From assembly GCA_964557475.1 (NCBI GenBank), contig CAZLAG010000001.1, forward strand, positions 7,575 through 43,353: a stretch of DNA of 35,779 nt. The letters are read 5' to 3'. How positions within the stretch are numbered: position 1 is the first letter of the stretch; the number at the start of each line of letters is the position of its first letter. The position numbers and the translations under genes were made by a program. This DNA is from an uncultured Gammaproteobacteria bacterium. Lineage in GTDB: Bacteria; Patescibacteriota; Microgenomatia; UBA12405. Shown one piece after another: positions 1 to 35,779 of the stretch. The notes beneath the pieces are model-generated. The model was not told where the DNA came from, searched no databases, and worked only from the letters and a program-made list of their open reading frames with translations.

Positions 1-2
1 TA

Positions 3-455
3 CCTGATTTAGTTAATAGTGTAAAATCTGATCTTCCTGGAGATACTGTTCAAATACCCAATGTTTCTGGTTATTTTACCAATATGACTCGAACTGAAGT
101 CATGAATTTTTATAAAACTTATTACTATGGACTTTTTAGAATTAATCTAAACCATCCTCCAGAAAAAGCTAAAGAGATTATTGTCAACACTATTCCTAGT
201 TATTATTTTGAAGAATTTATTTTACCTTTTAGAGGGTCTCTTTATGTTAATGGTTTTGAATGGGAAAATGATGTTTTTACTAAACCAGAAAAAAGAATAA
301 AAAATAAACTCATTTTTAAAGAAAAAGAATATAAAAGCAAAATTACTATCCGTGAATTTCCAGTTTCAATTCCCAGTCGTCTTTTTTCATTCTTTTTTAC
401 TGAAATTTCTATCATAATCATCTTTTATTTAATAAAATCTAGCTACAAAAAATGA
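3..455 (+). CDS. 3' fragment of a hypothetical protein with a C-terminal hydrophobic anchor. The frame is open to the window edge.
   Basis: The frame of the 84..455 ORF stays open back to nt 3 (PDLVNSVKSDLPGDTVQIPNVSGYFTN-MTRTE...). The gene therefore probably starts upstream of the window. The C-terminus FFFTEISIIIIFYLI is hydrophobic. I recognise no family motif. Confidence 0.4.
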   Translation, partial: PDLVNSVKSDLPGDTVQIPNVSGYFTNMTRTEVMNFYKTYYYGLFRINLNHPPEKAKEIIVNTIPSYYFEEFILPFRGSLYVNGFEWENDVFTKPEKRIKNKLIFKEKEYKSKITIREFPVSIPSRLFSFFFTEISIIIIFYLIKSSYKK

Positions 456-1357
456 AACCTATTCTTTCAATTGTCATTCCATCTTATAACACCTGCGATT
501 TAACTTTGAATTGCATCAAATCCATCTATCAAGATAAGGGATTAAAAAACATTCCCTTTGAAATTATTGTTGTCGACAACAATTCAAAAGATAATTCAGT
601 CAAAGAACTAGAAAAACTCGGATCAAAAATTGTTCTTATTGCCAACAAAGATAATGGGGGATTTGGAAAAGCTAATAATCAAGGATTTAAAATTGCTCAA
701 GGTAACTATATTCTTCTACTTAACTCCGACACTATTGTCCTTCATTCTGCTATTAGCCAAAGTCTTGATTGGCTTTGTTCTCATCCAGAAAGTTCAATTT
801 GCACCGCTCAACTTTTAAATAAGGATAAAACTATCCAAGCCAGCGGAGGATTTTTCCCTAATTTAGGCAATGTTTTTACTTGGTGTTTAAGTCTTGACGA
901 TCTTCCCTTTGTAAATAAAATTATTAAACCAATTCATCCTCACACTCCTCAATTTTATACTAAAGACAAATTTTATCTTTCTGATCATCGTCAAGATTGG
1001 GTTACAGGCGCATTTTTGTTAACCCGAAAAAATTTAATTGATAAAGTGAAAGGGTTTGATGAAAGTTATTTTATGTATGGAGAAGAAGTTGAACTTTGTT
1101 ATCGTATTCAACAAAATACTCAAAATAATCAAGTTTGGTATCTTATTGGTCCCCAAATTATTCATCTTGGCGGTGCATCAGCCACCAGTCGTCTTGATCC
1201 TATTTTAAATGAGTATCGAGGAATTTTATCTTTCTTCAAAAAACACAAACCATTGTGGCAATATTCTATAGTTAGATTACTTTTAAAAATAAACGCTCTA
1301 ATTCGCGCTATCATTCATCTATCACCAATTTATCTACAAGCATGTTCAAAAATATAA
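452..1357 (+). CDS. Family 2 glycosyltransferase (GT-A fold)
   Basis: Motifs: SIVIPSYN at the N-terminus, IIVVDNNSKDNS, NGGFGKANNQG and LLLNSDT (DxD-like). The ATGA start/stop overlap with the upstream ORF suggests translational coupling. Confidence 0.85.
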   Translation: MKPILSIVIPSYNTCDLTLNCIKSIYQDKGLKNIPFEIIVVDNNSKDNSVKELEKLGSKIVLIANKDNGGFGKANNQGFKIAQGNYILLLNSDTIVLHSAISQSLDWLCSHPESSICTAQLLNKDKTIQASGGFFPNLGNVFTWCLSLDDLPFVNKIIKPIHPHTPQFYTKDKFYLSDHRQDWVTGAFLLTRKNLIDKVKGFDESYFMYGEEVELCYRIQQNTQNNQVWYLIGPQIIHLGGASATSRLDPILNEYRGILSFFKKHKPLWQYSIVRLLLKINALIRAIIHLSPIYLQACSKI

Positions 1358-2748
1358 ATATTTTTAAATCAATTCTAGCGATATTAATTTTATTTATACC
1401 TTTATATCCTAAGTTCCCACTTTTTAGTGTCAACAATACTTATGTTGCTATTAGACTTGATGATATTGTAGTTGCTCTAGCTGTATTAATTTGGTTAATT
1501 TTCCAAATCAAAAATAAGTTTCCTATATTTAAAACTAAAATAACTTTCCTTTTTATTGCCTATTTTTTGGCCATTATTTCTAGTTTTATTACAGCTTTTT
1601 TTGTTTATCAAACTGAAAATTTAAATATCTTATTATTAAATTTGTTCCGTCGTTTTGAATATATTTCACTTTTCTTTGTAACTTTATCTGCTCTAAAATC
1701 ATTAAAGGAGATAAAGATTTTTCATATTTTCTTTCTAATCGCCACCACTTTTGTTTGTGTTTATGGATATGGTCAAAAATATTTTCAATTTCCCGTGATT
1801 TCCACCATGAATTCGGAATTTTCCAAAGGACAACTTTTACAAATGAATGTTTGGACCAGAATCAGTTCCACTTTTGCCGGACACTACGATTTAGCTGCTT
1901 TTATGAGTGTTGCTCTAATAATCATCGGAGGAATTGCCATTATTAGTAAAAATAAATTATTAAAATTTATTAGTTTGATTATTTGGATAGCTAGTTTTCA
2001 AGTTCTAACACTAACTGCCTCTCGTGTTTCTATATTTGCCTTTTGGGGAGGTATTTCTCTTTCTTTGTTTTTATTAAGAAAATATTTATGGATTATCCCA
2101 ATTTCTCTTTTAGTTGTCTTCAGTATGTTTAGTTCAAAAGATCTAAACCAACGCCTTTTAGCTACCATTCCTGCTTTAAAAAATCAATTTGTTTCTACTA
2201 ATAACAATTCAAACAATCTTACTTCTACTCCAACCCCAATTCCAACTATTGTCGTTTCCACAAAACCTTCTGATACAAAAACTAGTACTCCAACTCCAAC
2301 AGTCGTTCGACATCAAGAAACCGAAAATTATCTTCCGGTTGATACTGATGTTGGTGTCGCTAGGTCAGGTGAAATTCGTTTCAATGCTGAATGGCCTCGA
2401 GCTATTAATGCTTTTAAAAAGAATCCTATTACTGGAACCGGTTTAGGTTCAATTACCTTAGCTACTGATAACGATTATTTAAGAAATCTTGGTGAAAGTG
2501 GCGCACTTGGTTTTATCACCTTTGCCGCTATAATTTTTTATTTCATCAAAAAAACTTTTTCTTTTATGTTTATTAAAAACAAAACCGATAATCAAAAATA
2601 TGCTGTAATATTATTTGGCTGTCTTGCAGCTACTCTTGCTAATGCAATTTTTATTGACGTTTTTGAAGCTTCAAAAACAGCTTATTTATTTTGGATTATG
2701 ATGGCTTTTTATTATCAATTAATCACTCAAACTAATGATCAAAAGTAA
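1342..2748 (+). CDS. O-antigen ligase / Wzy_C-like polytopic membrane protein
   Basis: 468 aa with many hydrophobic helices. A large hydrophilic loop is followed by NPITGTGLGS...DNDYLRNLGESGALGF, which resembles the Wzy_C (WaaL/PglL/Wzy) loop motif. It sits inside the glycosyltransferase cluster. Confidence 0.7.
   Translation: MFKNINIFKSILAILILFIPLYPKFPLFSVNNTYVAIRLDDIVVALAVLIWLIFQIKNKFPIFKTKITFLFIAYFLAIISSFITAFFVYQTENLNILLLNLFRRFEYISLFFVTLSALKSLKEIKIFHIFFLIATTFVCVYGYGQKYFQFPVISTMNSEFSKGQLLQMNVWTRISSTFAGHYDLAAFMSVALIIIGGIAIISKNKLLKFISLIIWIASFQVLTLTASRVSIFAFWGGISLSLFLLRKYLWIIPISLLVVFSMFSSKDLNQRLLATIPALKNQFVSTNNNSNNLTSTPTPIPTIVVSTKPSDTKTSTPTPTVVRHQETENYLPVDTDVGVARSGEIRFNAEWPRAINAFKKNPITGTGLGSITLATDNDYLRNLGESGALGFITFAAIIFYFIKKTFSFMFIKNKTDNQKYAVILFGCLAATLANAIFIDVFEASKTAYLFWIMMAFYYQLITQTNDQK
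2221..2307 (+). repeat. Imperfect direct repeat encoding a Thr/Pro-rich linker (TSTPTPIPTIVV / TSTPTPTVV)
   Basis: ACTTCTACTCCAACCCCAATTCCAACTATTGTCGTT (2221-2256) matches ACTAGTACTCCAACTCCAACAGTCGTT (2281-2307). Both lie in frame inside the Wzy_C-like gene. Confidence 0.6.
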
Positions 2749-3949
2749 AAGAAAGATTTTAATGATTACTCCGTATTTACCCAGACGAGCTCAGTCTGGT
2801 GGTCAAAATAGTTCCTATTATTCAATAAAATATCTTGCCACAGAAAATGATATTACTTTGATTTGTTTTAGTCGTGATGAAGAAGGTTTGGATGAAATCA
2901 AACAATACTGTAAAAAAGTTATTGTCGTTAAACGAGGTAAAACTTGGAATTTGAGAAAAGTTCTTTTTACTGGTTTTAGTACTTATCCATTTTTGGTTGC
3001 CAACTATATTAGTAAAGATTTAAAAAACACAATTGGACAAGAATTAGCTAAGGATAAATACGATCTTATTCATTGTGAATGTTTCTATTTAATGCCCAAT
3101 ATTCCCAAAACCAATATTCCTATAGTATTGGTAGATCAAACTATCGAATTTGCAGTTTATCAACATTACATTGAGACAGTTAAAGGTTGGAAAAAATTAA
3201 TCTACCCATTACTTTGGTTGGATGTTAAAAAATTAAAATATTGGGAAACTTATTATTGGAAAAATACTAATACAGTTGTTGCTTTTGGAGAAGAAGATCA
3301 AAAAATAATTTCCAAAATCACCAGTCGTTCTGATATTAAACTTTTTGACAATGGCGTCGATAATAAATATTTTGAATCAAAATCAAAAACACCAAAAAGT
3401 GCTTATCCATCAGTTTTGTTTGGTGTTTCCAATATGAAATGGATGCAAAATCGTGAATCTGTTGAAATGATTATGAAAGATTCTTGGCCAATTATTAAAA
3501 AGGCTATCCCTGAATGTAAACTATATATTATTGGCCGTCTTGCACCAGATTATTATGGTCATTATCGTTCTTCCGATGTCATTGTCGAAGAAGCTGATTT
3601 TGATGGTCAACCACATGATCCAATGTATTATTACCAATATTGTTGGACGCTTTTGGCTCCTATGGGTAGTGGGGGAGGTAGTCGAAATAAATTTTTGGAA
3701 GCCATGGCTTGTCGATTACCTATAGTTACTACTCCTGAAGGTATGGGTGGTATCAAAATCGAAAATTTTAAACAATCAATTATTTGTAAATATGATGAGG
3801 TCGCTAAAAATACTATTAATCTTTTGAAAGATAACAAGAAAAGAATTGCCATGGGTGACGAAGCCAATAAACTTATCAGTAGTAGATATTCTTACCAAAA
3901 CAGTGTTAAAGGCTTAAATCAAATTTATAAAAAAATTACTAACAAATAA
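2735..3949 (+). CDS. Family 4 (GT-B, group 1) glycosyltransferase
   Basis: N-terminal KILMITPY beta-strand. C-terminal E-x7-E type motif (GGGSRNKFLEAMACRLPIVTT). An alternative start at 2762 is possible. Confidence 0.85.
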   Translation: MIKSKRKILMITPYLPRRAQSGGQNSSYYSIKYLATENDITLICFSRDEEGLDEIKQYCKKVIVVKRGKTWNLRKVLFTGFSTYPFLVANYISKDLKNTIGQELAKDKYDLIHCECFYLMPNIPKTNIPIVLVDQTIEFAVYQHYIETVKGWKKLIYPLLWLDVKKLKYWETYYWKNTNTVVAFGEEDQKIISKITSRSDIKLFDNGVDNKYFESKSKTPKSAYPSVLFGVSNMKWMQNRESVEMIMKDSWPIIKKAIPECKLYIIGRLAPDYYGHYRSSDVIVEEADFDGQPHDPMYYYQYCWTLLAPMGSGGGSRNKFLEAMACRLPIVTTPEGMGGIKIENFKQSIICKYDEVAKNTINLLKDNKKRIAMGDEANKLISSRYSYQNSVKGLNQIYKKITNK

Positions 3950-3950
3950 T

Positions 3951-4874
3951 ATGGATCTTTCAATTGTTATTTTAAATTATAATTCTCAAGATTATTTACA
4001 AAAATGTCTTGCCAGTATCTATAAATCAAAATTGGGTGATTATAAGATTGAAGTTATTATTGTTGATAATAATTCAACTGACAACAGTATTCAGTTAGCT
4101 CAAAATTTGGTTGATAATAATCAAAAAATTACTACCAAATATTTACTTCTTACCAATAATTTAGGTTTTGCCCACGGTAACAATGAAGGTGTAAAAAAAA
4201 TTAATTCCAAAACTCGTTATGTTTTATTTTTAAATCCAGATACCATTGTTGATCAAAGCACTCTCAAAAATATGATCGAATTTTTTGATAGTGATAAAAA
4301 AGTTGATGCTGCTACTTGTTATATAACTCTGGCGTTAACTGGCAAAATGCAACCTGAGTGTCATCGTGGATTTCCAACTCCCTGGAGAGCATTTTGTTAT
4401 TTTTCAGGTCTCTCAAAATTATTTCCAAAATCACGCCTTTTTGCTGGTTATTTTTTAGGCCATTTAGATACTTCAAAAGTTCATCAAATCGAAGCCTGTG
4501 TTGGAGCTTTTTTGATGGTTAAATATCAAGTAGGTCAAAAAATTGGCTGGTGGAATGAGGATTACTTTTTTTATGGTGAAGATTTGGATTTTTGTTATCA
4601 AATTAAACAAAAAGGTTATCATTTATATTTCAATCCAACTTGTAAAATTACCCATTTTCAGGGAGTTTCTTCTGGACTTGTCAGCAAAAGCCAACATCTT
4701 TCTAAGGCTTCTCGAGAAACCAAATTAAAAACTGCTCAAGCCAGCGTTAATGCGATGAGAATTTTTTACGAAAAAAATTTAATTAAAAAATACCCTAAAC
4801 CAATTCAAAAATTAGTCATGTGGGGAATAAAATTATTAGAACTCAAACGCACCACCAAAGCCAAATATTTATGA
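3951..4874 (+). CDS. Family 2 glycosyltransferase (GT-A fold)
   Basis: Motifs: LSIVILNYN, VIIVDNNSTDNS, NLGFAHGNNEG, FLNPDT and YGEDLDFC. Confidence 0.85.
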   Translation: MDLSIVILNYNSQDYLQKCLASIYKSKLGDYKIEVIIVDNNSTDNSIQLAQNLVDNNQKITTKYLLLTNNLGFAHGNNEGVKKINSKTRYVLFLNPDTIVDQSTLKNMIEFFDSDKKVDAATCYITLALTGKMQPECHRGFPTPWRAFCYFSGLSKLFPKSRLFAGYFLGHLDTSKVHQIEACVGAFLMVKYQVGQKIGWWNEDYFFYGEDLDFCYQIKQKGYHLYFNPTCKITHFQGVSSGLVSKSQHLSKASRETKLKTAQASVNAMRIFYEKNLIKKYPKPIQKLVMWGIKLLELKRTTKAKYL

Positions 4875-6022
4875 GCAAAACAGAAAAACCACATATAGTT
4901 ATTGATGCTCGACTTTATGGGCCAAAACATACCGGTATTGGTCGATATACCAAAAATTTACTTAAAGCTTTAATTGATCAACCAGGTTTTTCTCAATTTA
5001 AATACACTTTAATAATTTATTCTGACTTAGAAACAGAAATCAAAAAAGATCTTGGTGATAATTTTGACTATATTACTACCGATATTAAACATTACTCTAT
5101 TAGCGAGCAAATATTATTACCTTTTCTAATAAAAAAACTTCATCCTGATTTAGTTCACTTTACTCATTTCAATAAACCAATTTTTTATTTTGGTAAATCT
5201 GTCGTCACTATTCATGATTTAATTAAACATTTTTTTAAAGGTCGTCTTAATACCACTAAAAATGCCAGTATTTACTGGATCAAACATTTTTTCTATTTAA
5301 TCACCACTCATATAGCCATTAAAACTAGTTCCATTATTGTCCCAAGTGATTTTTGGCGTGATTATCTCATTACCAAATTCCACGTCAATCCCAACAAAAT
5401 TACTACAACTCATGAAGCAGTTGACCCTAATTTTTTAATTAAAATTGACCAATTATCAAAGTCAAAAATTAAATACAATCCAAACAATCCTTACATTATC
5501 TATACTGGCAATCTTTATCCTCACAAAAATCCCTCTATATTAATCGAAGCTCTTACAAAACTACCTTATCTAAACTTAAAAATTATTTGTGCCAGAAATT
5601 ATTTTACTGATAGATTAGAAAAATTAATTAAAAAAAATCGACTTAGCAAACGGGTAGAATTTTTAGGTTATATTCCAGATGAACAATTTCAAGAAATTTA
5701 TGGTCAGGCTTTAGCATTAGTTCATCCTTCATTCATGGAAGGTTTTAGTTTAACTGGTTTAGAAGCTATGGCTTTAAGTTGTCCAGTAATTTCCTCAAAC
5801 AACAGTTGTCTTCCAGAAATTTATCAAGATTCAGTTCTCTATTTTGATCCAACCAACGTTTCTGAATTAGTTGAACAAATAAATAAATTATATGAATCAA
5901 TCGATTTACGGGACCAATTAATTAAATTAGGTCATTTACAAGTCAAAAAATATTCTTGGGATAAAACTGCCAAACAAACCTTTTCTGTTTACAAAACTAT
6001 CCTAAAATGCGAAACAAAGTAG
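4871..6022 (+). CDS. Family 4 glycosyltransferase
   Basis: The track ORF starts at 4820. However, the ATG at 4871 forms an ATGA overlap with the upstream stop, and MSKTEKPHIVIDARLYG is a typical GT4 N-terminus. C-terminal motif PSFMEGFSLTGLEAMALSCPVISS. Confidence 0.85.
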   Translation: MSKTEKPHIVIDARLYGPKHTGIGRYTKNLLKALIDQPGFSQFKYTLIIYSDLETEIKKDLGDNFDYITTDIKHYSISEQILLPFLIKKLHPDLVHFTHFNKPIFYFGKSVVTIHDLIKHFFKGRLNTTKNASIYWIKHFFYLITTHIAIKTSSIIVPSDFWRDYLITKFHVNPNKITTTHEAVDPNFLIKIDQLSKSKIKYNPNNPYIIYTGNLYPHKNPSILIEALTKLPYLNLKIICARNYFTDRLEKLIKKNRLSKRVEFLGYIPDEQFQEIYGQALALVHPSFMEGFSLTGLEAMALSCPVISSNNSCLPEIYQDSVLYFDPTNVSELVEQINKLYESIDLRDQLIKLGHLQVKKYSWDKTAKQTFSVYKTILKCETK

Positions 6023-7119
6023 AGTCACTTAAAATTGCCATTTTTTATGATTGGTTAAATCAATGGGGTGGAGCAGAAAGGGTCTTGTTAAATATTTTAA
6101 AAATTTATCCATCAGCTACTGTATTTACCACCATATATAATCCCAAAAAAACCAAATGGCTTCCAAAAGGGACAAAAGTTATTCCATCAATTATTAACAA
6201 ATTTTCTTTAACTAAAAAGAATAGTCTATTTCATACTCCTTTTTATGGTATTGCCTTAGAACAGTTTGATTTTTCTCAATTCGATATTGTTATTTCCACC
6301 ACTCAAGTTTGCGGCCATTGTCTAATCACTCAACCAAAAACTCTTTTTGTTTGTTATTTGCACAACACCAATCGATATACTTATCAAACACCTTATCAGT
6401 TTAGATTTTTAAAACCATTTTTAAGAAATTATCAAAAAACTGATTTTATTTATGGTCAACGTCCGGATTATTTACTTTGTAATTCTAAAAATGTCCAACA
6501 AAGAATTTTAGATCATTATCATCGATCTAGTAAAATAATTTATCCCGGTGTAAATATAAATTACTTTAAACCTTCAACTCAAAAAACTTCTGAAAAATAT
6601 TTTCTAGTAGTTTCACGACTAGTTGCTCATAAAAAGATTGATCTAGCTATTAAAGCTTGTCATAAATTAAACCAAAAACTTATTATTGTTGGCCAAGGTC
6701 GAGATAAATTTGATTTAATTGATCTTAAAAAGAGGTTAAATGACAAAAATATTATTTTTACTGGAAAAGTATCTGCTAAAAAATTACTTTCCTTATATCA
6801 AAATTGCCAAGCCCTTATTTGTCCTCAAATAGAGGATTTTGGATTAACACCTCTAGAAGCTCAAGCTTGTGGTAAACCAGTAATTGCCCTAAGAAAAGGT
6901 GGAATTACCGAAACTGTTATCGACAAAAAAACTGGCCTCTTTTTTGAAAAACAAACCACCAAATCGCTTATTCATTGTTTAGAAAAATTTAACCCAAAAG
7001 ATTTCAAAAAAATTGATTGTCAAAATCAAGCAAAACAATTCTCAACCGAAAAGTTTATGTTAAACTTTAAACAAGAAATTGATCAACTATGGCAACAACA
7101 CCAAACCACTATTTTGTAA
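6007..7119 (+). CDS. Family 4 glycosyltransferase
   Basis: Motifs: KIAIFYDWLNQWGGAERV at the N-terminus and PQIEDFGLTPLEAQACGKPVIA (E-x7-E). Overlaps the upstream gene by 16 nt. Confidence 0.85.
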   Translation: MRNKVESLKIAIFYDWLNQWGGAERVLLNILKIYPSATVFTTIYNPKKTKWLPKGTKVIPSIINKFSLTKKNSLFHTPFYGIALEQFDFSQFDIVISTTQVCGHCLITQPKTLFVCYLHNTNRYTYQTPYQFRFLKPFLRNYQKTDFIYGQRPDYLLCNSKNVQQRILDHYHRSSKIIYPGVNINYFKPSTQKTSEKYFLVVSRLVAHKKIDLAIKACHKLNQKLIIVGQGRDKFDLIDLKKRLNDKNIIFTGKVSAKKLLSLYQNCQALICPQIEDFGLTPLEAQACGKPVIALRKGGITETVIDKKTGLFFEKQTTKSLIHCLEKFNPKDFKKIDCQNQAKQFSTEKFMLNFKQEIDQLWQQHQTTIL

Positions 7120-8177
7120 TATTTTGCGGAGGCACTGGGCCTCGACTTTGGCCTCAATCACGAGCTAATCATCCAAAACAATTTCTAACTTTAATTGGTA
7201 AAAAAACTCTTATAGAACAAACTATTGATAGAGCCAAAAAAGTTTGTCCAACAAAAAATATTTTTATTGTTTCCAACCAAAAATATCAAGAAAAATTAGA
7301 AAAATTAATTGGTAAAAAAATACCTAGCAAAAATTTTCTTTACGAACCAGCTAAAAAAAATACTGCCATGGCTTATATTTTTGCCATTAGCAAAATTTAT
7401 CAAATTGATCCAAATGCCATAATCACTACTAGTGCTGCAGATCAATATATCACTAAAAACTTAAGATTTAAAAAAACTGTAAATTATGCCTATAGTTTGG
7501 CATTAAAATTACAAAAAATTATCACCATTGGTATAAAACCAACTTGGCCCAATCCTTCATTCGGATATATTGTCCCCCAACAAAAAAGCAATCGTTATTC
7601 CAATATTAGTTTTTTTATCGAAAAACCAGATTCTGATACTGCTGAAAAACTCATCAAAAAAAATAGTTTTTGGAATTCTGATCTTCATACTTTTAGCTTA
7701 AAAACTATGTTAGATGAGTTTCAAAGAATTCATCCTGAATATTATGAATTTTTTGAAAAATTAATTAATAATCCCACTCCAAAACAAATTGAACTAATTT
7801 ACAAACAATCAGAAAATCTCAATATTAATCAGGCTATATCAGAAAAATCAAAAAATATGCTTGTAATTCCAGCAGAATTTGATTGGAGTGATGTTGGTGA
7901 ATGGAAATCTATTTATAGCAAACTCGATAAAGATCAAAACGGAATTGCCACTCTAACCAAAGATATCGATCATTTAGAAATTAATTCAAAAAATTGTTTA
8001 ATTTCTACTTCAAAAAACAAACTTGTTAGTTTAATAGATGTTAATAATTTGGCGGTTATTGACACACCAGACGGTTTATTAATTTGTAATATCGCTCATA
8101 ATGGTAGTGCTAAAGTACGAGACATAGTTTCTCAAATTGTTAAAAAGAAAAAATTAAAAAAATATTTTTTAAGCTAA
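7089..8177 (+). CDS. Mannose-1-phosphate guanylyltransferase-like sugar nucleotidyltransferase (short ManC type, no cupin/PMI domain)
   Basis: FCGGTGPRLWPQSRANHPKQFL matches the ManC/CpsB G-G-x-G-x-R-L-W-P-x-S-R...PKQF signature. WSDVGEW lies near the C-terminus. Overlaps the upstream gene by 31 nt. Confidence 0.8.
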   Translation: MATTPNHYFVIFCGGTGPRLWPQSRANHPKQFLTLIGKKTLIEQTIDRAKKVCPTKNIFIVSNQKYQEKLEKLIGKKIPSKNFLYEPAKKNTAMAYIFAISKIYQIDPNAIITTSAADQYITKNLRFKKTVNYAYSLALKLQKIITIGIKPTWPNPSFGYIVPQQKSNRYSNISFFIEKPDSDTAEKLIKKNSFWNSDLHTFSLKTMLDEFQRIHPEYYEFFEKLINNPTPKQIELIYKQSENLNINQAISEKSKNMLVIPAEFDWSDVGEWKSIYSKLDKDQNGIATLTKDIDHLEINSKNCLISTSKNKLVSLIDVNNLAVIDTPDGLLICNIAHNGSAKVRDIVSQIVKKKKLKKYFLS

Positions 8178-8178
8178 A

Positions 8179-8817
8179 ATGAAAAAACAAATTTTCCAAA
8201 TATTTAAAAGAACCATTGATATTGTTGGATCTTTAGTTCTTTTAATCATATTCTCTCCAATCATGTTGGTAACCATGGTACTGGTTAAAGCTAGCTCTCC
8301 AGGCCCTATTTTTTTTAAACAAAAAAGAGTTGGTAAAAATAGTCATCAATTTTGGATGTATAAATTTAGATCTATGTATACCGGTGATAATGATAAAAGA
8401 TTAAGAGAAAATTACCCAGAACTTTGGAAAAAATATAAAGAAAATGGTTGGAAATTAGAAATGTCTGAAGACCCTCGTATTACACCTATTGGTAAAAAAA
8501 TTAGATCATTAACCATTGATGAATTTCCTCAATTAATCAATGTCTTAAAAGGGGATATGAGTTTGATTGGCCCTAGAGCTTATCGAGAAGAAGAACTTCA
8601 AGAACAAGAAAAAAAATACCCTAAAACTAAAAAATATATTAATATTATTAGGTCAGCCAAACCTGGAATTACTGGTGTTTGGCAAACTTCCGGTAGGAAT
8701 GATATTTCTTTTGAACAAAGAGCCAAAATGGACGCCAATTATATTAAAAAACAGTCTTTTATAGAAGAAATAACTATCATCATAAAAACTCCGCTCTCTA
8801 TGTTTTCCAGGTGGTAA
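8179..8817 (+). CDS. Small monotopic phosphoglycosyl transferase (bacterial sugar transferase, PglC/WcaJ C-terminal-domain type)
   Basis: Motifs: KRTIDIVGSLVLLIIFSPIML, PGPIFFKQKRVGKN, YKFRSM, DPRITPIGKKIRSLTIDEFPQLINVLKGDMSLIGPRA. Confidence 0.9.
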   Translation: MKKQIFQIFKRTIDIVGSLVLLIIFSPIMLVTMVLVKASSPGPIFFKQKRVGKNSHQFWMYKFRSMYTGDNDKRLRENYPELWKKYKENGWKLEMSEDPRITPIGKKIRSLTIDEFPQLINVLKGDMSLIGPRAYREEELQEQEKKYPKTKKYINIIRSAKPGITGVWQTSGRNDISFEQRAKMDANYIKKQSFIEEITIIIKTPLSMFSRW

Positions 8818-8846
8818 TTTTTGAAAATTTTGTTTAAACTTATCTT

Positions 8847-10778
8847 ATGGATAATATTATTAATACAGTTCAGACATCAACCGTTAAACCAGTAAAAAGA
8901 AATAAGAGTAGAAAAATTGTTACTGTTTTATCAATAATCTTAATTATTATTACCATTTTGTTTTCCGTTTTCTTTTTTACTGTATTTGTTCCTGCTAAAA
9001 AAATACTTAATCAAGTAAATGCAATTAAAGGCGAATATCAAATCATTCAACAATCCGTTAGTGATAAAGATATTATAAAAATCAAAGAAAGTTTAACTAA
9101 TATTAAAACCGATACCAAAAAAATTGAACTAACTTACAAAAAAATGGGATTATTAAATATAATTCCAGGCGTCAGAAAATATTATCAAGATGGTCAAAAA
9201 GTTATTAATATTGCCAACGAAGGGATTACTTCAGTTGAAATAGTCATTCAAGCAATAGAGCCATATCAAGATTTTCTTGGTATTAAAGGCAGTTCAGAAA
9301 GTAGCGAAAAAACCACCGAAGATAGAATTGCTTTTTTAACTCAATCAGCCGAAGGACTTATTCCATATCTAGATGAATTAGAAATAAAAATTACCAATAT
9401 TGAAAACGAACTTAATCAAATTAATCCCAATCGTTATCCTGAGAAATTTAAAAATATTGAAATAAGATCAAAAATTTCTAAAGCTCAAGAAACTGTTACT
9501 CAAGTCAATGATTTAGTTAAAAATGGTAAACCTTTACTTTCTAAAATTTCTTGGTTACTTGGAAAAGACAGTCCTAGACATTATCTGATGGTTTTTCAAA
9601 ATGATGGAGAACTTCGACCAAGTGGTGGTTTTTGGACTGCTTATAGCACTATGACTGTTTCTAATGGTAAAGTCACTCCCGGCACAGCTAGTAATATTTA
9701 CGATTTAGATGATCGTCTTAAAAGTACTACCAAAGCTCCAAGATTAATTTCCTCATACCATATAAATGTTCCTTATCTTTATCTTCGTGACGCTAACTTA
9801 TCACCAGATTTTCCTACTGATGCTCAAATCTTTTTGGAAAGTTATATAAAAGCAATGAAACCAAAAGAAAGTTTTGATGCTGTTATCGCTATTGACACTC
9901 AATTATTAGCCGATATGGTTAAGGTTTTGGGTAAATTAGATACCAGAGTTGGAACATTTACCGCCGAACCTGACAATCGATGTAATGGTTGTCCTTCTAT
10001 AATATACGAAATTGAATGGATGGCTGGTCGTCCTCGTGATTATATCGAACTCAATCGAAAAGATTTCTTAAATCCATTAATGTCAGCTTTATTAGCCAAC
10101 GTTATGGGATCAGAAAAATCAAAAATGACGAGTCTTATAGAAGCTTTCTTTAAAAACGTTAACCAAAAACATGTTTTGGCTTATTTTACCGATAAAGAAA
10201 TGCAGACAGTTGGTAATTCTGCCAATATTACTGGACAAATCACTCAAACAGCCGAAACAATAGATTATCTCCATTTAAATGATGCCAATTTTGCTGCTGC
10301 CAAAAGTAATATGTTTGTTACTCAAAAAATTGATCACGATATTACTATCAAAAATGGTATTGCTGACCACAAGGTTTCAGTAACTTATACTAATCCTTTT
10401 GCTGCTTCAAATTGTAATCTTGAGAAAGGTGATTTGTGTCTTAATGCTTCAAAATATCGAGATTTATTCAGATTTTATGTACCTACTGGTTCAACCTTAA
10501 CTAAAATGACAGGATCTGAAGTTGAAACAGTTCAATACGAAGAATTAGGTAAACAAGTATTTGAAGGTTTTTATGGAGACAAATATCCTTTATATCCAAA
10601 ATCCAGTAGTAAAGTTACAATTCAATATAAATCTGGCGTTAAAATAGGTTCAAACTATACTTTGTATCTTCAAAAACAACCTGGTACTAAAGCTGTAGAA
10701 TACAATCTAACAATTAATGGTAAAAAAATGGATACTTTTAGCTGGGCTGCCGATAAAACCATCAAAGTATCTCTCTAA
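8847..10778 (+). CDS. DUF4012 domain membrane-anchored protein
   Basis: N-terminal TM helix (IVTVLSIILIIITILFSVFFFTVFV). The motif PRHYLMVFQNDGELRPSGGFWTAYSTMTVSNGKV is typical of DUF4012. Confidence 0.8.
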   Translation: MDNIINTVQTSTVKPVKRNKSRKIVTVLSIILIIITILFSVFFFTVFVPAKKILNQVNAIKGEYQIIQQSVSDKDIIKIKESLTNIKTDTKKIELTYKKMGLLNIIPGVRKYYQDGQKVINIANEGITSVEIVIQAIEPYQDFLGIKGSSESSEKTTEDRIAFLTQSAEGLIPYLDELEIKITNIENELNQINPNRYPEKFKNIEIRSKISKAQETVTQVNDLVKNGKPLLSKISWLLGKDSPRHYLMVFQNDGELRPSGGFWTAYSTMTVSNGKVTPGTASNIYDLDDRLKSTTKAPRLISSYHINVPYLYLRDANLSPDFPTDAQIFLESYIKAMKPKESFDAVIAIDTQLLADMVKVLGKLDTRVGTFTAEPDNRCNGCPSIIYEIEWMAGRPRDYIELNRKDFLNPLMSALLANVMGSEKSKMTSLIEAFFKNVNQKHVLAYFTDKEMQTVGNSANITGQITQTAETIDYLHLNDANFAAAKSNMFVTQKIDHDITIKNGIADHKVSVTYTNPFAASNCNLEKGDLCLNASKYRDLFRFYVPTGSTLTKMTGSEVETVQYEELGKQVFEGFYGDKYPLYPKSSSKVTIQYKSGVKIGSNYTLYLQKQPGTKAVEYNLTINGKKMDTFSWAADKTIKVSL

Positions 10779-11338
10779 TGGATAAATATAAAACTACTGA
10801 GGCTATTGTTATAAATCATCGCAATTTAAAAGAAGTTGATAGTTTAATTACTTTATTAACTCCTAGGGACGGAAAAATAATTGCTCTAGCCAAAGGTGCA
10901 AAAAATATAAAAAGTAGTCGACTAGGTAGTCTTCAACTTGGAAATATTACCAAAGTTCATCTATATCAAAAAAATGATTTTATTTGGATTTCTGAAGCTC
11001 AAACAATTAGCCAATTTCTTCAAACAGATAAAAGTTTAACTCAATTAAATTTATTATTTTATTTTTTAGAAATAATCAATCAATTTATTGCTGAAAATCA
11101 ACAAATAGAGGGGATTTATACTATTTCCAAAAATATTATTGAATCGATAAACAAAAACCAAGTCAATCGATATATCGATAATGAAATAAAACTTTTGGAT
11201 AATTTAGGTTTTGGTACTCCTCCAGAAATTATTGCTTCATTTGCCAAAAAAGATTATCCAGTCACTCAAAAACTTATCAAAAAATTTTTTGAAAGTATTA
11301 TCGAAAAACCTCTAGAAAGTAATAAGCTATTTAAATAG
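10778..11338 (+). CDS. recO: DNA repair protein RecO (short form)
   Basis: N-terminal OB-fold pattern: TEAIVINHRNLKEVDSLITLLTPRDGKIIALAKGAKNIKSSRLGSLQLGN. TAATG overlap with the upstream gene. At 186 aa it is shorter than typical RecO. Confidence 0.75.
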   Translation: MDKYKTTEAIVINHRNLKEVDSLITLLTPRDGKIIALAKGAKNIKSSRLGSLQLGNITKVHLYQKNDFIWISEAQTISQFLQTDKSLTQLNLLFYFLEIINQFIAENQQIEGIYTISKNIIESINKNQVNRYIDNEIKLLDNLGFGTPPEIIASFAKKDYPVTQKLIKKFFESIIEKPLESNKLFK

Positions 11339-11343
11339 TTTAA

Positions 11344-11370
11344 TTGACAGTTTTAATAAAACGATATAAA
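11344..11370 (+). promoter_or_regulatory. Candidate sigma70-type promoter for the glyQS leader
   Basis: Perfect -35 TTGACA at 11344-11349. -10 candidates are TATAAA (11365-11370, 15-nt spacer) or TAAACT (11367-11372, 17-nt spacer). In AT-rich DNA, -10-like hexamers are common by chance. Confidence 0.35.
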
Positions 11371-11389
11371 CTTCAACATCAACAATGAC

Positions 11390-11528
11390 CAAAGGTGGCA
11401 CTTTGTGAGTTGGTAAACAAGTAAATTAAGTGAATAGATTAATTGGATTACATAATCTATTAAATAGGGTGGAACCGTCCCGATTAATCGGGATCCCTAA
11501 AAATTATTATTAATTTTTAAGGATACAA
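11390..11528 (+). promoter_or_regulatory. Glycine T-box riboswitch leader, apparently translational (SD-sequestering)
   Basis: T-box core AAATAGGGTGGAACCG at 11462-11477, compared with the consensus AAnnAGGGUGGUACCGCG. A perfect 8-bp stem-III-like hairpin ATAGATTA/TAATCTAT (11434-11441 / 11453-11460) sits just upstream. GGC-A lies in the loop of hairpin CAAAG-GTGGCA-CTTTG (11390-11405). Helix TAGGG/CCCTA (11465-69 / 11495-99) flanks a UGGA bulge. A mutually exclusive hairpin, 11493-11505 / 11512-11524, buries the SD AAGGA (11519-11523). The downstream gene is glycyl-tRNA synthetase. Confidence 0.7.
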
Positions 11529-12848
11529 ATGTCAGATAATCAAAATGATCTTGTAAGTAAAATTGTCAGTCTCTGTAAACGCAGAGGAATTATTTTTCAA
11601 AATTCTGAAATCTATGGCGGTGTTCAAGGATTTTACGATTATGGTCCAGTTGGTTCTCTGATGAAAAAAAATTGGAAAGATCTTTGGATTCACGACAATG
11701 TTACATCTCGACAAGATGTTGTTATGATTGATGGGTCTATTATCACTCATCCTCGAGTTTGGGAAGCTTCAGGTCATGTAAAGAATTTTGCCGATGTCAT
11801 GGTTGAATGTAAATCATGTCATAAACGTTTTCGACCAGATTTACTTGACGATCCTTCAAAGTGTCCAGAATGTGGCGGACAATTTACCGAAGGTCGTAAA
11901 TACAATATTTTGTTTGAAACTGAAATCGGAGTTATTGAAGGCGAAAAACTTCATGCCTATTTGCGAGGAGAAGCTTGTCAAACTATATATCTAGATTTTA
12001 AAAACATTGTCGATTCATGTCGAGTTAAAATACCATTTGGTATTGCTCAAATTGGAAAAGCTTTTAGAAACGAAATCACTCCAAAAAACTTCCTTTATCG
12101 CACTCGAGAATTTGAACAATGGGATATTCAATATTTTGTTCATCCAAATGAAATGGATAAATGGTTTGAATATTGGAAAGAAACTCGTATCAATTGGTAT
12201 AAATCACTTTTCAATAATGCTGAAAATCTTCGTTTTAGACAACACGCCCCTGATGAGTTAGCGTTTTATGCTAAAAAAGCTTTTGATATTGAATATAACG
12301 CTCCATGGGGATGGGCCGAAATGGAAGGTATTCATTGGCGTTCAGATTATGATTTAAGTCAACATTCCAAATTTAGTGGTCAAGATTTATTTTATATTGA
12401 TCCAGTCACACACGAAAAATATCTTCCATGGATAACTGAAACTTCTGGAGGAGTTGATCGTAGTTTCTTTTTTATGCTTCTTGATGCTTACCAGGAAGAA
12501 AAAACTGAAAGTGGTGATATTCGAACTGTTTTAAAAGTTAATCCAAAAGTTTCTGCCTATAAAATGGCTATTTTTCCACTTGCTGCCAATAAACCAGAAC
12601 TTATTGATAAAGCTGAAAATCTTTTTAAACAGCTAAATCAAAAATATTCTATTGATTGGGATGATAGTAGTAATATTGGTAAAAAATATCGTCGTCAAGA
12701 CGAAATAGGAACTCCATGGTGTGCCGTTGTTGATTACCAAACTCTTGAAGATAATACTGTTTCAATTCGTGATCGCGATACTATGAAACAAATCCGTCTT
12801 CCAATTGATGAAATTGACACTTGGATAGAAAAGCAGTTAAATAAGTAA
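11529..12848 (+). CDS. glyQS: Glycyl-tRNA synthetase, dimeric (alpha2) class II type
   Basis: Motifs: KRRGIIFQNSEIYGGVQGFYDYGPVGSLMKKN, the Cys-rich insertion CKSCHKRFRPD...CPECGG, FRNEITPKNFLYRTREFEQ, and the C-terminal anticodon-binding region GKKYRRQDEIGTPW. Confidence 0.95.
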   Translation: MSDNQNDLVSKIVSLCKRRGIIFQNSEIYGGVQGFYDYGPVGSLMKKNWKDLWIHDNVTSRQDVVMIDGSIITHPRVWEASGHVKNFADVMVECKSCHKRFRPDLLDDPSKCPECGGQFTEGRKYNILFETEIGVIEGEKLHAYLRGEACQTIYLDFKNIVDSCRVKIPFGIAQIGKAFRNEITPKNFLYRTREFEQWDIQYFVHPNEMDKWFEYWKETRINWYKSLFNNAENLRFRQHAPDELAFYAKKAFDIEYNAPWGWAEMEGIHWRSDYDLSQHSKFSGQDLFYIDPVTHEKYLPWITETSGGVDRSFFFMLLDAYQEEKTESGDIRTVLKVNPKVSAYKMAIFPLAANKPELIDKAENLFKQLNQKYSIDWDDSSNIGKKYRRQDEIGTPWCAVVDYQTLEDNTVSIRDRDTMKQIRLPIDEIDTWIEKQLNK

Positions 12849-13573
12849 TGACTATGAAAAATAAAACTCCAATCTATTTTATTATTGGTGCATTAGTACT
12901 AGTTATTATCACTATTATTATAGTAATTACTGGTAAAGGTAAAAAAACTACTACTAGTACTGAAAATATCCCAAGTAATGACAAATCAAATAGTGAGCTA
13001 GTTTTGACAGACGATCAAAAACCTTATATTAGCTTGATCCCTCAAAGTGATGGTCATAGATTGGATTTAAAAATTTCCAATATTCCCAGTTCTATTAGCG
13101 AAATAGAATATGATTTAATTTACACCGCCAAAGATGAAAATATAGAAATTGAAAAAGGTGTTGGTGGCACTGCAAAAATTGAAGGTACTTCAATTGAAAG
13201 AGAATTACTTTTAGGTACTGAAAGTTGTACTAGTGGTTGTAAGTATAAATACGATGAAGGGATCACTGGTGGTACTCTAAGCCTTAGTTTTATTACCGCC
13301 AATGGTCAGTCTGCTTCTTATGAAGCTCCGTTTGTTTTTTCAACATCTGCTAATATAAAAACAACTGGTGGTTTGAAACTTGAAACGGAAGATTTTTCCA
13401 TTAAAACTACTGTTTCTTCAAAAAGTGATTACTTTATCTTAATCAAAAATTTCAAACCAGTTTACTCAGTTTTTTCTAATGGTAACGGTAGTGGTAAAGT
13501 ATCTTCAATCACCCCATCAACTGTTACAAAAAAAGACATGTCTGTCATAACTGGAGATTACTCAATCAATTAA
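12848..13573 (+). CDS. Hypothetical membrane-anchored (N-terminal TM) extracytoplasmic protein
   Basis: N-terminal helix IYFIIGALVLVIITIIIVIT followed by a Ser/Thr-rich segment. I recognise no family motif. Coupled by TAATG overlaps to glyQS upstream and rsmH downstream. It occupies the position usually held by mraZ. Confidence 0.55.
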   Translation: MTMKNKTPIYFIIGALVLVIITIIIVITGKGKKTTTSTENIPSNDKSNSELVLTDDQKPYISLIPQSDGHRLDLKISNIPSSISEIEYDLIYTAKDENIEIEKGVGGTAKIEGTSIERELLLGTESCTSGCKYKYDEGITGGTLSLSFITANGQSASYEAPFVFSTSANIKTTGGLKLETEDFSIKTTVSSKSDYFILIKNFKPVYSVFSNGNGSGKVSSITPSTVTKKDMSVITGDYSIN

Positions 13574-14457
13574 TGGACTATCATCAACCAGTTCTTTTAG
13601 AAGAAGTAATTTCTACTTTAGGGATCAAATCTGATTCAATTATTGTTGATGCTACTTTGGGTAACGGAGGTCACACCTTAGAACTTCTTAAAAATGGAGC
13701 TATTGTTTATGGTATTGACCAAGACCAAAATAATTTAGAAATATCGACAAAAAGAATTAAAGAAGCTGGTTTGTCAGAAAAATTTACCCCCATATTGTCA
13801 AATTTTAATCAACTTGAAAATATTGTTAATACAAAAGTAAATCAAAAAATTGATGGATTATTAGTTGATTTAGGATTAAGTAAAAATCAACAAATTTCTA
13901 CCAATAGGGGATTTTCATTTAATGATGAAGAGTCTCTTGATATGCGAATTAATCAAAATTCTAATGATCCAACTGCAAAAGATATAATTAATATTGGTTC
14001 AGCAGAAGAGTTATATCAAATTTTTTCCAAAAATAGTCAAGAAATATATAGCCAAGCTCTTATTTCTAAAATAATTTCTGAAAGACAAAAAAAACCAATT
14101 ACTGATGCTAAAAGATTAGCCGATATTATTAGGGGTTTTTATTTAGAAAATAAAATTAGAACTAAAACAGATCCTAGTACTAAAATATTTTTAGCTTTAA
14201 AAATTGCCGTCAATCAAGAATTCAATAATTTAAAACAAATTCTTTCCCAAAGTTTAAAAAGTATAAAATCAAATGGAATAGCTTGTTTTATTAGTTTTCA
14301 TTCGGGAGAAGACAGAATTATTAAACAATTTATTCAACAAAATATTTTAGAAAAAAATATTTATCAAGCTAACAAACCTATTCATCCTTCATTTAAAGAA
14401 GTCAAAAAAAATCCTTTATCTCGCTCAGCTATCTTAAGATCGTATAAAATAGTTTAA
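13573..14457 (+). CDS. rsmH: 16S rRNA (cytosine1402-N4)-methyltransferase RsmH (MraW)
   Basis: Motifs: HQPVLLEEV, VDATLGNGGHT, DLGLSKNQ, RGFSF, ISFHSGEDRIIK and NPLSRSAILR. Confidence 0.92.
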   Translation: MDYHQPVLLEEVISTLGIKSDSIIVDATLGNGGHTLELLKNGAIVYGIDQDQNNLEISTKRIKEAGLSEKFTPILSNFNQLENIVNTKVNQKIDGLLVDLGLSKNQQISTNRGFSFNDEESLDMRINQNSNDPTAKDIINIGSAEELYQIFSKNSQEIYSQALISKIISERQKKPITDAKRLADIIRGFYLENKIRTKTDPSTKIFLALKIAVNQEFNNLKQILSQSLKSIKSNGIACFISFHSGEDRIIKQFIQQNILEKNIYQANKPIHPSFKEVKKNPLSRSAILRSYKIV

Positions 14458-14708
14458 TGCCAAAACACTTTACCTACATTTTAATTTTAATTATCACAAT
14501 TCAGATTGTATTTTCATTTTTTTATTCAAGTGAAATTTTAAACCAAAATGGTCAACTTTATCAAAATCAACTTGAGTATCAAAATCTTAAAATAGAAAAT
14601 CAAAGTTTAGAAAAAAAATTTACTGACTTAACTTCTATTAATCAACTTAACATCCAACAACAAAAACAATCTTTAATTTATATTGATCAAAAAATAAATC
14701 TAAAATGA
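14457..14708 (+). CDS. ftsL: FtsL-like small bitopic division protein
   Basis: 83 aa with one N-terminal TM helix (FTYILILIITIQIVFSFFY) followed by a coiled-coil-like segment. It sits between rsmH and ftsI, as ftsL does in dcw clusters. Confidence 0.6.
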   Translation: MPKHFTYILILIITIQIVFSFFYSSEILNQNGQLYQNQLEYQNLKIENQSLEKKFTDLTSINQLNIQQQKQSLIYIDQKINLK

Positions 14709-16324
14709 ATAATTCTCGATATAAAACAATTTCATTAGCTCTAAGTCTATGTTTTGTTTTTATCATTTGTCGTTTTTTTTATATTCAAGTAATTAAAGGA
14801 TCTGAGTTAAGAGAAAAAGCATTAACTCAAACATATAAGCTTGAAAAAACTATTCCTAGTCGTGGAAAAATATTCTCTTCAGATAAATTTCCTTTAGCTA
14901 TTAATATTACTAATTATAAACTTTCAATATACAAACCAAATTTAGACCAAGATTTAACTCAAATATTTAACATCGTAAACCAAATTCACCCTCAATTTAA
15001 CCAAGAAAACAATAAATTAATTGATTTATTTAAAAATAATTCCAATCAAAAATGGTTGACTTTTAACAGTCTTTTTAATGAAGATGAAAAAAAACAACTC
15101 AATTTACCAGGTCTTATTTTTGAAAAATATGAAAGAAGATATTATCCAGAACAATCAATGGCTCAATCAATTTTAGGATTAGTAGCCAAAAATGATCAAG
15201 GATATGATATTGGTTATGGTGGACTTGAAGGTTATTATCAAAAACAATTAAAAGGAAAAACGGGATTTACATGGTCACCGCAAGACGCCACCGGCAAAGC
15301 TATTCTTACTAAAAAATCATGGAGTTCTATTGCTATAGATGGACAAGATTTGTACACCACTTTAAATCGTAGTGTTCAATTTCAAGTCGAATCAGAATTA
15401 AAAAATGGAGTTGAAAAATATGATGCTGATTCCGGATCTATTACAGTTTTAGACAGTAAAACTGGTGGAATTTTAGCTATGAGCACATTTACAGCAACGA
15501 ATTCTGCCACTCCAAGCGCTACCAAAATAAATTCCATATCAGACCTTTTTGAACCAGGGTCAATTTTTAAACCATTAATTGTCACTATGGCACTTGACAG
15601 TAAATCAATTTCTTCAGAATACATTTGTGATAAATGTGATAAACCCCTAACCATAGGTCAATATACAATCACAAATCACGATAACGCTACTCATCCTAAT
15701 TCAACATTAAGAGACATTATAAAAAACTCTGACAACATCGGTATGAGCCATATTATTGCCAAACTTGGATTAGAAAAATTCTTAGATTATTTTCAAAAAC
15801 TTGGTTTAAATCAAAAAACTGGTATAGATTTACAAGGAGAATCTAGGCCAAGTGTTAAAAAAGATTGGCCAGACATAGATTTGGCTACAGCTTCTTTTGG
15901 TCAGGGAATTGTTGTCACTCAAACTGGTATGATTCAAGCATTTAATACCATTGCTAATGATGGAATGCTAGTTAAGCCACATTTATTAATAAGTAAAAAT
16001 AATAATCCCAAAAAAGTTTTTGATTCAGAAGCTATTAAAGAAATTAAATCAATTTTAAAATATTCCGTTGAAAATGGTGTTGTTTCAACAATGAAACCAA
16101 AAAATTTAGAAGTTTGTGCCAAAAGTGGTACTGCCCAAATTGCTATTAAAGGCGGTTATACTGATTCTTCTACAATTGCTTCATATATTGGATTTTCACC
16201 ATGTGAGAATCCTAAATTTACCATGATTGTAACTATTAACAATCCTAAAAGTTCACCCTGGGGTTCTAGTACTGCTGCTCCTATTTGGTTCGAGCTAGCT
16301 TCAAAAATTGATCATTTGCTATAA
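14705..16324 (+). CDS. ftsI: Class B penicillin-binding protein (FtsI/PBP2-type transpeptidase)
   Basis: N-terminal TM helix and FYIQVIKG. Active-site motifs SxxK (GSIFKP), SxN (KNSDNIG) and K(T/S)G (AKSGTA). Confidence 0.9.
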   Translation: MNNSRYKTISLALSLCFVFIICRFFYIQVIKGSELREKALTQTYKLEKTIPSRGKIFSSDKFPLAINITNYKLSIYKPNLDQDLTQIFNIVNQIHPQFNQENNKLIDLFKNNSNQKWLTFNSLFNEDEKKQLNLPGLIFEKYERRYYPEQSMAQSILGLVAKNDQGYDIGYGGLEGYYQKQLKGKTGFTWSPQDATGKAILTKKSWSSIAIDGQDLYTTLNRSVQFQVESELKNGVEKYDADSGSITVLDSKTGGILAMSTFTATNSATPSATKINSISDLFEPGSIFKPLIVTMALDSKSISSEYICDKCDKPLTIGQYTITNHDNATHPNSTLRDIIKNSDNIGMSHIIAKLGLEKFLDYFQKLGLNQKTGIDLQGESRPSVKKDWPDIDLATASFGQGIVVTQTGMIQAFNTIANDGMLVKPHLLISKNNNPKKVFDSEAIKEIKSILKYSVENGVVSTMKPKNLEVCAKSGTAQIAIKGGYTDSSTIASYIGFSPCENPKFTMIVTINNPKSSPWGSSTAAPIWFELASKIDHLL

Positions 16325-17666
16325 TAAAACAATAAAAATGTCATTAAAATCGATAAATTTTCAAAAAATCAAAAACATCTTTTGGCATTACCCCAAAAAT
16401 TATCTTGTTAGTCTTCGTTATAATTTTCCAGCTAAGAAATTAAAACTCATTGGTATAACCGGAACTGATGGTAAAACTACCACCTGTATTTTAGTTTATG
16501 AGACATTAAAAAAAGCTGGTATAAAAGCTGGAGTTATCACCACCATAGGAGCTAAATATGGTGATAATCAAGAAATTAGTACTGGCCTACACATGACTAG
16601 TCCAGACCCAGAATTATTTCAACAAATACTTAGTCAAATGCTAGCTGCAGGAGTAACTCATGTTGTTTGCGAAGTGACTGCTCACGGATTAGACCAATAT
16701 CGATTTTTAGGATGTCACTTTATAACTGCCGCTATTACCAATACTTCACACGAACATTTGGATTATTACCAAAACATGAACGAATATATTAAATCAAAAG
16801 CTAAAATTTTTGATCAATCAGATTTTGCCATTCTCAATAAAGATGATCTTTCATACAACATCATAAAACCATTAGTAAAATCTCCACTCAGTACTTATAG
16901 CATTAATTCAAAATCTAATTATCAAGCTAAAAATATTAAATTAACTGACAAAAAACTAACCTTCGAAGTTAATAATCTTTCAATAGTTACTGATAGTAGT
17001 TATTACTATCAGATCAATAATATTTTAGTTGCTCTAAATATAATTGACAGTTTAAAAGTAAATCAAAAGTTTTTGCTTGATACAATCAAAAACTTTCCAG
17101 AAACTAAAGGTCGTCGAGAAGAAGTGAATAATGATTTTAAGTTCAAAACTATTGTTGATTTTGCTCATACACCCAATGCTTTAGAAAAAACTCTTTCATC
17201 TCTAAAAAAAATTACTAAAGGCAAAATAATTGTTATTTTTGGTGCTACTGGTGGTAGAGATCAGAGTAAACGTCCGGAAATGGGTAAAGTAGTTTCACTT
17301 TTTTCTGATATTGCTGTAATTACTTCCGACGATACTCGCAATGAAGACATCAAACAAATTAATCAACAAATTATAAATGGTATTGATCATAATAGTTCTC
17401 ATTTTTTTGATATTCAAAATATAGAAAATAATAAACAGATTCAAGAAATACTTAAAATTGCAGATAAAAAATTTACTTATTTTAATATTCCCAATCGACA
17501 AGATGCTTTTAACCTAGCTGTAAAATTGGCCCAAACCGATGATGTTGTAATTGCTTGTGGAAAGGGTCATGAAGATACCATTCTTCATGGCAATACTGAA
17601 TATCCTTGGTCAGAAACTGAAGCATTTAGAACTGCCTTAAAACTAAAAAAATATGATCCAGTTTAA
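16308..17666 (+). CDS. murE: MurE-type Mur ligase (UDP-MurNAc-L-Ala-D-Glu:diamino acid ligase) with a shortened N-terminal domain
   Basis: P-loop GITGTDGKTTT. Other MurE-like motifs: CEVTAHGLDQYR, TNTSHEHLDYY, VDFAHTPNALEKTL, FGATGGRDQSKRP and CGKGHED. The start may instead be the ATG at 16338 (MSLKS...), which avoids the overlap with ftsI. Confidence 0.85.
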   Translation: MIICYNKTIKMSLKSINFQKIKNIFWHYPKNYLVSLRYNFPAKKLKLIGITGTDGKTTTCILVYETLKKAGIKAGVITTIGAKYGDNQEISTGLHMTSPDPELFQQILSQMLAAGVTHVVCEVTAHGLDQYRFLGCHFITAAITNTSHEHLDYYQNMNEYIKSKAKIFDQSDFAILNKDDLSYNIIKPLVKSPLSTYSINSKSNYQAKNIKLTDKKLTFEVNNLSIVTDSSYYYQINNILVALNIIDSLKVNQKFLLDTIKNFPETKGRREEVNNDFKFKTIVDFAHTPNALEKTLSSLKKITKGKIIVIFGATGGRDQSKRPEMGKVVSLFSDIAVITSDDTRNEDIKQINQQIINGIDHNSSHFFDIQNIENNKQIQEILKIADKKFTYFNIPNRQDAFNLAVKLAQTDDVVIACGKGHEDTILHGNTEYPWSETEAFRTALKLKKYDPV

Positions 17667-18249
17667 TTTAAATAAAAATCAATCAATAGAATCAAACTAT
17701 CAACAAGGTTTTCTTCCACAAAGAAATCAAAAAGATCTTTGGTATCAAGATAGTAGTAGTAGATCTAATTTGTTTCAAATTAATCTCAGTTCAGAAAATA
17801 GAAGAATTTTAAGAAAAACAGATAATTTTTCATTTATTAAAACCAATTTAAAAAATTTTGAATTTAATCTTAATATTCAGAAAGAAATTTTTTCCTGGAT
17901 AAAACAATTAGGTTGGGAATTTCCTATAAGTTCGGTTAAAAAAATATTTACCAATCATATCTTTAATTTTGTCTACACTTGGTATGATGAAAACAATCAA
18001 ATAGTTGCTTATTCAATTTGTTATTTTTCAGAAACTATTAGTCATATTGCTTATGTCTTTTATAATCCCAAATATAACCATAGCAATCTTCCAATTAGAT
18101 TGGTTTTACAAACTATAATTGATAGTCAAAAAGAAAACCTTCAATTTTGTTATCTAGGTCGTTTTTCTTCAGAAACTGGATTTTATAAACGAAACATGCC
18201 CGGATTTGAATATTTTAAAGACAACCAATGGATTCCTTATGAGAAATAA
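17653..18249 (+). CDS. Mini ATE/Bpt-like (arginyl/leucyl-tRNA-protein transferase family, GNAT-like fold) putative aminoacyl-tRNA-dependent transferase
   Basis: The C-terminal half resembles the ATE_C/Bpt consensus: IVAYSICYFSETISHIAYVFYNPKYNHSNL...FCYLGRFSSETGFYKRNMPGFEYFKDNQW versus the remembered pattern SavYtFyDPd...SLG...YLGY...KM.YK..F.P.E....W. The N-terminus YQQGFLPQR...F.LSSENRRILRK resembles ATE_N but lacks its cysteines. Judged by eye only. Confidence 0.5.
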   Translation: MIQFNLNKNQSIESNYQQGFLPQRNQKDLWYQDSSSRSNLFQINLSSENRRILRKTDNFSFIKTNLKNFEFNLNIQKEIFSWIKQLGWEFPISSVKKIFTNHIFNFVYTWYDENNQIVAYSICYFSETISHIAYVFYNPKYNHSNLPIRLVLQTIIDSQKENLQFCYLGRFSSETGFYKRNMPGFEYFKDNQWIPYEK

Positions 18250-18288
18250 TTTTTCTACTTACTATTTACTATTAGCTAATTACTAATC

Positions 18289-19662
18289 ATGCATATTCAT
18301 ATTGTCGGAATCGCCGGAACCATGACAGCACCTTTGGCTGCTAATCTTAAAAAAAGAGGTGTTTATGTCACCGGATCAGATCAAGAAAAAATATATCCAC
18401 CAGTCAGTACTATTTTGAAAAAGTCGGATATATTGATCAATTCGATAGATATCAATACAAATATAGATCTAGCCATTATCGGTTCTTCGTATCTTTCTTT
18501 TGAAAAAACAAAAAAAGAGTTTTATCAAATAAAAAAATTAAAAATTCCATATATCTCGGCCACTAACTATTTAGCTCAAAACTTAATTAAAGAAAATTCT
18601 ATTCTAATTGCTGGAAGCTTTGGTAAAACTACAATTACTAGTTTATTGACTTGGATTTTTATAAAAGCCAAAAAAGATCCAAGTTATATGTTTGGTGGAT
18701 ATCCAAAAAATAAGTTAGAACCTTTAAATTTTTCATCTTCGGATCTATCAATAGTTGAAGCTGATGAATCAATAAATGGACTTGATCGAAAAGCTAAATT
18801 TTTATATTATCCAGTTAAACATTTAATTTTAACTAGCGCCGATTGGGAACATAAAGATTCTTATCCTAACCAAATTAAAAATTTTCAAGCCTTTAAAAAA
18901 TTAATCAATAATATTCCCAGTAATGGAACACTTTTGATTAATTCAAATGGTTATCAAACAAAAAAACTAAGTTTATATTCCAAAGCTAAAGTAATTACTT
19001 ATAACTCTTTTACTTCGGATTATTATATAGAAAATATTGAAATTCATAATCATATTACAAACTTAGTAATTCATACTCCAAAAGGACCTTTAGCAATTCA
19101 AACTACTTTAATTGGTCAGTTTAATTTTGAAAATATTCTAGCAGCAGTTAGTTTGGCTGACCATTTAGGAATTAACTTCCGTATTATTCAAAAGGCTGTT
19201 TTTAGTTTTAAAGGTGTCAAAAGACGTCTTGAATTGATCGATAATTTACACAATATTTTATTTTTTGAAGATTTCGCTCAATCTACCAATCGTATTAAAT
19301 CAACCATAGATGCTTTAAAAACTCATTTTCCAGATAGAAAAATTAAAGTCTTTTTTCAACCTCATGCTTCTTTTACACTTTTTAAAACTAATTTGATTGG
19401 ATTAAAAAAATCATTTAGTAAAGCTGACGAAATTGTATTAGGTCCAATTAGGTTTAATCCAAAAATTGATAAAAAATCTAGAACTACCGCCAAGGATTTT
19501 AAAAATGAAATTGGCTCAAAATTAATTTATATCCCTATCGAAAAAGAAATTAAAGCTTACTATATACATCAATTATCATCAAATGATATCCTTGTTTATA
19601 TGAGTTCTGGTGGCCTATCTGGAAACAAAATTATTAAATCTATTATTAGGCATTTTCGTTAA
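18289..19662 (+). CDS. Mur ligase of the Mpl/MurC family, with Mpl-like signatures
   Basis: MHIHIVGIAGTMTAPLAANLKKRGVYVTGSDQEKIYPPVSTIL parallels E. coli Mpl MRIHILGICGTFMGGLA...VTGSD.NVYPPMSTLL. EADESINGLDRKAKFLYYPVKHLILTS parallels Mpl EADEYDCAFFDKRSKFVHYCPRTLILNN. P-loop AGSFGKTT. Comparison sequences are from memory. Confidence 0.8.
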   Translation: MHIHIVGIAGTMTAPLAANLKKRGVYVTGSDQEKIYPPVSTILKKSDILINSIDINTNIDLAIIGSSYLSFEKTKKEFYQIKKLKIPYISATNYLAQNLIKENSILIAGSFGKTTITSLLTWIFIKAKKDPSYMFGGYPKNKLEPLNFSSSDLSIVEADESINGLDRKAKFLYYPVKHLILTSADWEHKDSYPNQIKNFQAFKKLINNIPSNGTLLINSNGYQTKKLSLYSKAKVITYNSFTSDYYIENIEIHNHITNLVIHTPKGPLAIQTTLIGQFNFENILAAVSLADHLGINFRIIQKAVFSFKGVKRRLELIDNLHNILFFEDFAQSTNRIKSTIDALKTHFPDRKIKVFFQPHASFTLFKTNLIGLKKSFSKADEIVLGPIRFNPKIDKKSRTTAKDFKNEIGSKLIYIPIEKEIKAYYIHQLSSNDILVYMSSGGLSGNKIIKSIIRHFR

Positions 19663-19668
19663 ACATTT

Positions 19669-20997
19669 ATGTCAAGATATATTATTTCTGGCGGCAAAAA
19701 ACTTCAAGGTGAAATTTCAATTCGTGGTGCAAAAAATGCTAGTTATAAACAAATTATTGCTTCTTTACTTTCAGACCAAACAACTCAGCTTACCAATATT
19801 CCTAATATATCAGACATAAAAATAACCGAAAGTATAGCGAAATCTTTAGGATCTGAAATAAATTATTGTGGAGAACATTGTGTTCAAGTTACTACCCCAA
19901 AAATTAAAAATAATACTGTCCCTCAAGGTACTGGTACAAAATCACGCAGTTCATTTATGTTTTCTGCACCACTATTGGCCAGAAATGGTCAGGCTATTGT
20001 GCCCACACCAGGAGGAGATCGTTTGGGTAGTCGACCTCTAGATCGTTTGATCGATTGCTTTTCCAAAATGAATATAAAAACAGAGGAAACGGAAACTAAT
20101 TTAATTTTTAAAACTGAAAAAATTCTTCCAACTCATTATATTTTTAACAAGCCTTCACATACAGTAACTGAAACAGTTATTATGACTGCAGTTTTAACTA
20201 ATGGTGAAACTGTATTAGAAAATTGTGGTCAAGAACCTGAAATTGATGATCTTATTGTTCTTTTAAATAAAATGGGGGCCAAAATTCAAAGAGATTTAGT
20301 AGATCCAGGTAAAATTATAATTCAAGGAGTATCGTCCTTAAAAGGAACCGAACATCAAGTAATCTGTGATCGTAATGAAATTGTTACCTTCGTTTGTGCT
20401 GCTTTAGCTACCAAAGGTAGTGTCAATATTCTCCGAGCTGATCCTAAAACTGTCAAAACATTTTTAGAAACCATTGAAACTATGGGGGCCAAAGTTCAAA
20501 CAGGACAGGAAGAAATTAGTGTCTATTGGGATCAACCTTTAAAGGCTATCAATATAGAGACAGGACCAGAACCTGGCTTTATGACCGACTGGCAAGCCTT
20601 ATTTTCCATATTACTAACCCAAGCTGTCGGCTGTAGTTCAATCATCGAAAAAGTATACCCAAGTCGTTTTCAACATATTGCCAATTTGCAAAAAATGGGA
20701 GCAAAAGTTCAACTATTCAATCCAATGATTGATAATCCAGATACTTATTATCAATTTAATCCTGAAAGTGATAGGCCAGAATTCTTTCATGGTGTGAAAA
20801 TTTACGGACCAACTAAACTCAATCCAACTAATTTTGTTATTGATGATCTTCGAGCTGGAGCTTCTACTACTATTGCCGCATTAGTGGCCCAAGGTACATC
20901 AACTATAGACGGTGTTGAATTTATTGAACGAGGTTACGAAAAATTAGCTGAACGACTTTCTTCATTAGGTGCTAACATTGAATATATAAAAATATAA
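19669..20997 (+). CDS. murA: UDP-N-acetylglucosamine 1-carboxyvinyltransferase MurA (Asp in place of the catalytic-loop Cys)
   Basis: N-terminus YIISGGKKLQGEISIRGAKNAS. The loop PTPGGDRLGSRPLDRL aligns to E. coli LPGGCAIGARPVDLH. C-terminal motif DLRAGASTTIAAL. Confidence 0.92.
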   Translation: MSRYIISGGKKLQGEISIRGAKNASYKQIIASLLSDQTTQLTNIPNISDIKITESIAKSLGSEINYCGEHCVQVTTPKIKNNTVPQGTGTKSRSSFMFSAPLLARNGQAIVPTPGGDRLGSRPLDRLIDCFSKMNIKTEETETNLIFKTEKILPTHYIFNKPSHTVTETVIMTAVLTNGETVLENCGQEPEIDDLIVLLNKMGAKIQRDLVDPGKIIIQGVSSLKGTEHQVICDRNEIVTFVCAALATKGSVNILRADPKTVKTFLETIETMGAKVQTGQEEISVYWDQPLKAINIETGPEPGFMTDWQALFSILLTQAVGCSSIIEKVYPSRFQHIANLQKMGAKVQLFNPMIDNPDTYYQFNPESDRPEFFHGVKIYGPTKLNPTNFVIDDLRAGASTTIAALVAQGTSTIDGVEFIERGYEKLAERLSSLGANIEYIKI

Positions 20998-20999
20998 TT

Positions 21000-22034
21000 A
21001 TGATCCATCTTTATCTAGGTTTATTGTTGTTTTCTTTCTTTATCACCAGTACCTTAGTTGTTCCATTTATTAATCTTCTTTATAAACTCAAATTTCAACG
21101 TCAAAAGCAACAAACTACAGATTTTCAAAATAATCGAACCCCAATATTCGATAAATTTCATAATTTAAAACAGGGAACTCCGGTCGGCGGTGGACTTCTT
21201 ATCATTATTTCTGTCTGTATTATGTTTATTATTTTATTTCCTTTACTCAAATTTTCAAAAATATTTATCTCATCAAACTTTCAAATAAACTACGAATTAG
21301 AAATAATTTTCTTTACTTTCATAAGTTTTGGAATTCTTGGTCTTTACGATGATATTTATAAATTCTTTGGTTTTAAAAAAACTGGTTTTTTTGGTTTAAG
21401 ATTGATTCACAAACTCATACTTCAAATTGTCTTATCTTTAATTATTTCTTTTTTAATTTATTTCAGACTTAAGATTGATTTTTTCTATATACCATTTTTT
21501 GGACCATTACACTTAGGTTTCTTTTTTATTCCAATATCTACATTAATTATTACCGCCTTTACTAATTTTTTTAATATTACCGACGGACTCGATGGATTAT
21601 CATGTGGGTTATTAATGATTGCTCTTTTTGCTTTTTGGTTTTTATCTAATAGCTCGATGGATACTCCTACATCATTATTTTTATCTCTTTGGTTAGGTTC
21701 TTTAATTGCTTTTTTATATTTCAATATCTATCCAGCTCGTATTTGGCTAGGGGATGTTGGTGCACTTTCATTTGGTGCTACATTTGCCGTTATTGCTATT
21801 CTTTTAGGTAAAATAGTTCCTTTAATTATTATTGGTTCTCCATTTATAGTTGAAGGTATGAGTAGCGCTATTCAAATATTTAGTAAAAAATATTTGGGTA
21901 AAAAAATATTTCCTGCTGCTCCTTTACACTTGACTCTTCAAAAAATTGGTTGGGAAGAACCTAAAATTGTCGCTAGAGCCTGGTTGGCTGGTATTATATT
22001 ATCTATTTTTGGACTATGGTTGGGACTAAACTAA
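21000..22034 (+). CDS. mraY: Phospho-N-acetylmuramoyl-pentapeptide transferase MraY
   Basis: Polytopic membrane protein. Motifs: KQGTPVGGG, YDDIYKF, NITDGLDGL and GDVGALSFG. Confidence 0.92.
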   Translation: MIHLYLGLLLFSFFITSTLVVPFINLLYKLKFQRQKQQTTDFQNNRTPIFDKFHNLKQGTPVGGGLLIIISVCIMFIILFPLLKFSKIFISSNFQINYELEIIFFTFISFGILGLYDDIYKFFGFKKTGFFGLRLIHKLILQIVLSLIISFLIYFRLKIDFFYIPFFGPLHLGFFFIPISTLIITAFTNFFNITDGLDGLSCGLLMIALFAFWFLSNSSMDTPTSLFLSLWLGSLIAFLYFNIYPARIWLGDVGALSFGATFAVIAILLGKIVPLIIIGSPFIVEGMSSAIQIFSKKYLGKKIFPAAPLHLTLQKIGWEEPKIVARAWLAGIILSIFGLWLGLN

Positions 22035-22585
22035 TTAAAGAGTTAAAATTAGAAATTAATAAATACGTTGGAATTCCTTATTGGAAAAATGTTTTAAAAG
22101 ACGGCAAAATAATCAAAGAAGGGTTTATGGGCGGAAAGGGGAATGCAAAAGATATTGCTTTAAAAACAGTTGAGTTAGCTAATAACCAAAATTTAAAATT
22201 ACTCAATCTTTCAGAAAAAGAAATTTACAATTTTCAAAAGAAAAATAAAATCGGCATTGATTGTTCTGGATTAGTTTGTCAGTTATTGATCTTTTACGGA
22301 AATTTAATTGGTAAAGACATTAATTTAAATCCACGAAAAACTTCTGCCGATATGCTTACTTCAAAACCATTATCCAAAAAAATTAATAACAACGATATTC
22401 AAACTGGCGATTTAATTCGTCAAAAAAATGGTCATCATGTTTTGTTTGTTGTTGAAAAAAACGATAGTGTTATCACTTATGTTGATAGCTCTAGAGAAAA
22501 TAGAGGTGTTCACTACGGTCAAGCAAAATTAACTGACTCTAATTTTGAAAATCAAGGAATATTTAGATTATTTCTCTTCGACTAA
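22016..22585 (+). CDS. NlpC/P60-family cysteine peptidase-like protein with no signal peptide
   Basis: Motifs: YVGIPY, catalytic Cys in GIDCSGLVCQLL, and His in GDLIRQKNGHHVLFVV. The N-terminus MVGTKLIKELK is hydrophilic, with no signal or TM segment. Overlaps the mraY 3' end by 19 nt. Confidence 0.7.
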   Translation: MVGTKLIKELKLEINKYVGIPYWKNVLKDGKIIKEGFMGGKGNAKDIALKTVELANNQNLKLLNLSEKEIYNFQKKNKIGIDCSGLVCQLLIFYGNLIGKDINLNPRKTSADMLTSKPLSKKINNNDIQTGDLIRQKNGHHVLFVVEKNDSVITYVDSSRENRGVHYGQAKLTDSNFENQGIFRLFLFD

Positions 22586-22732
22586 TTCTCGATAATTTAA
22601 AGGATTAATGGAGGTAATTTCAACCTCAGTTCCACATTCGTTACATTCCAAAATATCACCAACTTCTTCATTACCATTAATAATAATTTCTGCCCCACAA
22701 TCAGGACATACAACTTTCTTTGTTCCTGTCAT
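22568..22732 (-). CDS. 54-aa Cys4 zinc-ribbon protein, LysW-like (amino-group carrier protein fold) but without the EDWGE tail
   Basis: Hand translation of the minus strand gives MTGTKKVVCPDCGAEIIINGNEEVGDILECNECGTEVEITSINPLNYRELVEEK*. It is below the ORF-track size cut-off. It fills the only large gap (190 nt) in the cluster. The pattern CPxCGAE-x12-C-xx-CG-x-E-x-E...PL matches Thermus LysW as I remember it: MVGTCPECGAELRLENPELGELVVCEDCGAELEVVGLDPLRLEPAPEEAEDWGE. Confidence 0.65.
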   Translation of the reverse strand: MTGTKKVVCPDCGAEIIINGNEEVGDILECNECGTEVEITSINPLNYRELVEEK

Positions 22733-22775
22733 ATTTAAAATAAAAAATATATAATTGAGTTAACTAGATCATTAT

Positions 22776-23597
22776 ATGACAAACACACCTTTAGTTAAAA
22801 TAGACAATTTTTATTTAAAAAGGGAAGATCAAAATCCCACTGGATCAGCCAAAGATAGAGCCATTCCATTTCAAATTATTAATCTTAAACAACATGGTTT
22901 TACTAAAGCTGTTATTTCTAGCACTGGTAACGCTGCTATTTCAGCAGCTCATTTTTGCCAACAAAACCAAATTGAATTAACTATATTTTTATCTTCAAAA
23001 GTAAATCAAAAAAAATTATCTCTCTTAAAAAAATTCTCTTCAGAAATTATTTTAACTCCACAGCCAATAAGTGAAGCTTTTAAATATTCTAAAAACAATC
23101 AAACTTATTTACTTCGTCAGTCTACAGATCCATCAGCCCTAATTGGATATCAACAAATTTCTATTGAAATACTAAATGACTTACCTCAAATTACTAGTAT
23201 TTTCATTCCCGTAGGTAGCGGTACCACTCTTTTAGGTATTTCTCAAAAACTTCCTCCAACAGTAAAAATATTTGCTATTCAATCAGCTGCTAATTGTCGA
23301 ATTTCCAAATCATTTGATAAAAATTTTATTCAAGAATCACGTTTAATTACTGACGCATTATCAGCCAAATTTTTTCCCAAAAAAAATGATATTATTTCAG
23401 CCATTAAAAAATCAAACGGATCTGCTTTCACAATTCAAAACAAAGATATTTTATTAGCCAATGAATTTCTTGAATCCAAAAATATCACTACTTCACTCGA
23501 AGGAGCATTAGCCTTAGCAGGCTATCAAAAAGCCATCAATAATAAAATTGAAATTGGACAATTCCCCGTTATTCTTTTGACAGGTGCTAAACGATGA
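22776..23597 (+). CDS. Compact fold-type II PLP-dependent enzyme (threonine synthase-like / Trp-synthase beta superfamily)
   Basis: FYLKREDQNPTGSAKDRA carries the PLP-lysine motif; the Lys codon is at 22851-22853. Other motifs: SSTGNAAISAA, the Gly-rich loop PVGSGTTLLGI and TSLEGALALAG. At 273 aa it is shorter than canonical ThrC. Confidence 0.7.
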   Translation: MTNTPLVKIDNFYLKREDQNPTGSAKDRAIPFQIINLKQHGFTKAVISSTGNAAISAAHFCQQNQIELTIFLSSKVNQKKLSLLKKFSSEIILTPQPISEAFKYSKNNQTYLLRQSTDPSALIGYQQISIEILNDLPQITSIFIPVGSGTTLLGISQKLPPTVKIFAIQSAANCRISKSFDKNFIQESRLITDALSAKFFPKKNDIISAIKKSNGSAFTIQNKDILLANEFLESKNITTSLEGALALAGYQKAINNKIEIGQFPVILLTGAKR

Positions 23598-24724
23598 ATC
23601 TTTTAAACATTCTTCAAGAAAGTAATTATGATTTTTTCTTCATCGGTGTAGATGATTTTTTAAGTATTAACGTCCCAGAATTAAAAAATTTTTATACTCT
23701 AAACCCAAAAAATTTAGATATTAAAATTGATATTAAAAATTCCGGTGTCTTTTTATCAAATCCAAAAGTTATTGAATATATTAAAAAAAAATCTATTCAA
23801 ACTAATCATCAAGTTGTAATTATTCCTTTTAAGCCATCAGGAAAAATAGAACATATCTGCCAAAAAGAAAATTGGATTTATGCTGCTAATCCAGCCAAAC
23901 TCAATCGATTTTTAGAAGATAAAATAAATTTTTCCAATCTTTGTCAAAAATTTAATTTTCCCACTATACCATCTGTAATCGATGATTTTAATCAACAAAA
24001 TTTTCAAAAATATCAACAAATTTTAAATAATAATTTAGTCATTCAAACTCGTTTTGGTTGGGCTGGAAAAAGTACTTTTCATTCGTCAAGTTGGGAAGAA
24101 ATAGAAAATAAAATTCCGATTGACACTCCAGTAAAATTTGCTCCTTTACTATCTGGTTATTCACTTATCAATAATTGTTGTCTTACTTCAAAAGGACTCA
24201 TTCAAAGCCCTCCTGGTCTTCAATATACCGGCTTGTCTCAGTTTACATCAAACCCTTTTACCACAGTCGGTCGGCAATGGCCATCCTATGCACCGGTAAA
24301 TGTTGTTGAAAAAATTAGATCGTTAACTCAAAAATTTTCAGATATTTTAAAAGTAATAAATTATAAAGGTTTTTTTGGTTTAGATTTTTTTATTAGTAAA
24401 GATGAAGTATTTATTTTAGAATGTAACCCAAGGCTTACAGCATCTTTTGAACTCTATCATCAAATTGAAACTAAAAATAATCTTAACTCATTATTTTTAT
24501 TTCATTTATTTTCATTTTTACCACTAAAAATTGAATTTGATATTTCTCAAGAAATTAAAAGATTTTATAATCCAGCTATAATTGGTTCTGAAATCACTAA
24601 AAAAGACAAATTTAACAATACTTGTGGCCGTTACCGTGATTTTATTCCATTCTCACTACAAAGTGACCCTATAGATATTGCCCCATCAATCATCAAATCT
24701 GCCAATGAAACCGACCATATCTAA
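23594..24724 (+). CDS. ATP-grasp superfamily ligase, subfamily unresolved
   Basis: The C-terminal catalytic region YKGFFGLDFFISKDEVFILECNPRLTASF (ECNPR at 24419-24433) resembles CarB-like and ATP-grasp_3/4 motifs (E-x-N-P-R). LVIQTRFGWAGKST looks like a central-domain loop. The ATGA overlap with the PLP enzyme gene suggests translational coupling. Confidence 0.7.
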   Translation: MNLLNILQESNYDFFFIGVDDFLSINVPELKNFYTLNPKNLDIKIDIKNSGVFLSNPKVIEYIKKKSIQTNHQVVIIPFKPSGKIEHICQKENWIYAANPAKLNRFLEDKINFSNLCQKFNFPTIPSVIDDFNQQNFQKYQQILNNNLVIQTRFGWAGKSTFHSSSWEEIENKIPIDTPVKFAPLLSGYSLINNCCLTSKGLIQSPPGLQYTGLSQFTSNPFTTVGRQWPSYAPVNVVEKIRSLTQKFSDILKVINYKGFFGLDFFISKDEVFILECNPRLTASFELYHQIETKNNLNSLFLFHLFSFLPLKIEFDISQEIKRFYNPAIIGSEITKKDKFNNTCGRYRDFIPFSLQSDPIDIAPSIIKSANETDHI

Positions 24725-25874
24725 ATCACCACTTATCTTTTTAATTTCAACTCTAATAATTATTGGTATCATTTTTATTTCCATTGCCTCATTAAGTGAA
24801 GCTACTACCAGTATTGGTGATAAATTTTTCTTTTTAAGAAAACAAAGTATTTGGTTAGTTATTAGTCTCTTTGTATATTTTATTTTTTCTAAAATTAAAC
24901 TTGAAACTATTAAAAAATATATTCCATTATTTTTCATAGTTTCTGTTATTGCTTTAATATTAGTTATCGTTCCTGGACTTAGTGATGAAACTCTTGGTGC
25001 TCATCGCTGGTTGAATTTAGGTATTATTAAATTTCAACCTTCAGAGATTTTAAAACTTAGTTTAGTTTTGTTTTTTGCCAAACTTTTCTCTAAAAATGAA
25101 AATTGTCTTTTGAAAAATTTAATTATCTATTTAGGTATTCCATTTGTTCTTATAATAATTGAACCAAATTTAAGTACTGCTATTTTGATTTCAGCTATTT
25201 CAATCTCTCTTTACTATCTTGGTGGTGGAAAAATCGGAACTCTTTTTGTATTTTGTGCATTTTTAATTTCGGTTAGTTTAATTTTGGTTTTAGTTTCTCC
25301 ATATAGATCTGCTAGATTAAAAACCATGCTCGATCCTCAACAAAATCAAGAAACAGCCTCTTATCATAGTAACCAAATTACTTTAACTCTTGCCTCTGGT
25401 GGTTTTTTTGGTAAAGGTTTTGCTAATTCAGATCAAAAATACAGTTTTTTACCCAAAATTTCCACTGATTCAATTTTGGCAGTTATTGGGGAAGAAGCCG
25501 GATTTATTGGATTATTTTCAATCATAATAATTTATATTTCATTAATTTCTTATTTATTTAAATTAGCCAATATTATTCCAGATAAATTTCAATCACTTCT
25601 TATTTCCGGAACTGCTCTTTGGATTGCTTATCAAACTTTAATTAATATTTCAGCCATTGCTGGTATTATTCCTTTAACCGGAGTGCCATTACCTTTTATT
25701 TCATATGGAGGTTCATCTTTAACCACCTTAGCTGCAGCTATTGGGTTAGTTCACAATATCGAAAAAAATAACTCAACCCTGCTATACTCAAATCATGAGT
25801 CAAAAGATAACAAAGACCATCATCATCACCGGCACTCATCTAACTCCAGCCCTAGAACTAATTCGTCAACTTAA
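24678..25874 (+). CDS. ftsW: SEDS-family peptidoglycan glycosyltransferase FtsW
   Basis: Polytopic membrane protein. Motifs: HRWLNLGIIKFQPSEILK, SYHSNQITLTLASGGFFGKGF, LPKISTDSILAVIGEEAGFIG and PLTGVPLPFISYGGSS. The start may be the ATG at 24705 (MKPTISK...). A His-rich tail overlaps murG. Confidence 0.9.
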   Translation: MPHQSSNLPMKPTISKSPLIFLISTLIIIGIIFISIASLSEATTSIGDKFFFLRKQSIWLVISLFVYFIFSKIKLETIKKYIPLFFIVSVIALILVIVPGLSDETLGAHRWLNLGIIKFQPSEILKLSLVLFFAKLFSKNENCLLKNLIIYLGIPFVLIIIEPNLSTAILISAISISLYYLGGGKIGTLFVFCAFLISVSLILVLVSPYRSARLKTMLDPQQNQETASYHSNQITLTLASGGFFGKGFANSDQKYSFLPKISTDSILAVIGEEAGFIGLFSIIIIYISLISYLFKLANIIPDKFQSLLISGTALWIAYQTLINISAIAGIIPLTGVPLPFISYGGSSLTTLAAAIGLVHNIEKNNSTLLYSNHESKDNKDHHHHRHSSNSSPRTNSST

Positions 25875-26886
25875 AAACGATCCAAAGTTTAATTGGAATA
25901 TTTCTTATGTTGGGCGAAAATTTAACTCTTCTGAATCTCAAGAAAAATCAATTGAATCAGTGATTATTCCCAAATTAAATGTAAATTATTTTAGTATTAA
26001 TTGTGGTAAATTTGATCGAAAATATTTTCCCAACACACTCCATGGTATTAGCAAAACTATAAAAGGTTTTTTTGAATCTAAAAGAATAATTAATCAAATT
26101 AAACCAGACATTATTGTTTCTTTTGGTGGTTACGTTTCTGTTCCAGTTGTTATTAATGGTTGGTTTAATCATGTTCCAAGTATTACCCACGAACAAACTT
26201 CTACCAATAGTCTTACCACCAAAATTAATAGTTTTTTTGTCACCAAAGTAGCTCTATCTTTTGATAATCCAAAACAATTAACCAACCTTCCCAAAAACAA
26301 AATTGTAATTACTGGTAATTTACTTCGCCATGAGTTATTTACCCAAACAATCAAAATTCCCTCATTTAAAGAATTTTCTAAACCAATGATTTTTATTACC
26401 GCTGGTAATCAAGGTTCTCATTCTATCAATTTAGTTTTAAAAAAATTAATTCCATCTCTTAGTAAATTTACTATTATTCATCAAACAGGGGAGTTAGATT
26501 TTAATAATTTCAAAAAACTTACTACAAAATACCCTAATTATCACCCTTTCCCTTATATCGAAACTAAATATATGGGTTGGATTTTTAAAAATTCTTTATT
26601 AATCATAAGTCGATCAGGTGCCAATACTAGTCAAGAAATTGTTGCTTTTTCCAAAAATTCTATACTTATTCCATTACCCAAAAGTCAACAAAACGAACAA
26701 TTATTAAATGCCATTTGGGTTAAAAATATTTTACCCAATCGAACAATTATTATTGACCAATCACAATTAAGTTCGAAAACATTACTTTCAGCTATAGATA
26801 GCTTATCTGTATTTAAAGCAAATAGTAAAATTAATAAAACTACTGCCAACTTAAAATTACTTCAATTAATTCATGAAATTATTTAA
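25795..26886 (+). CDS. murG: Lipid II-forming UDP-GlcNAc transferase MurG
   Basis: GT28 layout. N-terminal IIITGTHLTPALELI sits in place of the GGTGGH loop. Other motifs: VVSFGGYVSVP, FITAGNQGSH and SRSGANTSQEI. It lies downstream of ftsW, as in dcw clusters. Confidence 0.85.
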   Translation: MSQKITKTIIITGTHLTPALELIRQLKNDPKFNWNISYVGRKFNSSESQEKSIESVIIPKLNVNYFSINCGKFDRKYFPNTLHGISKTIKGFFESKRIINQIKPDIIVSFGGYVSVPVVINGWFNHVPSITHEQTSTNSLTTKINSFFVTKVALSFDNPKQLTNLPKNKIVITGNLLRHELFTQTIKIPSFKEFSKPMIFITAGNQGSHSINLVLKKLIPSLSKFTIIHQTGELDFNNFKKLTTKYPNYHPFPYIETKYMGWIFKNSLLIISRSGANTSQEIVAFSKNSILIPLPKSQQNEQLLNAIWVKNILPNRTIIIDQSQLSSKTLLSAIDSLSVFKANSKINKTTANLKLLQLIHEII

Positions 26887-27250
26887 ATTAATTGCATTTT
26901 TTCTACCTCTAATAGCTGTAATTATTTTTGTAATAGTAAGATTTTATCCTCAGCCAATCACCCCTAAATCAAATAAAAACGATTTTTACGATAAATTAAA
27001 TAATGCACTACAAACAAGCAAATTAATTCCAATTAATATGACTGTTAGAGATTATTTAAACGAAGTTGAATTTTATCTCCAAAATGAAGATAACCAGTTA
27101 ACTAAAATTATTATTTCGACTCAAAAAGACCCATATTGGCAAATTGTATCTTTGCAAGATTTTTCTAAAACAGCTAAAATCAATAATAAACAAATTTATT
27201 TAGTCGATCTAAGTATCGATCATCCGTATGCAACATTCAAAAACAATTAG
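26873..27250 (+). CDS. Small bitopic membrane protein at the ftsQ/divIB position
   Basis: 125 aa with an N-terminal TM helix (LIAFFLPLIAVIIFVIV) and a short extracytoplasmic domain. The assignment rests on synteny between murG and ftsA only; no POTRA motif is recognisable by eye. Confidence 0.4.
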   Translation: MKLFKLIAFFLPLIAVIIFVIVRFYPQPITPKSNKNDFYDKLNNALQTSKLIPINMTVRDYLNEVEFYLQNEDNQLTKIIISTQKDPYWQIVSLQDFSKTAKINNKQIYLVDLSIDHPYATFKNN

Positions 27251-28484
27251 TGGAATAGATATAGGTACATCAAAAGTTACTACTATTATTGGTCAATACC
27301 AAGAAGTAGAGGATAAATTTAACATTATTGCTGTATCTTCAATCCCTGCGACTGGTTTTAGAAAAGGTCAGATAATTAATATTGATCAAGCTTCAAATAC
27401 TATCACTCAAAGTATTGAATCTGCCGAAAGAATGGCTGGTTTTCAAATTAATTCAGCATCAATTTCTTTATCGGCTCCTTATATTGAATCAATTAATTCT
27501 CACGGAGTTGTTGCCATAAGTAATCCAAATGGCGAAATTGATCAAAACGATATTACTCGAGTTATTGAAGCAGCTAAAGCTATTGCTATACCTCCAGGTA
27601 AAGAAATTATTCATATAATACCAATAAAATATACTGTTGACGGTCAAGAAGGAGTCGTTGATCCAATTGGAATGAATGGTACTAGACTTGAAGTGGAAAC
27701 CCATATTGTCTTAGCTTCAACTCCATCTCTTAAAAATCTTCGAAAATGTTTAGAAGATATTGGTATTCATATTAATAGTTTAATTTTTTCTGGCCTTGCA
27801 GCAGCTAGAGCCAGTCTTACTGAAACCGAAAAAGAATTAGGGGTAGCTCTTGTGGATATTGGTGGAAGTATAACCACTATTACAGTTTTTAATGAAGGTG
27901 CACCTATATTTTCTTCTGTTATTCCAGTTGGTGCCAATAATGTTACCAATGATCTTGCAATTGGTTTAAGATTTTCACTTGAAGATGCTGAAAAAATTAA
28001 GCTCAAATTAAACAAATTAGTTGAAAATAAAAATTTTGACGATGAAATAGAGCTTTCTAAACTAGATATCGATACTGTTGATAAGAATCGAAAAATATCT
28101 ATTCAAACCGCTACAAATGGCATTATTAAACCAAGACTTGAAGAAATTTTCAATCTAATTTTTGACCAATTACAAACCGCTAATTTACATCATGTTATAC
28201 CTGCCGGTATTGTTCTTACTGGTGGTGGAGCTCAAACAGTCAATGTTAAAGAAATCTGTGAGAAAATAATTCCACTTCCATTTAGAATTGCTTTTCCACC
28301 AAAAATGGGTGGAATAGTAGATGATATTCTAAATCCAGCTTATACTAGTACCATTGGACTTCTTATGACCGCTCGAGAATCTAAAGATACTAATAATAAT
28401 TCATCAAACAATAGAAAAATGAAATTAAACTTTGGTGGACTACTTGGTAAATTCAAAAAATTAATTGAACCAATATTACCGTAA
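27228..28484 (+). CDS. ftsA: Cell division protein FtsA
   Basis: Actin-fold motifs GIDIGTSKV, LVDIGGSITT and LTGGGAQ. C-terminal amphipathic helix GGLLGKFKKLIEPIL. Confidence 0.92.
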   Translation: MQHSKTISGIDIGTSKVTTIIGQYQEVEDKFNIIAVSSIPATGFRKGQIINIDQASNTITQSIESAERMAGFQINSASISLSAPYIESINSHGVVAISNPNGEIDQNDITRVIEAAKAIAIPPGKEIIHIIPIKYTVDGQEGVVDPIGMNGTRLEVETHIVLASTPSLKNLRKCLEDIGIHINSLIFSGLAAARASLTETEKELGVALVDIGGSITTITVFNEGAPIFSSVIPVGANNVTNDLAIGLRFSLEDAEKIKLKLNKLVENKNFDDEIELSKLDIDTVDKNRKISIQTATNGIIKPRLEEIFNLIFDQLQTANLHHVIPAGIVLTGGGAQTVNVKEICEKIIPLPFRIAFPPKMGGIVDDILNPAYTSTIGLLMTARESKDTNNNSSNNRKMKLNFGGLLGKFKKLIEPILP

Positions 28485-28486
28485 CT

Positions 28487-29665
28487 ATGGGATTAGTAAA
28501 AACATTAACTGGACAATTTGCCAAAATTAAAGTTATAGGAGTTGGTGGCGGTGGAAATAATGCTATTAATTCCATGATTTCTGAAGAGAATATCATGGGA
28601 GTTGATTTTATTGCAGTCAATACCGATTCACAGGCTTTATTAAATTCTCTGGCTCCAATCAAAATTCAAATTGGTGAAAAACTTACAAAAGGTTTAGGAG
28701 CTGGTGGTAATCCACAAACAGGTCAAAAAGCAGCCGAAGAATCGAGAGAAAGAATAAAAGAAGTTTTAGCAGGCACTGATATGGTTTTTGTCACTGGTGG
28801 TATGGGTGGTGGCACCTGTACTGGTGCTGCTCCTATTATTGCTCAAATAGCAAAAAAAGAATTAGGTATTCTAACAATTGGAGTTGTTACTAAACCATTC
28901 GCCTTTGAAGGTACTCGTCGTATGACTAATGCTGAAGAAGGTATCTCTCAACTTCGCAATAACGTTGACACTCTCATTGTAATACCTAACCAAAAAGTCA
29001 TGGAAGTTGTTAACGATAAAGCCACTCTTCTTGAAGCTTTTAAAATTGCTGATTCAGTTCTCAATAAGGGCACTAAAGCTATAGCAGATTTAATTACTAA
29101 TCCAGGGCTTATAAATCTTGATTTTGCGGATATCAAATCAGTTATGAGCAACGCTGGTACAGCTCTAATGGGTGTAGGAGAAGCAGAAGGAGAAAATCGA
29201 GCTCAAAAGGCTGTTGAAGAAGCTATAAATTCTCCATTAGTTGAGGTAGAAATTCAGGGAGCTAGGGGAGTCTTAATTAATATTACTGGAGGTCCAGACA
29301 TTACTATGGCTGAAATTGAAGAAGCTGCTAAAACTATCACTGAACGAAGTGCTCCAGATGCTAATATTATTTTTGGTACGACTATTGATAAAGAATTAAA
29401 AGGAAAAATTAAAATATCTGTTATTGCTACTGGTTTTGATAATACCAAAAGTCAATTTTACAGTTCAATCAAAAAACCACTTCCTCAATTAGAAAAAAAT
29501 CCTATTAATCAGCCATCACCAATCACTTCAAATAATTCATTTGAAACAAAAGAATTAAGTGATAATCAAATTAAAAGATTTTTAGGTGATAAAGATATTC
29601 CAACTGGGGTAGATATTATCGATGAATTTGACATTCCAGCTTTCCTAAGAAAAAACGGTGTATAA
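28487..29665 (+). CDS. ftsZ: Cell division GTPase FtsZ
   Basis: Motifs: [15 protein letters not shown], the tubulin signature [13 protein letters not shown], and the conserved C-terminal peptide DIPAFLRK. Confidence 0.97.
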
Positions 29666-29712
29666 TAAGGCTATTCGATGACTAAATCATCCAAAATAAT
29701 TATTATTAAATA

Positions 29713-29743
29713 GCCGCGATTCTGCTTTGCAGAATACCGTGGC
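29713..29743 (+). other. GC-rich stem-loop in the ftsZ-ileS spacer
   Basis: GCCGCG-ATTCTGC-TTT-GCAGAAT-AC-CGTGGC forms 13 pairs, including one G-U, with a 2-nt bulge. It stands out locally against the AT-rich background. Confidence 0.45.
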
Positions 29744-29750
29744 ATTTCTA

Positions 29751-29775
29751 AATCCTTCATTTGAAGGATTTTTTT
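29751..29775 (+). terminator. Rho-independent terminator-like hairpin
   Basis: AATCCTTC-ATTT-GAAGGATT (8-bp stem, 29751-29770) followed by TTTTT (29771-29775). It ends 15 nt before the ileS ATG. Confidence 0.6.
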
Positions 29776-29789
29776 GTAAAATACACTAT

Positions 29790-32597
29790 ATGCCAAAATT
29801 TAAATCAATAGATCAAAACGTTAATTTTCCAGCTCTTGAAGAGAATATTATAAAATTTTGGAAAGATAAAAAAATATTTGAAAAATCAGTTGAGTCTCGA
29901 CCTAAAGAAAATGCTTACAGTTTTTATGATGGTCCTCCTTTTATTACTGGTATGCCTCACCATGGACATTTACTTTCCAGTATTGCTAAAGACGTTATTC
30001 CTCGTTTTTGGACCATGAAAGGCAAACGAGTTCGTCGTGTTTGGGGTTGGGATTGTCATGGACTTCCAGCCGAAAATAAAGTTGAAGAATTATTGGGTTT
30101 AAAAAACAAAAAAGATATTGAGACCATTGGTATCAAAAAATATATCGATACTTGTTATGATTATGTTCAAAATGTTTCTCAAGAATGGCCTTGGTATATT
30201 GATCATGTTGGTCGTTGGGTTGATTTAGATCATGCCTACAAAACCATGGATTTAAATTACATGGAAAGTGTTATGTGGGTTTTTTCTGAAATCTACAAAA
30301 AGGGATTAATTTACAAAGGTAATCGTATTTCTTTATACTGTCCTCGTTGTTCAACACCATTATCAAACTTTGAAATTGCCATGGATAATTCCTACAAAGA
30401 TGTCGAAGATCCAGCCATTTCTATTAAATTTAAATTAAAAGATCGCGATGCTTATGTCTTAGCTTGGACAACTACTCCTTGGACTCTTCCGGCAAATCTT
30501 GCTTTAGCAGTAAATAAAGATGAAATTTATTCAGAAATTAAAATTAATAATCAAAACTTGATTTTAGCTAAAGCCAGAATTGAAGCTGTTGTTGATAATC
30601 AAGCCTATGAAATTATTAAAGAATTTAAAGGTCAAGAATTAATTGGACTTTCCTACGAACCACTTTATAGTTTTTTTGAAGTCAGCCAAAATGACTACAA
30701 AATTTACCATGCGGATTTTGTTTCTATGACAGATGGTACTGGTGTAGTTCATATTGCACCAGCTTTTGGTGAAGATGATTCTAATTTTGGTAAACAGAAT
30801 AAATTATCTTTAATAAATCATGTTGATGATGAAGGTAAAATAATTGATCAAGTTACTCCTTTTGCCAATTTGTTTGTTAAAAAAGCCGATCCACTTGTTA
30901 TTGAAGATCTTAAAGATAGAAATTTACTTTTTAAACAAGATTTAATTACTCATAGTTATCCTTTTTGTTATCGTTGCGGTACTCCTTTAATTTACAAATC
31001 TCAAACTGCTTGGTATCTCAATGTTCAATCTGTTAAAGACGGTATGAAATCCACCAATCAAAATATTAATTGGGTTCCAGACCATATCAAAGACGGTCGT
31101 TTTGGACAAGGAATTGAAACTGCTCCTGACTGGTGTTTATCAAGATCTCGTTTTTGGGCCTCTCCAATTCCTGTTTGGGAATGTGAATGTGGTGAAAAAT
31201 TTGTTCCATCAAGTATTGCCGAACTAGAAGCAAAATCTGGTAAAAAAATCACTAATCTTCACAAACCAGATATTGATGAGGTTACTATCCATTGTGATAA
31301 ATGTGGTAAGGAAGTCCATCGTGTTCCAGAAGTTTTAGATTGTTGGTTTGAATCAGGCGCCATGCCTTATGCTCAACTCCATTATCCTTTTGAAAACAAA
31401 GAATTTTTTGAAAAAAGTTTTCCAGCTGATTATATAGTCGAATATATTGGACAAACTCGTGGTTGGTTTTACACCCTCCATGTTTTATCTAATACTTTAT
31501 TCCAATCTGAAAGTTTTAAAAACTGTGTTGTCACCGGTACCATGATGGGAACCGATGGTCGAAAAATGAGTAAACTTTTCAAAAATTATCCTGATCCAAA
31601 AATGGTTCTTCAAAAATACGGTGGAGATGCTATGCGTCTTTATCTTATGAGTAGTGTCATTATGGTCGGAGAAAATATTAACCTTGATGAAAAAGAATTT
31701 GATAATCAAGTTAAAAATGTTTTACTTCCTCTATGGAATTCTTTTAAATATTTTATTACTTATGCCAATCTTTTCGATTTTTCTCCAAAAGATGATCAAC
31801 TAGAATCTAGTAATGTTCTTGATCAATGGATACAAAATCAAACTAATAATTTTATTATTAATATTGAAAAAGAATTAAACGAATACAATCTTCCAAATGC
31901 CACTCGTTTAATTGAGCCATATATTAATGACCTTTCTCGTTGGTATATTCGTCAATCACGTGATCGATTTGCCACTGGTGACCACCAAGCTCTTCAAACT
32001 CTTTGGCAAGTTTTAGTAAAATTTTGTTTAACTACAGCGCCAATTATTCCATTTATTACTGAAAATATTTGGCAAAATTTAGTTGTCGATATTAATCCTA
32101 GTATATCAGAATCAATTCATTTGGAAAATTTTCCAATAGCTTCACCCTTTGATGAAAAAATTGCTTCTGATATGACTTTAGTTCAACAAATTTGTGAACA
32201 AGGAAATATGATTCGAAAAACCCAACAAATTAGTACTCGTCAACCATTATCAAAACTAACAATTTCATCAAATCAAAAAATAGATTTATCAGAAAAACTT
32301 ATCGAAGTTATAAAAAATGAAATTAATGTAAAAAATATTGAAATAAATAAATCAACTGATAGTCTAAAGGTTGTTCTTGATACCAACATATCTCCCGAAC
32401 TTAAGGCAGAAGGTGATGCTCGAGATCTAATTCGTTCCATTCAAAGTCTTCGTAAAGAAGCCAATTTAAATCTTAAAGATAAGATAAAGATATTTGCTCC
32501 AAATTGGCCATCCCAATTTGAAAACGAAATTCTTTCAAAAACATTAGCCCAAAATATTATCAAATCAGATTTGTTAAAAATAGAGAAAATCGACTAA
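29790..32597 (+). CDS. ileS: Isoleucyl-tRNA synthetase, type 2 (eukaryote-like)
   Basis: The start is set at MPKFKSIDQ (29790). The track's 29727 start would read through the hairpin and terminator. Motifs: FYDGPPFITGMPHHGHLL (HIGH region), WDCHGLP, CPRCSTPL, CYRCGTPL, and KMSKLFKNYPDP (KMSKS region, type 2 pattern). Confidence 0.95.
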   Translation: MPKFKSIDQNVNFPALEENIIKFWKDKKIFEKSVESRPKENAYSFYDGPPFITGMPHHGHLLSSIAKDVIPRFWTMKGKRVRRVWGWDCHGLPAENKVEELLGLKNKKDIETIGIKKYIDTCYDYVQNVSQEWPWYIDHVGRWVDLDHAYKTMDLNYMESVMWVFSEIYKKGLIYKGNRISLYCPRCSTPLSNFEIAMDNSYKDVEDPAISIKFKLKDRDAYVLAWTTTPWTLPANLALAVNKDEIYSEIKINNQNLILAKARIEAVVDNQAYEIIKEFKGQELIGLSYEPLYSFFEVSQNDYKIYHADFVSMTDGTGVVHIAPAFGEDDSNFGKQNKLSLINHVDDEGKIIDQVTPFANLFVKKADPLVIEDLKDRNLLFKQDLITHSYPFCYRCGTPLIYKSQTAWYLNVQSVKDGMKSTNQNINWVPDHIKDGRFGQGIETAPDWCLSRSRFWASPIPVWECECGEKFVPSSIAELEAKSGKKITNLHKPDIDEVTIHCDKCGKEVHRVPEVLDCWFESGAMPYAQLHYPFENKEFFEKSFPADYIVEYIGQTRGWFYTLHVLSNTLFQSESFKNCVVTGTMMGTDGRKMSKLFKNYPDPKMVLQKYGGDAMRLYLMSSVIMVGENINLDEKEFDNQVKNVLLPLWNSFKYFITYANLFDFSPKDDQLESSNVLDQWIQNQTNNFIINIEKELNEYNLPNATRLIEPYINDLSRWYIRQSRDRFATGDHQALQTLWQVLVKFCLTTAPIIPFITENIWQNLVVDINPSISESIHLENFPIASPFDEKIASDMTLVQQICEQGNMIRKTQQISTRQPLSKLTISSNQKIDLSEKLIEVIKNEINVKNIEINKSTDSLKVVLDTNISPELKAEGDARDLIRSIQSLRKEANLNLKDKIKIFAPNWPSQFENEILSKTLAQNIIKSDLLKIEKID

Positions 32598-32606
32598 AAT
32601 TAGACA

Positions 32607-33605
32607 ATGTTTAAAAATGGTAGATTGTCACTTTTAGTTAGCTTTGGGGTTTTGTTTTGTATTAATATTCTTATGATCAGTTCTATTGCACCGTCGTTGG
32701 TCATAAAACAACTGATTGCTTGGGTAATTGGAATCATTTTATTTTTTCTTGGAAAACAAATCAACGTTAAACAAATTAATTCTTCAAAATGGTTTATCTT
32801 TATTGCTTGTTGTATTTTTTTAGTCCTACCAATTTTACTAAACAATATTACTCGAGGTTCTAGAAGATGGATTAATGTTGCTGGTACCACCCTTCAACCA
32901 TCAGAGTTTGTCAAACCGTGGCTCATGCTAGTTTTATCAAATTCCAATATCCCACTTCTTCATCTTATTCCAGTTGGAATCGTTATGGCCCAACCAGACT
33001 TGGGTAGTGCTATTTCAATTCTCTGTTTAATGATTCCAATCATTATTTATAATAAAAAAATATTTAAATTTTCCTTAATTATTGGTGTTTGTTTTTTAAT
33101 TACTTCACCAATTATTTACAAGGTCATTCTTCACGATTATCAAAAAGAAAGAATAATTAATTTTATTAATCCATTATCAGATCCTTTAGGTAAAGGTTAC
33201 AATGTTATTCAATCAAAAATTGCTGTTGGTTCTGGTGGAATATTTGGTAAAGGTTATAGAAAGGGGACTCAAGGACAATTATTATTCTTACCAGAAAAAC
33301 ATACTGACTTCATGTTTGCCGCTACTGCTGAAGAATTAGGTCTTACTGGAATTTTAATTATTTTTGTATCTTATTATTTTCTTTTGAGGAATTTATTTAA
33401 TAAAGCATATAGTACTACCAACAACAAACCTTTATTTTTATTCACATTAGGAATTGCTTTTCAAATATGGATTCAAGCTTTTATCAATATTGGAATGAAC
33501 ATTGGGCTTCTTCCTGTAACGGGAATTCCATTACCTTTTATTTCTGTTGGTGGTTCATCAATTATGACTCTACTTTTTTCAATTGGCATTATCTATTCAT
33601 CCTAA
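32607..33605 (+). CDS. rodA: SEDS-family protein, RodA-like (second FtsW/RodA paralogue)
   Basis: Motifs: LQPSEFVKP, QPDLGSAI, QSKIAVGSGGIFGKGY, LPEKHTDFMFAATAEELG and PVTGIPLPFISVGGSS. Confidence 0.85.
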   Translation: MFKNGRLSLLVSFGVLFCINILMISSIAPSLVIKQLIAWVIGIILFFLGKQINVKQINSSKWFIFIACCIFLVLPILLNNITRGSRRWINVAGTTLQPSEFVKPWLMLVLSNSNIPLLHLIPVGIVMAQPDLGSAISILCLMIPIIIYNKKIFKFSLIIGVCFLITSPIIYKVILHDYQKERIINFINPLSDPLGKGYNVIQSKIAVGSGGIFGKGYRKGTQGQLLFLPEKHTDFMFAATAEELGLTGILIIFVSYYFLLRNLFNKAYSTTNNKPLFLFTLGIAFQIWIQAFINIGMNIGLLPVTGIPLPFISVGGSSIMTLLFSIGIIYSS

Positions 33606-33607
33606 GC

Positions 33608-33635
33608 TTGCCAACATATTTTCCTATGTTATAAT
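33608..33635 (+). promoter_or_regulatory. Candidate extended -10 promoter for rplU-rpmA
   Basis: -35 TTGCCA (33608-33613), a 16-nt spacer, then TGtTATAAT with TATAAT at 33630-33635. Only 8 nt separate the -10 from the rplU ATG at 33644, and no SD is present. Confidence 0.5.
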
Positions 33636-33643
33636 CGAAAAGT

Positions 33644-33958
33644 ATGAAACACGCCGTTATCGCCATTAGTGGCTCCCAATTCAAAGTTACAGAAGACCAA
33701 AAGCTATCTGTTGCTAACTTAAATATCAAAGAAGGTGAAAAATCTATTTGTGATCAAGTACTTTTAGTTGCCGATGATAAAAAAATAGAAGTTGGTACAC
33801 CTATTGTTAAGGACGCTAAAGTTGAGTTTGAAGTAATAAAAAATTATCAAGGTGAAAAAGTTAAAATTTTCAAATATAAATCAAAATCCAGATATCGTAA
33901 ATCTATGGGTTTTCGAGCAAAATTAACTGAAATCAAAATTACTAAAATTAGTAACTAA
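33644..33958 (+). CDS. rplU: 50S ribosomal protein L21
   Basis: MKHAVIAISGSQFKV... and KIFKYKSKSRYRKSMGFR match the L21 pattern. Located immediately upstream of rpmA. Confidence 0.93.
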   Translation: MKHAVIAISGSQFKVTEDQKLSVANLNIKEGEKSICDQVLLVADDKKIEVGTPIVKDAKVEFEVIKNYQGEKVKIFKYKSKSRYRKSMGFRAKLTEIKITKISN

Positions 33959-33960
33959 AT

Positions 33961-34212
33961 ATGGCACATACAAAATCTCAAGGTAAAACAAATCAAAAAG
34001 CCAATCGTCCCGGTCAAAGGCGTGGTGTTAAAAAATTTGGTGGTCAAAAAACTGAAGTTGGACAAATTATAATCAGACAAGTTGGTTCAAGTTTTCGTGC
34101 TGGTCCAGGTACAAAAACAGGTAAAGATTTTACTATCTATGCTGTTAGACCAGGAATTATCAAATTTTTCAAGAAATTAGGCAAAAGTTTCGTCTCCGTC
34201 ATCAAAGCCTAA
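33961..34212 (+). CDS. rpmA: 50S ribosomal protein L27
   Basis: MAHTKSQGKT...GVKKFGGQ...GQIIIRQVGSSFRAGPG matches the L27 pattern. There is no N-terminal propeptide. Confidence 0.95.
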   Translation: MAHTKSQGKTNQKANRPGQRRGVKKFGGQKTEVGQIIIRQVGSSFRAGPGTKTGKDFTIYAVRPGIIKFFKKLGKSFVSVIKA

Positions 34213-34279
34213 ATTCTGATATCTTTTGAATCATTTTAAACTCCTTTTTTCACGAGAGTTTTCATAGTAGTCTTAATCT

Positions 34280-35128
34280 ATGATGAAACAAGTGACTCAA
34301 ATTCCCACAAACCAATTAGAACCAAATCCACTTCAACCTCGAGGAATAATTTCAGCAGAATCAGTTTCTGAATTAGTTGAATCAATTAAAGAACACGGAA
34401 TTCTAGAACCTCTCATTGTTGCCAAAACTCCCGCTGGGTTTCAAATTATTGCTGGAGAACGTCGTTGGCGTGCTGCTCGTCTTTTAAAATTAGAATATGT
34501 ACCAGCTATAGTAAAAGAAACTAATCCACAACAAATGTTGGAAATGGCTATTGTCGAAAACGTTCAAAGAAAAGATCTTAATCCAATTGAAAGAGCTAAA
34601 GCTTTTCTTCGTCTAAAAGAAGAATTTCAATTTGATAATCATCAAATTGCTAAAAAAGTTAGTAAAAGTGTTCCATATGTTATTAACTGTCTTAAGCTTT
34701 TAACGCTACCAGATGCTCTAAAAGATGGTCTTTTATCAGGATTGATAAGTGAAGGCCATGCCAGAGCTTTGTCAAGCATCGGCGATACTAGGCTAATGAT
34801 TGAAGCATATAAAATCGTCCTCCGCGAAAAAGCATCTGTTCGTCGAGCCGAAGATATTGCTCGTCGTATGCGCAAAAAAATCGAAGAAGGGACAGTTCCA
34901 ATTACTAAAGAAAATATTCCTCAATTTTTAAAATCAAAATTGGACAATATCAGCACCGATCTAAAAACTTTTTTCAAAGACAACACTACTAATGTAAAAA
35001 TTACTCAAACAAATATTATTACTCAAGTAACATTTCAATTTAAAGGTAGTGTTGATCAAAGATTTGACAACCTAAAGGATCTCTACAAACAAATTTGTAA
35101 AAAAGATCTTACCAATCAAAATAATTAA
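34280..35128 (+). CDS. parB: ParB/Spo0J-family chromosome partitioning protein
   Basis: Motifs: LEPNPLQPRG, EPLIV, and IIAGERRWRAA (the GERRxRA CTP-binding box). An HTH region and a basic C-terminus follow. Confidence 0.9.
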   Translation: MMKQVTQIPTNQLEPNPLQPRGIISAESVSELVESIKEHGILEPLIVAKTPAGFQIIAGERRWRAARLLKLEYVPAIVKETNPQQMLEMAIVENVQRKDLNPIERAKAFLRLKEEFQFDNHQIAKKVSKSVPYVINCLKLLTLPDALKDGLLSGLISEGHARALSSIGDTRLMIEAYKIVLREKASVRRAEDIARRMRKKIEEGTVPITKENIPQFLKSKLDNISTDLKTFFKDNTTNVKITQTNIITQVTFQFKGSVDQRFDNLKDLYKQICKKDLTNQNN

Positions 35129-35718
35129 AAAGAAACTTTTGGAATTAACCCAATTGAGCTAACAGGCCAATATTTCAAAAATGCTTTTCCAATAATAGAA
35201 TCTCTTTTAATTGGTCCAAATTCACGACCATCTCTAGAATTTGGTCTATTATCTCCAAAACATAAATATTGCCCTTCTGGAACAACAACTTCCACACCTT
35301 CTTGACAATAAGAACCAGCATCGGTAATCACTCCATTTGGTAAAAATGATTGATCTAATAATTCACCATTTAAATAGACTTGTCCATCTTTTACCATTAC
35401 TCTATCACCAGGAAGTCCAATCACTCTTTTTATATATTCACAACCTTCGGCTGAACAAGTTTCAGATGCTGGCGCTTTAAAAATTACTACATCGCCTCTT
35501 TGTGGATCTCCTTTAAATTGATACGAAATTTTCTCAGTTAACAAAAATTCTTTATCCAAAAAATTTGGGACCATTGAAGTACCCTTAACTTCATTTGGTT
35601 GAGCTACAAATAAATATATTAAAACAAACAAAGACAATGCCAAAACTATTGACTGAATAAACTCTAATAAAAATTTTCCCAATGCAAATCCACGTTGATT
35701 ATTGTATGTATTTTTCAT
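35125..35718 (-). CDS. lepB: Signal peptidase I
   Basis: N-terminal TM helix. Catalytic Ser in GTSMVPNF and catalytic Lys in YIKRVIGLPGD. GDNRPNSRDGR box. Convergent with parB, sharing 4 nt. Confidence 0.92.
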   Translation of the reverse strand: MKNTYNNQRGFALGKFLLEFIQSIVLALSLFVLIYLFVAQPNEVKGTSMVPNFLDKEFLLTEKISYQFKGDPQRGDVVIFKAPASETCSAEGCEYIKRVIGLPGDRVMVKDGQVYLNGELLDQSFLPNGVITDAGSYCQEGVEVVVPEGQYLCFGDNRPNSRDGREFGPIKRDSIIGKAFLKYWPVSSIGLIPKVSF

Positions 35719-35732
35719 GAGTTCATTCTAGC

Positions 35733-35741
35733 TGATATAAT
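35733..35741 (+). promoter_or_regulatory. Candidate extended -10 element upstream of the tRNA
   Basis: TGaTATAAT at 35733-35741, ending 12 nt before the tRNA 5' end. There is no convincing -35. Confidence 0.35.
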
Positions 35742-35753
35742 TACAAAATACTA

Positions 35754-35779
35754 GGTCGCTTAGCTCAGTTGGTAGAGCA
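35754..35779 (+). tRNA. 5' portion of a tRNA gene, truncated by the window edge. Anticodon not visible.
   Basis: GGTCGCT-TA-GCTC-AGTTGGTA-GAGC-A reads as acceptor 5' strand, U8-A9, then a D-arm with the canonical AGTTGGTA loop. Confidence 0.75.

Follow-up and report, generated by a model that had tools for sequence, protein, structure and literature searches.

What is a small relative of the arginyl-tRNA-protein transferases doing between murE and a Mur ligase gene? A preliminary description of the window, by which we mean the whole stretch of 35,779 nt analysed, had drawn attention to an ORF of this kind, here termed X, and had suggested that it may be a tRNA-dependent transferase acting, in the manner of the Fem enzymes, on a peptidoglycan precursor. 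Our answer is that X is probably a transferase with the fold of the aminoacyl-tRNA transferases that is dedicated to peptidoglycan and coupled to a ligase of the Mpl type.

Position and conservation of X

X is a real ORF. It runs on the + strand from an ATG at 17653 to 18249 and encodes 198 aa of a minimal ATE_C-type (ATE/Bpt-like) protein with the aminoacyl-tRNA transferase fold. It is preceded by murE (16308..17666, + strand, TTG start, 452 aa; TIGR01085 at 340 bits, cutoff 257) and followed by an Mpl-type UDP-MurNAc ligase of 457 aa (18289..19662, + strand), which is its invariant downstream partner. The start codon of X lies inside the end of murE, giving a 14-nt overlap (17653..17666, + strand) that suggests translational coupling of the two genes. 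The motifs that had been picked out by eye, namely YQQGF, LSSENRRILRK, SHIAYVFYNPKY, FCYLGRF and FYKRNMPGFEYF, are all found in X, and in an alignment of the family they occupy invariant or near-invariant columns.

Close homologues of X are numerous (n=563), its median identity over 64 species is 64%, and relatives occur in at least 571 species-level CPR reference genomes. Without exception, 66 Shapirobacteria-type genomes have the order murE-X-ligase; the distance from murE to X there has a median of −8 nt and is no more than 100 nt in 62 of 63 loci. A set of 80 Magasanikbacteria-type loci shows mraY-X'-ligase instead (mraY was found in 76 of the 80, at a median distance of 7 nt from X'), and X is also followed by the ligase in 12 loci labelled Paceibacteria/Taylorbacteria. 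The distance from X to the ligase is mostly 100 nt or less, and the order of the two genes is kept in relatives down to 31–41% identity. There are, moreover, at least three in-frame fusions of X to the ligase (P0122, present in three assemblies, L125 and L135). The synteny of murE, X and the ligase, proposed as a check on the original suggestion, thus ties X to peptidoglycan-precursor clusters over a very wide divergence.

It is important to note that this association defines a subfamily and not every protein that matches ATE_C, since a remote relative (P0227, E = 5e-9) lies outside cell-wall clusters, and a distant one (P0182) is fused not to a Mur ligase but to a PPDK-like module (PPDK_N/PEP-utilizer, ATP-dependent). 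An apparent 440-aa form of X (L130) is an artefact of an assembly gap rather than a genuine long form. The X of one further locus (L134) has a hydrophobic C-terminal extension.

The cluster is also flanked by aminoacyl-tRNA synthetase genes, a GlyRS (11529-12848) and a class I synthetase of IleRS-like architecture (29727-32597). The view that this is a coincidence stands, since the flanking is not conserved outside Shapirobacteria-type loci and is not kept in the Magasanikbacteria-type ones; the naming of the first as glyQS does not, the gene being of the dimeric glyS type. No tRNA genes were found within the window.

Kinship of X with aminoacyl-tRNA transferases

The likeness of X to the ATE/Bpt enzymes is weak by sequence and clear by structure. 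ATE_C (PF04377) is the sole Pfam family above threshold in X, and its match is marginal (27.5 bits, Pfam gathering score 25; E = 5e-6; residues 95-171), while 77 of 86 diverse relatives match the same family, the best at E = 3e-10. Searched against PDB sequences, a narrow profile of X gave no match and a broad one gave ATE1 at no better than E ~0.08. The AF2 model of X (pLDDT 90.5, pTM 0.88) gave a much more definite result: in a Foldseek search of the PDB its best 31 matches are all ATE1, from human, yeast and K. lactis (E 1.5e-8 to 4e-6, TMq 0.60-0.71), and the ranks that follow are held mainly by MprF, Sba18, FemX and L/F-transferase, with a few ordinary acetyltransferases between. Pfam, Foldseek and the relatives of X agree in placing it in the ATE/Bpt-Fem-L/F superfamily of aminoacyl-tRNA transferases to which it had been assigned by eye, the structure search finding a relationship both to ATE1 and to FemX. 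We infer that X represents, in a minimal form, the ATE/Bpt branch of the GNAT-fold aminoacyl-tRNA transferases, and as such would be expected to use aminoacyl-tRNA.

Like ATE1 and Bpt, X has the C-terminal motif Y-L-G ... Y-K ... F-x-P/G-x-E, and bacterial Bpt models align with it over about three quarters of their length, at the C-terminal side. It is shorter, at 198 aa, than Bpt (~240 aa) or ATE1 (>500 aa), and whereas those enzymes possess ATE_N and N-terminal cysteines, X has neither. The first reading had already remarked on both the brevity and the missing cysteines, correctly: ATE_N is absent from X and from 86 of 86 diverse relatives, and the family alignments contain no conserved cysteine in the N-terminal part.

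Could X nevertheless be a conventional Bpt-like enzyme of the N-degron pathway, which would transfer a destabilising residue to protein N-termini for degradation by ClpS/ClpAP, and whose position in a dcw cluster would be incidental? Its ATE_C match favours this, as does the automatic JGI name, 'arginyl-tRNA--protein-N-Asp/Glu arginylyltransferase'. However, X lacks ATE_N and scores 22.8-25.8 bits against the NCBIfam arginyltransferase/Bpt equivalog models, about ten-fold below their cutoffs of 170-267 and so far under all of them. Furthermore, the context of ATE1 and Bpt is ClpS/ClpA, while that of X is peptidoglycan synthesis: its position in peptidoglycan clusters is invariant in two distant CPR lineages, it is fused to the ligase in some genomes, and homologues of ClpS, ClpA and Aat were found in none of the 175 loci. 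Judged by the context at these loci X would not be an N-degron enzyme, and we consider such a role highly improbable.

The Fem transferases (FemX, FemA/B, MurM) belong to the same fold superfamily by Foldseek and, like X, are encoded amid peptidoglycan genes; use of aminoacyl-tRNA is expected in both, for X as a prediction only. In contrast to X, which has no match to PF02388 (FemAB) and consists of a single GNAT-like unit of ~200 aa, they carry that domain and comprise two such units in ~330-420 aa, and obligate pairing or fusion with an Mpl-type ligase is not known for them. Searching with a real CPR FemAB protein found no X-family ORF. Aat, the leucyl/phenylalanyl-tRNA-protein transferase, resembles X in size, with a small N-terminal subdomain and one GNAT domain, and L/F-transferase is matched structurally at E = 7e-5; Aat has, however, no sequence similarity to X (the E. 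coli protein as query finds nothing in 175 loci) and, unlike X, belongs to the N-degron context. Sba18/Sbb17, GNAT-type aminoacyl-tRNA transferases that are among the structural matches of X, act on the amine of small acceptors that are not proteins, which makes them a precedent for what the mechanism that we favour below would need, but they differ from X in serving secondary-metabolite pathways, in not being ATE_C-type by sequence and in having no link to Mur ligases. PacB and DhpH/DhpK likewise use aminoacyl-tRNA to form peptide bonds on small molecules.

A GNAT fold does not by itself specify the donor, as such folds take many, and X might instead be a transferase using acyl-CoA or an acyl- or aminoacyl-phosphate, or else an accessory, non-catalytic specificity or scaffold subunit of the ligase. 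The wider X family does show weak matches to ordinary GNAT families (the related family Acetyltransf_6 in only 35 of 86 relatives), the distant relative noted above is fused to a PPDK_N/PEP-utilizer module rather than to a Mur ligase, and an acyl- or aminoacyl-phosphate could come from the neighbouring ATP-dependent ligases. Against these points stand the 31 best structural neighbours, all ATE1, and the aminoacyl-tRNA enzymes that dominate the next ranks. The acetyl-CoA-binding motif of GNAT enzymes is Q/R-x-x-G-x-G/A; read directly from the sequence, the corresponding stretch of X is NLPIRL. The Shapirobacteria-type X proteins are, in addition, basic (median pI 9.0). The polar residues that are invariant in the X family across 17-30% identity (R37, E48, N49, R51, Y167, Y178 and K179) argue for catalysis. 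We regard this group of explanations as unlikely.

The partner ligase and the surrounding cassette

The ligase that follows X had been left as Mpl or MurC, and several lines of comparison bear on the choice. The window ligase matches EcMpl at 136.6 bits and EcMurC at 99.6, and all 134 X-associated ligases (134/134) score better with EcMpl, whereas three canonical MurCs of X-less CPR relatives, used as controls, show the reverse preference. In an NJ tree the X-associated ligases group with EcMpl; 124 of the 134 carry the Mpl N-terminal signature GSDxx(Y/F)PPxS, and the Mpl insertion loop is present. The partner ligases retain only 1-2 of the 5 L-Ala-contacting residues of MurC, as against 4 of 5 in canonical CPR MurCs. 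The best PDB match of the window ligase is 3HN7, which is PaMpl (PMC3060825). Contrary to these comparisons, the window ligase scores higher with the NCBIfam MurC model (242.3 bits, cutoff 335.1) than with the Mpl model (TIGR01081, 177.9 bits, cutoff 388.7), neither score reaching its cutoff, and the (S/T)AFFDKRSK motif is incomplete in the partner ligases, where D and KF alone are conserved. On the scores, the tree, the signature motifs and the diverged L-Ala pocket, we class the partner ligase as Mpl-type rather than MurC-type.

The substrates that Mpl enzymes join to UDP-MurNAc are preformed tri-, tetra- and pentapeptides and, weakly, L-Ala-D-Glu (PMC3060825). The setting of the partner ligase is not that of known Mpl enzymes, which are encoded in recycling loci of Gram-negative recyclers: here the ligase belongs to CPR bacteria, and its gene is part of the core dcw cluster, lying between murE and murA where X-less relatives have murC. 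No ORF with EcMurC as its best match was found in any X-bearing locus. A canonical MurC or MurD may lie elsewhere in X-bearing genomes, beyond the loci compared.

Downstream of the ligase, all on the + strand, lie murA (19669..20997; Pfam EPSP_synthase, 238 bits; syntenic in 47 loci), mraY (21000..22034; Pfam Glycos_transf_4), the gene that is directly upstream of X' in Magasanikbacteria-type loci, and a gene for an NlpC/P60-like protein (22016..22585) whose Pfam NLPC_P60 score of 22.7 bits is just under the cutoff of 23. The latter protein has no obvious signal peptide and no informative relative among PDB sequences; its gene accompanies X in Shapirobacteria-type loci and in several Magasanikbacteria-type loci. 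There follows a fold-type II PLP enzyme (22776..23597; ThrC/IlvA/CysK-like; Pfam PALP, 148.8 bits, with PDB matches), for which threonine-synthase models score far below their cutoffs, and an ATP-grasp ligase (23594..24724; Pfam ATP-grasp_3) that is not a recognisable Ddl, scores 99.7 bits, far below cutoff, with NCBIfam PRK06524 and has no match among PDB sequences. In the 80 Magasanikbacteria-type loci, the PLP enzyme is found downstream of the ligase in 62 and the ATP-grasp gene is present in 60. The cassette of X, ligase, ATP-grasp enzyme, PLP enzyme and NlpC/P60 thus recurs in two distant CPR lineages with differing gene orders, which is the appearance expected of a self-contained sub-pathway.

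X-less relatives have murC, murF, femX and murD in the same cluster, where the window instead has X, the Mpl-type ligase and the NlpC/P60, PLP and ATP-grasp enzymes. A true FemAB gene adjoins murF, near mraY, in the cluster of X-less sister lineages, while no FemAB homologue was found in the X-bearing loci, the X-less control alone among the 175 loci having one. The later canonical steps are at least partly kept, since a divergent MurD-type gene stands beside the module in the 12 Paceibacteria/Taylorbacteria-labelled loci, MurF is present in 5 Magasanikbacteria-type loci, and the MurE preceding X in the window is apparently ordinary. For the lineage with the neighbouring MurD-type gene, the idea that X and the Mpl-type ligase take over from MurC as well as MurD is refuted.

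Two features of MurE were considered as indicators and set aside. The window MurE is missing most of domain 1, the UDP-binding domain at the N-terminus, and aligns to solved MurE structures only from residue ~84-135 of the latter onward; loss of this domain from MurE and MurF might have been a sign of non-nucleotide substrates, but it is shared by X-less CPR bacteria, in which MurE can consist of the M and C domains alone (438 aa in L215) and a hydrophobic N-terminus can replace domain 1 of MurF. The residue-3 motif of MurE, in which DNPR denotes DAP and DNPA denotes Lys (PMC3829189), was considered as a test for branched peptidoglycan. It reads DDTR in the window, DDTR or DDPR in X-bearing genomes and EDPR in FemX-bearing ones, and does not discriminate, as the arginine is kept in all of them.

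The proposed reaction of X and its significance

The explanation that we favour, tentatively and with somewhat less than even confidence in its particulars of tRNA dependence, donor, acceptor and order of steps, is that X builds a free peptide which the Mpl-type ligase then attaches. X would take an amino acid from an aminoacyl-tRNA, in the simplest case L-Ala from Ala-tRNA, and join it to an acceptor at the latter's free alpha-amino group; the acceptor would carry no nucleotide and have an acidic first residue. Either D-Glu or a gamma-D-Glu-diamino-acid peptide could fill this part, supplied by the co-transferred ATP-grasp and PLP enzymes, by MurE or by salvage. The adjacent or fused ligase would then join the product, an L-Ala-D-Glu(-X) peptide, to UDP-MurNAc, so that the pair would stand in for canonical MurC and possibly for later ligases. 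The acceptors of ATE1 and Bpt are the alpha-amines of N-terminal Asp or Glu, a preference that matches an acceptor initiated by D-Glu; the difference is that their acceptor is a protein N-terminus, while for X a cell-wall peptide is predicted.

The Fem-analogous role first suggested for X must be weighed against this explanation. In that case X would be a branching enzyme that transfers from aminoacyl-tRNA to the side-chain amine of residue 3, or of a branch residue, on UDP-MurNAc-tri/pentapeptide or lipid II, building a cross-bridge in place of the FemAB-family enzyme of related CPR bacteria. There is precedent for tRNA-dependent branching of peptidoglycan, and FemX is among the structural matches of X. 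The presence of FemAB in X-less clusters, beside murF and close to mraY, and its absence from X-bearing loci fit this role, and X' directly adjoins mraY in 76 of 80 Magasanikbacteria-type loci. In line with this, neither Shapirobacteria nor Magasanikbacteria appears among the named sources, few in number, of the best 120 of thousands of FemX matches, a result that is suggestive only; a like search for MurD had the same outcome. The retention of MurE, MurF or a MurD-like gene in various X-bearing lineages is also in its favour, and a ligase attaching a tripeptide could hand its immediate product to X, a transfer that would explain the fusions as well.

What branching does not itself explain is the constant pairing and fusion of X with an Mpl-type ligase, together with the missing canonical murC in the clusters. 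Nor is X built like a Fem enzyme, being ATE-type, without PF02388 and made up of one GNAT-like unit in 198 aa; the acceptors known for ATE/Bpt-type enzymes are alpha-amines, and the MurE motif gave no sign of branching that would tell the genomes apart. The context and the fusions support the part of the preliminary description that assigned X to peptidoglycan, and the missing FemAB fits its Fem-like reading; that reading leaves the coupling to the ligase unaccounted for, and we consider it possible but rather doubtful. The coupling of X to an Mpl-type ligase that takes the place of canonical murC is the strongest regularity, one that the preliminary description did not raise; a Fem substitute alone does not explain it, and it is at least as compatible with a role for X in making the ligase's free peptide.

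Taken to its full extent, the free-peptide explanation would have the stem peptide begun off the nucleotide in a tRNA-dependent manner, by X with Ala-tRNA and, as acceptor, D-Glu or a gamma-D-Glu-diamino-acid peptide, and then by the adjacent or fused Mpl-type ligase, with no MurC and possibly no MurD, and with the ATP-grasp, PLP and NlpC/P60 enzymes helping to make or salvage the peptide. We know of no such route in any bacterium, and put this version forward only as a speculative possibility that we do not expect to hold in full.

Across bacteria that have a wall, the cytoplasmic Mur pathway is regarded as almost universal, and it is an important target of antibiotics. We found no published description of the module of X and Mpl-type ligase in the literature searched. 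In CPR bacteria, with relatives of X in at least 571 species-level genomes, a conserved five-gene cassette occupies the positions that murC, murF, femX and murD have in related genomes. Under any peptidoglycan model, X would be the first enzyme of the ATE/Bpt type with a place in cell-wall synthesis and not in protein degradation, and no earlier tRNA-dependent transferase would be known that is obligately paired with, or fused to, a ligase of the Mur family. Our results suggest an undescribed tRNA-dependent step in the building of the cell-wall peptide of ultra-small (CPR) bacteria. If the explanation that we favour is true, tRNA-dependent chemistry would supply a residue of the stem-peptide backbone, and not of side branches alone. 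The module would thereby be relevant to wall building or salvage in ultra-small auxotrophic symbionts, and it offers concrete candidate enzymes.

An ATE-like gene in a cell wall cluster

An ORF with ATE-like hallmarks does lie between murE and a Mur ligase gene. This gene, here termed X (17653–18249, + strand), starts with ATG and encodes 198 aa, its start codon falling within the end of murE (16308–17666) to give an overlap of 14 nt. The motifs named in the preliminary description are all found in X and fall where 29 aligned homologues are invariant, in the blocks LPQRN, SENRRI, SHIAYVFY, CYLGRFS and YKRNMPGF. ATE_C is the sole Pfam family to pass its gathering score, marginally (27.5 against 25 bits, residues 95–171); the NCBIfam arginyltransferase/Bpt models, of which X covers approximately the C-terminal three quarters, give about 23–26 bits against cutoffs of 170–267, and sequence profiles by themselves barely reach ATE1 in the PDB (E about 0.08). 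In a structure search with a confident AlphaFold2 model built from the family alignment (pLDDT 90.5, pTM 0.88), the best 31 PDB matches are all ATE1 (E 1.5e-8 to 4e-6, TMq 0.60–0.71), and those below are mostly aminoacyl-tRNA transferases, namely MprF/aaPGS, Sba18/Sbb17, FemX and L/F-transferase. The proposed ATE/Bpt likeness is thus borne out, marginally through ATE_C by sequence and through ATE1 by structure. While X shares ATE_C and the ATE1 fold with ATE/Bpt enzymes, ATE_N is found neither in X (Pfam search) nor among the relatives searched, and the family alignments contain no conserved cysteine, in keeping with the earlier remark that the N-terminal cysteines are missing.

Every gene of the window is on the + strand. 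A large polysaccharide and glycosyltransferase cluster (452–10778; glycosyltransferase, Wzy-like polymerase, sugar-transferase and DUF4012 genes for surface polysaccharide synthesis) is followed by recO, GlyRS of the dimeric type, a conserved protein of 241 aa that bears a membrane anchor at its N-terminus and matches no family (12848–13573), rsmH, ftsL, ftsI, murE, X, a MurC/Mpl-family ligase (18289–19662), murA and mraY. Then come three genes, for an NlpC/P60-like protein, a PLP enzyme of fold type II and an ATP-grasp enzyme, and after these ftsW, murG, a 125-aa gene, ftsA, ftsZ, a class I synthetase, rodA and further genes. A related locus, L071, has a 230-aa gene without family match at the same GlyRS–rsmH position (2434–3126).

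Conservation of the X–ligase module

The 563 close homologues of X occur mostly in Shapirobacteria or Woesebacteria MAGs, and are named arginyltransferase automatically by JGI and hypothetical by NCBI. That X is an N-degron enzyme is very unlikely. The ClpS/ClpA check, made at the X-bearing loci, found no ClpS, ClpA or Aat homologue there. The order rsmH-ftsL-ftsI-murE-X-ligase-(murA)-mraY-nlpC-PALP (PALP being the PLP enzyme) is held in 66 species-representative genomes as far as contigs reach, so that the murE-X-ligase synteny is conserved in relatives. Median spacing is −8 nt from murE to X and 2 nt from X to the ligase, and X (median identity 64%) is as conserved as FtsI (60%) and MurE (62%). 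Many MAG records with such CPR-type clusters (L006–L159) are titled 'uncultured Gammaproteobacteria bacterium', and others Saccharibacteria, Udaeobacter or Arenimonas; such titles seem to be placeholders or wrong assignments and are unfit for taxonomy.

A profile search that exhaustively covered 1.84 billion representatives matched the X family to only 217 clusters. Relatives of 31–41% identity (X') are still found in the order murE-X'-ligase or mraY-X'-ligase. When a second X subgroup was used for a scan, at least 571 reference genomes proved to carry a relative, the best 80 being Magasanikbacteria-type, a separate CPR lineage; these 80 loci share the module ATP-grasp-(NlpC-like)-mraY-X'-ligase-(NUDIX)-PALP, with murB nearby. 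A NUDIX gene of its own is frequent between the Mpl-type ligase gene and that of the PLP enzyme (Magasanikbacteria-type loci; L076, 8254–8841), and in at least one genome the ATP-grasp protein is apparently fused, by eye, to a NUDIX-like C-terminal region (L146, 162–1175). The X' homologue at L134 (10001–11269) has a C-terminal extension of ∼200 aa with several hydrophobic segments, which may be a true membrane-anchored variant or read-through. The more remote ATE_C-like proteins P0227 and P0182 lie outside cell-wall clusters, and hence the cell-wall association marks a subfamily. P0182 (809 aa; L217, 8001–10430) joins a distant X-like domain with a PPDK_N and PEP-utilizer module, a different pairing of the X-type transferase fold with an ATP-dependent enzyme.

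X and the ligase are also found fused. P0122 (645 aa) consists of X, a Pro/Ser-rich linker and the ligase, is identical in three assemblies, and lies each time between murE and murA. In-frame X'–ligase fusions occur in Magasanikbacteria-type genomes at L125 (685 aa) and L135 (713 aa).

An Mpl-type partner ligase

The best PDB match of the window's ligase is 3HN7, the murein peptide ligase Mpl of Psychrobacter (PMC3060825). For each of the 134 ligases adjoining X or X', E. coli Mpl is a better match by score than E. coli MurC; three canonical MurCs from CPR genomes lacking X, used as controls, show the reverse, with 199–222 bits against MurC and 117–165 against Mpl. A neighbour-joining tree likewise groups the X-associated ligases with E. 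coli Mpl and the controls with E. coli MurC. GSDxx(Y/F)PPxS, the N-terminal signature of Mpl, occurs in 124 of the 134 but in no control. X-associated ligases also have the Mpl-specific insertion loop, of which only D and KF are conserved, and so does one control; a 758-aa MurC–MurB fusion in an X-less Patescibacteria genome (L214, 3221–5497) bears such a loop in its MurC part. Of the five residues that contact L-Ala in HiMurC (PMC3060825), canonical CPR MurCs keep four; in X-associated ligases one is left in the Shapirobacteria type and two in the Magasanikbacteria type. These sequence comparisons point to an Mpl-type partner for X. With NCBIfam, however, the window's ligase still scores higher on the MurC model (242 bits) than on the Mpl model (178), both below cutoff. 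The X-associated ligases are a distinct Mpl-like clade rather than orthodox Mpl.

Gene content and the proposed role of X

We compared the window with three X-less CPR clusters: L212 (Beckwithbacteria; murA ... murF-femAB ... mraY-murI-murD-ftsW-murG-ftsQ-ftsA-ftsZ), L214 (murE ... murC~murB-murA ... murF-femAB-mraY ... murD-ftsW-murG) and L215 (ftsI-murE ... murC ... murA ... murF ... femAB ... mraY-murD/murL-ftsW-murG ...). In contrast to these, the window's cluster is without murC, murF, femAB and murD with its racemase or epimerase, and has instead X, the Mpl-type ligase, and the NlpC/P60, PLP and ATP-grasp enzymes. The Mpl-type ligase fills the murC slot between murE and murA, and NlpC-PALP-ATP-grasp fills the slot held by murI-murD or murD/murL in related CPR genomes. 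This latter group (22016–24724) lies between mraY and ftsW and may be a non-orthologous racemase-plus-ligase replacement; its NlpC/P60-like gene shows no sign of a signal peptide, its PLP enzyme is ThrC-like and its ATP-grasp enzyme is not a Ddl. Pfam/NCBIfam searches found no canonical murC, murD, murF, ddl or fem gene within the 35.8-kb window, and no X-bearing locus has a FemAB homologue or an ORF with E. coli MurC as best match. MurF is present in five Magasanikbacteria-type loci (ftsI-murF-mraY-X'-ligase), and in 12 Paceibacteria/Taylorbacteria-labelled loci the module has beside it a divergent MurD-type gene, which scores 110 bits with TIGR01087 (cutoff 212). Among the best 120 of thousands of matches to MurD and to FemX, few of which carry source names, no Shapirobacteria or Magasanikbacteria name appears.

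In L215 (12499–15299), a MurD-type ligase adjoins a MurL-type epimerase (MurL_N, MurL_epimerase_C) within the dcw cluster; MurD with MurL constitutes the Xanthomonas-style route, where epimerisation follows the addition of L-Glu. Several CPR MurE/MurF proteins are without the usual N-terminal UDP-binding domain 1 (window 16308–17666; L215 344–1660; L212 4650–6104; L154 2447–3739). The P-loop is at residue 49 in the window's MurE, against 113 in E. coli, and at residue 27 in a Magasanikbacteria-type MurF, while a hydrophobic, membrane-like N-terminus of ∼150 aa replaces domain 1 in the Beckwithbacteria MurF. As this loss occurs in both X-bearing and X-less lineages, short MurE is a general CPR trait, and we rejected it as evidence for non-nucleotide substrates; the MurE residue-3 motif did not discriminate and was also set aside.

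We consider it likely that X is dedicated to peptidoglycan-precursor synthesis, as an enzyme with an aminoacyl-tRNA-transferase fold. The preliminary description suggested that it may be a Fem-analogous, branching enzyme. The peptidoglycan context and ATE/Fem-type fold favour that idea, as do the precedent of tRNA-dependent branching by Fem enzymes and the presence of FemAB in the same clusters of X-less relatives but not at X-bearing loci; yet it does not account for the coupling to an Mpl-type ligase, except if X works on the tripeptide that this ligase produces, and we think it rather improbable. That X draws on a non-tRNA donor, or is not catalytic at all, is unlikely.

Our tentative preference, to which we would give somewhat less than an even chance, is that X modifies a free amino acid or peptide, which is subsequently joined to UDP-MurNAc by the Mpl-type ligase. 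In the simplest case, X would move L-Ala from Ala-tRNA to the alpha-amine of D-Glu or of a gamma-D-Glu-diamino-acid peptide, and the ligase would attach the product to UDP-MurNAc. Such a route would explain the strict X–ligase coupling and the fusions, the switch from MurC-type to Mpl-type with loss of the L-Ala pocket, and the five-gene cassette (X, ligase, NlpC/P60-like, PALP and ATP-grasp) in two distant lineages. ATE/Bpt enzymes prefer N-terminal acidic residues, which the putative acceptor would match by analogy. Against this route count its lack, to our knowledge, of any precedent and, as a further weakness, the MurE, MurF and MurD-like genes retained at the loci. That the stem peptide is made by a tRNA-dependent, off-nucleotide route is a doubtful proposition at present.

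A literature search found no description of the X–ligase module. The finding on X is real, and the idea first attached to it is partly supported. The X system is a variant of kinds already known, namely transferases of the ATE/Bpt type, Mpl-type ligases and, as proposed for X, tRNA-dependent cell-wall chemistry.

Follow-up and report, generated by a model that had tools for sequence, protein, structure and literature searches.

Carrier-protein systems in which a small acidic, four-cysteine zinc ribbon (LysW) is encoded beside an ATP-grasp ligase, a PLP enzyme and a hydrolase are found in the lysine/arginine biosynthesis of Thermus, Sulfolobus and Thermococcus (LysW/LysX) and in Streptomyces (AmCP). 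In the CysO-CysM-Mec+ system of Mycobacterium the carrier CysO is activated with ATP, the PLP enzyme CysM works at the carrier C-terminus and a dedicated peptidase, Mec, trims the carrier afterwards. In Streptomyces, MetM, which is homologous to threonine synthase (ThrC), acts together with the carrier MetO. In the cell wall of Enterococcus and Lactococcus, aspartate racemase (RacD) is combined with an ATP-grasp D-aspartate ligase (Aslfm), which acylates the Lys epsilon-amine of the peptidoglycan precursor. Glutathionylspermidine synthetase/amidase is an ATP-dependent amide ligase fused to a papain-like amidase of the CHAP/NlpC-P60 clan that reverses the bond. Non-canonical entry of D-Glu or gamma-D-Glu peptides into UDP-MurNAc-peptide has been described for Xanthomonas MurD2/MurL and for murein-peptide recycling (Mpl, YkfC, MpaA).

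In this study, a cell-wall (dcw) cluster of an uncultured ultra-small bacterium was analyzed in a single stretch of 35,779 nt (the window, to which all positions refer). Between mraY and ftsW it carries a four-gene unit (the module) which is widely conserved, was not described in the literature searched, and probably serves to produce or modify an amino acid of the cell wall. The features considered are as follows.

17653..18249, + strand: ATE_C-like (aminoacyl-tRNA transferase-like) gene between murE and murC; PF04377, 27.5 bits
21000..22034, + strand: mraY, upstream edge of the slot; TIGR00445, 161 bits, and a PF00953 match
22016..22585, + strand: NlpC/P60-type cysteine amidase/peptidase (P60), 189 aa; PF00877, 22.7 bits
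22568..22732, - strand: LysW-like acidic zinc ribbon, 54 aa; PF21344, 45.7 bits
22776..23597, + strand: compact ThrC-like fold-type II PLP enzyme, 273 aa; PF00291, 149 bits
23594..24724, + strand: predicted ATP-grasp amidoligase, 376 aa; PF02655, 27.8 bits
24678..25874, + strand: ftsW, downstream edge of the slot, with an alternative ATG at 24705; TIGR02614, 307 bits

A previous interpretation of this DNA (the sequence-only reading) had reported four non-canonical genes in the mraY-ftsW interval and no murD, murF, ddl or murB in the window. All four genes were recovered with the same coordinates, and profile searches detected no MurD, MurF, Ddl or MurB in the window or within 10 kb past its right end. 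The only Mur ligases in the window are one MurE-like and one MurC-like protein, the latter scoring 242 bits with the MurC model and 178 bits with the Mpl model, below both cut-offs. The genes are tightly packed. The mraY and P60 genes overlap by 19 nt (as in 68 of 71 genomes), the PLP enzyme and ATP-grasp genes are joined by an ATGA overlap (60/80 orthologous pairs overlap), and the ATP-grasp gene runs 20-47 nt into ftsW, according to the ftsW start codon chosen. The ATE_C-like gene, scored at 23-26 bits by arginyltransferase models, was seen only in Shapirobacteria-type, module-bearing clusters and is unlabelled in loci with MurD in the slot; it may be an associated factor of the module.

The P60 protein falls just under the PF00877 cut-off of 23 bits, but its orthologues exceed it and are named NlpC/P60 at NCBI. 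The catalytic triad is intact (Cys83, His141 and Asp157, the last replaced by His in the wider family), although the protein diverges from the rest of the family, with ~55 aa inserted between its PYW and GIDCSG motifs. The family profile matches Spr/MepS in the PDB, and the best Foldseek PDB neighbours of the AF2 model (pLDDT 84) are P60 domains, in agreement with the identity first proposed. No signal peptide or membrane segment was detected in the P60 sequence, and the enzyme is predicted to be cytosolic, without an export signal. Enzymes of this family usually target gamma-D-glutamyl-Lys/DAP amide bonds.

The remaining three assignments were likewise upheld (PF21344, PF00291 and PF02655). 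The LysW-like protein is acidic, has four Cys residues and ends in E-L-V-E-E-K. Its score with TIGR01206 (43.7 bits) is below the cut-off of 53.2, and it matches Thermus LysW (3wwl) with E=3.6e-8 and 39% identity. Among LysW-like proteins from 133 loci, spanning Microgenomates, Parcubacteria and Chloroflexota, the C-terminal residue is Lys in 132 and the tail is EEK in 128; the LysW tail EDWGE is absent from this set. The minus-strand orientation of the gene is retained in all core loci. The zinc ribbon is presumed, by analogy, to be a carrier.

The PLP enzyme contains the motif NPTGSAKDR, with K26 as the PLP lysine, and retains the carboxylate-binding loop SS-x-GN (S-x-x-G-N). Its best NCBIfam models are archaeal-type ThrC (107 bits versus a cut-off of 358). 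With the family profile, ThrC structures in the PDB score 92-106 bits and Ser/Asp racemases are a close second (80-86 bits). The ThrC N-terminal domain is missing, and the phosphate-binding Arg of ThrC is not conserved, R114 and S116 being conserved instead. An ordinary threonine synthase is ruled out by this domain loss, the missing Arg and the low model score.

The ATP-grasp enzyme falls outside any characterized pathway: the protein belongs to an uncharacterized family related to NF005096/PRK06524 (99.7 bits versus a cut-off of 684). Ddl-type and RimK/LysX-type identities were rejected by profile searches. Foldseek neighbours of the AF2 model (pLDDT 93) are PurK, PurT and biotin carboxylase (E ~1e-16, TM ~0.6), which are generic for the fold. 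The library search returned 2002 cluster representatives of this family, including fusions to NlpC/P60, PALP and GNAT domains. Orphan members are located in glycosyltransferase clusters, so that the family may use a sugar acid as acceptor instead of a protein.

The arrangement is conserved far more strongly than chance would allow. The order MraY-P60-LysW(-)-PLP enzyme-ATP-grasp-FtsW is kept at every informative locus in ~80 species-level Shapirobacteria genomes, with protein identities down to 41-57%, which answers positively the question of synteny in relatives. P60, LysW-like and PLP enzyme genes are all upstream of the ATP-grasp gene in 66 of 66 core loci, and ftsW follows immediately 3' in 59 of these. 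The LysW-PLP enzyme-ATP-grasp trio was also found in Gottesmanbacteria, Parcubacteria, Peribacteria and Chloroflexota; across 42 wider-family loci, the PLP enzyme is present in 36, the LysW-like protein in 33 and P60 in 22. One protein (P0179) fuses the PLP enzyme to the ATP-grasp domain, and four others (P0177, P0195, P0244, P0253) fuse ATP-grasp to NlpC/P60, tying the enzymes into one pathway. Invariant synteny, overlaps and fusions thus support the view that the four genes act as one functional unit.

A link of this unit to peptidoglycan precursor synthesis is supported by its neighbours. In sister Microgenomates, MraY-MurD-FtsW was found in 11 loci and MraY-[P60]-LysW-PLP enzyme-ATP-grasp-FtsW in 10, with both together in none; at one sister locus (L171) MraY abuts FtsW, and both MurD and the module are missing. 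In Parcubacteria, Peribacteria, Gottesmanbacteria and Chloroflexota, a MurD gene is found immediately 5' of the trio. The MurD adjoining the module forms a distinct subfamily, and in Gottesmanbacteria it remains beside the module although ftsW and mraY are located elsewhere. The Parcubacterial order is MraY-Amidohydro_3-P60-MurD-LysW-PLP enzyme-ATP-grasp. MurE beside the module has no N-terminal domain. MurF, Ddl and MurB were not found at the core Shapirobacteria-type clusters, and a MurF scan with narrow motifs of low sensitivity was positive in 0 of 79 core assemblies and in 8 module-bearing sister assemblies. Bona fide Ddl, MurF and MurB share a cluster with the module in close relatives, so the module is not an Alr/Ddl substitute, contrary to what had been suggested. 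As for murD, the module physically fills its slot in Microgenomates, but a general replacement is contradicted by the adjoining MurD in Parcubacteria, Gottesmanbacteria and Chloroflexota. The original interpretation is partly supported, in that the genes form a single unit tied to peptidoglycan precursor synthesis.

Our preferred explanation, to which we give somewhat less than an even chance, is a load-transform-release pathway on a carrier protein that would serve the MurD step, perhaps in D-Glu supply. The homologies, the invariant tail, the co-inheritance, the fusions and the linkage to murD, mraY and ftsW are direct observations, and from them we infer the covalent-carrier role of the zinc ribbon, the attachment site, the sequence in which the steps occur and which amino acid is involved; covalent loading is an analogy, because the tail lacks the EDWGE motif of LysW. 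The zinc ribbon would offer its acidic tail (...Glu-Glu-Lys-COOH), on which the ATP-grasp enzyme would place an amino acid with ATP, most likely Glu or Asp, whose side-chain carboxylate would be joined to the epsilon-amine of the last Lys in the tail. Such an attachment would leave the alpha-amino acid end free, and the truncated ThrC-like enzyme could act at this alpha-centre by racemisation or beta/gamma chemistry. The cytosolic NlpC/P60 amidase would then free or transfer the product and restore the carrier, and the MurD step (position 2, or the D-Glu-Lys junction) would be the point at which the product enters the stem peptide. The simplest specific guess would be that the module supplies D-glutamate. 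CysM on CysO and MetM with MetO are precedents for a ThrC/CysM-type PLP enzyme working with a protein carrier that a peptidase trims afterwards. Against such a pathway, the ATP-grasp enzyme is unrelated to LysX/RimK, and P60 is missing near the trio in some lineages. An amidohydrolase is also nearby in Parcubacteria, and P60 may therefore serve a separate muropeptide-salvage function. Glutamate racemase has been reported in some CPR bacteria (in a reference cited in PMC11974145), so a new route to D-Glu is not obviously needed.

The same enzymes could also work directly on the wall precursor. A fold-type II racemase would make D-Asp, D-Ser or D-Glu, and the ATP-grasp enzyme would ligate it to UDP-MurNAc-peptide, at the Lys epsilon-amine or the D-Glu alpha-carboxylate, in parallel with enterococcal RacD and Aslfm; the zinc ribbon with its EEK tail would act as a specificity subunit, regulator or substrate mimic, not as a carrier. 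Operons of a racemase and an ATP-grasp D-Asp ligase are known, the racemases score close behind ThrC, the module lies beside MurD, MraY and FtsW, the Glu-Lys at the end of the tail is similar to the D-Glu-Lys of the stem peptide, and the presence of orphan family members in glycan clusters points to small molecules as acceptors. However, mimicry alone hardly explains why a LysW homologue whose tail is invariant is co-inherited in 33/42 wider and 66/66 core loci, the fusions of ATP-grasp to P60 point to a cycle in which a bond is made and broken, and the searches revealed no sequence similarity to Ddl or Aslfm-type ligases; we consider direct ligation unlikely. Muropeptide salvage would leave the PLP enzyme and the EEK carrier, the conserved core of the module (36/42 and 33/42 versus 22/42 for P60), without a role. 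In this scheme a YkfC-like cytosolic P60, with Amidohydro_3 in Parcubacteria, would degrade scavenged L-Ala-gamma-D-Glu-Lys/DAP peptides, and the ATP-grasp enzyme and a MurC/Mpl-like ligase would re-use the recovered D-Glu or L-Ala-D-Glu, the episymbiont bypassing de novo steps. YkfC is a known cytosolic NlpC/P60 recycling enzyme, and the absence of a signal peptide, the Parcubacterial clusters with Amidohydro_3 and P60 ahead of MurD and the trio, and the MurC-like ligase scoring under both cut-offs are consistent with it. Yet P60 is fused to ATP-grasp, not to Mpl, none of the clusters showed a peptide transporter, and salvage seems to us improbable.

A true replacement of MurD, possibly of further Mur steps too, was considered for Shapirobacteria-type genomes, where a glutamyl residue or pre-assembled peptide would be built up on the carrier, or delivered from it, and added to the precursor by the ATP-grasp enzyme and P60, with the ATE-like transferase and the N-domain-less MurE as helpers. 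The mutually exclusive occupation of the slot in sister Microgenomates argues for it, as do these two accompanying genes, the further lack of MurF, Ddl and MurB at core clusters and the MurF scan, negative in the core assemblies. The scan is of low sensitivity, however, and MurB would be needed somewhere if MurA and MurC are used, so that absence from the cluster is not absence from the genome. With L171 carrying neither MurD nor the module, and the two coexisting in three other lineages, replacement is doubtful. Less probable still is a wall-unrelated synthesis of sulfur-containing or other amino acids of the CysO/CysM/Mec or MetO/MetM type, with an incidental dcw location, in which the ATP-grasp enzyme would activate the C-terminal carboxylate of the carrier, the ThrC-like enzyme would add O-phospho-Ser or O-phospho-homoserine and the peptidase would trim the product. 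The gene order mec-cysO-cysM does parallel peptidase-carrier-PLP enzyme-activating enzyme, and MetM is a ThrC homologue, but the tail is EEK and not Gly-Gly, no E1-like or sulfur-transfer gene was found nearby, and linkage to murD/mraY/ftsW persists across phyla, including MurD travelling with the module. CPR genomes also generally lack amino-acid biosynthesis (PMC6744442).

Each of the described systems shares some features with the module. Xanthomonas MurD2/MurL and the recycling systems resemble it in their position beside murD-type genes, and recycling includes a cytosolic NlpC/P60; to our knowledge, none of MurD2/MurL, Mpl, YkfC and MpaA comes with a LysW-like carrier, a ThrC-like PLP enzyme or an ATP-grasp. 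Glutathionylspermidine synthetase/amidase resembles the four ATP-grasp+NlpC/P60 fusions but has other substrates and another context, with neither carrier nor PLP enzyme. RacD/Aslfm likewise pairs an amino-acid-converting enzyme with an ATP-grasp ligase; it has no carrier protein or peptidase, its racemase is cofactor-independent and its ligases have no detectable sequence relationship to that of the module. The CysO and MetO systems combine a fold-type II/ThrC-like PLP enzyme, acting at the C-terminus, with a small carrier that is activated with ATP and later trimmed by a peptidase of its own, as the module would, but there a ThiS/MoaD beta-grasp protein with a Gly-Gly terminus takes the place of the zinc ribbon with its EEK end, E1-type adenylation that of the ATP-grasp, and a JAMM metalloprotease that of NlpC/P60; the module has no sulfur genes. 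In LysW/LysX systems, the tail ends in the reactive Glu of EDWGE instead of the Lys of EEK, the ligase is of the RimK/LysX type, the PLP enzyme is a fold-type I aminotransferase and the hydrolase an M20 metallopeptidase; the module has no LysZ/LysY genes and belongs to the dcw cluster and murD, in organisms lacking lysine biosynthesis. The LysW/LysX analogy thus holds for the carrier fold and fails for the tail and the ligase, and the load-modify-release logic would be common to both.

The dcw cluster of the window follows the order mraW, ftsI, MurE-like ligase, ATE_C-like gene, MurC-like ligase, murA, mraY, the four-gene module, ftsW, murG, an ftsQ-sized ORF, ftsA and ftsZ. The GC content is about 30%, and the nearest proteins to those of the window come from Candidatus Shapirobacteria (Microgenomates, CPR). 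The positions proposed for the four module genes in the sequence-only reading were all confirmed, and the genes were assigned as follows.

Genes of the module, with the evidence for each assignment
22016-22585, plus strand: P60-like gene (PF00877, 22.7 bits; orthologues; AF2/Foldseek)
22568-22732, minus strand: LysW-like zinc ribbon, 54 aa (PF21344; 3wwl match)
22776-23597, plus strand: fold-type II PLP enzyme, PALP (PF00291, 149 bits; nearest ThrC)
23594-24724, plus strand: ATP-grasp enzyme (PF02655; AF2 model; Foldseek)

With one genome scanned for each GTDB species, 117 relatives of the window ATP-grasp were recovered, and 80 loci were fetched. The order MraY-P60-LysW(-)-PALP-ATP-grasp-FtsW was unvarying in these 80 loci, and all three partners were present in 66 of 66 informative loci of the core group, i.e., Shapirobacteria-type genomes with the module between mraY and ftsW. 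Median identity to the window proteins was 52-63% for the four module genes and comparable for FtsW and MurG. Given this unvarying order, the constant presence of the partners and such identities, the arrangement is selected and not due to chance. The ATGA coupling of PALP to ATP-grasp and the overlap of ATP-grasp with ftsW, both noted at the outset, are real and are kept across genomes. The convergent P60-like and LysW-like genes share 18 nt at their 3' ends (22568-22585); such overlaps were found in 45 of 72 genomes. The start codons of the LysW-like and PALP genes are separated by a divergent spacer of 43 nt (22733-22775; median 39 nt), so short that two promoters hardly fit. A promoter and terminator scan gave matches no higher than shuffled expectation. 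The possibility that the minus-strand ORF is spurious was ruled out by homology and conservation.

The LysW-like protein contains a four-Cys zinc-ribbon domain (PF21344, 45.7 bits; cut-off 27) and matched 3wwl (Thermus LysW, E=3.6e-8; 39% identity) and 5k2m (E=3.9e-7) in the PDB. On sequence grounds, the 54-aa ORF is a true LysW homologue; the TIGR01206 score (43.7) is under the cut-off of 53.2. The window protein ends in ...ELVEEK in place of the EDWGE tail, and this hallmark of LysW was not found among 133 LysW-like ORFs from all module lineages sampled. The tail EEK was present in 128 of the 133 and a terminal Lys in 132. Retention of the terminal Lys so strictly across phyla implies that this residue is itself functional, presumably via its epsilon-amine, its alpha-carboxylate or both. 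The LysZ, LysY, LysJ and LysK partner set is absent, with neither kinase nor reductase genes seen in module loci. The analogy with LysW/LysX systems drawn in the sequence-only reading is thus borne out for the LysW-homologous fold (PF21344, 3wwl) and fails for the EDWGE tail, a RimK/LysX-type ligase and the kinase and reductase genes. The label "lysine biosynthesis protein LysW" would be incorrect here: LysW models match, but EDWGE is absent and the gene lies in a cell-wall cluster.

The PLP enzyme (PF00291, 149 bits) carries the ThrC-type fold-type II lysine motif NPTGSAKDR, and the best PDB matches of its family profile were ThrC entries (2zsj, 6cgq, 2d1f, and 1uim). The ThrC N-terminal domain is absent; the ThrC model is matched from position 65 of 347 onwards, at 107 bits (cut-off 358). 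When aligned to 2zsj (Aquifex ThrC), the family does not conserve the Arg column of the N-S-x-N-P-x-R phosphate site, and a conserved R-x-S (R114, S116) is found at this site. Both the PLP lysine and the S-x-x-G-N loop that binds the carboxylate are retained. An ordinary threonine synthase was ruled out by the missing N-terminal domain, the altered active site and the ThrC score (107 vs 358 bits).

The window P60 protein scored 22.7 bits on PF00877, against a gathering threshold of 23. Several orthologues carry a precomputed PF00877 match and are called "NlpC/P60 family protein" by NCBI, and the family profile matches Spr/MepS. A PDB search with the single sequence gave no match. The nearest PDB neighbours of the AF2 model (pLDDT 84) are P60 domains, with 3i86, MepS, RipA, and 4xcm at the top of the Foldseek results (probability 0.93-1.0, TM 0.35-0.57). 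The papain-like fold bears a conserved Cys-His-(His/Asp) triad: C83 and H141 do not vary, and position 157 is occupied by D in core-group proteins and by H in those of the wider family. No export signal was found in the protein.

The window ATP-grasp scored 27.8 bits on PF02655 (cut-off 23.2), and Foldseek matched its AF2 model (pLDDT 93), which has the three-domain fold, to PurK, PurT, and biotin carboxylase (E about 1e-16 to 3e-16). The best match among curated models was NF005096 (99.7 bits). RimK, LysX and Ddl models did not match the window protein, a PDB search with the single sequence gave no match, and RimK/LysX matches, all weak (28-42 bits), occurred only in distant family members. 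The protein is confidently an ATP-grasp enzyme, though of no characterised family. Searching 1.8 billion cluster representatives with a profile retrieved 2002 relatives, most of about 450 aa, including fusions with a ThrC-like PALP (protein P0179), with canonical NlpC/P60 (P0177, P0195, P0244, and P0253) and with a GNAT domain (P0260). The LysW(-)-PALP-ATP-grasp trio is also found in Gottesmanbacteria, Parcubacteria (Moraniibacteriota, Paceibacterota), Chloroflexota and a Peribacteria-labelled contig; a Roizmanbacteria contig, cut at its start, has PALP and ATP-grasp alone. Based on these fusions and on the trio in other lineages, the three module enzymes are coupled in function, and this coupling does not depend on the Shapirobacteria context.

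Orphan members of the ATP-grasp family, without LysW or PALP, were observed among glycosyltransferases and sugar-nucleotide enzymes (loci L088, L108, L122, and L115). This setting agrees with a weak similarity to PF14397, "sugar-transfer associated ATP-grasp", and hints that some family members acylate sugar acids. The MraY-ATP-grasp pair of L115 (Chloroflexota) was considered as a dcw arrangement and ruled out, as it sits in a sugar-dehydratase/polysaccharide cluster. A polysaccharide gene set is also present in the window, 5' of the dcw cluster (452-10778, plus strand): GT2 and GT4 glycosyltransferases, a Wzy-like polymerase, a mannose-1-P guanylyltransferase-like NTP transferase, a Bac_transf initiating transferase and a DUF4012 protein.

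The canonical mraY-murD-ftsW order is found neither in the window nor in about 80 related genomes, where the module fills the slot. In sister Microgenomates loci, reached through a MurF seed, the mraY-ftsW slot held a canonical MurD, so named by NCBI, in 11 loci, the module in 10 and both in none. Parcubacteria and relatives carry MraY-Amidohydro_3-(112 aa)-canonical P60-MurD-LysW(-)-PALP-ATP-grasp-FtsW-MurG-MurC. Gottesmanbacteria have P60-MurD-LysW(-)-PALP-ATP-grasp, apart from ftsW and mraY, and one Chloroflexota contig has ATP-grasp-MurD-LysW(-)-PALP. The three configurations link the module to the MurD step, beside MurD or in its place. The slot can also be empty: in the sister Microgenomates contig L171, ftsW comes directly after mraY, and murD and the module are both missing. 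The Amidohydro_3 enzyme of the parcubacterial clusters (about 530 aa; L111 1843-3435, L123 1511-3097, and L257-L280) lies between mraY and murD, and was inserted along with a 112-aa ORF and a canonical NlpC/P60 of 350 aa; it scored 189 bits on NF006560, which we take to be the D-aminoacylase / N-acyl-D-Glu deacylase family.

The MurDs that adjoin the module form a subfamily of their own (L111, L123, L137, and L240-L281 in other CPR; L125 in Chloroflexota). Their motifs IHIVGITGAE and FVPQSWRLY matched no more than 84 stretches across the GTDB species representatives, and their C-terminal motif is SPAAAFFY vs SPACASFDMF in the consensus of canonical sister-lineage MurDs. The module-adjoining MurD may have an altered amino-acid or acceptor specificity. 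A MurD seed scan of GTDB species representatives recovered only this subfamily; when a profile of canonical MurDs from the sister lineages was used, all 120 matches listed were at least 53% identical to the MurD of locus L176, and more divergent MurDs were beyond the reach of this search.

Profile searches of the window confirmed the earlier observation that it has no murD, murF, ddl or murB, and neither Mur genes nor ddl were found in the 10 kb beyond its right end. A MurF motif scan, with narrow motifs and low sensitivity, matched none of the 79 core assemblies. Use of MurA and MurC requires a MurB, so a gene missing from the cluster is not thereby missing from the genome. Among the relatives that bear the module, the closest, L083 and L084, have the order MurC-MurB-MurA-Ddl-MurF-MraY-P60-LysW-PALP-ATP-grasp, also labelled in L170, L173, and L178 (L178 and L170 being the same loci as L083 and L084). 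In the L083/L084 clusters, Ddl scored 335-337 bits (TIGR01205), MurF 256-270 bits and MurB 249 bits. With a genuine Ddl and MurF beside the module, the PLP/ATP-grasp pair is no stand-in for Alr/Ddl or MurF, and the Alr+Ddl-like role once suggested for the pair had to be abandoned. The ATP-grasp as a divergent Ddl was ruled out by the same coexistence.

Other proteins of the window cluster depart from the standard set. The MurE-like ligase (16308-17666, plus strand) lacks the N-terminal UDP-binding domain: there is no PF01225 match, the TIGR01085 match begins at profile position 71, and about 34-79 residues (median 42) separate the upstream stop codon from the P-loop, vs about 111 for the MurC-like protein. 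The short N-terminus is shared by all 72 related module-bearing loci and by two module-less sister loci. The MurC-like ligase (18289-19662, plus strand) is under both curated cut-offs (MurC 242 vs 335 bits, Mpl 178 vs 389 bits); it may therefore act on either L-Ala or a preformed peptide. Between the two lies a 198-aa ATE_C-like gene (17653-18249, plus strand), arginyl/leucyl-tRNA protein transferase-like and of GNAT fold. The product is highly conserved (53 invariant columns) and gave no PDB match, profile search included. The gene is present in Shapirobacteria-type clusters and is not labelled in sister loci with murD in the slot. The protein may be a tRNA-dependent transferase acting on a wall precursor or carrier. 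A second SEDS protein, RodA-like and of 332 aa (32607-33605, plus strand), follows ileS downstream of ftsZ, a placement kept in most related loci.

The module is real, strongly conserved, lineage-spanning and tied to peptidoglycan synthesis. The interpretation of the sequence-only reading is partly supported: it stands as far as a peptidoglycan-linked unit is concerned and falls as a substitute for Alr/Ddl. A LysW-type carrier, an ATP-driven amide ligase, a PLP enzyme and a cysteine amidase in the cytosol fit a cycle in which a unit would be loaded onto the carrier tail, transformed and released. PLP enzymes of this kind need a free alpha-amino acid. An acidic amino acid could be joined via its side-chain carboxylate to the epsilon-amine of the terminal Lys, leaving the alpha-centre free for PLP chemistry; attachment of this kind would account for the invariant Lys. 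P60 would then provide the cytosolic cysteine amidase step. NlpC/P60-type amidases are known for acting on gamma-D-Glu-Lys/DAP bonds. Considering the linkage to MurD, the simplest candidate product is D-Glu or a gamma-glutamyl unit.

It is also conceivable, though we regard it as unlikely, that in Shapirobacteria-type CPR the classical MurD step is replaced by a carrier-protein route, with murF and ddl perhaps gone too. The ATP-grasp would tether either a glutamyl unit or a short peptide assembled beforehand to the LysW-like protein at its terminal Lys, the ThrC-derived PLP enzyme would convert the tethered unit stereochemically or chemically, and NlpC/P60, as transferase or amidase, would hand it to the precursor; the MurE that lacks its N-terminal domain might assist, as might the ATE-like aminoacyl-tRNA transferase. 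If true, this would be a third way to build the stem peptide, or a new D-glutamate route.

Few bacterial pathways are as conserved or as well studied as the cytoplasmic synthesis of peptidoglycan, a major antibiotic target that had been regarded as fixed. A LysW-type carrier module built into the dcw cluster where MurD normally lies, and kept in hundreds of uncultured CPR species and in some Chloroflexota, points to precursor chemistry that has not been described: a new supply route for D-Glu or an unusual amino acid, or even a MurD bypass. If Lys is the handle, LysW-type amino-group carriers become possible carboxyl-group carriers, with a terminal Lys vs a terminal Glu. The parts are small soluble proteins, which makes these readings testable.

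No prior description of the arrangement was found in the literature on CPR peptidoglycan, dcw clusters or LysW/ATP-grasp in Patescibacteria, in keeping with the novelty first supposed. There is precedent for ThrC/CysM-type enzymes that act on protein carriers and are paired with a dedicated peptidase for trimming. In CysO/CysM/Mec, a PLP enzyme works on a protein carrier and is accompanied by a dedicated trimming peptidase. In MetO/MetM, a ThrC/CysM-type PLP enzyme likewise acts on a protein carrier. CysO/MetO-type systems use a Gly-Gly beta-grasp carrier and an E1-like enzyme, whereas the module has a zinc ribbon ending in EEK and an ATP-grasp enzyme; the module thus adds a new form to the carrier-protein/ATP-grasp amidoligase systems.

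Follow-up and report, generated by a model that had tools for sequence, protein, structure and literature searches.

A lysine-ended LysW-like protein encoded with a PLP enzyme and an ATP-grasp ligase at cell-wall loci of Patescibacteria and other bacteria

A minus-strand ORF of 54 codons in the dcw cluster of a patescibacterial contig (CAZLAG010000001.1; the 35,779-nt stretch that was analyzed is referred to here as the window) is a real and strongly conserved gene, and it is obligately co-encoded with a threonine synthase (ThrC)-like PLP enzyme and a PylC-type ATP-grasp ligase. Judged by its sequence, the encoded protein is a true homolog of the globular zinc ribbon of LysW and is not a canonical LysW/ArgW. 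The conserved pairing with the PLP enzyme and the ATP-grasp ligase, usually together with MurD and a NlpC/P60 peptidase, points to an undescribed carrier step in the formation of peptidoglycan precursors. On balance, we favor the explanation that this LysW-family protein, with its tail ending in E-E-K, serves as a carrier or handle for a small-molecule substrate and feeds peptidoglycan synthesis at the MurD step.

The proposed carrier gene and its relation to LysW

The gene (22568..22732, minus strand, 54 aa plus stop) encodes a LysW-like zinc-ribbon protein, the proposed carrier, with two CxxC knuckles, a net charge of −8, a pI of 4.1 (acidic, as in LysW) and a fixed-length tail whose last residues are E-L-V-E-E-K. 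The peptide given in the initial annotation is the exact translation of this ORF, and the 18-nt convergent overlap with the 3′ end of the NlpC/P60-like gene (22016..22585) is as described there. On the other side, 43 nt separate the ORF from the start of the next plus-strand gene at 22776. The gene was said to be one of two on the minus strand; in agreement with this, a single further minus-strand ORF in the window (35125..35718) is 100 aa or longer. It was also said to be hidden, which holds for the ORF track then used but not for public pipelines, which call the gene and name its product "lysine biosynthesis protein LysW". The claim that it lies in the only sizeable gap of the dcw cluster roughly stands, because the 247-nt gap at 14458–14704 is occupied by an 83-aa FtsL-like ORF.

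Spurious ORFs of 30–83 aa are common in the window, so the length of the carrier ORF is not by itself significant. This frequency is what could be said for a chance ORF inside an intergenic gap, an explanation that is refuted by a match to the LysW zinc-ribbon Pfam family (PF21344, Zn_ribbon_LysW; 45.7 bits, cut-off 27, E = 5e-12), by an intact homolog in the same place in 77 of 80 PALP-centered loci from different species (the remaining three are cut by a contig end, giving 77 of the 77 testable), by a median dN/dS of 0.22, and by the invariance of all four Cys residues and conservation of the tail in the related loci and the subfamily alignment. An RNA element in the gap around the gene was rejected, as an Rfam search of the window returned no RNA family, and a promoter and terminator scan around the gene gave matches no better than those in shuffled sequence. 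The carrier gene and the divergent PLP-enzyme gene are separated by an intergenic stretch of 43 nt (22733..22775) with the sequence AAAATATATAAT in it, which is kept in many Shapirobacteria loci, where the divergent region is 14–58 nt long.

Of the proposed identity with LysW/ArgW, the homology of the zinc ribbon is retained, and a profile search matched the carrier to the LysW chains of PDB entries 3wwl and 5k2m (E = 4–5e-8). However, the protein falls below both NCBIfam cut-offs, with 43.7 bits against TIGR01206 (cut-off 53.2), which places it outside that family, and 32.2 bits against NF041070 (cut-off 75). The match to the NCBIfam LysW model ends at position 45 of 54, and the last nine positions, which bear the EDWGE tail, are unmatched. 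Canonical relatives recovered in the same search do end in ...EDWGE, and the tail was rightly described as unusual, its EDWGE motif and terminal Glu being replaced by a terminal Lys.

The genes for LysW/ArgW cluster with homologs of LysZ, LysY, LysJ and LysK (PMC12998189). Neither a RimK-family LysX nor LysZ, LysY, LysJ or LysK was found in the window or in ∼110 related loci (marker-gene maps, and called genes with Pfam assignments), and when every window ORF of 100 aa or longer was searched against Pfam, none matched a kinase, a reductase, an aminotransferase or an M20 hydrolase. The identity suggested by the public names and the Pfam LysW domain, a canonical LysW/ArgW that serves lysine or arginine/ornithine biosynthesis, was thus rejected as extremely improbable on account of the sub-cut-off scores, the Lys-ended tail and the lack of LysX, LysZ, LysY, LysJ and LysK at these loci; the reduced genomes of the hosts also speak against it.

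The carrier belongs to a distinct LysW-like subfamily, a grouping defined in the present analysis, which comprises 140 unique sequences whose tails are of fixed length and end in ...E-E-K. The tail follows the pattern P-[LFV]-x4-[LIVF]-E-E-K and stops at the Lys, as does that of the window protein with PLNYRELVEEK, and in 121 of the 140 it runs for exactly 10 residues beyond the conserved Pro. The terminal Lys is present in all 140, while Glu occupies position −3 in 133 and position −2 in 131, the variants at position −2 being Thr, Gln, Asp or His. The constancy of Lys next to a variable position −2 argues that the functional group is Lys and not a newly exposed Glu. No enzyme fusion of the LysW-like domain (a "Rosetta stone") was recognized among the longer matches, which were inspected by eye only and consist of tandem zinc ribbons or proteins without a recognizable enzyme domain.

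The EEK-tail carrier and the amino-group carrier proteins LysW/ArgW (AmCP; Thermus, Sulfolobus, Thermococcus) thus share, besides the homologous zinc ribbon with two CxxC knuckles, a length of ∼54 aa, a strongly acidic character, a flexible C-terminal tail that varies neither in length nor in its last residue, and a gene position adjoining that of an ATP-grasp ligase. They differ in the tail end (...E-E-K, which is ∼5–7 residues shorter, instead of ...EDWGE), in the terminal group (the Lys amine and α-carboxylate instead of the Glu γ-carboxylate), in the ATP-grasp partner (PylC-type or biotin-carboxylase-like instead of RimK/LysX), in the other partners (a fold-type II PLP enzyme, a NlpC/P60 peptidase and MurD, instead of the kinase LysZ, the reductase LysY, the aminotransferase LysJ and the metallohydrolase LysK) and in setting (cell-wall synthesis instead of Lys/Arg biosynthesis).

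Gene order and partner enzymes

The gene order MraY-NlpC-LysW(−)-PALP-ATPgrasp-FtsW is invariant across ∼80 Shapirobacteria species, and the order NlpC, MurD, LysW(−), PALP, ATP-grasp is found in CPR2, Dormibacteria (70% GC), Gottesmanbacteria and others. In all 95 context-verified subfamily members, from Shapirobacteria, CPR2, Gottesmanbacteria, Dormibacteria and further contigs spanning 31–70% GC, the carrier gene has beside it a ThrC-like PALP gene and then a PF02655 ATP-grasp gene. The pairing is constant in the sense of every recovered context with enough flanking sequence, with the PALP gene always coming first, whether it diverges from the carrier gene or lies downstream of it. A metagenome scan centered on the ATP-grasp gene, for which a narrow ATP-grasp alignment was used, found PALP and an EEK-tailed LysW-like protein at every locus with upstream room.

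A cytoplasmic NlpC/P60 protein and a MurD-like ligase usually accompany these three proteins, and the genes sit at the murD/ftsW junction of the dcw cluster or form a stand-alone five-gene cassette; in one lineage (locus L113) the five genes run in the same direction, overlap and make up one operon. Genes for FemAB or ATE_C-like transferases occur near the cassette. The PLP enzyme, the overlapping NlpC/P60 gene and, in other lineages, MurD were not among the partners named in the initial annotation. Literature on LysW/AmCP, ATP-grasp enzymes, peptidoglycan, CPR, MurD/D-Glu and amidoligases yielded nothing on the five-gene cassette.

In the window the NlpC/P60 gene adjoins the carrier gene, and a MurD-like gene is present in most lineages outside Shapirobacteria. 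In the window (36 kb) and in the 6-kb surroundings of ∼80 Shapirobacteria loci no MurD-like gene was found, and the link to MurD is therefore drawn from other lineages. The adjacency may in part be historical, because MurD neighbors ftsW in ordinary dcw clusters. In one cassette MurD (L085), the D-Glu site appears to carry Gln for K319 and Tyr for S415, in what we take to be the E. coli numbering, a change that is suggestive and on which we do not rely.

The PLP enzyme (22776..23597, plus strand, 273 aa) is a threonine-synthase-like protein of fold-type II (PALP), in which K26, the PLP lysine within the motif GSAKDR, is invariant across orthologs. O-acetylserine sulfhydrylase (OASS) and SbnA are among its sequence matches. 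A Foldseek search with the AF2 model placed ThrC, threonine deaminase, Ser/Asp racemases and OASS comparably near (PDB 7djq is among the fold matches), so the reaction type is not fixed by the fold.

The ATP-grasp ligase (PF02655, PylC-type; 23594..24724, plus strand, 376 aa) has a start codon that overlaps the PALP stop by 4 nt and lies 862 nt from the start of the carrier ORF. Its Mg/ATP motif E276-x-N278-x-R280 is invariant. The ATP-grasp partnership proposed in the initial annotation is very strongly conserved, but the enzyme is PylC-type and not LysX/RimK: its family matches are PF02655 and PRK06524, with weak NCBIfam matches to MfnD, while no RimK/LysX family was matched at E ≤ 1 in Pfam and NCBIfam-type family searches, and LysX and RimK are not among its top PDB profile matches or fold matches. 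The nearest structures to the AF2 model in Foldseek are PurK, biotin carboxylase and PurT, and Ddl is also a neighbor. The substrates of the enzyme do not appear to be readable from its sequence or modeled fold.

The NlpC/P60-like papain-fold cysteine peptidase (plus strand, 189 aa) is cytoplasmic and has no signal peptide. Its catalytic Cys83 (in DCSG) and His141 are at least 95% conserved among 93 orthologs; the window protein scores 22.7 bits against the Pfam model, slightly below the cut-off of 23, and orthologs elsewhere score clearly. From their conserved residues, the ATP-grasp ligase, the PLP enzyme and the NlpC/P60 peptidase all look active.

Candidate roles of the lysine-ended tail

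In the favored carrier explanation, the ATP-grasp ligase would use ATP to join a substrate by an amide link to the terminal Lys of the flexible tail, and the PLP enzyme would then convert the tethered amino acid, whose α-amino acid end must stay free. The product would be freed by the NlpC/P60 peptidase and would enter stem-peptide synthesis for peptidoglycan at MurD or close to it. Precedents for the separate steps include PylC, which acylates the Lys ε-amine, MfnD, which makes γ-glutamyl amides, and Asl, which adds D-Asp to the ε-amine of Lys3 in peptidoglycan precursors. In the CysM/CysO and CysK/CysE pairs, the C-terminal tail of a partner protein enters the active site of a fold-type II PLP enzyme.

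The likeliest specific version of the pathway, which is speculative and which we regard as doubtful, is the conversion of carrier-tethered L-Glu to D-Glu for supply to MurD. Here, the γ-carboxyl of L-Glu would be joined to the ε-amine of Lys54, the PLP enzyme would epimerize the α-carbon of the tethered Glu, and the NlpC/P60 peptidase would selectively free D-Glu, to be consumed by MurD. The net outcome would be a substitute for glutamate racemase that runs one way and is driven by ATP. The NlpC/P60 family classically cuts γ-D-glutamyl-Lys/DAP bonds, but the classical target has γ-D-Glu on the α-amine of Lys/DAP and not on the ε-amine, which counts against this version. Epimerization of a tethered Glu reportedly exists in the MurD2/MurL system.

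Several known systems resemble the proposed cassette in part. In the CysO-CysM-Mec+ system of Mycobacterium tuberculosis, the C-terminal tail of a small protein likewise enters a fold-type II PLP enzyme, and the product is built on the tail and then cut by a dedicated peptidase. Unlike the EEK-tail carrier, CysO has a ThiS/ubiquitin fold and a GG-thiocarboxylate formed through adenylation by MoeZ, the peptidase Mec+ is a JAMM metalloprotease, and the system lacks an ATP-grasp enzyme and a Mur ligase. MurD2/MurL of Xanthomonas, like the proposed cassette, fills position 2 of the stem peptide without MurI, with an adjacent MurD-type ligase and Glu reportedly brought to the D form while tethered; its tether is UDP-MurNAc-L-Ala and not a protein, MurL is ATP-dependent and non-PLP, and there is no carrier protein, ATP-grasp enzyme or NlpC/P60 peptidase. 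In RacD-AslA of Lactococcus/Enterococcus and in PylC, an ATP-grasp enzyme acylates a lysine ε-amine, and in the former the ligase shares an operon with an enzyme that makes a D-amino acid for peptidoglycan. The acceptors, however, are Lys3 of UDP-MurNAc-pentapeptide (Asl) and free Lys (PylC) and not a protein tail, and RacD-AslA involves a PLP-independent racemase and no carrier protein.

The best-surviving alternative, which we consider unlikely, is that the protein carries nothing and is a regulatory or scaffold subunit, whose acidic body and tail bind the PLP enzyme, the ATP-grasp ligase or MurD much as the CysE tail plugs CysK, with the PLP enzyme and ATP-grasp ligase acting on free substrates. 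On the model of racD-aslA, these two could then pair a racemase with a D-amino-acid ligase and make a cross-bridge or a D-Glu substituent. Racemase and ATP-grasp operons of the RacD/Asl kind are an established peptidoglycan motif, the PLP enzyme lies no farther in structure from Ser/Asp racemases than from ThrC, the fold matches include the CysK-CysE tail complex, and the nearby FemAB or ATE_C-like transferases show stem-peptide elaboration in these organisms. However, the homology is specifically to a family whose sole known role is covalent carriage, an invariant last residue on a flexible tail of fixed length is the signature of a reactive handle, and a dedicated peptidase of the cytoplasm is conserved along with the protein, with translational coupling in some lineages.

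An invariant Lys beside a variable position −2 would also be expected if the terminal Lys were the cargo and not the anchor, the carrier being in effect a pre-loaded, Nα-protected lysine. The PLP enzyme would alter the Lys side chain, for example by aminoacrylate β-replacement onto the ε-amine, the NlpC/P60 peptidase would cut off the modified Lys, and the ATP-grasp ligase would reload free Lys onto the ...EE end. This scheme preserves the true amino-group-carrier logic of LysW and gives each cassette gene a role, and fold-type II β-replacement with a tail-supplied amine or thiocarboxylate is familiar from SbnA and CysM/CysO, with OASS and SbnA among the sequence matches. We nevertheless find it improbable, since it does not account for why the cassette is tightly coupled to MurD and not to MurE, an encoded Lys need not be invariant if the ATP-grasp ligase could reload it, and such a diamino acid is not known in peptidoglycan.

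The co-occurrence of an ATP-grasp enzyme, a peptidase and a small E/K-tailed peptide also recalls a RiPP or graspetide-like precursor, in which a Glu-Lys side-chain lactam would be made by the ATP-grasp enzyme and the product processed by the peptidase into a secreted peptide; this is very improbable, given that a folded, conserved zinc ribbon is atypical as a leader peptide, that the system is housekeeping-like, universal in a class-level lineage and placed within the dcw cluster with MurD, that no transporter is co-conserved, and that the ATP-grasp family matches are not of the graspetide type.

Returning to the carrier explanation, we tentatively suggest as a possibility that the cassette represents an unrecognized carrier-dependent step in peptidoglycan-precursor synthesis, in which a Lys-tethered amino acid (most plausibly Glu, held by a γ-glutamyl-ε-lysine bond and turned into D-Glu by the PLP enzyme) would be released by NlpC/P60 acting as an amidase and passed to MurD, and which would be widespread in Patescibacteria/CPR and present also in Dormibacteria-like and other bacteria.

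Significance for carrier-protein metabolism and cell-wall synthesis

To our knowledge, LysW-type carriers are known solely from lysine and arginine biosynthesis and a few secondary-metabolite pathways. The Lys handle, the different partner enzymes and the conserved place among cell-wall genes would widen carrier-protein metabolism to include the synthesis of peptidoglycan. If the proposal is correct, this would be the first LysW-family carrier in cell-wall synthesis and the first with a Lys handle instead of Glu, and the pathway would be a third route to D-Glu. The label "lysine biosynthesis protein LysW" is a misnomer in hundreds of genomes and thereby inflates the apparent biosynthetic capacity of reduced genomes. 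The five-gene cassette is small and open to direct testing by heterologous expression, and it could account for the supply of a stem-peptide building block in many ultra-small CPR bacteria.

Conservation of the LysW-like gene

Re-translation of the minus strand at 22568-22732 gives MTGTKKVVCPDCGAEIIINGNEEVGDILECNECGTEVEITSINPLNYRELVEEK followed by a stop, in exact agreement with the 54-aa LysW-like zinc-ribbon peptide and gene layout described in the initial annotation. The ORF overlaps the last 18 nt of an NlpC/P60-like gene (22016-22585, +), and on its other side 43 nt separate it from the gene for a fold-type II PLP enzyme (PALP; 22776-23597, +), which is overlapped by 4 nt by the start of an ATP-grasp gene (23594-24724, +). 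The window has a G+C content of 30%, and ORFs of 30-83 codons occur frequently in it by chance, so the length of this putative carrier ORF by itself proves nothing. Its product is matched by the Pfam model Zn_ribbon_LysW (PF21344) with E = 5e-12 (45.7 bits; gathering score 27), and a word-indexed search returns 14 homologues of 65-89% identity, all ∼54 aa long, one of which (from a Candidatus Shapirobacteria MAG) carries the name LysW. Conservation and purifying selection, suggested as checks in the initial annotation, are both found. Across 80 loci from different GTDB species, retrieved via the neighbouring PLP enzyme rather than the carrier ORF, 77 have a LysW-like ORF directly upstream of PALP on the opposite strand, and a contig end cuts the remaining three. 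The 79 unique carrier sequences are 50-59 aa long, keep all four Cys and end in ...E-L-[IV]-E-E-K, and their median dN/dS by the Nei-Gojobori method is 0.22 (605 unsaturated pairs), with 0.11 against the nearest relative. Rfam gives no match in the window. The carrier ORF is a real gene, a chance ORF being ruled out by the PF21344 match, the conservation across loci and the dN/dS. In locus L061 (5799-5976) it is broken into two frames, and in L002 the Mur ligases, PALP and ATP-grasp are among the genes in fragments. As neighbouring genes are broken too, the cause is probably faulty assembly or sequencing and not pseudogene formation.

An exhaustive search by profile, covering 1.8 billion representative proteins, gives 573 matches, which include canonical LysW proteins ending in ...EDWGE; those nearest the query form a broad set with the C-terminus ...EEEK or ...EEK (the EEK-tail subfamily). 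Pooling all sources yields 140 unique K-ending sequences, in which the terminal residue is K in 140/140, Glu occupies position -2 in 131 (the other 9 have Q, T, D or H) and position -3 in 133, and the tail beyond the Pro conserved after the second knuckle is exactly 10 residues long in 121. The C-terminal Lys is present in 95/95 context-verified members. This fixed-length tail with its invariant last residue has the look of a reactive swinging arm. Since the penultimate Glu varies and the Lys never does, the functional group is likely to be the terminal Lys (through its epsilon-amine or free alpha-carboxylate) and not a Glu uncovered by trimming. Searches of Pfam and NCBIfam matched LysW models only and no subfamily-specific model, and literature searches turned up no account of the cassette or of any LysW relative that ends in Lys.

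Genomic context in Shapirobacteria and other lineages

The carrier gene is the minus-strand member of a plus-strand dcw cluster (13573-29665) with the order MraW, FtsL-like ORF, FtsI, MurE-like ligase, ATE_C-like protein, MurC/Mpl-like ligase, MurA, MraY, NlpC/P60-like, LysW-like (-), PALP, ATP-grasp, FtsW, MurG, 125-aa protein, FtsA and FtsZ. The 83-aa ORF between MraW and FtsI (14457-14708, +) has a hydrophobic N-terminal helix and a Gln/Leu-rich coiled-coil-like region, and its position and shape fit FtsL. The cluster has only two Mur ligases, MurE-like (16308-17666) and MurC/Mpl-like (18289-19662; TIGR01082 242 bits, below the cut-off of 335), and no MurD, MurF, MurB, Ddl, MurI or Alr was found in the whole 36-kb window. 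Between the two ligases, a 198-aa protein (17653-18249, +) weakly matches the arginyl-tRNA-protein transferase C-terminal domain (ATE_C), the fold of FemAB and L/F-transferases. The gene is kept in ∼60 Shapirobacteria loci and in L090, and may encode a transferase that depends on aminoacyl-tRNA and modifies the stem peptide. Upstream of the cluster (452-10778, +), genes for GT2 and GT4 glycosyltransferases, a Wzy-like polymerase, a nucleotidyl transferase, an initiating sugar transferase (Bac_transf) and a 643-aa DUF4012 protein make up a locus for cell-surface polysaccharide. Besides the dcw FtsW, a second FtsW/RodA/SpoVE-family gene (332 aa; 32607-33605, +) lies downstream of IleRS.

Across ∼80 species of Shapirobacteria, the lineage of the window, the block MraY-NlpC-LysW(-)-PALP-ATPgrasp-FtsW does not vary. 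Many GTDB records with this type of locus (L005, L006, L008-L011 and many others) are titled 'uncultured Gammaproteobacteria bacterium' and one (L064) 'Candidatus Methanoperedens sp.'; these look like mislabelled or contaminated MAGs. In CPR2, Candidatus Dormibacteria (70% G+C) and Gottesmanbacteria, the EEK gene lies outside any dcw cluster, in a cassette of NlpC/P60, MurD-like ligase, LysW-EEK (opposite strand), PALP and ATP-grasp. On further contigs the LysW-EEK/PALP/ATP-grasp trio lies between murD and ftsW or follows mraY, and at one locus it is beside MraY and two FemAB genes. An ATP-grasp-centred scan adds 16 loci, with PALP and divergent LysW-EEK in every one that has room upstream, and MurD and NlpC/P60 in most. 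In L113 (52% G+C), LysW-EEEEK, NlpC/P60, MurD-like, PALP and ATP-grasp are co-directional and overlapping, and L111 and L114 share the beginning of this order. A further ...EEEEK member, P0359 (L108, 735-884), lies between a MarR gene and another same-strand gene, without the usual divergent PALP, on a contig only 1.1 kb long.

Where the cassette has a Mur ligase it is MurD-like in every case (TIGR01087 184-261 bits against a cut-off of 212). The MurD link derives from lineages other than that of the window, which is the exception in having no MurD-like gene near the carrier. In three of these ligases (L085 6078-7478, L087 6140-7678 and L113 7066-8565) the N-terminal 50-130 residues are unaligned to the MurD model and the TIGR01087 match begins at model positions 52-88; in that of L085, two D-Glu-site positions appear substituted. 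These ligases may be either the housekeeping MurD or specialised paralogues.

The divergent region between carrier gene and PALP (22733-22775 in the window; also L005-L084) is 14-58 nt long, contains AAAATATATAAT in many species and has ATTAT directly 5' of the PALP start codon. It may be a shared bidirectional promoter; where it is only 14 nt long, promoters must sit within the coding regions. The carrier gene and its convergent neighbour, NlpC/P60 in the window (22568-22585) and MurD elsewhere (L087 6140-6174; L085 6077/6078), overlap or abut at their 3' ends, which leaves no space for a terminator, so convergent transcripts would overlap. The opposite-strand orientation is kept over phylum-level distances, with co-directional exceptions in L111, L113 and L114.

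Relation to canonical LysW and its partner enzymes

The resemblance to LysW proposed initially stands as zinc-ribbon homology but not as membership of canonical LysW. Besides the PF21344 match, the family profile matches the solved LysW structures of Thermus (3wwl) and Thermococcus (5k2m) with E = 4-5e-8, and the carrier protein (pI 4.1, net charge -8) equals LysW in acidity. However, it scores below the cut-offs of TIGR01206 (43.7 bits, cut-off 53.2) and NF041070 (32 bits, cut-off 75), and the TIGR01206 match stops at model position 45/54, leaving the EDWGE tail of the model unmatched; canonical LysW ends in ...EDWGE, whereas the carrier protein ends in ...E-E-K. Canonical LysW carries its cargo on the C-terminal Glu. 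In the canonical pathway, LysX attaches aminoadipate or glutamate to LysW via the substrate's alpha-amino group, and the tethered substrate is then processed by LysZ, LysY, LysJ and LysK (PMC12998189). The neighbouring ATP-grasp, hinted at as a LysX-type partner in the initial annotation, instead matches PF02655 and no RimK/LysX family in Pfam/NCBIfam-type searches, and Pfam annotation of window ORFs of at least 100 aa reveals no LysZ/Y/J/K-type gene. These results, with both equivalog cut-offs missed, contradict a canonical LysW, and the features of the LysX/LysW/LysZ/Y/J/K pathway do not apply to the carrier locus, although public records name the protein simply LysW.

The ATP-grasp enzyme matches PF02655 (ATP-grasp_3, the PylC type), PRK06524 (uninformative) and, weakly, MfnD and PurK. 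Its AF2 model (pLDDT 93.8) is nearest to PurK, biotin-carboxylase domains, PurT and a Streptomyces ATP-grasp peptide ligase; profile matches among PDB sequences are biotin carboxylase, PurK, CPS and Ddl, and do not include LysX or RimK. The Mg/ATP motif E-x-N-x-R is kept across phyla. The PLP enzyme has its Schiff-base lysine conserved in GSAKDR and an S-S-T-G-N loop resembling that of threonine synthases. Its AF2 model (pLDDT 89) is about equally near threonine synthase, threonine deaminase, serine/aspartate racemases and O-acetylserine sulfhydrylase, so the fold does not fix the reaction type. The NlpC/P60-like protein has an N-terminus that is not hydrophobic and, with DCSG Cys83 and His141 conserved to at least 95% among 93 orthologues, is probably an active cytoplasmic enzyme.

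A proposed carrier pathway

The putative carrier, a LysW-family homologue with a conserved Lys-ended arm, is obligately co-encoded with a PLP enzyme and an ATP-dependent amide ligase, and frequently, sometimes with translational coupling, with a cysteine peptidase and MurD. In the model that we lean towards by a little, on the basis of these associations, the ATP-grasp ligase would load a substrate onto the terminal Lys, where the PLP enzyme would convert it; the NlpC/P60 peptidase would then free the product, for use in the stem peptide at the step of MurD. The alpha-amino acid end has to be free for a fold-type II PLP enzyme, so the cargo would have to be attached through its side chain. The most economical specific version, a tentative one that we consider rather unlikely, would have the gamma-carboxyl of L-Glu bound to the epsilon-amine of Lys54, the tethered Glu epimerised, and D-Glu released.

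Partial precedents include N-epsilon-lysine acylation (PylC), gamma-glutamyl amide formation (MfnD), addition of D-Asp to the epsilon-amine of Lys3 (Asl) and the entry of protein tails into fold-type II PLP active sites (CysO/CysM/Mec+ and CysE/CysK). The NlpC/P60-type family classically cleaves gamma-D-glutamyl-Lys/DAP bonds, and MurD2/MurL reportedly epimerises a tethered Glu. Alternatively, the terminal Lys could itself be the cargo, the protein could be a non-covalent regulatory subunit beside a racemase/ligase pair, or it could be a graspetide-like peptide; canonical LysW and a chance ORF come last. As a Lys-ended carrier, the system would be a carrier-protein system of a known kind in which the handle, the partners and the pathway context are all new.
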